64,000 nucleotides of DNA, taken from Tubulanus polymorphus (Eukaryota > Animalia > Nemertea). The notes below the pieces were generated by a model. It saw nothing but the letters and a program-made list of their open reading frames with translations. It had not been told where the DNA came from and did not search any database. Numbering within the stretch: the first letter of the stretch is position 1; each line of letters starts with the position of its first letter. Position numbers and translations under genes: made by a program. Location: positions 9,920,001 to 9,984,000 of the forward strand of contig NC_134031.1 in the NCBI RefSeq assembly GCF_964204645.1, in the 5' to 3' direction. Of this stretch, positions 1 through 64,000 are shown one piece after another.

Positions 1-1263
1 GACTAGAAAAAAAAGAATTGAAATATGATGAATTAACTGAAAAACTTGAACCAATATTAAAAAAATCTGGATACAATATAACTCATAATGGTGTGAATTA
101 TTTAGTAGAAGATTTGAAATATTTAAATGGTGATTATTATTTGCATTTGCAAGATGACTTTTATTTTAAGATATCTTGGAATAAAAGTCTCGATAAAATA
201 ATAACAAAATAAACTTAAATTAAATTAGATCAATCTGGAATTAAGAAAATCAATAATGATGTTATAACAGATGTTACAGAAGAGGAGATAAATAGAAGAA
301 TATTAATCGAAGAAATGATGATTTTTTGAAGATAATTGATGAAAATTTAGAACCAGAAACAATTCCTAAAGAAGTTATTAATTCAAAAACCAGTAAACTT
401 AAATCAACCGAAGTTCAAACTGAAAAACTTTTACAGAATGGATTTTTTGACGCAACAAATCAAGAATTTTAAGATTCAAATTTCTGAAAAAGCAATTAGA
501 GAAATAATAAGTATAAGAAATGAAGCTGATAAAATTGCTAAAATTAAATTGATAAGAAATCATAAAATAAACGATTTAGATGATGAATTATCTAAATCAA
601 GAAAATAATTCGAACAATAAATGTAAGATAGAGATAATAAAGTTATCGAAGAAATTGTATTTAAAAAAAGAAATGCATATTTTAAGAAAGAAATTGATGA
701 TTTAAAAGATAATTTAGAAGTACAGAAAGAAGAAAAAAAATTATTTAAAATATATGGTTATTGTATTATTAGATTAAAAGTTATTTTTAATGATTTATTA
801 ATTAAACCAAATTCTAAAGTATCATCGAAAGATAGAATAAAATTATTATCTAAGTTAGAAGGTATCACAATTCTTTCAATTCTAACAGCTGTAACTGTGT
901 TGTAAATAGCTGTAATTGTTGTAAATATCAGCTGTAAGCTGATATTTACAACAATTGGTTTAGCTATACCAAATTCCTTAAAATCTACACCTAACCCTAA
1001 ACCACCTGATAAACCACCGAATAATAATAATTCTATACAAGATAAAGTTAAGGATGGCTTTAAAAAATTAGTAAAATATTTATGGGAATTATCTAGAAAC
1101 AAACTGCTGCAGCATTTCCCGGAATTATTGCATCAATTGTTGGTTTTGTTTTAAAATCTGCTGGAAACATTATTAGTTTTGCTGCTGAACATATAATCTT
1201 TTTTTTAATAACAGTTGTTAGCGCAATTATTTCTGGATTAGTTAATTTGATAAAAAATAAATA
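1..1263 (+). pseudogene. Polinton coiled-coil/C-terminal hydrophobic protein (homolog of 55293-56809), frameshifted
   Basis: Fragments NSKTSKLKS, DRIKLLSKLEGITILSILTAVT, PKPPDKPP and PGIIASIVGF match the 274-aa ORF at 55493-56317; multiple stops and frameshifts. Confidence 0.8.
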
Positions 1264-1534
1264 AGTAATTTTATTTCTTAATAAATGAGTGGGAGTAATA
1301 TAAATTCTTCTGCGAATTATATAATTTCTAATGCTATTAAAGCAGAAAGATCTCATCATATAATTACTCATAATCCTTCTAATATTAATCCCGATGAAAC
1401 TTTATATGTTAGAATTCCTCGATTAACACAAAATACTTTTTATGTTCCAAATAGTATTTACTTATCAGCTGATATAAAAGTTACTGGTCATGATAATAAT
1501 TATGTCGTAGATAATGTTGGAAGATATTTAATTA

Positions 1535-2340
1535 AACAAGAGGACTTCAAAGTCCTGGGGTTCGAAGAAGCAAAGTCTGATGTAATAAATTATTAATTAC
1601 ATACACATTACATGGTTTTCCGCATTTTGCACGTGGTGAATGATATGCTTTGTAATTATATTAAGGTGTAATAAAGTTATGTTGAATTTGAGTTGTTTAC
1701 ATCTGACGTCTTCGATAAAATGAGGCGCGCAGCTGAGCTTGCCTGTTAAATCAACATATTTGGTTTACACTAAAAATACGCTTACTTGAAAAACTATGTA
1801 GTGTATCAATCTAGAATTTTCGGCACAATATCCGATGCTAAATACCTTACTTTAAAGGTTAATTTGATGTAAATCGGATCGCAAATATTTCTAATATTTT
1901 GTTCTTAACTTATGAAGTGGAAGCCGGTGTCGGCATCAACGCTGTACGTACGGGTACTGGTGCTTTAACAGGATCAGCATTGATGGTATATTTATGCGCT
2001 AGTAGATGGTAATGATTTGTTTTAACCAACCGCTATATCGGCGTGCATTACGCATGATTTTAGAAAATGATATTATTCAGAGTATTTGAATATATCTATC
2101 ATGATAACTATAATATTCTTAAGACAAGTGAATACGTATGTGGACCTATTTCATTGAGGCGTATCACTCAATCTGAAAAAAAAATCTTTCGATCCTGTCA
2201 CGTGACTTCATGACTGCAACTCTACGGTAGCTTAGGTTCTTTTCATTAGATGATTATAATTTATTTACGCATTATAAAGATTTATGGTTAACAAAAGAAA
2301 ATAGAAATAATATGATATTTCAAGGCATCCAATCAGAAAA
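1535..2340 (-). mobile_element. Non-autonomous Helentron-type (HINE-like) element remnant, 3' end at 1535
   Basis: Minus-strand end reads AGGACTTTGAAGTCCT hairpin + CTTGTT, the same terminal style as 20027, 40666 and 40845. The 5' boundary is uncertain. Confidence 0.55.
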
Positions 2341-2348
2341 CCAAAATA

Positions 2349-3688
2349 AAATATAGCTGCAAGCAGCGATAACGGGTTTCTGCCTTTCTGGATAGAATGT
2401 CGTTCAGGGATGCGAGCAAAGATTTCACCCGAAATCAGTTCGTTACATTCCGTTTTTTGAAAGAGTGCCACCTAGGGGTCAACTCACAACATGGATATGT
2501 TGACCCACATGTGCTACTACGCGCAAAGTACTAATGCGCCAGGTTTTGGGGGGAATAACATCGAGTAGAACGAAGCTGCGGTGTTTTTACCATTCGCTAG
2601 TGACAGTTTAAGCGCATATTCGGCTATTATTGGTTCCGAAAAAAGTCGACTAGATAAGAAAACCGAATTTGGCCGAAAGCACAAATTTGGTCTATAGGGT
2701 AAACTATGCAGGAGGGAAGGCCTTATAGTGTTACTATTAGTAGAGGAGTGACAAGTCAGTCTGACAAGTCAAGCGATCAGATGGGGACTACAATTCACAT
2801 ATGAAATTGACGTCCAATAACCATTATAAAAACATAATCACGAACGGTACCATCACTCCCCATTACTGACTGTCTGTCCGTGACCTCTGGCTTGCAATCA
2901 TTCTTTATCGGTGCAGTGGGTAGGTATTTTCAACTGACTTTGTTCTTCTATAACATCGCCGCTGCGTCACGATGTGATCTACATGTACAAGGGACCTCCA
3001 ATTTGTAATGTATGTGATGTATAAACTGACTTTAGACCGTTTAATATCGACGATAACAAGGTATCACCGACGCTGACATTTTCTGACGCTAACTAGTATG
3101 ACCCGCCATTTGGACCGGACCAATTCAATTCAATTAAGAAAACGCGTACCGGTACAATAAATAAATAAACTGCTGTTGATTTTTCGAAGTATTGATATCC
3201 ACGAACAAAACTATACTATTATGTTTAAAAGGAACTGTTTTCAATAACAGTATGAATAAACTTACTTCACAAACAAGGAAGTATATTTTTAACTTGTGAA
3301 TGGTCGAACCCCAGTTATTCACAGTAACCTGTGATTTGGATATTCTCGGAGCCTTCCTTCTTTATTTATTGATGAAATGACGTCACAAACTTTCAGATTC
3401 GCGCCAGTGAGCGCGCCAACGCGCGCCATGATTGATGATTGCTATTTCCACCGCTGTTATCTTTAAGTAACTTCAAGTTAAAAATAGGAAGCACAGTACA
3501 TCCATAGAAACTACGCGCAGCAAGAGACTGTTATATTATTATCAGAGTTTAACATTTCGTTTAAAAGTTGTTAGTAGTCAAATCTAATAGAAGATGATTT
3601 TTATGTGACGAAACTCAGTGGAAAATATGTTAAAATAATAATCAGCAGGAATCCAATAGGGTTTCTGCCGAGGCAGCAGAAACCCTAA
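2349..3688 (-). mobile_element. HINE-like element family A, copy 1
   Basis: 5' hairpin AGGGTTTCTGCTGCCTCGGCAGAAACCCT; 3' subTIR GCAGAAACCC followed by GCTGCTTGCAGC hairpin + TATATTT; no TSD. Near-identical inverted copy at 32402-33749. Confidence 0.8.
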
Positions 3689-4585
3689 CTAAGATCTGAA
3701 GCTAATAATGCAGTAGTAACTAATGACGTAGATAATTTGATAAAAAAGATTTATGGAAGCAAATATAAAATTCCATTAGACTTTGAATTGATAAATAATA
3801 GTGCACCGTTATATAAATATGCTATACAAGAAGGAATGAAAGTGTGCTAACGAGCGTTATTAAAGATATGGGTTATAAATTGTCGAATATATGTTTAGAA
3901 AATGACACAGTAACTGATGAAAATATTGCTAACACAATTCAAACTCAATATAATCAAGGATTTTCATTATTATATGATAATATTGATAAATTTAAAACTG
4001 TAAATATTAATGCAAATGATGAAATAATTGATGAGAATATTAACTTCCCAAGAGGATCTATCAAAGGTATATTAATATTTTTTACCATTGCAACATATTC
4101 TAATGGTGCAATAAAAGTTGATAATTATTATAATCCTGAAATATCAAAAGCAGAAATAACTATCGAATGTATAGCAAATAAAATATTTTGTCAGGGAATG
4201 AAAATGATAGAAGATCAATGGGTTGAAATTAAAAAACATTTTATGAATGAAAAAATAAAATCATCTGAAGATTGTAATATTAATCAAATGGATTATTATA
4301 CCGGCAATAAATATGCACTATGGTTAGATTTTAGAACAACTGAAGATAACGTATTACATGGTTCCGGGAAAAAAATTACAAAATACAAAAGATGGAATAC
4401 AATTATTCGTGAAAAAGAAAAAAGGAGGTTTTAATTATAAAATGCATATCTATACTTTATCTGACGCGCAATTAAATATTATGAATTCTCAATTAGATAA
4501 GAATATAAAGTTAAAATTAACGATATATATAAAAAAAACTCCCAATACTAAAGAACAATATTTAAGAAATTAATATTATAATCCT

Positions 4586-5088
4586 CTGAAAACTATTTTG
4601 ATAATATAGTATTATTTTGCCCAACGTATGAATTTATTCAAACTTATGATAGAAATATTACTAGAAATAATAAATTTATTGTATTAGATCCTAAAACAGT
4701 TAAAGAAAATTTAGATAATTGTATTAAAATAGCAATTGATATTTATAAAGGAAAAAATTCATATTTATTATAGATGATTGTGCAAATTTACATGATTCAA
4801 AAATACGAGAAAGTGAATTATGTTATTTAGCTTTTTCTGGTAGAAATTTTGGGATAACCACGTAGGTTATGGATCAAAAATATAATTCAATTGTTAAAGA
4901 TTTTAGAGAAAACATTAGATTTTAGTATTATTCTGCAATAAAGGTAGACAATTAATGAAAAATGCACTTGAGGAAAATGATATTATTCCACATGATTTAC
5001 ATAATGAATATATGGATACATTGAAAAATAATAAAAGATCAAAAGTACTATTCGATTACAACACCCATTCAAATATGAATTTATTTAA
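4586..5088 (+). pseudogene. Packaging ATPase C-terminal remnant, fused by deletion to the first codons of the integrase (4530-4585)
   Basis: LDPKTVKENLDNCIKIAID, IDDCANLHDSK and ELCYLAFSGR match 52079-52690. The preceding KKTPNTKEQYLRN matches the integrase start at 46402. Confidence 0.85.
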
Positions 5089-5296
5089 ATTCAACTAGCT
5101 TGTTAATCTATTATATTTTTAGTTACATTCTAGTTAAATTTTAGTTAATTGTAGTTGAAACAAAAATCAAATAAAATTCAACAAGAAATAAATAAAAATA
5201 ATAATATTTCAACTAGCTTGTTAATCTAGTATATTTTTAGTTACATTCTAGTTGAATTCTAGTTGCAACAACACAACTAATTTTTTTGTTATAAAA

Positions 5297-5830
5297 ATGG
5301 GTGGTGAAAAGAAAATCAAATCTACAAATAATGATGTTCCAATTGAAAAAACTTTGGATGATTTAGGTATAACAGAAACAAAATTAACACCTGATAATGG
5401 TGCTTTGAATGATATAACAACAAATAATAAATATGAATATTATCTTTATTTCAAACATCAATTAGAAATATTAATTGCATCGGGAAAATGTAGAAATTTT
5501 ATCGGTAAAAATGTTACTTATAATGAATTAGATATAATGAAATCAGATCAAATTATTAAATTATTTAAGATTTATGAAACTGCGAGAATAGCTTGAATCA
5601 ATGACGCGATATCAGAAAATGTAGTAAAAGGTTAAGGTAAATTATGTAATTCTTTGTTACCAATTGAAGATGAAAATAGATTACATTCCGATTTAAAAAA
5701 TGATTATTTAGTTATGGCTGAATTAAATAAATGGATTGGAAATTTATTATCTCAATTAGGTGGATTTATGACATTATTATCAACTGGAGTTATAAAATTT
5801 TCAAATATTGAAAGTAAAAAATTTTCTTTA
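5297..5830 (+). pseudogene. Conserved Polinton hypothetical protein (homolog of 49997-50599)
   Basis: IEKTLDDLGI...YEYYLYFKHQLEILIASGK...LKNDYLVMAEL; internal stops. Confidence 0.8.
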
Positions 5831-5834
5831 ATAA

Positions 5835-6202
5835 ATGTTCGAAGTGGAAGAGGTGAAAGGATTAACTGTGAAGAAAAAAACAGAGATCACAGAAACAAAT
5901 TAAAGAGTCTCGCAATTAGGAATTAAATCACAAGAATATAAAAAAGCTAAACAAGAAAAAATAAATAATGCAAATGTTGATAATAATGGTGAAAATATTG
6001 TTATTTTTACTCCTCTAATAATAGAATATTTGATAAATATTTATATTTTACGACTCGATTTGTAATTGGATTCATTTTGATTGGATGTAGTTGGTATAAA
6101 AAATCAAATAAAATTTGTCTTGTTAATCATTCTGAAACTACTACTGTTAAAAATAAAAATACTTCTGAAATTCAAAAATTCACAACAAAAAAAATGGATT
6201 AA
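5835..6202 (+). pseudogene. Small basic single-TM Polinton protein (homolog of 31487-31900 and 50592-50961)
   Basis: RSQKQI...LGIK and FILIGCSWYKK motifs; frameshifted. Confidence 0.7.
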
Positions 6203-6349
6203 TATTTTCGAAAAATAGCAAAAAAAAATTTAATTCATTAAAAAATATTTCTATTTTGTATCAATTAACTATCTTACTACTTTTGTCTATCTATGAGGAG
6301 CAATTAAATTGTCCAGATAAGTCATTTCGGATTCTTGATATTTAATTAA

Positions 6350-6735
6350 TTTTGTTATTTTTATTATTCATTTTTATCAATTTATTTTCTGAATTATTCT
6401 ATTTTTTTATTTATCAACCATTTCTAAATCGTGATGACCGTCTTCATTTATTCCATGATAGATTATTTTAAATCCTTCTCAATCGTTTAATTCCTGTTTA
6501 CTCAATGAAACCCATTTATCAGGTAAAAATACTTTAAATTCTCGCGTTGTACTAACAAAACAGTAACTTAAATTTGCTTATATTTTTTCTCCATATTTAG
6601 TTTTTATCTTTTCTAATTTTGATATTTTATGTTCAATTTCTTTTGTAACATCGAATAACCGTTTTATTTCAAATTGTTTTTTGCTGGTTTTATTCTGTTA
6701 TCTATTGTCGCTAAGAATGCTTTTCAGTCTTCCAT
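6350..6735 (-). pseudogene. Small ORF next to the terminus, possibly OB-fold/SSB-like (homolog of 60435-60788)
   Basis: Manual translation KIKTKYGEKI...FKVFLPDKW...GHHDLE matches TNKYGDKL...TYLPDRF...GHHEID; has stops. Confidence 0.65.
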
Positions 6736-6949
6736 TTATTAGGGAAAAAAATTACTTGTGGTGACGAGTCATGTGTCGTCCTCTCGTCCTCTGGTATGAA
6801 AATGCCATATTCCAATTACTAGTGCATATATGCGAAATATCTTCAAACAGTTTAGCATTGAATACACGTATACTGATCGAGAGATTGAAAGACGAGTATT
6901 AAATAACAATTTTGTTCATTACTAATGAAGTCATACACGTGTAAACACA

Positions 6950-7233
6950 TTGACTAACCCGACTAGAATGTTACGTTCAGCAGATGATCTTTTGCTTACT
7001 CAAGCCCGTTCAGGATTAGCTTCTCTTGGAGATAGAGCCTTCTCAGTCACTGCTCCACGTTTGTGGAACAACCTTCCTCGCCCTGTAAGAGTGGCTTCGA
7101 GTATCTCTGTCTTCAAGAGAAGCCTCAAAACACATTTGTTTTCACCACATTAGATTTATTCAGTAATAAAGTGTCCTTGATCACTTAAGTGGATTCTGGC
7201 ACTTAAAATACCATAATAACAATAATAATATTA

Positions 7234-7267
<34 letters not shown>

Positions 7268-7268
7268 C
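6950..7268 (+). mobile_element. 3' end of an L2/CR1-clade LINE with (AAT)n tail
   Basis: LGDRAFSVTAPRLWNNLP...FKRSLKTHLF is the typical ORF2 C-terminus; followed by AAT/GAT repeats at 7212-7268. Confidence 0.8.
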
Positions 7269-8036
7269 AATTGACTAAACATTATATATTAAAAAAATAT
7301 TAAAATAACATATTAAACGTTAACGTTAAACACCCACAGATTGAAGAGAAAAAATCTCTCATTGCCGTATATAGGACAAAAAATGATACATTATTTTTCA
7401 TTTTCCCCAAGTTAATTTTACACATAGCCGGCCGCCTATGTATGAAATATCTGGCTATAATTTGATTACTAAGTGCAGGTCCAGTGTTGGCACCTGAGGT
7501 AACGAACAATGAAATCATTATGATCGGTACCGGTTTTCTTTAGAATAAGATTCAAATGCGAGTAATTCTTACACTAAGTAACCAAAATGTAAAACGAAGC
7601 AGAAATTGTGGCATGTGCCTAATAAGTAATCCCATTGGCCCATTCGCCCAAAACCCCAGCACAATTTTTACCAATCGTACCAGGAACTCTAATTTCTTGA
7701 TGATTATTATGTCCAAAAGAGCTGTGTAAACTAATTGGTGATTATTGTGTCCAAAAGAGCTGTGTAAACTAATTGGTCTAGAAATTCTGAAGACAATCAT
7801 TACCATTCAGATATTCTGAAGAACTCACGCAGTCTACGCAGTACGTCAATGCACAATCGCGCACCTGTTCATCACAGCTCGCGCAAGTTCATTCTGAATT
7901 CTTCTAAGCAGTCTATACACAAAACAATAGTCTCCGGTTAAACGAACTTAATACGAGCCTGATAAACACAACAATTAGTGCTAGCGACGCAAGTAATATT
8001 TCATCTGACATCATTGTCGTCACTGCAGCCTCCGTC

Positions 8037-8900
8037 ATGGGAACGAAAAAGAAGAAAAGCCAAACCAACTTGAAACGAAATGGTAAAGAAACCTTTAGCC
8101 CAGAGTTTATAAAGTCTAGGACAAATTACCGTATCATGAAACGTAGGTATAAAAGTGCGAGAACCTGCCATAATAAAGTAGAAATGAATAGGGCCTGTAC
8201 ACAATATAAGAAAGTCATCAGAACTGACAAAAAAAGAAAGTACGAAATATTAACAACATACAAATGAAACGTCATCAACCAAAAAGCTATTGGATCTTTT
8301 TTTTAAAAAAAAGAGATAAGCCATCCATGTGTAGTGCCTCATTGGAAGATCTCTTTAGTTTCTATGTTGATCTTAACAAAAATCCTGTAGACGGGGAAAA
8401 TTTGCCTGAAGCTCTGTTTAACGTTAGTGATTTTACTCTAGACGGTGACGACTTACTTGATAGCCACTTTACAGAAGACGAAGTCATTAATGGTATAAAA
8501 AGGTTGAAAAACAACAAAGCGCCAGGAATAGAAAAATTACAAATGAAATTCTTAGGGCATCTCATGCTTTCATATCGCCTACACTGGTCCTATTATTTAA
8601 TAACATTCTAGATACTGGAGATATACCAGACGCGTGGAGTATTGGTACCACCACCCCCTTTTATAAACAGAAAGGTGACGTTACAAACCCTGACAACTAT
8701 AGAGGGATTACCCTACTTAGCTGCATAGGAAAGTTATTTACTAGCCTAATTAATGACCGCCTTACGGCCTACTTAGAAATGAACGATCTTTTGCTGAAGA
8801 ACCAAGCCGGTTTCAGAAAGGGGCACTCGATGCTTGATCATATCCTTTCATTGAAGTCAATAATTGATATATTTCTGAATTGTAATAAAAGGCTCTGTGT
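8037..8900 (+). mobile_element. Non-LTR retrotransposon ORF2 fragment (N-terminal part of the RT), frameshifted
   Basis: LKNNKAPG, NYRGITLLSCIGKLFTSLINDRL and NQAGFRKGHS..DHI motifs. Confidence 0.85.
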
Positions 8901-8996
8901 CTATTGGTCTATTGTAGAGAAAACGGATCCAATTTATATTGATCCAATTTGTCCTTGCCTAGGCCTCATATCATAACCAAATATACGTTGTTAATT

Positions 8997-9112
<116 letters not shown>

Positions 9113-10365
9113 AGTTCAGATTTTTAAAACCTATGAAAACACCGCATTACACACAACATGCTAGCTAACATTCAAACAAAAAGGCAAGGCAAGATTGTTA
9201 AAAGGACCATCGTCAAGCACCATCTTAACTAAAGCTCAAGCACCATCTAAGCTCGACACAGAACTCTCCTTTTAACAACTTATAGGATGTTCGGACTCAC
9301 CGCTAACAACCATATCCCAAGAGAACTCATGGGGTCATATTTGTCCCAGCCACTTTGACCCCTGAAACTGTTCAATACATCGAAAAAATTAAAAAAACAC
9401 TCAGAAAGCCCATACGGACATATATGGCCATACTATGGTGACATCTGGCGACAGATTTAATAACCTTTAAGTTTTTTACAATGAATTAAAAATGGCGGCC
9501 CATGGAAATGAAGGGTGCAATAACGTGTGTACAGATTACAGACTGGGTAAGTGGTGACTGTTGTTAGATTATCTTTAGTACACGTAAGGTCTCGTTATCA
9601 TGATTAATTATGAGGATGGTTCCAGTCAGGTGTGTAATTCAGCGTGAGTCACATACGTCCCTATAGTTCTCTATGTCTTATGCAAAATTTCATAATAAGG
9701 ATTCAAAATACTAGTTACAGGGAACAACTATGGCCTCCTGTAAATGTGTTTACTGTTTATGAATTACTAGATCAGAGATGTATAATATTGACCAAATTTT
9801 TCATTCTTTTACATACAGAGTATGGCCGGACAGTGTCCTCCTTCATTGCGATGTCCACGTTCAAAAAAGATCAGCGATCTGATAAATGTACCTGCTAGCC
9901 AGTGTAGTTACAAGAACGTGAATGCTGTGCTTTGCATAGAATATATTAAACTAAAAAAAAACTGTGACAAAAGTACAAGGATGGACTTTGTATCACACAG
10001 ACACGTTTATGTCGCCATTAGTACCGTTATAATTGAACTTTACAATGCCTAATTTGTAATATGAGGACTGTTAAGATGCTGGATGTGCTTTTTTTGTGAT
10101 ATTACTAAAGTTGGCAAATCTACTATTTTTACAATATTTATGACTTTGACACATACATTGCCATGGGGACGTATGTGACCCATTTTCAAAATGTAGGTCA
10201 GAGTTTCCAAATTTCAAAAATGAAACCGGGATTATATTTTGCTATAGCTGCAATAAAATACATTTTCATAATTTTTGTGTGGTTTCAATTGGTCGTGGGT
10301 TCTCTTGGGATATACACGAGTATTATTAAATTACCGATACCGGTTTACGGATTATCATCTCCCTC

Positions 10366-10790
10366 AGTAATAGGGGTTTAGTTGTTCTATACCAAAGGTC
10401 GAACGGTCGAGCTCATAAAAAATAAAAAAAACATGAAAATAATAACAATTTCTACTTGAATTAGTCGCGAAACTCATGAAAAATGAAAAATAATTCTCAC
10501 ACGCTCGAATTTATTTTTCATTTTTACTCGCTAGAAAAAAGTGTGAGTAAAGTGTGAGTGAAATAATTCATAAATCATTGAATATTTATATTTATATGCG
10601 TTGGATTCATTTTAATAAAAGTTTTGTTATTAAAATGAAGACAGAAGAAGAAGAACCCAACTTTAAAATCGAAATAAAAGAAACCAATAAATCATTTTCA
10701 CAGTTTAACATTAAAAATTATATTTCAGCAACAAATTTAGTGTCCGCAAGGTATTATAAAATCGATAATATAACTATGATTAATCAAATA
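10366..10790 (+). mobile_element. Isolated Polinton-like terminus related to 47507, followed by an AT-rich ORF remnant (ATG ~10635)
   Basis: AGTAATAGGG start. CCAAAGGTCGAACGGTC...ACAATTTCTACTTGAATT...TTCTCACACGCTCGAATTTATTTTTCATTTTT is shared with 47507-47662; AGTAAAGTGTGA.TGAAATAAT is shared with ~47900. Confidence 0.7.
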
Positions 10791-11159
10791 TTATCAAATG
10801 AAACACCGGTACTGAGCTTTACTGTCTCAAACAAACACAGTATAATTGTTGCGTTTATTAACGGACTCATTGGATTGAACTTCAAAACAAAATTTACGAT
10901 ATTTAGGTGGGTTGTTATTCAATAGGCCTACGACCAATCTGTCCGGATGTTAGGCCTACGCATATACATAGGCCTACATAGGCTAGTAGCCTCTACTAGG
11001 TTAAGCGTTCGCTGTGGGGGAAAGAGATCGTTCGCTATGTCGCTTGAAGTTTTACGCGACCTTAAGGCTTTAGTATAGTGGCTGAAAAGGGCTATGCGTA
11101 AAAAGCACTAATATGCAAATCAGGGCGACATTATGACAAAACGACAAAACTAAAATAAC

Positions 11160-12265
11160 GCGACAAAACAATAATTTTAGTTTTGTCGCCCGCGACAATT
11201 CATTATTTTGGTTTTATCGCCTGCGACAATTCATTAATTTGGTTTTGTCACCCGCGACAAATCAATATTTTGGTTTTGTCGCCCACGACAATTCAATATT
11301 TTGGTTTTATCGCCCACGACAATTCATTATTTTGGTTTTATCGCACGCGACAATTCAATATTTTGGTTTTATCGCTCGCGACAATTCATTTTTTTGGTTT
11401 TGTCGCCCGCGACATTTCAATATTTTGGTTTTATCGCCAGCGACAATTCAATATTTTGGTTTTATCGCCTGCGACAATTCAATATTTTGGTTTTATCGCC
11501 AGCGACAATTCATTATTTTGGTTTTATCGCCCGCGAAAATTCATTTTTTTTGGTTTTGTCGCCCGCGACAATTCAATATTTTGGTTTTATCGCCAGCGAC
11601 AATTCATTATTTTGGTTTTATCGCCCGCGACAATTCATTTTTTTGGTTTTATCGCCCGCGACAATTTTTTTTTTGTCGCACGCGACAATTCAATATTTTG
11701 GTTTTATCGCCTGCGACAATTCAATATTTTGGTTTTATCGCCAGCGACAATTCATTATTTTGGTTTTATCGCCCGCGACAATTCAATATTTTGGTTTATC
11801 GCCTGCGACAATTCAATATTTTGGTTTTATCGCCAGGGACAATTCATTATTTTGGTTTTATCGCCCGTGCCAATTCATTATTTTGGTTTTATCGCCCGCG
11901 ACAATTCATTAGTTTGGTTTTGTCGCACGCAACAATTCAATATTTTGGTTTTGTCGCCTGCGACAATTCAATATTTTGGTTTTATTCGCCAGCGACATTT
12001 CATTTTTTTTGTTTTATTGCCCGCGACAATTCATTATTTTGGTTTTATCACCCGCGACAATTCATCAGTTTGGTTTTGTCGCACGCGACAATTCATGATT
12101 TTGGTTTTATCGCCCGCGACACTTCATTTTTTGGTTTTGTCGCCCGCGACAATTCAATATTTTGGTTTTATCGCCAGCGAAAATTGATTATTTTCATTTT
12201 ATCGCCCGCGACAATTGATTATTTTGGTTTTATCGCCCGCGACAATGCATTTTTTGGTTTTCGTT
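11160..12265. repeat. Minisatellite, 31-bp unit (TCGCCCGCGACAATTCA(A/T)TATTTTGGTTTTA), about 35 copies
   Basis: Direct tandem array with no unique spacers. Confidence 0.97.
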
Positions 12266-13198
12266 CCCCACTTTATTAGCTTTTGAATAATTAGGCCAAT
12301 TAATAGCGTAATAAGGACTTATGCTTTCGCCTATTTTGAAGTCGATTAATCTGATATAGTGTCGAATATTAAGGTCATTTTGGCAGATTCTTTTTTTTTA
12401 AAAGTGATATTAAAGCGATCATTCAAGTGATCCTACTTAATGAAAGATCACATATTATTTCTTTTTCTTAAGATGTGTTGGTTACAAAACTCATCTATAC
12501 GTCCCGTGCATTGGCGACATCCTCTAATAAGAGGAACCTCTTTACTTCATGGAGTGATCGAATTCCAATCTCCGGAACATGTGTATCCGAATTTGGAAGT
12601 TTCGCATCACAAATAAGCGATATTTTATATAACTGTTAAGAGCGCTTCTCATCGCTTAGTATTCTTACGGCTAGGTGGTCTAGATTTTTTAGCAACTGAA
12701 GTATCAACTTTTTGCCTGCGATTAAGGGATGTCCATTATATAAATTACAAAACGCGGGATATCGGTAATGGGGCAATTTGTGTAATGTTGAAACTATCCA
12801 CAAATCAATGCAATGCGCATGCGCGAATGCGTTGGACTTAGAAAATTCTAAGAGAATTCCACGATATATGGACACGTCGACATGATTATGTCGATATATC
12901 TTGACGTTATCACGACAAATTTCGCTTTTCGCCAATTTTCCACGGGACAAGCCGTCATTTGAAGACACGTCTAAATGTAAGACGAGGACGCCAGTAATAT
13001 GACGAGGGTTTCAAGTCGTCATGAATATGTCGACTTGTTGCGAAGAAAGTGGTCGAGAAAACGAAATATGTCTTCAAAACGTCACGATATGTCGACATAT
13101 TCATGTCGACTTGACGCGATATATCGCGATATATCGACATAAATATGACGACTTGTCGAGCTGGAACGCGACATCTCGAGGCCCCTTATCGCTTCCGT

Positions 13199-13443
13199 AA
13201 ATATCTTCCAACATTATCGACAACATAATTATTATCATGGCCCGTTACTTTTATATCAGCTGATAAATGAATACTATTTGGAACATAAAAAGTATTTTAT
13301 GTTAAACGAGGAATTCTAACATATAACGTTTCATCAGGATTAATATTAGAAGGATTATGAGTAATGATATGATGAGATATTTCTGCTTTAATAGCATTTG
13401 ATATTCTAAAATTCTTAGAAGGATGAATATAACTACCACTCAT
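13199..13443 (-). pseudogene. MCP N-terminal fragment
   Basis: Reverse complement of the 1285-1530 region (THNPSNINPDETLYVRIP...DNVGRY). Confidence 0.85.
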
Positions 13444-13463
13444 TTATTAAGAAATAAAATTAC

Positions 13464-14490
13464 TTATTTATTCTTTATCGTATTCACTAATCCAAAAATA
13501 TAAGCACCAACAATTGTAATTAAAAATAAAATAATGTGTTCAGCAGCAAAACTAATAATATTTCCAGCAGATTTTATTACAAAACCAACAATTGATGCTA
13601 TAACTACGGTTAAAGCAGCAGCAGATTTTTTAGATAATTCCCATAAAAATTTTGCTAATTTTATCAAACCACCCTTAACTTTATCTTGTATAGAATTATT
13701 ACTCGGAGGTTTATCAGGTGGTTTATTAGGATTTGGCGTAAATTTCAATGAATTTAATATAGCTAAACCTATTGATGTAAATATTATAGTTACAGCAGTT
13801 ACAATTGAAAGAATTGTTATACCTTCTAACTTAAGTAATAATTTTATTCTATCGTTCAATTATATATCAGAATTTGGTTTTATTACCAAATCAATAAAAA
13901 TAACTTTTAATCTATTTGTATTATAATCATATGGTTTTAATAATAATTTCATTTCTTCTTTCAGAAATTCTATGTTATATTCTAGTTTATCAATTTCTTT
14001 TTTAAATCCAATTTCTTCAATAACTTTATTATCTCTATATAATTTTAATTTTTCGATTTCTTTAATTTCATCAGTTTTTTCTTTTTCTAAAGTTCTAATT
14101 TTAAAATCTCTTTTACTTTTTTCATGGGCAAATTTATCAGCTTTATTTCTTATACTAATAATTTCTCTAATTGCTTTATTAGAAAATATATTTAAATCTT
14201 CTAATTGTTGATCTGTTGCATCAATTAATCCATTTGGTAAAGGTTTTTCAATTCGAACTTTATTTGATTTAAGTTTAGTAGTTATGGAAGTTATATTCTG
14301 TTCAGAAGTTGTTTCTGTTTCTGATTTTTTTTTAATTATTAAAAGTCATCAATTCTTTGGCTAAAATCATTTAAATTATAATCTCTTTCTGCTTTTGTAA
14401 CATCAGTTATTTTATTACTATTACTTATTCTTCTAATTCTACCTGGATCTAAATCACTCAAAGTTGATTTTGCTAATATTTTATTTTGTC
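13464..14490 (-). pseudogene. Coiled-coil/C-terminal hydrophobic protein fragment
   Basis: The 131-aa ORF DRIKLLLKLEGITILS...AAEHIILFL plus upstream coiled-coil match 55293-56317. Confidence 0.8.
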
Positions 14491-14579
14491 TCAAATTATT
14501 TTTTCAAACTGTTCACCAATACCTTGCAATTTACCATGCGTTCTAAAATCGGAACTAATATCTATATTAAATTCATTAC

Positions 14580-15072
14580 ATATTTTTTAAAACTTAGAAA
14601 GTTTAATATTGTTATCCAATTCTTTAAAATATTTCGATTCAGGTAGAGGACATTCTAATTCATTTAATATAATTCTAATTTGAAAATACGTGTGTAATCT
14701 AAATATTGTATAAATAAATTTTAAATCTGAATAAGACAAATTGTTATATAAATTATTCAAGTGATCATTCCAACTTATACCACACCCTGTTGTTGCACAA
14801 TAAACAGCAAAATCTAATTTATTCTGCCAATATTTCATATTAGATTTTATTTTATATATATTATATTCATCTCGAGTAAAAGTAACTTCATTGTATTAAA
14901 TATATTTTCCATTCTAGACATAAACAACTTTTTATTTCAGTATCATAAATTTCTAAATTATATAATGAAAGCAAAACTACATTTTTATATGTTATGATAC
15001 TAATAAAATCTATAGGTGGAATATTATATTTATAATTGAATTATTATATTGGAAAGCTTTTGCAAACCCCAT
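14580..15072 (-). pseudogene. Fragment of the conserved 450-aa Polinton protein
   Basis: KYWQNKLDFAVYCATTGCGISWNDHLN. Confidence 0.85.
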
Positions 15073-15090
15073 TTATATAATGAAAAAATT

Positions 15091-15511
15091 AATAATTCAT
15101 TAATTCTTTCAATAATTTATCTTGTTCTTCAATTGTTATACTACCATTTAAACTAATAATATAATCTAATGTATTTTTTAATTTATTAATTTCTTTTATA
15201 TTAGATTTTATTTTTTCTTTATTACTTTTTATATTCAATTTTGAGCTTATTCCGGTTAATACACTAGAACTTAATCCTAAAACGCCAATTGATAGAGCTA
15301 AAGGTGTTAATGGACTGAATATTGCTAAAAATATTATTACAGAACTAATTGCAACTGAACCACTAATAATAAAATAATATATAATTTTAGATTTTAAATA
15401 TTTTTTCTTTTCACTTTCAAATTCTAATATTTGTTTTTCTAAATATATTTTTAATTTAGTTTAATTTATATCATGAGGAATAATATTAATATTATCAACT
15501 TTATCAACCAT
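15091..15511 (-). pseudogene. Two-TM coiled-coil small protein (homolog of 58195-58620)
   Basis: IIPHDIN...SGSVAISSVIIFLAIFSPLTPLALSIGVLGLSSSVLTGISSK. Confidence 0.75.
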
Positions 15512-16004
15512 TTATTTAGCAAAAAAATTATTTATAAGTAAATTTATATTCTACAAATATAACAATAATTGTTCCACCTAAAATCCAAATTATTTCATAT
15601 TTTTGTTATCAATATGCCTAAATAAATAACTACCACCCACCAGTAAATGCTAAAGCGTTAATAATTGCGTTCCTATAATAGTTATAATTGCAGATAAAAA
15701 TTATATAACCCTGGTTTTAGATAAAGATGATGCCTTTTATTTTTTTCCTGAACCATAAACAATCTATGTTCAATAGTTTTATCGGATACATTCTAAAAAG
15801 AATTACATAAACTAATATTTACTTATCTACACAATTTCTAAATTCTCTACGTAATTGTACTAGTAAATTATGTGATTTATAATTCAATAGTTTTCTAGAA
15901 TCAACATATATTCTATATTCGTTTAATTCACCCATTATTTATAATACACAAACAGTTATCTCGAACTACTAAAAAATAGTTTTAATAAAATTTTTCCTTA
16001 GTAA

Positions 16005-17296
16005 ATGGTAGAGAAGATACCATGTGAAATTTGTGGTAAATTGCAAGCTAAAAGTCACATAGCTAGACAAATGAAAAAAACATGATGAAAATTATAAACC
16101 CCCTAAAATAAACTGCCCAAATTGTAATAAAACATTATCTAGAAATTATTTCAAAAAACATTCAGAGAAGTGTAAAAATAATGACTTAATAGTTAATGTT
16201 GATAGTTGAAAGTAATAATAATTCTGATGAAGTTGAACCTGAAATTATTTGGAAAAGACCTTTCTTATTCTATGATAAGAATGATACAAAAGATCATTTC
16301 TGTGAGCATTGTCGAATAAGATATGGCCTGAAAATATAGAAGATCGGGAGAATCATCAATTTAATGAAGTACATTTAAATAAACTTTCTACTAAATTTGA
16401 AAAAGAATTTGATGAAAGAAAAAATAATCTATTAGAAAAAATAAAATATGAGCGTAACCAGATAATAAAGAAACACTTGAAAAGTTAGAAAAACAATATA
16501 ATGAATTAGCAAGAAAAACATATTATTGTAAATATTATACATTGATTATTATAACAAGTAATTCAAATCTACATAATAGAACAATATAACATAAAGAAAA
16601 CGTAAGAAAATACCAAGAACTTAACGAACATCTATTACCGAGATTTGATAGAAAAAAATGCCCACAATGAATTTATGAGTACTTAAGACAAGACGATTCT
16701 GTGGTATTTTGTAATGAATGTGGATGGCAAATTAATTTATGGGGTGACGAAAAGATTTTCTTATAGAGCCAAAATTAAAATATCTAGATGAAATTTTTAA
16801 AATATTTTCTATAGAAGATCATACACCGGAATATAAGCAATGGCTTGAAAAAATGAAAATGATAGAAAATAAAAATGGTAAAATAACTAAGAAAGATATA
16901 ATAAAAAGAATTATTCCGTCAACACAAAAGAAAAGAAAATGTATTTATATTTATTATTTAACGATTATTATAAAAAAACCTAAATTAACAGAAGATATGG
17001 AAAATATAAAAGAAACATTCACAAACATATTAACATATTATGTGGTTGATAAAATAACAGATACAATTAATTGTGAATTCTTTTTGAATAAGATTGTAAA
17101 TTTTTTAAACATCGATATTATAATTCCATTTGATGAATTAATAGACAAAAAGAAACAAAGAGAGCGAGATGAAATGTGGCACAATATAGAACTTTATTTA
17201 AATGAGAAAAATGAAATGGAAGAACCTAAACAATTAAACGAAAATGAAGAAGCCAATAGTGATTTCGAGTATGATGATATTGATTTTATGTTTTAA
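16005..17296 (+). pseudogene. Multi-zinc-finger Polinton accessory protein
   Basis: MVEKIPCEICGK...H, CPNCNK...KHSEKC and further CxxC pairs; frameshifted. Homolog at 40846-42890 (minus). Confidence 0.65.
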
Positions 17297-17875
17297 TAAC
17301 CACAAGGTAATGTTTTTATTCCATCATTCAAAATATATCTTTTATCATCGAATGGATTTAAGCTAGTTTTTTCAACTTCATTAATATACATCTCGTGATC
17401 TTCTGATCTTAAACAATTCATTTTATGTTTCATTACTATTGTGTTATATAAACACTTTATATAATCTTGAAATTCTATATGTTTATCAACCACATGCTTT
17501 GTTATTCCTTTTAACTTTTAGCTTCATGATCTTTTGTTCTACAACTATACATTTTACTTCTTATCCCAACAAATTCAATCATTTCATCACCCCCTAGTTC
17601 ATCTTTAACTTTACCAGGTCACTTTTTATTATCATTGCTAAATAATTCACGATCTTTGAATGATCTATGGATAATTGCTTAAGTCAAAATGATGTTTTAA
17701 TGTTTTTAAGTCTTTTGTTATGTTATTTGTCTTTATTTTTAGTACGTAAGGATCTGTATTCTTTAGGATTAATGGAAATCCACAATTAAATGTTCCATCT
17801 TCAGTTGATAAATCATAAACGCCTTAAGTATTAAAACAATTTGTTTAGATTTAATTAATTCAATATTCATATTAA

Positions 17876-18069
17876 CCCTTTCAGTGCTGACTAATCAATA
17901 CCCTATAGTGCTGGAGATGATTTGAAAATTTTGAAACATTCCGCCCTAGAGTGTTGAATAACGGGAATACCACTAATTACTAATTACACCAATACCCCGC
18001 AGTGCGGTGTACTAGCAAAATCCATCACCGATTTATAAACCGCACTGCGGTACAGATGCACTGAAAGGG
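17876..18069. mobile_element. piggyBac-like MITE (194 bp) inside the intein
   Basis: TTAA-CCCTTTCAGTGC...GCACTGAAAGGG-TTAA; removing it restores the reading SLGF-NMNIE. Confidence 0.85.
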
Positions 18070-18754
18070 TTAAAACCTAATGAATTGCATAATATATTTA
18101 ACCCAATTGCACATTTTCCTTTCTGTGCAAATGAAATGGTTTTTGTTTTTGTAAATTGTTTAGCACCATCTGCAGCATAGAATCGTATAAACCACCCATT
18201 TTCTTAAATTATATTTTGCGTTTAATACATAATCCGGCACTATCTTTTCTTTGGTTGAAGTATTACTTTTAACTATTGCATGAATATAGAATTCATCATT
18301 ATATTTTATAGCAAAATCTTTTAGAATATTTACGAGTATGCTATAAACTGCTGATGATTTCATATGATCCATGATTCTAAATGTTTTATTTCAGTAAACT
18401 TCTTGATAATATTTCTTTATTCTTTCTAATAATTTCAAATCTTGATTACATAAATATCAACAATATTTATTGTATCTAATAAATTTATGCACACCTGCTG
18501 AACCATCTCCCATGAAAAATCCTTTGATAAAATATTCTTTTTCTTCTAATGTTTCAGGTTCTATGTTATAGATATTACTAATTATTTCATCAAATGACAA
18601 ATAATTCATTCTTGGTTAAAATCTGTTATGTAATAATTCATCTCCAATATTTTTATCAGTTGCTTTTATTTCATCACCATTTTGTTTAATTAAACTGTGA
18701 TCTTCAGTTACATATACAAACCCTGATTTAGTTCTAACTCTATAAATATTTTTA

Positions 18755-20027
18755 TTATGGTCGATGACCATATAGGGATCGTCGCTGGTAAAAATTCTGC
18801 CGTTCACCGAACAACACCCGTAGTATCTCTACTGCCATGGATATAGTCCCATAATGCTGTATCGATAAAGAACTGATAATCCAATAAAAAGTTGTCTGTA
18901 ACGCGTCATTTGCCTATATGAATGATCCTAGCTATGCCTGTTGTACCAAAGGTACCAAATTCGTGATGAATTATGGAAAGTTTTGAGGCACACGAAGGGC
19001 TCACCATATCAGTGAATTGTCTATATCAGTTTTACTCAGCAATGAAGTATCATCCCCATCACTATCCTCACAGGTGCTCGCGTACTAATACATTTGTAAG
19101 TAGTTCATAGATGCTGCCCAGTTCGTGGTTTACGCTGTCAGGAAGAGTATCGGTAAGGTGGTCTCTGCGGTGTAAGTCATTCACTAGCCCGGATTTTATT
19201 TCTTGAAAGCACTGCTAGCGAAGGATTTTCTTCAAGTAATGAAAATTACCAGTAATGCCAGCCGGTAGTGAGTTATACTATAGTACTTGTAATAGTAGAC
19301 TAAAAGTTCAGTGCTGTATACACATAGCGAGACAAGCGGCTGTGTCCCGCCTCGTATAAACACAGGCCGACTCAGATTGACTGACGAAAGATAAACTATT
19401 CGGCGCGCGGTACTAGAAAAAAAAGATATAGTGAGATAAGCAGGGCTTCCGTGATCATTAAAAAATGTCCGTTCTCTTTATTTGGAAAAAATTGTACAAG
19501 CGTATCTATGCCAGGTTAAGCACATCAGGCGTCAAGCCCAAGGCAAAGGGGAAAGTTAGATGATTTTTAGAGCCATTTTAAGTGCATTCCTATGTTACCA
19601 TGTGGTCTTTGGTTAATAAAATTTACCACTAGCAGTAGTGCCTGTCACATGAACTTCATTCATTGAAGCATCATACGCACAGAGAACACAGTTTCATTGG
19701 TTAACGCGTGGACTATTCCATTATGGGAAATAGGGTGGGTAGGATGTCTGGGACGCATATTAATATTGTAAAAGATCGTTTATATTGAAAGAAACTAAAA
19801 TAAGAACACTTTTCTTAAAAAGTGTCTTTAGAAAAAAAATAATCAGTTTATTTTCACAATTCCTCAAAGAATTTTTCAGGACTTTGAGAAAATAGGACCA
19901 CTTTTGTCTGGGGGAAAAAGTCCATAATGGTTAAAAGAAACCCTAGAAACACGTCAATTGCTTTCACTAAAACTGATATCTCCTCATTCACTGTCTTCGA
20001 CCATATGGACCTTATGGTCCTCTTGTT
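18755..20027 (+). mobile_element. HINE-like element family C, copy 1, inside the intein
   Basis: 5' TATGGTCGATGACCATA hairpin; 3' subTIR TCGACCATA + GGACCTTATGGTCC hairpin + TCTTGTT. Removing it rejoins HKA-NKNIYRV. Inverted copy at 34235-35589. Confidence 0.85.
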
Positions 20028-23000
20028 GCTTTATGACTTATAATATTTCTTAATTTTTTTCCATCCATTTTTTGTCCAAACATCCATTAATTCATTTATT
20101 TGTATTAACTCTTTTTCACCATATGGAATATATTTAATATATAATTTCATTTTGTTTTGGAATTATTTCTGAAATTCTTCTTATTAATATTTTATTATAG
20201 TATTTTGATAATATAGGAGTATCACCTGTTACAGAATCAAAATATAATATTTCAATATGTCTTTCCCCAAAAAGTGGCTGTAAAACATGATAATAAAAAT
20301 CATACGTTAATAATTTTGATACTTCTAAAACAGTTGAACCAATGAATATACGTTTATTAAATTTCATTGGCGTTCTTTTTAATTTTACTGCTGTTAGATT
20401 ATCTTCAAATCTTTTATTTCCTAAGTGTCTATGACTAGACTGTAAATGTCTAAGTCGTTCAGAATTATTTACTAATTCAATATCATATCTATGTCTAATA
20501 TTTTCTCATGTTTTTCCATAAAAACTATTATTCATTAATTCAAAAAGATCTTTTTCAAAATTTGTTTTAGATATTGTTGTCTGTTGAGTATTGAAATCTA
20601 TATATTTTTCTAACCACTTCGATTGATTAAATTCAATATATCTATGTACTTTCTTTAATTTCATTCCTTGTTTTAGATGAAATTTTAACATTCTATGATG
20701 AACAATATACTTATATTTATTATTTTGTGTTAATATTAATTTTCCTGTAAAAACATGGTCTTCCAGTTTTATTTTTTCTGATATTCACTTAAATAACTAT
20801 CATCTACGGCTAAATGTTCTGAGCAATATGGTTAGTTTCTTGTTTTAAATTTTATATTTTCAGGATATTCTAAATCAACAACAAAGAAATAACCAATTAG
20901 AGCATCATCTTCTAAACTCATAATTGCGCTTTCCCAATTTGTTTTATCATCATTTTACAACTTCTGTTAATATAAAATTTTCTTATTGTTGTGGTTGCAT
21001 CATTGCCCAACCATATAAATCATTAGCGTCGATATACAATAATTTGTATTCATCATTTGCTTTAAAATACCTACCTCCCATAACACCACTAATTCCACCT
21101 CTAATTGATTTTTCAAATAATAAAACCATGTCTGGTTCTTTTAATAAATCTAATTCTACATTTTTATATTTTAAACCACATTGCCAGGTTAAACCAGGAC
21201 TTGAATAACAATAACAAGGATCAACATTAAAATAATTCAAATTAACTTCTCTTAATTTTTCAAATATATCAGCCAATATCATAACATCTGATTTTAAGTA
21301 TAAATCTTCTAATTCACCATGATTTTTTATCTTAAGATGATTCCAAATATTTAATGTTCTATTAAAAACTTCATCTTTCACATACTCCTCTTTTAATCGA
21401 TCATTAAATTGATCTTTTAATAATTTTGTTACATTAAAATCATCATGTGTTTTATAAAATGAATAAGGAATTGCGCCTTTATATCTCAATAATTTAAAAT
21501 CTTGTTCATTTGGAAAATAATATCGAGTTATTACAAAATCATTATCAACTAAACTTTTAGCTAAATTATCTAATGAGCTTGCTAAAAATCTATAAGAAAC
21601 TTAAAATCTAATGCAACCAAATTGAAATAAAATATAATTTTCAGATGTTTTAGCTAATAGTTTAAAATCATATTTTCTTACATTCAAATCATTTATAGCA
21701 TTATATTCTTCTATTTCTTCATTAATTGTGCCTCCTAATTTTCCTGATAATTGTTTTATAAATAGATGAGTATCATAGCCTGATAAATTATGAAATAATA
21801 TCGGTACGAAATTTACTTTTTTAGCTTGTAAATTAGAATCTTCATGAGCAGCTCCATGATATTTTGAATTTAAATGATCATGATCTCTTACTTTTTTGTC
21901 AAATGAATAAAAACGTTTTTCACAATAACAACAATGAGTTGCATAATTGAAATCAATTTCATCTTCTTTTGTCATAACTATTCTTTTATTTTCTTTATTA
22001 ATTGTGCAATTCAATTATTTTATTACAAAATTCATTTACTACATCTTGACCTCTAAAAGAAATATATTGACTTTCATATAATTCAGGATGATTTGATTTT
22101 ATATAAATTCCATAAGCAGCAGCTCTTTGATGAACTTTTTAAATTGTGTTTATGATTGGTGGGTCTTGAATTATGTGTTCATTTAATTCATTTCCTTTGT
22201 CCATTGATTTTAAAAATTGCTTCTTGTTATATATTTCTTTTCTATCTTGATCAGTTAATTCTTAATTCAACGATTCAAAATCCCCATAAATTACAAATGG
22301 TACTATATTCTTAAATTTATGATTAGTAAATTTTAATTTATAATCTTTTTCTGTTGGCATTATTAATTTGCAAAAATCTTTATTATCACATCAGTCTTTA
22401 TGTTTTGATAATGCATTCTCAGTCTTAAAATTAGATAAACATTTTCTACATAGATAAATTTTACGATGATGATCCCTTTCTGTTCTAGAGAATAAATCAA
22501 TTTGTTTTAACCACATATAATGTTCATTTCCATCTTTTTTATAGTATAATAAATCTATAACATTTTCATCATCATAATATTCTGTTAAACATAAAGCTTC
22601 CAATGTATAATCTTTAATATTTTCACCTTTTGTATCTGGTAATTGCATTAATTCGAATACATTAATTTTTTAAATTATTAACTTTCTATTTTAGGAATCA
22701 TCTTTATAGTTACTGGATATTGATCAATTTTATATAATGTTTCATATTTCCGATAATCTGTTATTCAAAAAACATTTTCCTGAGTTGGGTGTAAACAACT
22801 AACTAACTAACAATAATTGCCCACAGAAAACATTTGTTGTCTTCATTTTGAACATTAATAATTGCCTTTGATAAAAATGGTAATTTAATATATCTTGATG
22901 TTTTAATATCCTTTTCTGTTTTAAAGTTTGAATCCTTCTTAAACATTTTATTACTTTTTGATGTTTTATTGCCTTTTGTACTATAAACATTTAAATCTAA

Positions 23001-23175
23001 AAATATAATTTCATTCAATGTTAAACTAGAACCCTCAAAATATTTAAATTCATTAAATATTTTTTCTAATTTCTCTTTTATTTGTGTTTTTGAAATTATT
23101 TCTTCAGAGTGTGTTTGAATATTATAATCCATTTTTACTTCTGATTTTATAAAACTTACTTTTCCAGAAATACTA

Positions 23176-23440
23176 ATTTTTGGATATTCAACATCTGTTA
23201 CAAGGTCCATTATTTGTTTCATTATTTCAATATATTTGCTATAGTCTTCTATTGTTGCTCCTTTAAAAATCTAAATATAATAGCTGCAAGACCAATTTAA
23301 CTACGTAATTTTTGGATATTCAACATCTGTTACAAGGTCCATTATTTGTTTCATTATTTCAATATATTTGCTATAGTCTTCTATTGTTGCTCCTTTAAAA
23401 AATCTAAATATAATAGCTGCAGGACCAATTAAACTACGTA
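23176..23440. repeat. About 132-bp tandem duplication in the polB 5' region
   Basis: AATTTTTGGATATTCAACATCTG...GACCAATT.AACTACGT occurs twice; MKQIMDLVTDVEYPKI appears in two ORFs. Confidence 0.9.
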
Positions 23441-25073
23441 ATGTTTCTAAAATTTCAATTGTATCTTTTATTTCTAGAGTATCAATATACTTTCTATCAT
23501 TTTCCATGTAAAGTTTATTTGAAATAGATTCAGTTTTTGAAGCTGGTTTTTTACTTGTTGAGGTTTATCATCAAAATATTCTGTTCCTAAAATATTTTTA
23601 TTTAAATTTTGTTGGTGTTTCAAGATGTCTTTTATAATTCCTTTTTGCTATAAATTCATTATAAACTTCACATATTATTTCATCCACATTCATATTTTCT
23701 AATCGTTCTTTTCTTTCATTGAATCTTTCTGGAGTTTCAAAATCTATAACATTTTTTTTTGTGATTTGCAGTTTTTTCATGTCGAGATTTTTTAGATTTA
23801 TCGATGAATTTTTTACAATATGTACAATAATATCTATATTCATTAACATCATTGTTTTAACATCACAAATTTTTTACCTTTGGTCTTTTTTACATGGAAA
23901 CAATATCGCAAAAAAATCATCTACGTTGCGCACGGGAAATTTGTCTAATAGCGTAGATTTCAAGAATTAATTCTAAAATTATAACTTCGTAATCACTTAT
24001 AGTCACTATTAGAATGAATGGCAGCTTATTGGAACACTGCCAGTCTCCTGGAAACTTAAACTAGGCCAAATGTCAAGGCATGTTTTCACACGATGCACAC
24101 TAGAATTCAAATATACGTAGCTCATAGTCGGTCGGCCATTTTTATCAAAAATAAAATTTATTTCAATGAATCCCAGAAAAAAAGTTTTCACTCGGTACCT
24201 ATGAAGTCGGGTTGGTCGGGTTACGGCAAACAGACCATTATTTTGGGATGGCCTAAAATTCATATGATCTCACATATCAGAGGGTGGCTGAATATTGGGT
24301 CTTGGAAACCTCTTCCAATGTTGGCCACGGAAGCTAAAATACCGTACAGAAGAAATCGGCTATTAGATCGTTTAAGGTCCTTGAATTTGCCACTACAATA
24401 TTCAGACCTCGACAGACCTTATAGTTTGCTGCTTACTATTTTCAGGTCACAAGAAATTACAATTCATTAAAAATTCTATCGAACAGAAAACACAGCGCTC
24501 ATCTTCTGCTACGATTATTCAGCCTATTTTCATGTCAAACGTTCACGCGTTACAGCATCACCGTAGTGTACCGTACGAGCTTGTGTGTGTGAGGCCTCGT
24601 GTAAGTGAATATTCGCTTACACCTCCATGTCAATCAAAACAATCACCGGGTATTAAAATGAAACAATACCTATGGCTGATGAGTGAAATAATTATATCCT
24701 CACCAGCAATGAGCATTTGAAATCGGCACGATTACGGCACCTAGTCCAATGAAACGTACGCCATTCTATGGCTTTCCCATAATTATTTTAGTAGCGCCGG
24801 AATTCCTAAAAACAGCCAATCCCATTCGCTCGTAGAGACGACGCCCCCAATCGAGGTCATTGCAATTTTATACGCGAGAGCTAAGAATTTTCCCGCCAAA
24901 AACAGTTTTTCGTAGAATTTTCACTCAGTTGACCATGTCATCGACGGAGGTTCGCCATCGATTATATGTCGTTTAAGCCGAGAACCAATGAAACAAATGC
25001 TCACATAAAAAACGTACCGCGATTTTACATGAATTGGCTCAATGCCAACATCATATCGCTGACAAACGTAAAC

Positions 25074-25639
25074 CAAAAAAGCAAAAAAAAATTTAATTCA
25101 TTTAACAATATTTCTATTTTGAATCAATTAAATATATCACTACTTTTGTCTATCTATGAGGAGCAATTAAATTGCCCAGATAAGTCATTTCGGATTCTTA
25201 ATATTTAATTAATTTTATTATCAATTTATTTTTTTAATCAATTTCTAAATCATGATGACCGTCTTCATTTTTTCCATGATAGATTATTTTAAATCCTTCT
25301 AAATCTTTTAATTCCTCTTTACTCAAGGAAACCCATTTATCAGGTAAAAATACTTAAAATTCTCGCGTTGTACTAACATTACAGTAATTTAAATTTGCTG
25401 ATACTTTCTCTCCATATTTAGTTTTTATCTTTTCTAATTCCAATATTTTATGTTCAATTTCTTTTGTAACATCGACTTACTTTTTTATTTCAAATTGTTT
25501 TTCTGCTGGTTTTATTCTGTTATTTATTGTTGCTACGAATATTTTTCCATATCTGGGAGATAAAAAAATTACTTGTGGTAGCGAGTGGTGTGTTTACTCC
25601 ACGACCTCTGATCTGAACCCACATTTATCAATTACTACT
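25074..25639 (-). mobile_element. Polinton terminal fragment (OB-fold-like ORF remnant + terminus)
   Basis: Aligns with 6215-6820; ends in CAATTACTACT. Confidence 0.8.
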
Positions 25640-26587
25640 AATTTGCATACATTACTGTATACTCCTGATTAGTAAATCCCTAACAGAAACCACTTTTCTG
25701 ATTGAATGTTATTTATGCTAGCCATTGGCTGGACGTAGTGATTCGTGCAAATCCAAATATTATGTTTTCCAGATGGAAGGCGTTTTCATTGTGTCATATT
25801 CATAAAAAGCGTTTCCTCTTTTAAATTTCATGGGAAATTAGAACCTAAAAAGTTGTACGTGTTTTTGTGTGAAAATCTGATCTAAGAATATTTACCCAGG
25901 TCGCAGTCCTTGGGTTGAACTGCTCTAATTTGATTTGTTAACGCCCAGATTTTTAACAGCTACATATGATTGCATTTCAAGTCTTATGTTAGTAAAATTT
26001 TGATTCAGTTTTATGAGCACTAAAATTTAATTGTAGCGGTAAAAATCTGTATAAGGCCACGTTAAATGTTTTGAACGAAGATTTGTTTCTTTCATTCAGG
26101 ATGGTGCTATTGGAAAACGTCTAGCTAATCATGATGACGGGCTGACGCTTGATGTATTGAAAAATGACCTGCACGACCAAGAGCGTCATGCATTAATCGC
26201 TAATGATATAAGTACTCCAGTTCGTCGCACAAGCAGCACCCGGAGAGGTTCAACTTTTAAAATCGTTCTACCGAGTATACTCAATACAAGAAAACAAAAT
26301 ATCACATTTCATCCTTTAGAATTCGCATTACGACCCTTGGAGGATATCGAAGACGTTAGAGAGCACTCGTCATCGGTCGGTCGAAGAGCAACAATTTTTT
26401 AGCAGTACAAATGATTGACGTATCCCGGACCAATAAACGGACCAATGGACCAGTGGCTCACAAAAATTTTTACTAACTTTAAAATATTCTTTGAACCCGG
26501 TAAAGGACATTCCAATTCATCTAATATAATTCTAAATTGAAAGTATGTATGAAACCTAAATATTGTATGAATTAATTTTAAACCAGA

Positions 26588-26670
26588 AATATAGCTGCGT
26601 AGCAGCGATAACGGGTTTCTGCCTAATTAATTCATATGTCGAACTGGGAAGCGTACGAAGATTTCATCGA
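26588..26670 (-). mobile_element. 3' end of a HINE family A relative
   Basis: AAATATAGCTGCGTAGCAGCGATAACGGGTTTCTGCC matches 2349-2385; inner extent unknown. Confidence 0.6.
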
Positions 26671-27588
26671 AATAATTCTAGCCCATAACATATGACTATT
26701 GCCAAGAAGCGCAACTTGGGTCAACATTATGCTGGATATGTGGCTATTAGGAATTCATTTGTCAAAGCATCGAAGCAATGCAGTCCAACTTGTTTATGTC
26801 TCAGACGGAGCGCGCGGAAAAGGCCGACATTATAATGCCGATTCATCCAAATTACACTTACATAGTCAGCGCAACGTTTCTCAGTGTGTAAACTCCGTCG
26901 TACTCGGCATTATAGGACAGTGAGGAATTGAATTTTAGCCACCTGAGCCCGCCCTTGGCTTGATTTGAGCAAAAGACTTTAAATGACTTCACAGAATTTG
27001 ATTATGAGTCTAGGATTTTCTAAATTTTTGAAGAATGCTTTCTCTGGTTTTGAGATCAATTCAAATTCACTCCTGAATATAGTAAAATATTAGTCAAATA
27101 GATTCTTATTTTATTGAAAGAAATTCTACTGAACACAGATTTTGAAATGAGTTATGTGTCGATTCATCCGGACGAAATAATTACATGTACAGCAAAATCA
27201 ATTGACGATCGACAAGGTGGAGTTTTCATATATCTTCGGATAATGTGTCTACCCTTGATGATACGAGCATTCTGGCGACATCATTTGAAAACTCAACGCT
27301 TTATCTGCGTGCATCAATTAGTCAGCCACAGTCGATTTTTATGCCATCTGACCTCTTCCCACCTCTAATTAAGCAATCAAATGTAATAATTACTCAGTTA
27401 TATATATACTATCATAGATGAGCGAAAGAAAGTATAATAGAAATGTTCGGAGACCAATTCAAATCGTGCGTTAGTCGTTAAAAATCTATAACTACTGTCT
27501 CGCAGAGCATAGACACCATTAAGCCATGTGGAATTGGTATTTTAAGGGGTATTCGGTTTACTCCAAAACAAGTCTCTGATAAACTTAA

Positions 27589-29676
27589 AGGGTAACTGAC
27601 ACTTTTTTTTCATTTCAAAATATGATGTATTCTATTGATCTATACACTCATCTTCAACCGTTCTGTACCAAAATGTTTAGTTAATGCACAATTTATGATT
27701 TTGTAGCAAGATATTTGACCTCATTTCGTTGTTTACATCGCTAAATGTGGTGCGGGTGCGCGCTGCAACGTCATTAAAGGCAGAGCTGAGAAATAGCGTC
27801 TATAGAAATGCGTTGAATTTTGAGGAAACTGCGTGTACTTTCTGTTATATCTCAATGCCAGATTGTTCTATAGCTTTGAAACTGGCCAGGGAGGTAAAAG
27901 GATCTATTGTCTATTGTATAGACCTATTTCAAAGAATCAATGAGTAATTTGAATTGGCTAAACCGATCAAATTGAAGATGCAGATTTCAATCCGCTGCTA
28001 TGAAGCTATTAAAGTACACTATGCTAAGCTCTCAGCACTGTTATTGCTTCTCCATAGTTCACCTATAGTTCAGCACCACGAGCATACTATACTGTGTATT
28101 ATAAGCGATCACAGATTTCGATCTCGCTAAAGAATAAATAGATTCATATTCGTTTACTATTTACTATTTTTCATAGTCATTTAAGACTAAGTAGTTTGAA
28201 AACTAATACTTCAAAACCCCACAAAAACTTTCAAGAAATTTCTACAGCCTTTACAACAAATATTCAAAGGAATAATGTTTTTCGATTAAAGTTTCACGCT
28301 GCAGAAATGTTTTGATAGATTACAACACAAATCTTTCACAAACATTATATCTAAGTTTTAAAATAGGATGGATGAGGAAATATTCTAATTTTGTGACCAA
28401 AGCCGCTACCAATACGAGGTATATTTCAAGAAAAGTTCTTGCTGCTAATTCTGTCAAGTTTCATCAGTTCATTAGTCAAAATATTCTTAGATCTAACCAT
28501 GATCTTACTTCACGAAATGATGATACAAAACGATGATTTAAACATCCGTGTCCCTTGCTGTCTACTAGAAAATGCCATGGATTGCTATTCGAATCCTATT
28601 TTTGCGCTTAGTTTGAACGGATATGGTCCGTTCAACAGCTAATTATAATCATTAATATGTAGACTTTCAAAATCAAAAGGCATTTTGTCTCAATTCGAAT
28701 GCCAAAAAGGTATAAAATTAAGTTGAATTGCTCTTGTAGCTTATTTCCTATTCATTTCTATAGACATCATTTCCGAGCCGTCACTTTAGTGACGTAGTTC
28801 TATTAATAGACACAGACCACGCGTTCAGCAGAAGCAATGTATACACTGAACAGGTGCGCGAATATCAAAATCATCAATTCTGACTAGATTGAAAAGATTT
28901 TTCCAATAAAGAAGTTTCCAGTTTCTAGGCGCCATTTTGTGGCGGTCCCTCGAGGTCCCCATTGTTGCGATGATTTGCGCTAATTTTTAAAACATAAGTT
29001 TAGATTGAATATCATATAGTTCTGCAGCCCCTTGCTCGATGAACTTAAGTTATACAGCATTTTAAAGGAAATGAAATGCAGATATTTGCTGGCGATTCTT
29101 GGAATCTTTGAACGCAACAATTGTGACGATGCGGTGCGCAGTGGGAGACCCCTTTTGCGCGTAATCTCAAACTCAAGCGGGTACAGATCAGTCGTCAGGA
29201 ATGATATTCAAAAATATTCAACGCAGGCTTAAACTGCAAATAACCCTCTTTAACCTCTGTGAAAATTGGAAATATAGCTTTAAGAAATACTTAGATATTT
29301 TAAAATTAATAAATATTGCGATTACTTTTACGCACGGTTAAGATATGGGGTCCTTGGTTTCACATCATCACTGTTCTCAATTGTTGCGTTCTTCCAAGAA
29401 ACGCCAGCAAATATCTGCATTTCATTTCCTTTGAAATGGTGTATAAATTAATTTCGTCGAGCAAGGGACTGCAGAACTATATGATATTCAATCGAAACTT
29501 ATGTTTTAAAAATGAGCACAAATTATCGCAACAATGGGGACCTCGAGGGACCGCCACAAAATGGCGCCTAGAAACTGGAAACTTCTTTATTATGAAATCA
29601 CCTAGCCTTATTATATACTATAATATATCGTTTAGTGAAAAAAGTAGAAAATCTTTAAAAAAGAGTCAGTTACCCT
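27589..29676. mobile_element. Kolobok-like non-autonomous DNA transposon, copy 1
   Basis: TTAA-AGGGTAACTGAC...GTCAGTTACCCT-TTAA (TTAA TSD, purine-starting TIR); second copy at 41359-42742. Confidence 0.8.
28908..29588. mobile_element. Foldback MITE with ~220-bp TIRs and AT target duplication (ISL2EU-like), nested in the Kolobok-like copy
   Basis: AT-AAAGAAGTTTCCAGTTTCTAGGCGCC...GGCGCCTAGAAACTGGAAACTTCTTT-AT. The empty site CCAATTATGAAATC is visible at ~42652. Confidence 0.8.
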
Positions 29677-30014
29677 TTAAAAGAAAGCTTCATATCAAGG
29701 GTAATGAATTATCATCCCATATTGACAATGAATCCTATTCTGCATGTACGTTTAACTCATCCAAATATTATAAACATGTTAATTGAAATAATCAATTACA
29801 CAAAACGTCAATTACTGACAGCATCCGAGACAGCTTCGCTTAAGTTACGACAATGACGTAAAAGCTTGATTTGAAACGTACACCTGTGGTTTGAATTTAT
29901 TTCCACCAGCTGCAAGAATCTGCAAAGCCAAAGGAATTGAAGACCATGAGAGAAATCCCACAATAACGAAGCCAAGATTGAAAAATTTTATATCAGAATG
30001 ATTATATTCGAGGA

Positions 30015-30056
30015 ACGACGTTTCGGCTAACAACTGTTAGCCATCATCAGGCGTAC
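30015..30056 (-). ncRNA. Minimal type I hammerhead-ribozyme-like motif (Penelope/retrozyme type), probably degenerate
   Basis: Minus strand CCTGATGA-T-GGCTAAC-AGTT-GTTAGCC-GAAACGTC: core plus perfect 7-bp stem II; stem I is weak. Confidence 0.55.
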
Positions 30057-31056
30057 TGATGATTGAAAAGGCGCTCTTCTCAATGTATTGCTCAGCGGGT
30101 CAGAGTCCAAGAGTTTACGAGTCCGGCATTAGCGTGTCCGACTGGTTTACGGGCATTTTTTCGTTACCTCTTCAATATTTTTGTTATTCTTGTTATTCCG
30201 GTTATTTTATTTAAGTGTATTTCTGATCTGTTCATGTAACCAAAAGTGTCAATAAATAGAATAGATTTTGAATTGATCAAGTTTAAATCAAGGTCGTCGA
30301 GTCGCGGGTGGCTACTAGAGTTACGTTCGACTCAGAGAAAACAAACGACAGACAAGTATCAGGTGATTACGATAGCTACGGAACACAGTTGACAGTGTTA
30401 GGCCTGTGGCGGTTGCTGCGTACTGGGACTAAAATATACTGGTTGGTCAGTTGGTTCGCTTGTGAAGTATGGAAGCCAGGAAAGCCTGCCCTAACGCACC
30501 GGTCGGTATTTATTTGTCTATAATAGGCCTATTATAGTAGCCAATACCATTTTAAGTACGAAGTTGTTACCCGGCGATCTCCACAGTCAACCATACGTGA
30601 GTTCCCTACAAACGCTGTACCGGTACGTGAGTTCCTCTAATCTACATACGGAAATGCGTGGAGGAATAGGTTTTGGTTTAGGTGAAGCTATTTGTAAATC
30701 AACTTTCATCCACCCTGCAGTTACGTTCTGTGGCTCAGTAGGTAAATTTGACAACTGCTGGATTTCTTATTTCGTTCGGTTTCGAATCCCAATATTGCAA
30801 TATTGTTCGCACTCGGGTCATTCTACAGTAACACATGAAAACGACAGTTGCATTTGTTGATTTTTCAAGTTAAATATTCTCATTAAGTACTTAATAAAAT
30901 TGAAACTAATGATGACCACCATCATTGAAATGATATTTGGCGCGATGTTTTGAATAGCCGATGCCCACTATAGTAATTGGAATATCAGGGGTTCAGATCA
31001 GAGGTCGAGAGGACGTCACACCACTAATCACCACCAGTAGTTTTTTCCCATGATAA

Positions 31057-31400
31057 ATGGGAGATAGAAAAGCATTCTTAGCGATAATAAATAACAGAAT
31101 AAAACCAGCAAAAAAACCAATTTGAAATAAAAAAGTTAGTCGATGTTACAAAAGAAATTGAACATAAAATATTGAAATTAGAAAAGATAAAAACTTAATA
31201 TGGAGAGAAAGTATCAGCAAATTTAAATTACTGTAATGTTAGTACAACGCGAGAATTTAAAGTATTTTTACCTTATAAATGGGTTTCATTGAGTACAGAG
31301 GAATTAAAGGATTTAAAATAATTTACAATGGGAAAAATGAAGACGGGCATCATGATTTAGAAGTTGTTGATTAAAAAAATAAATTGATAATAATATTAAT
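31057..31400 (+). pseudogene. OB-fold/SSB-like small ORF remnant
   Basis: TAAATG start; homolog of 6350-6735. Confidence 0.6.
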
Positions 31401-31486
31401 TAAATATTAAGAATCCGAAATGACTTATCTGGACAATTTAATTGCTCCGCATAGATAGACAAAAGTAGTGAGATATTTAATTAGGC

Positions 31487-31900
31487 CTAATTAAAAATGA
31501 AATTATTTTTTTGCTTTTTTTCTAAAATATCAATCCATTTCTTTTTTATTGTGAATTTTGGAATTTCAGAAGTATTTTCATTTTTGATAGTAGTAATTTC
31601 AGAATTATTAATATCATAAATTTTATTTGATTTTTTATACCAACTACACCCAATCAAAATGAACACAATTACAAATCCAGTTGTAAAATATACATATTTA
31701 TCAAATATTCTATTATCAGAAGGAGTAGAAATAACAATATTTTCACCATTATTATTAACATTTTCATTATTAATTTTTTCTTTTATAGCTTTTTTAAATT
31801 CTCTCGATTTAATTCCTAATTGCCGAGACCATTCTATTTGTTTCTGTGATCTCGGTTTTTTCTTCACAGTTAATCCTTTCACCTCTTCCACTTCGCTCAT
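31487..31900 (-). CDS. Small basic single-TM Polinton protein (137 aa, 3' end frameshift-extended)
   Basis: KKKPRSQKQIEWSRQLG, TM segment FVIVFILIG, TAAATG start. Confidence 0.65.
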   Translation of the reverse strand: MSEVEEVKGLTVKKKPRSQKQIEWSRQLGIKSREFKKAIKEKINNENVNNNGENIVISTPSDNRIFDKYVYFTTGFVIVFILIGCSWYKKSNKIYDINNSEITTIKNENTSEIPKFTIKKKWIDILEKKQKNNFIFN

Positions 31901-31929
31901 TTATTGTAGAAAAATTTTTACTTTCAATA

Positions 31930-32400
31930 TTTGAAAATGTTATAGGCCTATAGCGTCATAAATCCACCTAATTGAAATGATAAATATCCAATCCATTTAT
32001 TTAATTCAGTCATAACTAAATAATCATTTTTTAAATCGTAATATAATCTATTTTCATCATGAATTGGTAGCATATATTTACATAATTTACTATAACCTTT
32101 TACTACATTTTCTGATATCGCATCATTAATTCTAGCTATTCTCGCAGTTTCATAAATCTTAAATAATTTAATAATTTCATCTGATTTCATTGTATCTAAT
32201 TCATTATAAGTTAAATTTTTACTAATATAACTTTTACATTTCCCAGATGCTATTAATATTTCTAATTGATGTTTGCAATAAAGATAATATTCATAATTAT
32301 TGTTTGTAGTAATATCATTTAAAGCACCATTATTATCTGGTGATAATTTAGTTTCTGTTATACCTAAATCATCCAAAGTTTTTTCAATTGGAACATCACT
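31930..32400 (-). pseudogene. Conserved Polinton hypothetical (homolog of 49997-50599); its 5' end lies beyond the HINE at ~33750-33780
   Basis: YEYYLYCKHQLEILIASGK...ARINDAISE...LKNDYLVMTEL. Confidence 0.8.
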
Positions 32401-32401
32401 A

Positions 32402-33749
32402 TTTTTAGGGTTTCTGCTGCCTCGGCAGAAACCCTATTGTATTCCTGCGGATTATTATTTTAACATATTTTCCACTAAATTTTGTCACATAAAAATCATC
32501 TATCAGATTCGACTACTAACAGCTTTTAAACGAAATGTTAAACTCTGATAGTAATATAATAGTCTCTTGCTCCGCGTAGATTCTACGGATGTAGGCCTAC
32601 TGTGCATCCTATTTTGAACTTAAAATTACTTAAAGATAGCACCGATGGAAATAGCAATCGTCGATCATGGCGCGCATACTGGCGCGAATCTGAATGTTCG
32701 TGACGTCATCTCATAAATAGATAAAAAGGAGGGCTCCGAGAATGTCCAAATCACAGGTTATTGTGAATAACTGGGGTTCGACCATTCACAAGTTAAAAAT
32801 GTACTTCCTTGTTTGTGAAGTAAGTTTATTCATACTGTTATCAAAAGCAGTTCCTTTTAAACATTCTATAATAGTATAGTTTTGTTCGTGGATACCAATA
32901 CTTCGAAAAATCAACGGCGGTTTATTTATTTACTATACCGGTACGCGTTTTCTTAATTGAATTGAATTGGTCCGGTCCAAAAGGCGGGTCATACTAGTTG
33001 GCGTCAGAAAATGTCAGCGTCGGTGATACCTTGTTATCGTCGATATTAAACGGTCTAAAGTCAGTTTATACATCACCTACATTACAAATTGGAGGTCCCT
33101 TTGTACATGTACATCACATCGTGACGCAGCGGCGATGGTAATGTCATAGAAGAACAAAGTCAGTTGAAAATACCTACCCACTGCACCGATAAAGAATGAT
33201 TGCTAGCCAGAGACCAGTGACAGTCTGGTGAGTGATGGTACCGTTCGTGATTATGTTTTTACAATGGTTATTGGACGTCAATTTCATATGTGAATTGTAC
33301 TCCCCATCTGATCGCTTGACTTGTCAGACTGACTCCTCTACTAATAGTAAAACTATAAGGCCTTCCCTCCTGCATAGTTTACCCTATAGGCCAAATTTGT
33401 GCTTTGGGCCAAATTCGGTTTTCTTATCTAGTCGACTTTTTTCGGAACGAATAATAACCGAATATGCGCTTAAACTGTCACTAGGGAATGGTAAAAACAC
33501 CGTAGCTTCGTTCTTCTCGATGTTATTTCCCCCAAAACCTGGCACATTAGTACTTTGCGCGTAGTAGCACATGAGCGTAATAGCACATGTGGGTCAACAC
33601 ATCCATGTTGTGAGTTGACTCCTAGGTGGCACTCTTTCAAAAAAACGGAATGTAACGAACTGATTTCGGGTGAAATCTTTGCTCGCATCCTTGAACGACA
33701 TTCTATCCAGAAAGGCAGAAACCCGTTATCGCTGCTTGCAGCTATATTT
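32402..33749 (+). mobile_element. HINE-like element family A, copy 2
   Basis: Same termini and body as 2349-3688; inserted in a T-run without TSD. Confidence 0.85.
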
Positions 33750-33865
33750 AGATTTTACTTTCTTTTCACCTCCGATTTATATAACAAAACAATTAATTGT
33801 GTGGTTGCAACAAGAATTTAACTAGAATGTAACTAAAAATACAATAGATTAACAAGCTAGTTGAG

Positions 33866-34110
33866 TTTAGATAAATTCATATTTAAATGGGTGTTGTAAT
33901 CAAAATAGTAATTTTGACCTTTTATTATTTTTCAATTTATCCATACATTCATCATGTAAATCATTTGGAATAATATCATTTTCCTCAAGCGCATTTTTCA
34001 TCGATTTTCTATCTTTATTGTAGAATAATACTAAAAATCTAATGTTTTCTCTAAAATCTTTAACAATTGAATTATATTTTTGATTTTAAACCCACATTGT
34101 TATCCCAAGT
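33866..34110 (-). pseudogene. Packaging ATPase C-terminal remnant
   Basis: YNSIVKDFRENIRFLVLFYNKD on the minus strand. Confidence 0.75.
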
Positions 34111-34234
34111 TTCAAGTTTTATTAGTAAAAATTTAACTTATAATGAATTTGATACAATGAAATCAGATGAAATTATTAAATTATTTAAGATTTATGAAAC
34201 TGCGAGAATAGCTAGAATTAATGATGCGATATCA

Positions 34235-35589
34235 GACGATAAGGTCCATATGGTCGAAGACAGTGTATGAGGAGATATCAGTTTTAGTGAAAGCAATTGA
34301 CGTGTTTCCAGGGTTTTTTTTAACCATTATGGACATTTTCCCCCAGACAAAAGTGGTCCTATTTTCTCAAAGTCCTGAAAAATTCTTTGAGGAATTGTGA
34401 AAATAAACAAATTATTTTTTTTTCTAAAGACATTTAAATGTTCTTTTTTCTTTCAATATAACGATATTTTTCAATAATAATATGCGTGGATATACATTCC
34501 CTAAAAAAATATAGTGTAATCGTCCATGACATCCTACCCACCTTATTTCCAATAATGGTATAGTCCACGCGTTAACCAATGAAACTGTGTTCTCTGTGCG
34601 TATGATGCTTCAATGAATGAAGTTCATGTGACAGGCACTACTACTAGTGGTAATTTTTATTAACCAAAGACCACATGGTAAAATAGGAATGCACTTAAAA
34701 TGGCTCTAAAAATCATCTAACTTTCCCTTTTGCCTTGGGCTTGACGCCTGATGTGCTTGACTTGGCATAGATACGCTTGTACATTTTTTTCCAAATAAAG
34801 AGAACGGACATTTTTTAACGATCACGGAAGCCCTGCGTCTCTCACTATATCTTTTTTTCTTGTACCGCGCGCCGAACAGTTTATCTTTCGTCAGTCAATC
34901 TGAGTCGGCCTGTGTTAATACGAGGCGGGACACAGCCGCTTGTCTCGCTGTGTGTATACAGCACTGCTGTCTTTTAGTCTACTATTACATGTACTATAGT
35001 ATAACTCACTCGGGGTATTCCCCGAGAATACAGCATTGAATGGCGTGATATGTGATACCGGCTGGCATTACTGGCTGACATTCATTGCCGGCTAACATTC
35101 ATTGCATGAAGAAAATCCTTCACTAGCAGTGCTTTCAAGAAATAAAATCTGGGCTAGTGAATGACTACACAGCAGAGACCACCACACCGATACTATCCCT
35201 GACAGCGTTAACCACGAACTGCGTAGCATCTATGAACTACTTACGAATGTATTAGTACGCGAGCACCTGTGAGGATAGTGGTGGGGATGACACTTCATTG
35301 CTGAGTAAAACTGATGTAGACAATTCACTGATAGGGTGAGCCCTTCGTGTGCCTCAAAACTTTTCATAATTCATCACGAATTTGGGCCTTTAGGTACAAC
35401 AGGCTATGATGTTTATAGCTAGGATCATTCATATAGGCAAATGACGCGTCACAGACAACTTTTTATTGGATTATCAGTTCTATATCGATACAGCATTATG
35501 GGACTATATCCATGGCAGTAGAGATACTGGTGTTGTTCGGTGAACGGCAGAAATTTTACCAGCGACGATCCCTATATGGTTTGACCATA
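34235..35589 (-). mobile_element. HINE-like element family C, copy 2 (3' tip truncated)
   Basis: Reverse complement of 18755-20020; splits the host reading DAIS|ENIV. Confidence 0.85.
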
Positions 35590-36871
35590 AAATATAGTAA
35601 ACGGCTATAGTAAATTATGTAAATATATGCTACCAATTCATGATGAAAATAGATTATATTCCGATTTAAAAAATGATTATTTAGTTATGACTGAATTAAA
35701 TAAATGGATTGGATATTTATCATTTTAATTAGGTGGATTGACGCTATTATCAACTGGAGTTATAACATTTTCAAATATTGAAAGTAAAAATTTTTCTACA
35801 ATAAAAGAGCGAAGTGGAAGAGGTGAAGAAAAAACCGAGATCACAGAAACAAATTGAATGGTCTCGGCAATTAGGAATTAAATCGAGAGAATTTAAAAAA
35901 ATAATGAAAATGTTAATAATAATGGTGAAATATTGTTATTTCTACTCCTTCTGATAATAAATTATTTGATAAATATTTATATTTTACAACTGATTTTGTT
36001 CATTTTGATTGGGTGTAGTTGGTATAAAAAATCAAATAAAATTTATGATATTGATAATTCTGAAACTACTACTATCAAAAATGAAAATACTTCTGAAATT
36101 CCAAAATTCACAATAAAAGAAATGGATTAATATTTTAGAAAAAAAGCAAAAAAATAATTTCATTTTTAATCAATTAAATATCTCACTACTTGTCTATCTA
36201 TGCGGAGCAATTAATTTGTCCAGATAAGTCATTTCGGATTCTTAATATTTAATCAATTTTATTATCAATTTATTTTTTTAAATTTTAATCAAATCATGAT
36301 GCCCGTCTTGATTTTTCCCATGGTAAATTATTTTAAATCCTTCTAAATCTTTTGATTCCTCTGTACTCAATGAAACCATTTATCAGGTAAAAATACTTTA
36401 AATTCTCGCGTTGTACTAACATTACAGTAATTTAAATTTGCTGATACTTTCTCTCCATATTTAGTTTTTATCTTTTCTAATTTCATTATTTTGTGTTCAA
36501 TTTCTTTTGTAACATCGACTAACTTTTTTATTTCAAATTGTTTTTTGCTGGTTTTATTCTGTTGTTTATTGTCGCCAAGAATACCTTTCTATCTCCAATT
36601 TATTAGAAAAAAAATTACTTGTGGTGATGAGTGGTGTGCCGACCTCTCTACCTCTGATCTGAACTCCTGATATTCCAATTACTAATACTGTTTGAGAAAA
36701 ACGCTCAGAACCTATTTGAATAGGTATATCTACCGTCTAAAGATATAGGGCTTCCATTTGCTGAATGCGCCACAGTTAATGATGCCCTTTTGATAGTTTA
36801 TTAAGTAAGGGAGATGAGTGATTAACTCTACTGTCCATTACCGATATCATGGCTCCGCTGTCAATCATATT

Positions 36872-37796
36872 ATTATAATAAAATCTATCTATGTAGAAAA
36901 TGTTTATCTAAATTTATGACTGAGAAGGCATTATTAAAACATAAAGAATTATGTGATATTAAAGATTTTTGCAAAATTAATAATGCCAACAAAAAAAGAT
37001 TGTAAGTTGAAATTTATTAATCATAAATTTAAAAATATTGTTCCATTTTTAATGTATGGAGATTTTGATCAAGATAGAAAAGAAATATACAATAAAAAGC
37101 AATTATTAAAATCAATGGACAAAGGAAATGAATTAAATGAACACATAATTCAAGACCCACCAATCATAAATACAATTTCAAAAGTTCACCAAAGAGCTGC
37201 TGTTTATGGAATTTATATAAAATCAAATTATCCTGAATTATATCAAAGTCAATATATTTCTTTTATAGGTGAAGATGTAGTAAATGAATTTTGTAATAAA
37301 ATAACTGAATTAGAAAGTGATTTTGCAAAATTATTAAACAAAAATAAAAGAATAGTTATGACAAAAGAAGATGAAATTGATTTTAATTATGCAACTCATT
37401 GTTGTTACTGTGAAAAACGTTTTTATTCATTTGATAAAAAGTTAGAGATCATGATCATTTAATTTCAAAATATCGTGGAGTTGCTCATGAAGATTGCAAT
37501 TTACAAGCTAAGAAAGTTAATTTCGTACCAATATTATTTCATAATTTATCAGGATATGATACTCATCTATTTATAAAACAATCGTCAGGAAAATTAGGCG
37601 CAATTAATCAAGAAATAGAAGAATATAATGCTATAAATGATTTAAATGTAGGAAAATATGATTTTAAACTATTAGCTAAGACATCTGAAAATTATATTTC
37701 ATTTCAATTTGGTTGTTTGAGATTTTTAGATTCTTATAGATTTCTAGCAAGTTCATTAGATAATTTAGCAAAAATTTTAGTTGATAATGATTTTAT
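36872..37796 (+). pseudogene. polB: polB N-terminal/exonuclease fragment, copy 2 (lineage A)
   Basis: Near-identical inverted copy of 21540-22460 (DPPIINTI, YATHCCYCEKRF, FHNLSGYD, FGCLRFLDSYRF). Confidence 0.9.
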
Positions 37797-37888
37797 AACA
37801 AGAGGCCCATGGGCCTTGAAGCATTGGTAGATTATACTGTGGTATTAAGTGGTTATAATGTTTTACATCTGCCGGCAAATCTTCTATT
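37797..37888 (-). mobile_element. 3' tip of HINE-like family E (inverted copy of 40755-40845)
   Basis: AACAAGAGGCCCATGGGCCTTGAAGC...CAAATCTTCTAT; followed by a short penton fragment at 37889-37975. Confidence 0.75.
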
Positions 37889-39508
37889 TGGAACACAAAT
37901 CAATTATAATTTAGCTGAGTGTGATTTTAAACCGATTTAATAATTTCAAATTAGAAATAAGAAATCATAATAGCATTGGTTGACGTCTATGACGTCATGC
38001 CAATGCTAGTAAAATGGATCGAAAATAGTAGTACGAAAAAATAGCGCCGACTGTTCTCATTTTCATAGTAACTTCAAATTGTCACTCCGTTCACGTAAAA
38101 CATTAGAAACAGCTGAAAATTACAAAAAAATGTTTCAATTATTCCCCACAACATAGCGTCGCCAGATTTCTGTTTTTATTGTCCAAAAAGTTATTCGATC
38201 GCATTTTTAGGCCAGCCGTAGGCTGAGCCTATTACTATACAAATGGAGCGAATTTAAATGACATGGTTTCCACACAAAAGGCTCTTTTGCTTGCCAAGTG
38301 AGGGCATATTCGAACAAATCACGTATTTAAGCGTAATCCATTCTCGGAATCGTAGCGAGCAGAATTTTGAAATAGGGTTTCATAAATTTCTTTTCTACAT
38401 TTTTCACGAAAATAAAATCGGGAAAATTTCAATTTTTATCAGGAAGTTGAGTCTTCCCTGTGATTGGTTTATCTGAAAATATCAGCAGCTGTTCACGTGA
38501 ATTGTCGTGATTTCATTACTGGCGCTTTTGCGCATGACGTCATGTATCATCACGCGACAATACTTCCGCGCTCGCTACGTGTTCGCTGATTGGCCCATTT
38601 ACTGGGAAATTCCACAGAAGCCTAATGTGGTTTGTTACAAGCGCTGTGATTGGCCCGACCCGATTCTGGCACGGCTTTAGCTTAGTGGGTTCGAATCCCT
38701 TGACGGGTGAAGATGATGGATCCTATCAATCTCTATTGAAACAAATAAGTTTCCCGGTTGGGCAGCCGCGGATATCTACCAGAAGTGTTCCGGTTCGATA
38801 TTTCGAGGTTTCTTTGAATTTTGGAGTGATATTGAAATCCGGTAAATACCGGCGGTAGATTGTGAAAACCCTTTGCATGATATTTGTATTACTTAATCAA
38901 CGAAAAGCGTCGGGGCCGCGCAAGGAGTTATCGCGATTCAAGTACCGCAATAGCCTACTTCTTCGTGTTCGTCCACCTCAATTTTCACTCCGCCGATCTC
39001 TGGCACGGCTCTGTCGCCGTCGGCGCTGTGATTGCACTTTCGTACCACCAACATTTTTTATCTCTATATCAGGGAGGTCTGGAGAATAAAAAAGTCAAAA
39101 TTTGGATATCACATAGGCCTAATTTGGGGCCTGGTTTCATCGAATAAGTCGACCATGGTCGTTACATTTCCGTACTAATTACCACCTAAAACTATCTGAA
39201 CAATTTTGTCACAATCAACATTTCGTTTACAGAAATCAGCAAATGTTCACGTGAACCCGCGGTATCGTCTATTTTTTTACTTCCGGGTTTTATTTTAAGA
39301 TTTAAAATTGTATTTCAAGATCGATTTCTATGAAATCTTTAGTTGATTTTTATTTGCTCTACCTCCTTGACAATTGCGCAAAGTTCGCGAAAAAAATAGC
39401 TTTTCCCAAATCCATCGTGTGTATGACTTTGATATGCTAATTAGCCATATGCTCGAATTACAAATTCAATCAAATTTTATTTTGCAAAAAAATGTTAAAT
39501 CCAATTCA

Positions 39509-40666
39509 TTTTTAGCCCACTTGGGACTTGAGTCCCAGCGGGCTATTGCGTTCACTTTTCATCCGTCGTCCATCCGTCCGTAGGAATCCAGTTATTTTGG
39601 GAAGTGTTAATAATAATAATAATAATAATTGTCATTTATAACGCGCAATTATCCTTCGACAGTTCAAATGCGCTCTCCGAGAGTTAATGATACTGCATGG
39701 AACAAAGTTGTTTTGAGATGGGTCTTGAAGCTATTGAGGTCGAGAGATAACCATCTAGATAGTTCGTGAGAGTTCCAAAGTTTTGAAGACGCTTCAAGGT
39801 AATGTCTTGATATTTGGTTTATACATGTATCTACCCTAGACACGTCTTCAGGCCAAGAACTGGCCATGTCAGAGTCAAGATGGCCGACTGGCAGCCATTG
39901 TTGTTCGCAAAAATCAGCACTTTTTACACATTTTTTAACTTTTTGAGGGAAATTTTGAAGACACCTAATAACCTTGATCATTCGTATATAGTTGTATCCC
40001 CCAAGGGCCCATCGGCATGAGAAAAATTGGGTCGATCGGACTCAAGATGGCCGTCCTGTGACCTTTTTTGTTCCCAAAAATGTCTATTTTGGCCTGAATT
40101 CTGAGTCCTGTAGCTTCCTAATGGTTTGCCATTTTTCATTGCAATTTGTGATGGGTATTCTTCGGAAAGGGATCTTTTATATCCGAGAGGGTATTTTTGA
40201 CCAGGCAATTATGACGCAATTGGCGGCCATCTTGGGGTCATCAGTACTCATTCGTAGGTGGAAAAAAGTTTTTCCACATCATATTGATACTTAAGCATAT
40301 TTTGTTACCATAATCAATTGGAAAGTTGTAGCTCATGACATGTTCTATGATTGAGGTGAATTTCAAGCTCATTGGTTTTTGTTTATGGCCACCAGGGGGC
40401 GTTGAACAATACAATAACTTAGTATTTCTATATTACATTCGTACCTATGCATATTTTGCTATCACAATCAATTGCAAAGTTGTAGCTCATGACATGGTCT
40501 ATGATCTGGAGGAGTTTCAAGCTCATTGGTTTTTGTATATGGCCACCAGGGGGCGTTGAATGATATTGAGCAGGGAGTGTATTTTGATAAATATAACCCA
40601 CAGATTACATCATTTTTAAAAAGCAAATCTGACAGGCTGGCCATTGTGCCCCTTGGGGCTCTTGTT
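39509..40666 (+). mobile_element. HINE-like element family D
   Basis: 5' TTTTTAGCCCACTTGGGACTTGAGTCCCAGCGGGCTA hairpin + (TCCG)n-like microsatellite; internal ~135-bp tandem units at 40290-40560; 3' GCCCCTTGGGGC hairpin + TCTTGTT. Confidence 0.75.
39608..39790 (-). mobile_element. 3' end of an L2/CR1-clade LINE with (TTA)n tail, nested in HINE D
   Basis: SKLWNS...LNSFKTHLKTTLF followed by TTA repeats. Confidence 0.6.
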
Positions 40667-40699
40667 CTCGTTCATTATCTGGTTGATGAGAGCGGGTTA

Positions 40700-40845
40700 A
40701 ACAATCGCGTAGCGATATGTCCGCATTGACATTGGCAGTAAAGAATGGAAATCCATAGAAGATTTGCCGGCAGATGTAAAACATTATAACCACTTAATAC
40801 CACAGTATAATCTACCAATGCTTCAAGGCCCATGGGCCTCTTGTT
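40700..40845 (+). mobile_element. 3' end of HINE-like family E
   Basis: GGCCCATGGGCC hairpin + TCTTGTT; the 5' boundary is uncertain. Confidence 0.65.
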
Positions 40846-42890
40846 TCTATCATATCTTGGTAATAGATCTTCATTAAGTTCTTGGTATTTACTTACGTTT
40901 TCTTTATGTTTTATTGTTCTATTATGTAGATTGAAATTACTTGTTGTAATAATCAATTTACAATATATACAATATGTTTTTCTTACTAATTCACTATATT
41001 GTTTTTCTAACTTTTCAAGTGTTTCTTCATTATCTGGTAACGTTTTCTCATATTTTATTTTTTCTAATATTTTATTTTTTCTTTCATTGAATTCTGTTTC
41101 AAATTTATTAGAAATTTTATCTATATGTGCTTTACGAAATGATGATTTGATGATTCTCCCAAACTTCTATATTTTCAGGGCTATATTTTATTCGAAAAGA
41201 CTCACAGAAATGATCTTTTATATTATTCTTATTATAGAATAAGAAAGGTCTTTTCCAAATAATTTCAGGTTCAGTTTCAACAGAATTATCATTACTTTCG
41301 TTACTATCAACATTAACCGTTGTGTCATTAATTTTGCACTTCTCTGATTGTTTTTTAAAGTGTAACTGACACTTTTTTTATTTCAAAATTTGATGTATTC
41401 TATTGATCTATACACTCATCTTCAACCGTTCTGTTCCAAAATGTTTAATTAACGCGCAATTTGTGATTTTGTAACAAGATTTTTGACCTCATTTCGTTGT
41501 TTACATCGCATACTGTTCAGCGTCGGCTAAATCAGCAGGTGCGCGCTGCAACATCATTACAGGCAGAGCTGAGAAATAGCGTCTATAGAAATGCGTTGAA
41601 TTTTGAGGAAACTGCGCGTATTTTCTGTTTTATCTCAATGCCAGATTGTTTTACAGCTTTGAAACTGGCCAGGGAGGTAAAAGGATCTATTGTCTATTGC
41701 ATAATCCTATTTCAAAGAATCAATGAGTAATTTGAATAGGCTAAATCGATCAAATTGAAGATGCAGATTTCAATCCGCTGCTATGAAGCTATTTTAAAGT
41801 ACACTATGCTAAGCTCTCAGCACTGTTACTGCTGCTCCATAGTTCAGCACCACAAGCATACTACAGTGTCTTATGTGATCACAGATTTCGATCTCGGTAA
41901 AGAATAAATAGATTCATATTCGTTTACTATTTACTATTTTTCAAAGTCATTTAAGACTAAGTAGGCCTAGTTTGAAAACTAACACTTCAAAACTCTACAA
42001 AAACTTTCATAAATTTCAACAGCCTTTACAACAAATATTCAAAGGATTAATGTTTTTCGATTAAAGTCACACGCTGCAGAAGTGTGTTGATAGATTACAT
42101 CACAAATCTTTCACAAAAATTATTTCTAAGTTTTAAAATAGGATGGATGAGGAAATATTCTTATTTTGTGACCAAAGCCGCTACCAATACGAGGTATATT
42201 TCAAGAAAAGAATTGAAATTATTCTTGCGTCTAATTCTGTCTAAGTTCATAAGTCAAAATATTCTTAGATCTAACCATGATCTTACTTACTATCACTAAA
42301 TGATATTACAAAACGATGATTTAAACATCCATGTTCCCTGCTGTCTACTAGAAAATGCCATGGATTGCTATTCAAATCCTATTTTTGCGCTTAGTTTGAA
42401 CGGATATGGTCTTTCTGAAATCAAGAGGCATTTTGTCTCAATTCGAATGCCAAATAGGTATAAAATTAAGTTGAATTGCTCTTGTAGCTTATTTCCTATT
42501 CATTTCTATAGACATCACTTCCGAGCCGTTACTTTAGTGACGTATTTCTATTAATAGACACAGTACCACGCGTTCAGCAGAAGCAATGTATGCACTGAAC
42601 AGGTGCGCGAACATCGAAATCATCAATTCTGACTAGATTGAAAAGATTTTTCCAATTATGAAATCACCTAGCCTTATTGTATACTATAATATATCGTGTA
42701 GTGTAAAAAGTAGAAAATCTTTAAAAAAGTGTCAGTTACCCTTTAACATAATTTCTTGAGAATTATTTATTTCAATTTGGGCAGTTTACTTTAGGGGGTT
42801 TGTAATTTTTATCAAGTTTTTTATATGTCGAGCCATATTACTTTTTCTTTGAAGTTCACCACAAATTTCACATGGTATCTTCTCATCCAT
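40846..42890 (-). pseudogene. Multi-zinc-finger protein 5' part, interrupted by the Kolobok-like element
   Basis: MDEKIPCEICGELQ...; inverted homolog of 16005-16650. Confidence 0.7.
41359..42742. mobile_element. Kolobok-like non-autonomous DNA transposon, copy 2
   Basis: TTAA-AGTGTAACTGAC...GTCAGTTACCCT-TTAA; body matches 27589-29676 without the MITE. Confidence 0.85.
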
Positions 42891-42957
42891 TTATTAAGGA
42901 AAAATTTTATAAAAATTAATTTTTAGTGATTCGATGTATTTTTTTGGGTTATAAATA

Positions 42958-43742
42958 ATGGTTGAATTAAAAGAATATAGAATATTTGTTGATTCCAGAA
43001 AACTCACAAATTCGAAATCACGTAATTTACTAGTACAATTAGATAGAGAATATAAAAATTGTTTAGATTTAAAATTAGTAAATGTAAGTTTATGTAACTC
43101 TTTTTATAATGTATCAGATAAAACTGATGATCATAGAGCCTTTTTAATTTTAATAAAAGTACTCGTAAATGGGTTCATCTTATGCTAACACCAGGATTAT
43201 ATAATTTAGAAACGTTAGCGAAAGAAATTAATAGAAAAGCTCGGTTAAGATTAGGTAGTGATGCTAGATTTAATATTAGATTCATACAAAGTGAGAGTTC
43301 TAATAAAATTAAAATAAAGTTAGATGATGAAAATGAAAATGATTTGGGGATAAAAAATATGCTTACGGGGTAAAAAAAACCTTTAGCTAAACTGTTAGGA
43401 ATTCCTCCAGATAAAATTATTGTCAGAGGAAAAGTAGACGGTAATTCAAATTTAATGCCTTTTACACACTCTTATATTTATTGCAATTTAATTGATCCTA
43501 CAAAAACATTTGAAGCAACTAAAGATTCAACTTGTAATTCCAGTATAATAAATATTTTACCATTGAAAAATGTTAAACAATTTGGAACACAAATAAACTA
43601 TAATTTAACTCAATGTGATTTCAAGCCTTGTATTTCAAATTTCAATAATTTTAAATTAGAAATAAGAAATCATAATGGTTACTTAATTGATATAAATAAC
43701 TTTCCTGTAATTTATGAATTAGTTTTAAGATGTAAAGAGTAA
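42958..43742 (+). pseudogene. Minor capsid protein (penton-like single jelly-roll), frameshifted
   Basis: SLCNSFYNVS, LTPGLYN, LAKLLGI, YIYCNLID and LEIRNHNGYLIDIN pattern. Confidence 0.75.
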
Positions 43743-43758
43743 TTTTCTCACTTTATAA

Positions 43759-44115
43759 ATGAATATAACTGTTGGGCCGAGCACGTGTTTTATAGGATTT
43801 GATTTTAAACGTGAGAAAGAAATGAAATTTAACATTAATGATGTAATTACGCATATTAAAAATATTGCATTTTCTAATGAAACATTTGGGTATGAAAAAA
43901 CAATAGATAAAGAAACTTTTAATGTAGAAAAGATTACCGATTTAATTAGAGAATCTTTAAGATTTTATGAATTAGATGAAGATTTTATCATTCATGATAT
44001 CCAAAGAATAATAACTGAAATATATGAAAATGAAACTAATAATATTATAAATGTTGAAATAATTATAACTAAGATAACTAAATATTTTGAAGATAGTAAT
44101 TTTTTTTCTAAATAA
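43759..44115 (+). CDS. Polinton hypothetical protein (118 aa; homolog of 59310-59645)
   Basis: Intact ORF, TAAATG start, MNITVGPS...DSNFF conserved. Confidence 0.7.
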   Translation: MNITVGPSTCFIGFDFKREKEMKFNINDVITHIKNIAFSNETFGYEKTIDKETFNVEKITDLIRESLRFYELDEDFIIHDIQRIITEIYENETNNIINVEIIITKITKYFEDSNFFSK

Positions 44116-44230
44116 ATGGCGGATCAGAAGTGGATAATAACTGGTTTATATAATGGAGCATTATTATCAATTCAAGAGCAGGATAAATTATTAAAAGAAT
44201 TAATAAATTATTAATTTTTTTATTATATAA

Positions 44231-45613
44231 ATGGTAGATAGTTTTCCAAAAGCTTTTCAATATAATAAATCAATTAAATATAATATTCCTGCAATAGATT
44301 TTAATAAAGATATTTCATATAGAAATGAAGTTTTAAATTCATCAATTAATTTAGATATTTATGTTACCGAAACTAATTATTTTAAAGATGGAAAATATAT
44401 TTCATGTATATTTAATTGATTTAAAAAAAATTGAAAGATGAAAAACAATGGTTATTAAAATCTAATACGAAATATTGGCAGAACCAATTAAATTTTGCAG
44501 TTTATTGCGCAACAACAGGATGTGGAATTAGTTGGAATGATCATTTAAATAATTCAAAATACAAATTAATTCAAAGTTTATTTAGATTTCATACATACTT
44601 TCAAATAAGATTAATAATAAATGAATTAGAGTGTCTTTTACCAGGATCTAGGTATTTTAAAGAATTAGATAATAATATTAATTTGTCAGTTTTATAAAAT
44701 TTGTAATGAATTTAATATAGATATAATTAATTCTGATTTTAGAACAAAACTTGGAACAATAAGATAACTTCGTAGCCCTAAAAGGATTGCACAATATTGT
44801 GCACTTCCCATACCATCTAATAGTTTTTATAATATCTATAATAATAAATTAGGTTATGGTAAAATAGAAACTAAGGATTTAGAAACATTACATTTCAATA
44901 AATTACCGAAATTCTATGATAATTTAAAACAAGAAAACAATAATGGTTGGGTTTATTTTATTTTAGAAAATAGTGAAGGATTTACTAAAGCTGGTATACA
45001 AAGAATAAACCAATCAATTAGAACTTATTTGATATGCATTCTAGGATCACAAGTTGAAACAAGATCCCCAATAATTGGAAATTTAGATACATCATTTGAT
45101 ACACAGAAACAATCTAAAGTATTATTTGAAGATTCAATTCATAATGATAAAAATAGATCGATTTCAGAAAATATTGTAAGATATCAAAATTATTTAGATA
45201 AATCACATGTAAGATTAAATTATTGTATAGGTCCTAATTTTTTAATTATTTCAAATGATTTAATATTAAAAATGGGAAATATAATTGGTTATAATAATAT
45301 AATTAAAACTGCAACAATAAATAATAAGTTTGGATTAAAAGATATAAATAAAAAGATTATTAATGCTCCAAAACTAATGGAAGGTGAAAAAATTAAAAAA
45401 CATATTCAATCAACAGAAACTAAAACTAAAAATATTAAATTGGGTAATGATTCTAAAATAAAAGATTACAATACTACACAAAGTATTAAAACTGATAATA
45501 TTCAACATGTAATAATTAAAACTTATAATGATAATAAATCCCATGAAAATACTAAATTAGCTATTACTTGTATTGGAATTGTAATAGGAGGAATATTTTA
45601 TTTTCAATTCTAA
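44231..45613 (+). pseudogene. Conserved 450-aa Polinton protein homolog, frameshifted
   Basis: YWQNQLNFAVYCATTGCG and ICILGSQVETRSPIIG; C-terminal TM. Confidence 0.85.
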
Positions 45614-45794
45614 TTTTTTTATTATATAAATGGATGTAGAAGGTGGAAAAGATATTGGAATGGATACTTTCGATGAACCCGGCATAACTGAAGAACAACC
45701 AGCTGATTTTAATGATACAAATTTTAATGACGGTAATAAGCCAGAATATAATAATAATTCAAATATGCCTGATTATATTAAAAATGCAGAATCA

Positions 45795-46371
45795 CAATAC
45801 TCAAACTCAATACAATCAAGGATTTTCATTATTATATGATTATATTGATAAATTTAAAACTGTAACTATTAATGCAAATGATGAAATAATTAATGAGAAT
45901 ATTAACTTCCAAAGAAGATCTAATAAAGGTATATTAATATTTTTTACAATTGCTACATATTCTAATGGCGCAATAAATGTTGATAATTATTTTATTCCTG
46001 AAATATCAAAGGTAGAAATAACTATTGAAGGTATAGCAAATACACAATTTTGTCAAGGAATGAGAATGATAGATCAGTGGCCAGAAGTTAGAAAACATTT
46101 TATGAATGAAAAAGTAAAATCATCTGAAAATTGTAATATTAATCAAATTGATTATTATACCGGCAATAAATATGCATAATGGTTTGATTTTAGAACAACA
46201 GAGGATAATTCATTTCATGGTTCTGGGAAGAAATTACAGAACACTAAAGATGGAATACAATTATTCATGAAAAAGAAAATAGGAGACAAAAATTTCCAAA
46301 TGCACATTTATATTATATCTGACGCGCAATCAAATATTATAAATTCTCAATTAGATAGTATTCAATATTAG
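45795..46371 (+). pseudogene. MCP C-terminal half, joined by deletion to the 5' end of the coiled-coil gene (45630-45795)
   Basis: QTQYNQGFSLLYDYIDKFKT...DFRTTEDNSFHGSG...SDAQ. Confidence 0.85.
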
Positions 46372-46401
46372 AAATATGAAGTTATAATTAACGATATATG
46401 A

Positions 46402-47506
46402 ATGGGGGTAAAAAAAACTCCTAATACTAAAGAACAATATTTAAGAAATTTATATTACAACCCTGAGAGTTCGGTTGCTTATTCTTCTACCAAAAATATA
46501 TGGCGTCAAGTAAAACAGGATAAATTATATAAAAGATAATCCCACAAAATTTAGTTAAATAGAAAGATATAAATGAATTTATGCTAGAACAACCAACATA
46601 TACAACACATAAAAAAATTGTTAGGAAATATAAAACTCGTAAAACTATGGTAAGTTATGTAGATCGACAGTGGCAAGGAGATTTAATTGATATGAAAAAT
46701 GTTAAGAAAGATAATGATGATTATTGGTGGATCTTAAACATAATTGATATTTTTAGTCTTTATGTATGGAGCTTCCCACTTTATAGAAAAGATGCTGCAC
46801 AAACATCATTAGTTAAAAAAATTTTTTTTTCAGGTGGTAAAATAAAGCCAGAAAAAAATATAATTTGATGATGGAAAAGAATTTGATAATTCATCTGTTC
46901 ATGAACTCTTAGATAATCATAATATTGAATATTTTTTAACAAAATCGGAAAAAAAGCGGCAGTTGTTGAACGATTTAATAGAACATTAAGAACAAGAATG
47001 TGGAAATATTTTACAGCAAATAATACTTTTAAATGGATTGATGTTTTACCAAAATTGATAAAAGGTTACAATAATTCTTATCATTCTTCTATTGGAATGA
47101 AACCTATCGATGCTAGAAAACCTGAAAATGCTGAAATTGTTTGGAATAATTTATATGGAGCATTTCTTGTCGATGATTTTGGTGAACCTAAATTTAAAGT
47201 TGGTCAAAATGTTGGAATTTCTAAGTATAAAAAGAAATTTGACAAAGGATACGATCGTAATTTTACTAGAGAAATATATAAAATAAAAAAGGTAATAACA
47301 ACAAAACCATATGTCTATAAATTAGAAGATTTAAATTGTGAAGAAGTTGAGGGATATTTTAATGAAGAAGAATTAAGTTTAACTTCTGAAAATCTAGAAC
47401 AAGAATATAAAATTTAAAAAGTATTAAAAACAAAAACTGTTAATAGAAAAAAATATTCTTTAGTAAAATGGGTTGGATGGCCAGATAAATTCAATGAATG
47501 GATATT
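46402..47506 (+). pseudogene. Retroviral-type (rve) integrase with C-terminal chromodomain, frameshifted
   Basis: WQGDLIDM, IIDIFS, FDDGKEF, VVERFNRTL and LVKWVGWPDKFNEWI. Confidence 0.9.
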
Positions 47507-47771
47507 AGTAATAGGGATAATAGGCTTTCAGGCCAAAGGTCGAACGGTCTAGCTCGTTAAAATGAAAAACATGAAAATAATTACAATTTCTACTTGAATT
47601 ACTCGCGAAACTCATAAAAATGAAATTAAATTCTCACACGCTCGAATTTATTTTTCATTTTTATGAGTTTCACTCCTAATTCAAGTAGAAATTGTACTTA
47701 TTTTCATGTTTTTCATTTTTACTCACTCGCCCCTTCGACCTTTAACCTGAAAGCCTATTATCCCTATTACT
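47507..47771. repeat. 265-bp imperfect palindrome at the element end
   Basis: AGTAATAGGGATAATAGGCTTTCAGG...CCTGAAAGCCTATTATCCCTATTACT; ~127-bp arms around the loop TCACACGCTC. Confidence 0.95.
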
Positions 47772-48639
47772 CTTAAAATAATCATATACATGAATAACAT
47801 TTAAAAGTGTAAGCTCTTATAGAATAGATATATAGATATATTTACAACATTATTTCAATATTTATATTTGTGTGAGTTAGATTTTTAAACATTAAAAGGG
47901 TTAGTAAAGTGTGATTGAAATAATGCATAGCTGTTTATACTAGAACATGATTCTATTTGAGCCTATATACATTTCATGTAATGAACTATTGAATAAATCT
48001 ATAAATTCACAGTTGTTACAATGACGCCGAGACATATGAGTCATAATATTGCAAACGTGTAGAGAACATTCTAGAAAGGTGTGCCGGAACCAGATGACGT
48101 GGCAGGAAATGAACAGACGCGCTGTAACATTACGCTTAGGATATTCTATCTCTCGAAACGAAATTAGGAGTTTATAGTTTACAATTCTAAATCTAAATGT
48201 AAGTACTGTTTTTTGTAGTTATTAGGGCTATTAAATATGAAACCTTTAGATATATTTAAGTGTATTTAGTATATCTTTTAGATGGCTAGAGTTGCCGCTA
48301 ATATCTTTTAGATTAATAAAACGCCATACGCATCAAGGAGTGATAGAGAAACTCAAGATACTCTTTCTGACTGAGGAATCAACAGCAATGGATATCGAAC
48401 CAATAGAAATTAGCACAAGAACCACAAGAATCACAAAAGATCAACGAAGAAACTATATAAGAATTTCAAAAACATTAAGACTCCAATGATTAAGTTTAAC
48501 ATTTGTTGATGTAGTTAAATATTTACCGGCAATTTAAAAATGTTTGTAATTATAGATTTTATATATAGAAATCAAATGATGTATTGGAAGAAACGACTGA
48601 ACAAATTGTATAATGTATTGTGTAAATCTGATTGATGAA

Positions 48640-49000
48640 TTTTTATGTTCGGTCGTTTCTATTCAGAATGAATATATAATTATGATTAGCGCATGCGCAT
48701 TAAGCAAAACCGCGCACGAATGCACGGTTTTGCTCAGTGGTATGATTTAGATATTTCATGTCGGTTGTTTCTATTATGATTAACACATGTGCATTAAGCA
48801 AAACCGGCCATCAATGGCCGCATGTGACTGACACATGTAACGCATGTGACGCGGACATGAATGCGTTTGAATTTTCTGTGTTCGGTTGTTTCTATTTTTA
48901 CAGAATTTACATAATGAATATATAATTATGATTAACGCATGCGCATTAAGCAAAAGCGCGCATGAATGCGCGCTTTTGCCCAGTGGTATTATTTAGATAT
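48640..49000. repeat. Subterminal direct repeats carrying GC-rich hairpins
   Basis: An ~85-bp unit at 48668-48753 and 48913-48999, with a partial third copy at ~48775; hairpins at 48704-48733 and 48950-48979. Confidence 0.85.
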
Positions 49001-49117
49001 CAAGGAATCGAAACAACTTATCAAAAGCAGCGAGGAATGAAAAAGGATGACGTTGGTCGAAGAAATGGAAGAGGATTCTAAAATATTAACCAATTTAGTA
49101 AAAAATACATATAATAA

Positions 49118-49789
49118 ATGGAACCAGAACAACCACAAATTATCAATATTACAAATAACACTGCTGGTGTTATAAATATATATTACAAGAAGTGTTCTAA
49201 ATGTGAATTAGATAAATTAGCTTTAACAGAATTTAGTAAGCGTAAGATTAGCAAAGATGGTTTTCAATATTGCTGTAAAACTTGTTTTTAACTATATACC
49301 AAACAATACCGAGAAGATAATATAGAACATTATAATTATTATATGGCAGAATATATGAGAGAAAGATATCAAACAGATCTTAATTTTAGATTGAAACAAT
49401 GCTTAAGATCTAGATTAACACAATTATTCAACAAAGAAACACATTCAGAAACACTATCTAATTTATTGGGTTGTTCAGATAAATTTCTTAAATCATGGAT
49501 TGTATATCAATTCGACGATAAAATGAATATAGATAATTATGGTGAATACTTTCATATTGATCATACGTTACCAATATCTAAATTTAACATGAATGATGAA
49601 TACAATAAAAAACTTATTTGGAATTGGAAGAATTTAAGACCTTTAGAAAAGAAGGAAAACATAATTAAATCTAATAAACTAGATTTACAGTTATATTTAG
49701 AACAGTTAACAAAGGCAAAGAAATTTATTGATCAATGGAACAATGATCCAAATAATGAACAATACGTTGAGTCTTTGATGAGTGGTTAA
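49118..49789 (+). pseudogene. Free-standing HNH endonuclease with N-terminal CxxC zinc ribbon; one in-frame TAA (49289-49291)
   Basis: KKCSKC...KDG...CKTC; LRSRL...LLGCS...NYGEYFHIDHTLP...NWKNLRPL..KENIIKSNK; TAAATG start. Confidence 0.8.
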
Positions 49790-49996
49790 AGATTAATATA
49801 TCTCAAATAAAAAATATTAACAATTACATAACTTCAACTAACCAGTGAATTCTATTATATTTTTAATATTTTCTTTTCAAAAAGAGAATATTTTATATTT
49901 TGAATAGATCCGAATAGAAATTCTTTAGCTTTAACTAGCTAGTATCATTTGAAGAATACTTATAATATTTTTTTTTGCTTTTTTTCTCTAATATAA

Positions 49997-50599
49997 ATGT
50001 CAAAGAAATCTAATAAGAATAGTATTGATATTGAAAAAACATTAGATTATTTGGGTATAAGTGATAATAAAGGTACAGTTGTAACTAATTGTGCTCAAGT
50101 TAATTGTAATATAGATTATGAATACTATTTATATTGTAAGCATCATCTAGAAGTATTGATTGCCGGTGGAAAAAGTAAAGAGTTTTTAAATAGAATTATT
50201 ACTTTTCAAGAATTAGATGCTATGAAACTCGATAAAGTAATAAAATATTTTAAGATTTATGAAGAGGCAAGATTAGCCCGAATAAATGATTCTATTTCAG
50301 ATGGTATTGTCAAATGTTATTCTAAGTTATGTAACCAGTTAATACCAATTAATGATGAAAATAAATTATATAGTGATTTGAAAAATGACTATTTAGTTAT
50401 GACTGAATTACAAAAATGGGTTGGTTATGCTTCATTTCAATTAGGATCGGTTGTGACATTAATTTCTACTGGCGTCATAACATTTTCGAACATCAAGCCT
50501 ATGGAATATAAATCAGGTAAGAACGAAACAGATGTACTACAACCAAACAGCGAAACAGCAAATGAATCAGAACAAAAATTAACTAAAATAAATGAGTGA
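49997..50599 (+). CDS. Conserved Polinton hypothetical protein (200 aa)
   Basis: Intact ORF with TAAATG start; three decayed homologs elsewhere in the window. Confidence 0.8.
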   Translation: MSKKSNKNSIDIEKTLDYLGISDNKGTVVTNCAQVNCNIDYEYYLYCKHHLEVLIAGGKSKEFLNRIITFQELDAMKLDKVIKYFKIYEEARLARINDSISDGIVKCYSKLCNQLIPINDENKLYSDLKNDYLVMTELQKWVGYASFQLGSVVTLISTGVITFSNIKPMEYKSGKNETDVLQPNSETANESEQKLTKINE

Positions 50600-50961
50600 T
50601 GGAGTTAAGAAAAAGGCTAGATCCGAGAAACAAATTAAATGGGCAAGAGAATTAGGTAAAAGATCTTCAGAATTAAAAAAAAGTTAAGAAAAAGAAATTA
50701 ACTGATATAAATGAATCACAGACTTTATCTGATATTGATTCGAATGATAATCCATCTGATTCTTCTAATGCTGGAAGTAATTATAAATTATATATTACAA
50801 TTGGATTAGTAACAGTTATTATATTATCCGGCGTAATATATAAATCAAAATTCAAATCTGATGATAAAAATGATTCCAATGACAATAAACCTATTATACC
50901 AGAAAATAAGTCTAATCATAAAGCCATTGAAACTAAATCTAAATTATTATTAATGGATTAA
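50592..50961 (+). pseudogene. Small basic single-TM protein, frameshifted
   Basis: MSDGVKKKARSEKQIKWARELG; TM LYITIGLVTVIILSGVIY; ends MD* like its homologs. Confidence 0.7.
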
Positions 50962-50967
50962 AATAAG

Positions 50968-52074
50968 ATGAAAAAAGAACAATATTTAAGAGATTTATAT
51001 TATAACCCAGAAAGTGAAGTATCATATTCTAACGTTTCAGAATTATGGAATAAAATTAAATCTGATAATGAAAATGGTAATGGTGCCGTATGGCACCCAC
51101 ACGGTGATATAAAATATAGTGAACTAAGATTATGGTTACAAAATCAACCAACATATCAAATCCACAAGAAAATGGATAAAACTTATTTAACAAGAAAAGT
51201 TATGGTTTCATATATCGATCAACAATGGCAAGCAGATTTAATTGACATGAAGAACTTAGAGGAATACAACAAAGGATATTTCTGGATATTAAATGTTATA
51301 GATATATTCAGTCGATACGCATGGTCAATTCCAATCAAAAATAAAACTGGAATAGAAGTTACAAATGCTTTTAAATCTATATTTAAAGAAGATATTCCAG
51401 ATAAGATACAATTTGATGAAGGTAAGGAATTCTATAACAAACATTTTAAAAAACTATTATCTGATAACGATGTAGATTATTTTTCAACACATTCAGATAA
51501 AAAAGCATCTATTATAGAAAGATTTAATAAAACATTGAAAACTAGAATGTGGAAATATTTTACTGCAAATGAAACATATAAATATATCGATATATTAGAT
51601 GATTAAGTGAAAGGTTATAATAATTCTAAACATAGTTCTATAAATATGAAACCTATACAAGCTAGAAAAGAAGATAATTCAGAAATAGTTTGGAATAATT
51701 TATATGGAGCGTTTGTTACACATGATTCCGGTGAACCTAAATTTAAAATAGGACAACACGTTAGAATATCTAAATATAGAAAAACATATTATAAAGGTTA
51801 TACCCCTAATTTTACAGAAGAAATCTTCAAGATTAAAAAGATAATATTAACTAAACAATTTGTTTATAAACTAGAAGATTTAAAAGATGAAGAAATATTA
51901 GGTTATTTCTATGAACAAGAATTATCACTTGTACCAAATCCAGATGAAATAGAATACGAAATAGAAAAAGTATTGAAAACAAAAACTCTTAAAGGAAAAA
52001 AGTATTCTTTGGTGAAATATAAAGGATATGATGATAAATTTAATGAATGGATTTTATCTAGTAAAATTAAATGA
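50968..52074 (+). pseudogene. Retroviral-type DDE integrase with chromodomain; single in-frame TAA at 51604-51606
   Basis: WQADLIDM, VIDIFSRY, QFDEGKEF, IIERFNKTLK; chromodomain YEIEKVL...LVKYKGYDDKFNEWI. The two track ORFs are in the same frame. Confidence 0.93.
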
Positions 52075-52078
52075 ATAA

Positions 52079-52690
52079 ATGAATAAAGATTTATTTATAT
52101 TTGAACCGCATAATATGTTAGTTACTGGTGTAACCAATTGTGGTAAAACACATTTCATATTAGATTAGTTAGAAACTATTTATAAGAATCATTTTGATAA
52201 TATAATATTATTCTTCCCTACTTATGAAATGAATAAAACATATAATAGAGATATAGTTAGGATGAAAAAGTTTATTATATTAGATCCTAAAACAGTAAAA
52301 GAAAATTTAGATAATTGTATAAAAATAGCAATTGATACTTATAAAGGATCAAATACATTATTCATTATAGATGATTGCGCAAATTTACATGATTCAAAAG
52401 TTAGAGAAAGTGAGTTATGTTATCTAGCTTTCTCTGGAAGACATTTCGGGATAACAACATGGGTTTTAAATCAAAAATATAATTCAATTGTTAAAGACTT
52501 TAGAGAGAATATAAGATTTCTAGTTTTATTCTACAACAAAGATAAAAAATCTATGCAACAATCATTGGAGGAAAATCAAATTATACCTACTGAATTACAT
52601 GATGAAAATATGAATAAATTAAAGAATAATAAAGGTTCAAAATTATTACTGAGATTACAATTTCCATATGAATATAAATTTATAAAATAA
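52079..52690 (+). pseudogene. A32/FtsK-HerA-type packaging ATPase; single in-frame TAG at 52166-52168
   Basis: Walker A GVTNCGKT, Walker B LFIIDD, SGRH and VLNQ motifs. Confidence 0.92.
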
Positions 52691-53040
52691 CTATTTATAT
52701 ACCTATGTATTAGATACCCTATTAGATACCCCAATACCTGATACCCTTTTAGATACCCTATTAGATACCTTAAATACTTAAAACCCCCTTTTTTAAATAA
52801 ATATTTATACAATTTTCAACCAATTTATTTTTATTTTTTCAACTAATATATGAATAAGTTTGAAAATAATAAAGGTTATTTATTATTACTGAGGTTTCAA
52901 TTTCCATATGAATATCAGTTTATAAAATAAGATATTTTATGTATTAGATTGTATTAGATATGTATTAGATACCTTAAATACTTAAAAACCCCTTTTTTAT
53001 TTACTATTATTTTATACAATTTTCAACCTTTATTACTTTT
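52609..53040. repeat. About 240-bp diverged tandem duplication of the ATPase 3' end and downstream region, with TATTAGATACC microrepeats
   Basis: TATGAATAA...CAATTTCCATATGAATAT...TATAAAATAA...AAATACTTAAAA.CCCC occurs twice. Confidence 0.8.
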
Positions 53041-53106
53041 TGAGTTAAATATAATTAATGTCTTAATCACTTTCATCATCAGACCCTAACAATTTATTCA
53101 AATTCT

Positions 53107-53982
53107 CTACCGAATTTTCTCTTCAAATTCTTTATTATTTTTATACTTTTTCATCCTTTCTACCGCATCATCAATAGTTTCTTCTTTATGTTTCATAGAA
53201 TCTTTATTATCAATATCTGTAACTATATTACCATGTGGGTGCCATACGGCACCATTTTCATTATTATCTTTATTAGTGTTTGCTCCTAATATTTCATTTA
53301 CAATGTTTGATTCTAATTTAATACCATCGGTTAAATCTAATTCATCTTTATTAGAAACACCTAATAATAAATCTTCATATAATTCTTTACCATTTACTTT
53401 TTGATTTGAAACAAACTTTGTAACATATCTAAATGGGTGTTCTAAAAATTCTCTTAAACCAACACGTTTTATAACATTAGTAATATGTACCTTTGTATTC
53501 ATATGTTTATTCCAATTTGATGGAGCGTTTGAAAATTCACCTTTACAATATCCACAATAATTTCTTTTTTCACTAACATTTAATATTATTTCATTATTTG
53601 ATGTAGAAGGTATTACATTATTAGATGTAGAAGGTATTACATTATTAGATGTAGAAGGTATTACATTATTATATGTAGAAGGTATTAAATTATTAGATGT
53701 AGAAGGTATTACATTATTATATGTAGTAGGTATTACATTATTAGATGTAGAAGGTATTACGTTATTAGATGTAGAAGGTATTATATTATTATCAATTACA
53801 TTACTTAAATTATCAACAACACCACTTTTATTATTATCTATTTCTATTAGTTTAGTTATATAAATTTTGAAAATAGGATCAAATATCAAAGCTATATTAC
53901 AAGGTATTACATAATATAAACCATCATTATTTTCATGTGTATCGATATATGGAATATGTTTATATACTTTACCTCCTTCCAT
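53107..53982 (-). CDS. Accessory protein with IPSTSNNV repeats and a C2H2-like zinc finger (291 aa)
   Basis: Intact ORF; about 8 x 24-bp repeats at 53590-53790; YCGYC...WNKHMNTKVH. Confidence 0.75.
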   Translation of the reverse strand: MEGGKVYKHIPYIDTHENNDGLYYVIPCNIALIFDPIFKIYITKLIEIDNNKSGVVDNLSNVIDNNIIPSTSNNVIPSTSNNVIPTTYNNVIPSTSNNLIPSTYNNVIPSTSNNVIPSTSNNVIPSTSNNEIILNVSEKRNYCGYCKGEFSNAPSNWNKHMNTKVHITNVIKRVGLREFLEHPFRYVTKFVSNQKVNGKELYEDLLLGVSNKDELDLTDGIKLESNIVNEILGANTNKDNNENGAVWHPHGNIVTDIDNKDSMKHKEETIDDAVERMKKYKNNKEFEEKIR

Positions 53983-54014
53983 TTATTATATAAATTTTTA
54001 TTAAAGTTAAAATT

Positions 54015-55272
54015 TTAATACATAACACTATTTAATTGAGAATTTACAATATTTAATTGCGCGTCAGATATAATATAAATGTGCATTTTAAAATTGTTGT
54101 CTCCTCTTTTCTTTTTCATGAATAATTGTATTCCATCTTTAGTGTTCTGTAATTTTTTTCCAGAACCATGTAATGAATTATCCTCTGTTGTTCTAAAATC
54201 TAACCATAATGCGTATTAATTACCGGTATAATAATCAATTTGATTAATATCACAATTTTCAGATGATTTCACTTTTTCATTCATAAAATGTTTTCTAATT
54301 TCTGGCCATTGATCTATCACTCTCATTCCTTGACAAAATATTTTATTTGCTATTCCTTCGATAGTTATTTCTACTTTTGTTATTTCAGGATTGTAATAAT
54401 TATCAACATTTATTGCGCCATTAGTATATGTTGCAATGGTAAAAAATATCAATATACCTTTAATAGATCTTCTTGGGAAGTTAATATTCTCATTAATAAT
54501 TTCATCATTTGCATTAATAGTTACGGTTTTAAATTTATCAATATAATCATATAATAATGAAAATCCTTGATTGTATTTAGTTTGAATTATACTTGCAATA
54601 TTTTCATCAGTTACTGTATCATATTCTAAACATATATTCGATAATTGATAACTCATATCTTTATTAACGCTAGATATTACAATTTCATTAACAGGAGCAA
54701 ATGTTATTTCGAATATAACGTCTTCTTGAATTGCGTATTTATATAAAGGCGCATTATTATTTATCAATTCAAAGTCTAACGGAATTTTATATTTGCTTCC
54801 ATATATACTTTTTATCAATTTATCTATAGAATTAGTTAATATTGCATTATATGCTTCTGATCTTAATTTATTTTGGTTTTCTGATTGGATTCCTTGAAAA
54901 ACGTATTATTTCTATTTTCTTTAGTTAACCATAAATCTTTATAATGCATAAATGAATTATAATCATCTAATGAGAAAACTGTTTCTGGACCAATCTTTAT
55001 AGTTAGTTTTTTAATCAAATATCTTCCAACATTATCAACAACATAATTATTATTATTACCGATTACTTTTATATCGCCTGATAAATAAATACTATTTGGA
55101 ACATAAAAAGTATTTTGTGTTAATCTCGGAATTCTAACATATAAAGTTTCATCGGGATTAATATTAGAAGGGTTATGAGTAATTATATGATGTGATCTTT
55201 CTGCTTTAATAGCATTAGATATTCTTAAGATATTCTATGATTCTTAGAAGGATTGATATAACTCCCACTCAT
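54015..55272 (-). pseudogene. Major capsid protein (double jelly-roll/hexon-like), ~415 codons with a few lesions
   Basis: THNPSNINPDETLYVRIP, NVGRYLIKKL, YKDLWLT, KYKIPLDF, YYNPEITKVEITIEG and LWLDFRTT..LHGSG match my recollection of Polinton MCPs; size and context agree. Confidence 0.82.
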
Positions 55273-55292
55273 TTATTTAAAAAAAAAATTAA

Positions 55293-56809
55293 TTATTTAT
55301 TTTTAATCATGTTTACTAATCCAAAAATAATAGCACTTACAACTGAAATTAAAAATAAAATAATATGTTCAGCAGCAAAGTTAATAATGTTTCCTACAGA
55401 TTTCAATATAAAACCAACAATTGATGCAATAATTCCTGGTAAAGCTGCAGCAGATTTTTTAGATAGTTCCCGTAAATATTTTGCTAATTTCTTTAAACCA
55501 TCCTTAACTTATCTTGTATAGAATTATTGTCATTCGGGGGTTTATCTGGTTTATTTGGAGTAGGAGTAGATTTTAAAGCATTTGATATTGCTAAACCAAT
55601 TGTTGTAAATAACATAGTAACAGCTGTTAGAATTGAAAGAATTGTTATTCCTTCTAATTTAAATAACAATTTTATTCTATCTTTTAATGATATTTTAGAA
55701 TCTGGTTTCATCAACAAATCTTTAAAAATAGCTTTTAATCTAATTATATTATAATCATATGATTGTAACAATAATTTAATTTCTTCTTTTTGTAATTCTA
55801 TGTTATATTCTAAATCATCTTTTTCTTTTTCTAAACGTAATTCTTTTTGCCTATATTCTATTTCATCAATTACTTGATGATCTAAATCAGACTTTAATTG
55901 TTCTATTTCTTTATTTTTATCAGTTAATTCTTTTTCTAAAGTTCTAATTTTAAAATCTCTTATACTTTTATCATGCGCAATTTTATCAGATGCAAGTCTT
56001 ATACTTTTAATTTCTCTAATTGCTTCATCAGAAAATATATTATTTAAATCTTCTAATTGTTGATCTGTTGCATCAATTAATCCATTCGGTAAAAGTTTTT
56101 CAATTGGAACTTTATTTGATTTAAATTTACTAGTTTTGGAATTTATATTCTGTTCAGAGTTTCTTTCTGGTTCTAAATTATTATCGATTGTTTCAAATAA
56201 GTCATCAATTTTTTGACTAAATACTCTTATATTATCATCTCTTTCTTCTTGTGTAACATCAGTTATTTCATTAGTATTACTTATTCTCTTAATTGTATCT
56301 GGTTCTAACTTAAGCAAAGTTGATTCCGCTAATAATTTTATTTAGTCTTGTCTTTTGATTAGTGATATCAATATAATAATCACCACCCAAACGATAATAA
56401 TATTTACCTTTAAAAAGTTTTAATTTTTGTACTAAAAGTCCGGCGCCTCTATAAATTATATTATATCCAGAATCTTTAAATACACGTTGAAAATCATACA
56501 TAAATTCAAAATTTTCTCTTTCTAAATCTTGATTTAAATTTTCAGGAGGTATTCTCGATCTAGTTCTTCTATCATGTTCATCTGTTGATGGGACTTTAGT
56601 ACCACTATCTGCTAAATTAGAATAGGTGCTAATCTTAATGAAACTAATATTGATAATGATGATGAATCAGAATATGCTGATTCATCATCATTATCAATAT
56701 TAGTTTCATTAAGATTAGCACCTGCATCATTATAATCATCATCAATATATCCTTCATTATTATTTCCCATGTCACCCAATGGAATATCTTCTCCACCTTC
56801 TACATCCAT
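55293..56809 (-). pseudogene. About 500-aa protein: acidic N-term, long coiled coil, C-terminal hydrophobic/amphipathic helices; frameshifted
   Basis: Joins track ORFs 56612-56809, 56310-56501 and 55493-56317 with a final frame ending at 55293; homologs at 1-1263 and 13464-14490. Confidence 0.75.
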
Positions 56810-56825
56810 TTACATAATAAAAAAA

Positions 56826-58178
56826 TTAAAATTTAAAATATAATATTCCTCCGATTACAATTCCTATACAAGTTATAGCTAATTTAGTATTTTCATGGGA
56901 TTTATTATCATCATTTAGTTTAATTATATCATGTTGAATATTATCAGTTCTAATATCACCGTGTGGGTGCCGTACGGCACCATTTTCTGATGTATTGTAA
57001 TCTTTTATTTTAGAATCATTATTTAATTTAATATTCTTAGTTTTAGTTTCTGTTGATTGAATGTGTTTTTTATTTTTTTCACCTTCCATTAATTTTGGAG
57101 CAGTAATAATCTTTTTATTTATATCATTTAATCCAAACTTATTATTTATTGTTGCAGTTTTAATTAGATTATTATAACCAATTATGTTTCCCATCTTTAA
57201 TACTAAATCATTAGAAATAATAAATAGATTAGGGCCTATACAATAATTTAATCTAATATGTGATTTATCTAAATACTTTTGATATCTTACAATGTTTGCT
57301 GGAATCGATCTATTTTTATCATTATGAATTGAATCTTCAAATAACACTTTGAATTGTTTCTGCGCATCAAATGAAGTGTTATCATTTCCAATTATTGGGG
57401 ATCTTGTTTCAACTTGCGCACCTAAAATACATATCAAATAAGTTCTAATAGATTGATTTATTCTTTGTATACCAGCTTTAGTAAAACCTTCACTATTTTC
57501 TAAAATGAAATTAACCCAACCATTATTGTTTTGTTGTTGTATATTATTATAATATTTTGGTAATTCATTCCAATTTAGTGTTCTTATATCTGAATTTGTC
57601 ATTATTTTTCCAAGTTCTTTAGTGTATAATATTCCTAATCCACCCATTGTTCCAATTTTTGCTCTAAAATCTTTATTTGAATTAATATTACATTCATTAC
57701 ATATTTTATAAAACTTAGAAAAATTAATATTATTATTCAATTCTTTGAAAAATTTTGAACATGGTAAAGGACATTCTAATTCATCTAATATTAATTTTAT
57801 TTGAAAATGTGTATGAAATCTAAAAAGTGATAAGATCAATGGTAAACTTGGTTTGTTTAAATGATCATTCCAACTAATTCCACATCCTGTTGTTGCACAA
57901 TAAACAGCAAAATTTAATTGGTTCTGCCAATACTTCATATTAGATTTTATTAACCATTGTTTTGCCTCATTTAAATTTTTGAAATTAATTGTATACACAT
58001 GAAATATATTTTCCATCTTTACATGAAAATTATTACTTTCAGTAACATAAATATATAAATCAATTAATGAATTTAAAACTTCATTTCTATATGTAATATC
58101 TTTATTAAAATCTATTGCAGGAATATTATATTTAATTGATTTATTATATTGGAAAGCTTTTGGAAAACTATCTGCCAT
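56826..58178 (-). CDS. Conserved Polinton protein of unknown function (450 aa, C-terminal TM)
   Basis: Intact ORF; WQNQLNFAVYCATTGCG motif; two decayed homologs in the window. Confidence 0.85.
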   Translation of the reverse strand: MADSFPKAFQYNKSIKYNIPAIDFNKDITYRNEVLNSLIDLYIYVTESNNFHVKMENIFHVYTINFKNLNEAKQWLIKSNMKYWQNQLNFAVYCATTGCGISWNDHLNKPSLPLILSLFRFHTHFQIKLILDELECPLPCSKFFKELNNNINFSKFYKICNECNINSNKDFRAKIGTMGGLGILYTKELGKIMTNSDIRTLNWNELPKYYNNIQQQNNNGWVNFILENSEGFTKAGIQRINQSIRTYLICILGAQVETRSPIIGNDNTSFDAQKQFKVLFEDSIHNDKNRSIPANIVRYQKYLDKSHIRLNYCIGPNLFIISNDLVLKMGNIIGYNNLIKTATINNKFGLNDINKKIITAPKLMEGEKNKKHIQSTETKTKNIKLNNDSKIKDYNTSENGAVRHPHGDIRTDNIQHDIIKLNDDNKSHENTKLAITCIGIVIGGILYFKF

Positions 58179-58194
58179 TTATATAATTAAAAAA

Positions 58195-58620
58195 TTAATA
58201 TTTTATTAATTCTTTTAATAATTTATCTTGTTCTTCAACTGTTATATGACCATTTAAACTTATTATATAATCTAGTGTGTTCTTTAATTTATTAATTTCT
58301 TTTATATTAGTTTTAATTTTTTCGTTATTACTTTTTATATTTAATTTTGAACTTATACCAGTTAATACACTTGAACTTAATCCTAATACACCAATTGATA
58401 TAGCTAAAGGTGTTAATGGGCTGAATATTGCTAGAAATGTTATAACAGAACTAATTGTAACCGAACCACTAATAATAAGATAATATATAATTTTACATTT
58501 TAAATATTTTTTCTTTTTTATCTTTAAGTCACTTTCAAATTCTAATATTTGTTTTTCTAAATATATTTTTAATTTAGTTTTATTTATATCATGAGGAATA
58601 ATATCAATATTATCATCCCT
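58195..58620 (-). pseudogene. Two-TM coiled-coil small protein; start codon mutated (TAAATG to TAAAGG)
   Basis: 142-codon frame with no stop seen before its end; the homolog at 15511 retains the ATG. Confidence 0.7.
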
Positions 58621-58640
58621 TTATTTAGCAAAAAAAATTA

Positions 58641-59063
58641 CTAATTAGTAAACTTATTAGCAACAAATATAACAATAACTGTTCCACCTAAAATCCAAAT
58701 TATTTCATATTTCTTCTGTTCATTACTTGGGGTATAATAATCTGATATTGTAGGTTTATGTAGATCTAATTTTTCTTTATTTGTTACCGCGTTATATAAA
58801 CTCATTGCATCATCAACTGATTGAAAATCTCTATGTGAAATCTTCTGATCATATAATTCTTTGTTAATATAATCCATATAGTTTTGTCGTTTTTCTCTGT
58901 ATTCTTCTGCTGCTTTATTGTATTTCTCTAATGCTAAGTTATGTCTTCTTTGTTCTCCTAATGAACTATTTTTATCAATATGCATAAATAAATAACCACC
59001 ACCAGTAAATGCTAAAGCGTTAACAATTGCCGATCCTATAATAGTTATAATTGCAGAAGCCAT
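58641..59063 (-). CDS. Conserved Polinton protein (140 aa), hydrophobic at both ends
   Basis: GSAIVNALAFTGGGYLF...EQRRHNLALE; remnant homolog at 15540-15700. Confidence 0.8.
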   Translation of the reverse strand: MASAIITIIGSAIVNALAFTGGGYLFMHIDKNSSLGEQRRHNLALEKYNKAAEEYREKRQNYMDYINKELYDQKISHRDFQSVDDAMSLYNAVTNKEKLDLHKPTISDYYTPSNEQKKYEIIWILGGTVIVIFVANKFTN

Positions 59064-59087
59064 TTATTTAGTAAAATAATTACGCAT

Positions 59088-59309
59088 TTATATGGGAGGG
59101 ATATATTTTTGTTTTTCCAAATAATCAATAGTTAAATTAGATAAAGTAACTGCTAATGTTAATTTTAAAATATCATTTATATCAAATCTATCAAAATTAA
59201 CACTTCCCATTTTAAATACTTTTTTTAATACCATTGAATAACCAACAGTTCCAACTGATAGTAATGCTCCATTATATAATCCAGTTATTATCCACTTATT
59301 ATCACTCAT
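59088..59309 (-). CDS. Small Polinton protein (73 aa)
   Basis: Intact, TAAATG start; 5' homolog at 44116 (KWIITGLYNGALLS). Confidence 0.7.
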   Translation of the reverse strand: MSDNKWIITGLYNGALLSVGTVGYSMVLKKVFKMGSVNFDRFDINDILKLTLAVTLSNLTIDYLEKQKYIPPI

Positions 59310-59645
59310 TTATTTATCAAAAAAATTACTATCATCAATATATTTAGTTACTATGATTAATTCAACATTTATTTCATTACTACTTTTATGATTATCATAT
59401 ATTTTGGTTAATGTGTTTTTAATATCATCAATAATTCCATCTTCATTTAATTCATAATATTCTAAAGGTGATTTAATTAAATCAATTACTTTTTCTATAT
59501 TATAATTTTCTTTATTAATCATTGATGCATTGTTAAATGATTTACTTTTTATATCAGAAATTACATCATTTAGTTTAATTCTCATTTCTTTACCATGTTT
59601 AAAATCAAACCCAAAACATATACTCGGTCCAACAGTTAAATTCAT
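59310..59645 (-). CDS. Polinton hypothetical protein (111 aa)
   Basis: Intact; homolog of 43759-44115. Confidence 0.7.
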   Translation of the reverse strand: MNLTVGPSICFGFDFKHGKEMRIKLNDVISDIKSKSFNNASMINKENYNIEKVIDLIKSPLEYYELNEDGIIDDIKNTLTKIYDNHKSSNEINVELIIVTKYIDDSNFFDK

Positions 59646-59662
59646 TTATATAGTGAAAAAAA

Positions 59663-60417
59663 TTACTCTCTACATCTTATAACTAATTCATAAATTACGG
59701 GGAAATTATTTAAATCAATTAAGTATCCATTGTGATTTCTAATTTCTAATTTAAAATTATTAAAACGAGGAATGCATGGTTTGAAATCACATTCTGTTAA
59801 ATTATAATTTATTTGCGTTCCAAATTCTTTAACATTCTTCAATGGTAAAATGTTTAATAAACCAGAATTACAAGTTATATCTTTAGTTGCTTCGAATGTT
59901 TTTGTAGGATCGATTAAATTGCAATAAATATAGAAGTGTGTAAAAGGCATTATATTTGGTGTAGCATCAGCATTGCGTATCCTTACATCTGGGGTTATTC
60001 CTAAAATTTTAGCTAAAGGTTTTTTAACTAGAAATTGATGTTGATCTTCATTACCTAATTTTATTCTTATTTTATCGGAGCTATCACTTTTAATCAGTCT
60101 TAATCCAAATCCAGCAGATGCACCCATTTTCAACCGAGCTCTTCTATTAATTTCCTGCGCTAATGATTCTACATTATATAATCCTGGTTTAAGATAAAGA
60201 TGAAACCATTTACTTTTATTTCTATCATGAATTAAAAAGACTCTATGTTCAATAGTTTTATCCGATACATTGTAAAAAGAATTACATAAACTTATATTAA
60301 CTAATTTTAAACACAATTTTTATATTCTCTATCTAATTGTACTAGTAAATTATGTGATTTATAATTTGTAAGTCTTCTAGAATCAACAAATATTCTGTAT
60401 TCTTTTAATTCTACCAT
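59663..60417 (-). pseudogene. Minor capsid protein (penton-like); true start 60417, small deletion frameshift near 60312
   Basis: MVELKEYRIFVDSR start matches 42958; LKPGLYN, LAKILGI, FYIYCNLID, LEIRNHNGYLIDLN. Confidence 0.78.
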
Positions 60418-60434
60418 TTATTTTACATATCTTT

Positions 60435-60788
60435 TTATTCGAAATCTATTTCGTGGTGCCCTTTTTCATTCTTACCTTTGTATACGAAATAGAAATCTCC
60501 AGAACATAATTCTTCTAAATCTTCACTTGATAATCTATGAAATCTATCCGGTAAATATGTTCTGAATTTATATGTATTTTCTTTTAATCCTTCATATTCT
60601 AAGTGTATAACTAATTTATCTCCATATTTGTTAGTAACTGTATCAATATTTGTAATTAGATATTTCTTATGAATTGTTAATTCTGTTAACTTTTTGAATT
60701 TATAATCTACTGATTTGACATTTGAAGTATCTTTTATTCTATCTAGAAATAATTTGTTGTTCTCACTGTGCGCTTATTTACTCTCCAT
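60435..60788 (-). pseudogene. 118-codon ORF missed by the track (TAA at codon 5), possibly OB-fold ssDNA-binding protein
   Basis: Manual translation FKKLTELTIHKKYLITNIDTVTNKYGDKLVIHLE...FRTYLPDRF...FYFVYKGKNEKGHHEIDFE*. Confidence 0.65.
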
Positions 60789-63700
60789 TTATAATACATA
60801 TTTTTATTAAAATTTGATAAACACGTTAGAATTCTTTTCATTATCTCGTTCTCTTTTGTTTCTTCTGTTTTAAATTTTAAGTATTCATCTAAATTACAAC
60901 CATAAGCAACTGTATGAATTCCATCATCTAAAATATATCTTTTATCATCAAATGGGTTTAGACTATCTTTCAATTTCTTCAATAAACATTTCATGATCTT
61001 CAGATCTTAAACATCTCGTCTTATGTTTTCTAACTTCTTCATTGAATATACAATTGATGTAATCTTTGAAATGAATATTCTTTTCTACTACACTTTTGGT
61101 TATTCCTTTAAACTTTTTAGCTTCCTGTTCTTTAGTTTTATATGAATACATTTTCGATCTAATACCAATGAATTCAATCATTTCTTCACCGCCTAATTCA
61201 TCTTTGAATTTACCAGGAACTTTTTTATTATCATTGCTAAACAATTCATGATCTTTAGGATAGTTACTAAAATCAAAATGATGTTTTAATGTTTTTAAAT
61301 CATCAGTCATGTAATCAGTTTTTATCTTTAATATGTAAGAATCGGTATCAAAATATAATATTTCTATATGTTTTTCTCCAAAAAGTGGTTGTAATACATT
61401 ATAATAGAATTCATACATAAGTAATTTTGATAATTCTAAAACTGATGCTCCAACATAGATTGGTTTATTAAATTTCCTTGATGTTCTTCTCATCTTAACT
61501 GCGGCTAAATTTTCATCAAATATTCTGTTACCAATGAACTTAGGATATGATTGTAAATGTCTAATTCTTTTACCATTACTGACTAACTCAATATCATTTC
61601 TATTTCTAATATTTTCACAAGTCTTACCATAGAATGCATTATTCATTAACTTGAAGAAATCTTTCTCGAAATCAGTTTTAGCTTCAGTTCTCTGTTTGGT
61701 GTTAAAATCTATATATTTTTCTAACCACTTAGATTGACTAAATGAAATATATCTATGTACTTTTTTTAGAACCATTCCTTGTTTTAGATAAAACTTTAAC
61801 ATTCTATAATGTACTACATAATTATATTTATCTTCTTGAGTTACCATTAACTTTTCTGTATGAATATGATTTTCGGGTTTAATTCTTTTTTGGTAATTTG
61901 ATAGTTCTTCATGAGTTACAGTTTTATGTTCGGGACAGTAAACTAGATTTCTAGATTTAAATTTTTTATCTTCAGGATATTCTAAATCTACAACAAAAAA
62001 GTAACCAGTATCTGAATCATCTGCAATATCTAGGATTCTTTTCTTCCAATCAAATTTATCATTATTTTCATGTTGTAAAACTTCACTTATTTCAAATACT
62101 CCATAAGGTTGTGGTTCCATCATTGCCCAACCATACAAATCATTTGCATCTATATATAATAACTTATATCCAGGGTTATCATTTACATTGAAATATCTAT
62201 CGCCTAATACACCCGTAACTCCTCCTCTTATAGATTTTTCAAATAATAATAATTGATCTACATTTGTTAACAAATCCATTTTTATATCTGTAAATTTTAA
62301 TCCACAATCCCATGTTAAACCTGGTGATGAATAACAATGACATGGATCAATATTAAAATATTTTAGGTTTACATCTCTAAACCTTTCGAATATATCGGTT
62401 AATAATAATACATCTGATTTTAGATATGAATCTACTAATTGTCCATGATTTTCTATTTTGAAATGATTCCAAATATTCAATGTTCTATTATATACTTCAT
62501 CTTTAACATATTCATTTTTTAATTCATCATAGAATTGTTCTTTTAATAATTCAGTTATGTTAAAATCATTATGATTTTTATAGAAAGAATATGGAATTGC
62601 TCCTTTATATCTCATTAATTGGAAATCATCATCATTTGGGTAGTGTTGTTTTAATATTTTCAATTCATCATCAACTAATGATTTTGATAAGTTATCTAAT
62701 GAACTATTTAAAAATCTATATGAATCTATAAATCTTAGGCAACCAAATTGGAATGATATATAATTCTCAGATGTTTTAGCTAACATTCTAAATTTATAAG
62801 TTGGTATTTTATCTTTTGATCTATTTGAATTTAATCTTTCTATTTCATTATTGATTTCTTCTATTTTATGGCATAACTGTTTGATGAATAAATGTGCATC
62901 ATATCCTGATAGATTATGAAATATAACTGGTACAAAGTTAATTTTCTTAGCTTGTCAGTTACAATTCTCATGTGCAGCGCCTCTAAACTTTCCATTCAAA
63001 TGATCATGGTCTCTTACTTTTGTATCTTTATAATTAAATGTCTTTTCACAATAATAACATTTATCTGCAAACGCAAATTCTTCTTTATCTTCTTCTGTCA
63101 TTATAATTTCTATATTTTTATTTAACTTTTCATTAAATTTTATTTCATATTCAATTAATAAGTCACAAAAATGATTGATAACATTTTCATTTCTGTAATG
63201 ATAATATTCACTTTTAAATAGTTCTGGATAATCAGATTTAATATATAACCCGAAAGCTGCAGCTGATTGATGAATCTTTTTAATAGTATTTGTTATTGGT
63301 GGTTCATCTGAAAAATCATTTTCATTAGAATTTAATTTCTTTCTTTTATAATGTATTTCTTTTCTATCTTGATCAGTTAGTTCCTTATTTAATGATTCAA
63401 AATCTCCATATATGACAAATGGAACTTTATTTTTGTAATCATATTTTTTGAATTCTAATATTCTATCCTTTTCATTTGGTAAAACTAATTTACAATAATC
63501 ATGATTTTCACATAATTGTTTATGATTAAATAATGTACTTTCATTACTGAATCTATGTAAACATTTTCTACAAAGATATATTTTATGGTGATCATTTTCT
63601 GATTTAAAAAATAAATCGATTTGTTAATCCACATATAATGATTCTCATAATATAGTATATCTATAACATCATTTGAATCATAATCTTTTGATAGATATAA

Positions 63701-64000
63701 AGGTTCTAATGTATAATGTTTTATGTTGTTACCTTTTGTATTTGGTAATTTGATTAAATCAAATACATTTATTCTCAAATTATTATCTCTTTCTATCTTT
63801 GGGATGTTTTTAATTATAACAGATACTTATGTATCTTATCATTATTTTCAAATTGTTTATAATTTGTTAATCTATAAGTATGTTTATTATAATCTTCAAC
63901 TGGGTATAAGCAACTTATTATAGCCCCTTGAAAACATTTATCATCTTCATTTTGTACATTTATTACAGCATTAGTTTTAAATGGTAGTTTAATATAACTC
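60743..64000 (-). pseudogene. polB: Protein-primed family B DNA polymerase, copy 3, intein-free; 607-aa core intact, frameshifts at both ends; 5' end outside the window
   Basis: YGDFES, RDHDHLNGKFRGAAH, FHNLSGYDAHL, YLKSDVLLL, YIDANDLYGWAM, KLMNNAFYGK, YFDTDS, PGKFKDE and KGI motifs. Confidence 0.96.

Follow-up and report, generated by a model that had tools for sequence, protein, structure and literature searches.

In this study, we analysed one window of DNA (64,000 nucleotides, to which all positions refer) and found that a Polinton protein-primed DNA polymerase B (pPolB) on the minus strand is interrupted in its motif C (D|TD), at 20235-17758, by an intein of the Pol-c type that carries two LAGLIDADG motifs. 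With a probability of about 0.8, this is a decayed LAGLIDADG intein of the Pol-c allele in a likely animal genome, and its intact relatives, which are predicted to self-splice, probably home among Polintons and probably descend from a single arrival from a giant-virus PolB. An intein in Polintons of a likely animal genome matters because inteins have been described as absent from metazoan genomes in passages of PMC8529194. In addition, eukaryotic viral inteins were listed only for nucleocytoviruses and unclassified viruses in part of PMC5784728. No Polinton intein was described in the literature searched, in line with the novelty expected by an earlier sequence-only reading of this DNA.

The intein of the window copy

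The intein begins with Ser1 at 20235 and finishes with the terminal Asn at 17758, and the next residue is Thr. Its length is 2478 nt, or 1008 nt (336 codons) without two insertions. All the motifs quoted in the sequence-only reading, which had proposed an intein of about 336 net codons with Ser1, terminal Asn and Thr+1 inside a Polinton PolB, were found in the given order on the minus strand, and an empty paralog confirmed the ends. The DNA alignment to this paralog runs to 17759 and resumes at 20236; thus, the insert lies exactly at D|TD. Because it parts Asp from the Thr-Asp of motif C, the polymerase would need the insert to be removed. Furthermore, the insert is absent from homologs (the empty paralog and empty relatives) with precise ends, and it is in-frame in the intact relatives and broken in the window copy. 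The residues of class 1 inteins were also found, namely Ser/Cys1, the block B TxxH, the block F Asp, the terminal Asn and a +1 Cys/Ser/Thr. Taking the Pol-c insertion site as defined in PMC549080, we found the insertion between Asp and Thr-Asp of PolB motif C, and the intein grouped with Pol-c inteins.

The N-extein (20236..23267, minus strand), which reaches the first Asp of motif C, carries stops and frameshifts; tblastn aligned it in several frames to the intact relative P0002 (34-58%), and its DNA is 72% identical to the paralog. The N-terminal part of the intein with Ser1 and block A (20027..20235, minus strand) has a frameshift near 20139 and one stop, and 18/28 and 16/25 residues are identical to the P0002 intein. 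It is followed by a non-coding repeat of about 1.27 kb (18757..20026, ends approximate), which 76 reads skip, which has a second copy at 34235-35590 (86%) and which gave no match in a six-frame Pfam search. The core (18070..18756, minus strand) contains block B (TxxH), LAGLIDADG motif 1, the linker and motif 2, with 112/185 and 26/40 residues identical to the P0002 intein; it is interrupted by three in-frame stops and, near 18195, by a frameshift. The second insertion (17872..18069) is a MITE, which we take to be piggyBac-like, with 12-bp terminal inverted repeats and a duplicated TTAA target. It is skipped by 26 reads; the raw-read depth of its bin was about 4,450-fold, with 5,724 loose ends counted at 17872. 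The C-terminal part with blocks F and G (17758..17871, minus strand) ends in Lys-Asn; it contains a frameshift, and about 20 codons of the splicing region of P0002 have no counterpart, with 16 of the last 21 residues identical. Comparison with P0002 and the paralog showed that the C-extein (17299..17757, minus strand) starts with Thr(+1)-Asp and is broken. Having gathered two repeats along with stops, frameshifts and a gap near the C-terminus, the window copy cannot encode the protein; two repeats and frameshifts had already been named as the reason for the broken reading frame. Rfam gave no match.

Of six stop-tolerant pieces of the window intein, five aligned in order to the intact P0002 intein (188/299 residues identical), and the sixth (17811-17867) gave no alignment to it at the expected place. 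A Hint/LAGLIDADG profile match, which had been suggested as a check, was obtained in part. The decayed pieces alone had no intein or LAGLIDADG match in Pfam, PHROGs or NCBIfam, and the Pfam matches came only from intact relatives; but a profile built from 34 natural inteins matched the central piece with E 2e-51 (best E in the shuffled window, 1). The same reading had remarked on a penultimate Lys in place of His. The Lys is present, but it is not unusual in this allele: it occurs in the window copy, P0054, P0178 and 91 of the 179 viral-type relatives, including APMV, and so a penultimate His is not obligatory in the Pol-c allele. The residue is Ser in P0002 and His in P0163, P0173 and P0174.

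Polinton context and intact relatives

The paralogous pPolB belongs to a better preserved Polinton (60899..63999, minus strand; PF03175, E 4e-17), and the junction DNA places its empty site between 61347 and 61346. Its protein is 70% identical to that of the intein-bearing copy. Protein-primed PolB (PF03175), by which Polintons are recognised, was found in this paralog, P0002 and P0163; together with the D|TD junction and the grouping with Pol-c inteins, this bears out the Pol-c site and the Polinton host proposed earlier. Meanwhile, a neighbouring syntenic copy encodes an rve integrase with a chromodomain (50962..52074, plus strand; PF00665, E 1e-9; PF00385, E 2e-5) and an A32-type packaging ATPase (52169..52690, plus strand; PF04665, E 2e-6). 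The intein-bearing copy has the same gene order as the neighbouring Polinton, at 72-89% DNA identity. Candidate ORFs for the two capsid proteins (major and minor) and the cysteine protease had no match in Pfam, PHROGs, NCBIfam or IMG/VR. No convincing terminal inverted repeats or 6-bp target duplications were seen in the window, where the copies are fragmented or run off the end.

The search for intact intein-positive copies, also suggested earlier, was successful: P0002, P0163, P0173, P0174 and P0178 in public data are intact intein-bearing pPolBs. All five match PF14528 (LAGLIDADG) and retain both LAGLIDADG motifs. P0163 is above the Pfam cut-offs for PF14890, PF05204, PF14528 and PF03175, and the other four are below the cut-off for PF14890; TIGR01445 (NCBIfam) matches were also found among the intact relatives. 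The structural model of the P0002 intein (pLDDT 87) matched endonuclease-bearing inteins of the PDB in Foldseek (7qsu, E 4e-17; 2cw7, E 2e-16) and giant-virus PolB fragments in BFVD; folding from a single sequence gave pLDDT 40 and could not be used. None of the loci retained from contigs of IMG/VR and JGI was evidently an intein-bearing pPolB (best identities 30-50%), and their classified junctions were nearly all of the YGD type. The plasmids searched gave no intein-bearing pPolB, and the phage search gave two weak matches.

By analogy with class 1 chemistry, splicing would start with an N-O shift at Ser1 helped by the block B Thr/His, and transfer to Thr+1 and cyclisation of the Asn would then re-form DTD. 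For homing, a second Polinton copy in the same nucleus whose motif C is empty may be cut there by the two-motif endonuclease; repair templated by the filled copy would then convert the site and short flanks. With many genomic copies per cell, empty targets could be constantly available, and the intein could pass through cycles of gain, loss and escape.

Origin, spread and host of the Polinton inteins

The sequence-only reading derived the intein from a large DNA virus. Closest kinship agrees with this, but the direction is not forced. Outside the Polintons, their inteins are closest to those of giant-virus PolBs (about 44% at most), and in the best trees the Polinton clade lies among viral rows, with support of 95/91 with allelic archaeal outgroups and of 98/89 and 95/86 with viral Pol-b outgroups. 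Against this nesting, the AU test did not reject a tree in which the viral rows form one clade without Polintons (delta logL 2.7, p 0.43), the Polinton clade has a long stem, and with two long non-allelic archaeal rows as outgroup the root moved to the Polinton branch, with the support of the Polinton inteins down to 79/53. These two long-branched rows, which root weakly, were replaced by seven allelic ones. The Polinton inteins could then be an ancient lineage that is sister to the Pol-c inteins of giant viruses, through a shared older source or a Polinton donor, with no transfer during nucleocytovirus co-infection. We consider this unlikely, since RNA-primed PolBs hold a much greater diversity of the allele (179 of 194 extracted inteins, a sampling that follows database content), and a C-terminal PLI-type signature is common to the Polinton inteins and one viral subclade. 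The sister clade had SH 85 in one tree and no resolution in the others. Transfer from virus to Polinton is the best-fit rooting, which we infer without its being statistically forced. The Polinton intein flanks include YFD, YGD, YMD, ASD, SSD and YLD. The YGD flank of P0002 was at one point considered a relic of a viral flank; this was dropped, as empty Polinton alleles also carry YGD.

The Polinton inteins are monophyletic (100/100) in the intein trees, and their presence is scattered over the extein tree, where starred branches force at least seven changes among 9 filled and 23 empty rows; a comparison of the two trees had been proposed earlier. The raw genomic reads of an organism with the same repeats contain many intein-bearing copies, with a depth of about 195 over the intein and about 250-310 over the flanks of this multi-copy family; reads without either insertion are present, and one empty-site joint was found. 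These results support the view that the Polinton intein is an old clade in several Polinton lineages, wider than the window element alone. The transfer would then be older than the window copy, and the entry described earlier for this Polinton does not concern this element only. One ancient insertion followed by vertical inheritance, without ongoing homing but with numerous precise losses, fits the main pPolB group, where extein and intein identities track each other and three subclades agree between the two trees. As a general account it seems improbable. P0178, of a distant pPolB class, carries an intein of the same clade that is 42-50% identical to the others, with an extein of 23-35% over short stretches, and both LAGLIDADG motifs persist in the five listed intact inteins, which is unexpected for decay without homing. 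Furthermore, filled and empty alleles of one family diverge only around the insertion site, with 84% identity within 30 residues of it, 97-98.6% upstream and 93% downstream; judged from these alignments, the drop is the presumable footprint of homing.

The repeat content makes it very probable that the window has an animal host. The clusters nearest to an RT fragment (8491-8973) have Mollusca, Arthropoda and Nematoda as their commonest phyla (3, 9 and 7 members with record). A motif at 7028-7140, without a Pfam match, is presumably an L2-like LINE 3' end, and to our knowledge such ends occur in animals only. CpG ratios did not point to any particular host. The same intein and homing in a non-animal host (a protist or fungus whose genome is large and rich in repeats), or in a mis-assembled contig, is a poor prospect by comparison, even with no host genes in the window regions scanned, one of the three Atlas clusters nearest to the P0163 extein mostly Mucoromycota, which have related pPolBs, and most reads of the organism with the same repeats less than 95% identical to the window copy. 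One WGS library contains high copy numbers of the intein, the MITE, the 1.27-kb repeat and the repeats nearby, and the repeats nested inside the intein argue against a chimeric contig.

Somewhat better than even is the wider reading that a giant-virus-derived intein colonised Polintons, homed for long in animal germlines, crossed the two main polymerase classes and still converts empty copies, which would make it the first family of inteins to live in the nuclear genomes of metazoans. If true, a homing Polinton intein would contradict the absence from metazoans, although it would reside in an endogenous virus rather than a host gene. An allele-specific endonuclease could then cross between PolBs that are RNA-primed and those that are protein-primed. 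There would be physical evidence of Polintons and giant viruses in a shared cell, a point relevant to whether animal Polintons live as viruses or virophages. In addition, with filled and empty multi-copy alleles in one genome, the homing cycle could be tested in a eukaryote that reproduces sexually, and the intact members are a source of inteins and meganucleases whose evolution likely took place in animal cells.

Comparison with known systems

The nucleocytovirus PolB Pol-c inteins (Mimivirus APMV, PMC549080; ChoanoV1) share with the Polinton inteins the site xxD|TD, Ser1/Asn/Thr+1, TxxH, two LAGLIDADG motifs and about 350 aa. The APMV and ChoanoV1 inteins end in Lys-Asn like the window intein, and the Polinton inteins are 40-43% identical to that of APMV PolB. 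However, the Polinton host is a protein-primed polymerase in an integrating element of the 15-20 kb class, endogenous and multi-copy, and the varied Polinton flanks differ from the near-invariant YGD (176/179) of the nucleocytovirus type. Archaeal PolB Pol-c inteins occupy the same allele position (YGD|S...N|TDS), but they are much more distant and form an outgroup in the tree.

The viral-like DNA polymerase inteins on nuclear scaffolds of Klebsormidium, Tetrabaena and a labyrinthulomycete (PMC10710043) are likewise virus-borne PolB inteins in eukaryotic nuclear genomes, but those hosts are algae and protists, unlike the likely animal host here; the words polinton, animal and metazoa do not occur in its main text. 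HNH and VSR nuclease domains also lie inside Polinton pPolB2 (PMC10748475), and PMC11071308 took these insertions as possible intein invasions. No splicing domain or LAGLIDADG is described there (intein, Hint and LAGLIDADG have no occurrence in the main text of PMC10748475), whereas the window type is a complete intein at a catalytic motif. Animal Hedgehog and other Hint domains share the Hint fold, but, as described in part of PMC5784728, they do not ligate two exteins and are without a homing endonuclease.

The intein and its intact relatives

The polymerase gene lies on the minus strand, and in translation its N-extein (the polymerase part before the intein) ends in the residues YFD, which are followed by the insert and then by Thr-Asp. 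As the sequence-only reading had it, the insert begins with Ser at 20235, ends with Asn at 17758 and lies inside the motif C of a Polinton PolB, with block A, block B (TxxH), two LAGLIDADG motifs and blocks F and G in the expected sequence. The motif C of a second Polinton polymerase in the window (60899-63999; PF03175, E 4e-17) is uninterrupted, and the DNA of this paralog could be aligned to the intein-bearing copy as far as 17759 and again from 20236. Thus, the two-sided alignment with an empty paralog places the insert at D/TD, which is the Pol-c allele defined in PMC549080.

The insert is 2478 nt long, or 1008 nt after removal of two repeats, one at 17872-18069 (a MITE with inverted ends and a TTAA duplication) and the other, non-coding, at about 18757-20026. 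As had been proposed, these two insertions break the intein ORF together with frameshifts, which were found near 20139, 18195 and 17820. In addition, there are 4 in-frame stops within the aligned N-terminal and central pieces, the C-terminal splicing region is short by about 20 codons, and the flanking polymerase is likewise broken. The window copy of intein and polymerase is dead. The non-coding repeat has a second copy at 34235-35590 (86% identical); both copies lie within Polinton genes and have short palindromic ends, with no obvious target duplication.

With the central intein piece (stops read as X) as query, 418 candidates yielded 8 longer proteins. In a collection of 1.84 billion representatives, it matched 437 proteins at an E value no higher than 0.001. 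The best long match was P0002 (1693 aa, JGI), an intact protein-primed PolB (pPolB) containing a 354-aa intein, to which five pieces of the window intein were identical at 188 of 299 residues. Among the best 120 of 1214 matches to the P0002 intein region, there were four further intact pPolB-plus-intein proteins (P0163, P0173, P0174 and P0178) and a truncated one (P0226); P0003-P0008, P0011 and P0054 are partial proteins. In the Hint/LAGLIDADG profile check, the decayed pieces had no Pfam match. P0163 cleared the Pfam cut-offs of four families (intein, homing endonuclease, LAGLIDADG_3 and pPolB), while the intein scores of P0002, P0173, P0174 and P0178 were under the cut-off. Furthermore, the profile of a 34-row intein alignment matched only the intein locus in the whole window, at E 2e-51 as against E 1 in a shuffled control. 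The structure of the P0002 intein predicted from this alignment (pLDDT 87, pTM 0.88) resembles structures of endonuclease-bearing inteins, and in a viral structure library the model matched PolB fragments of a phycodnavirus, pandoraviruses, marseilleviruses and a megavirus.

Kinship with giant-virus inteins

We extracted 194 complete Pol-c-type inteins from 279 proteins, of which 179 were hosted by RNA-primed-type PolBs, 12 by pPolBs and 3 by unassigned proteins. The nearest kin of each Polinton intein were other Polinton inteins (40-47% between lineages), followed by viral-type inteins (up to about 44%). The viral-type set includes Mimivirus PolB, ChoanoV1 PolB and giant-virus MAG contigs, and some of its rows may be cellular because not every row carries a name. 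One viral-type Pol-c intein belongs to a protein labelled as a Heimdallarchaeaceae MAG (P0229), possibly a mis-binned viral contig since it groups with viral-type rows, apart from archaeal alleles. In addition, a Pol delta-like PolB with zf-C4pol and REV3_N matches (P0016; ENA, 1483 aa) carries the same Pol-c intein.

For the intein trees, 209 viral-type candidates were thinned to 83 representatives, from which subsets were taken. The Polinton inteins were monophyletic in the quick mixture tree (10 rows; SH 100) and in the careful LG+G4 trees (100/100). Their clade was nested among viral rows when rooted on viral Pol-b inteins (98/89 and 95/86), and also when rooted on 7 archaeal Pol-c alleles picked out of 22 extracted archaeal inteins (95/91), a tree that carries a warning of long branches meeting. 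Against the nested position, two long non-allelic archaeal rows as outgroup moved the root onto the Polinton branch, and monophyly of the viral rows was not rejected by the AU test (p 0.43). Of the earlier proposal that the intein came from a large DNA virus, the kinship with giant-virus inteins stands, and the direction from giant virus to Polinton is likely (probability about 0.8).

Distribution and signs of homing

The polymerase tree held 9 filled and 23 empty rows. The empty rows are the paralog and 22 proteins that represent 95 with an empty site, found among 120 matches of a separate search; the filled:empty ratio is uninformative because the search for empty rows was restricted to 364-1161 aa. 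Starred branches force every one of the 7 changes that intein presence required, and this number is no smaller than is commonly obtained with shuffled labels. In the main group, each filled extein has a close empty relative (65-93%). The inteins of this group have diverged about as much as their exteins, which means that vertical inheritance combined with loss contributes too. The extein of P0178, presumably of the Beta/pPolB2 class, is distant from other pPolBs (23-35% over 78-233 residues) and its intein is 42-50% identical to other Polinton inteins, which points to horizontal transfer. The cluster of P0163 has 136 members on contigs of up to 1 Mb, and the 15 listed comprise 7 filled, 4 empty and 4 unclassified. 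Between filled and empty sequences of this cluster and P0288, identity was 97-98.6% upstream and 93% downstream, but 84% at up to 30 residues from the site. This site-centred drop is the footprint expected of co-conversion or empty-site escape, either of which implies an active endonuclease. Judged by comparison, signs of homing accompany the Polinton inteins. Many empty-site pPolBs among P0280-P0399 have variant residues after motif C, and some may be endonuclease-escape alleles.

The site, the motifs, the predicted fold of an intact relative, the patchy distribution, the flank footprint and the multi-copy state are observed, and the following course of events is inferred. The intein would have entered once, from the PolB of a giant virus present in the same cell, and then spread over Polinton lineages with widely differing flanks. 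The endonuclease would cut the empty motif C of other Polinton copies, repair would copy the intein in, and class 1 splicing would restore the catalytic DTD.

Novelty, host genome and neighbourhood

The Polinton PolB intein had been thought new, and no description of one was found in searches of the open-access PMC and bioRxiv literature at the level of main texts; for novelty, the intein lists in the supplements to PMC5784728 and PMC10710043 may also matter. In passages of the following papers, inteins are given as absent from metazoan genomes (PMC8529194), intein invasions are proposed as the source of pPolB nuclease inserts (PMC11071308), nuclease inserts are HNH and VSR only (PMC10748475), polintons (PMC5784728) or an intein (PMC8502044) are not mentioned, and the uses are unrelated (PMC12220804, PMC3671162, PMC5718144 and PMC13768754). 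That the window feature is a known intein allele within a new class of host protein is real and well supported, and in the Polinton inteins, animal nuclear genomes probably have their first intein family.

Four sequencing runs of one organism contained 10-17% of the sampled words. In 1934 Mb read from a WGS run with the same species label, the depth at 85% likeness was about 195 in the intein core, about 250-310 in the flanks and about 4,450 in the MITE bin; 76 reads skipped the large repeat and 26 the MITE. In one contig from another run, the exteins are joined directly and the whole intein is absent. At 96% likeness, two bins elsewhere retained a depth of about 1.2. As a rough estimate, these depths point to a large genome with some tens to more than a hundred copies that carry the intein, intact or not. 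For an RT fragment in the window, the nearest Atlas clusters, few of whose members have a record, are led by animal phyla, and the window also contains an L2-like LINE end, judged by its motif. The host genome of the window intein is very probably animal, and the long ENA contigs of the intact relatives suggest host chromosomes within metagenome assemblies.

The Polinton copies of the window form a cluster riddled with younger repeats. They are nested or fragmented, in both orientations and 70-92% identical (1-6300, 13200-23900, 31500-37900, 40600-47500 and 49000-64000). At the edge of the best-preserved one, a plus-strand Endonuclease VII/HNH-like ORF (49292-49789; PHROG 1035, E 1e-4) has 6 IMG/VR relatives (46-51%), one on a 720-kb contig, and is possibly a second mobile nuclease common to Polintons and giant viruses. 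In addition, a minus-strand Polinton ORF (53107-53982) includes a 24-nt in-frame repeat and a C2H2-like motif, and a tandem array of a 31-nt unit (11114-12275) opens long spurious ORFs.
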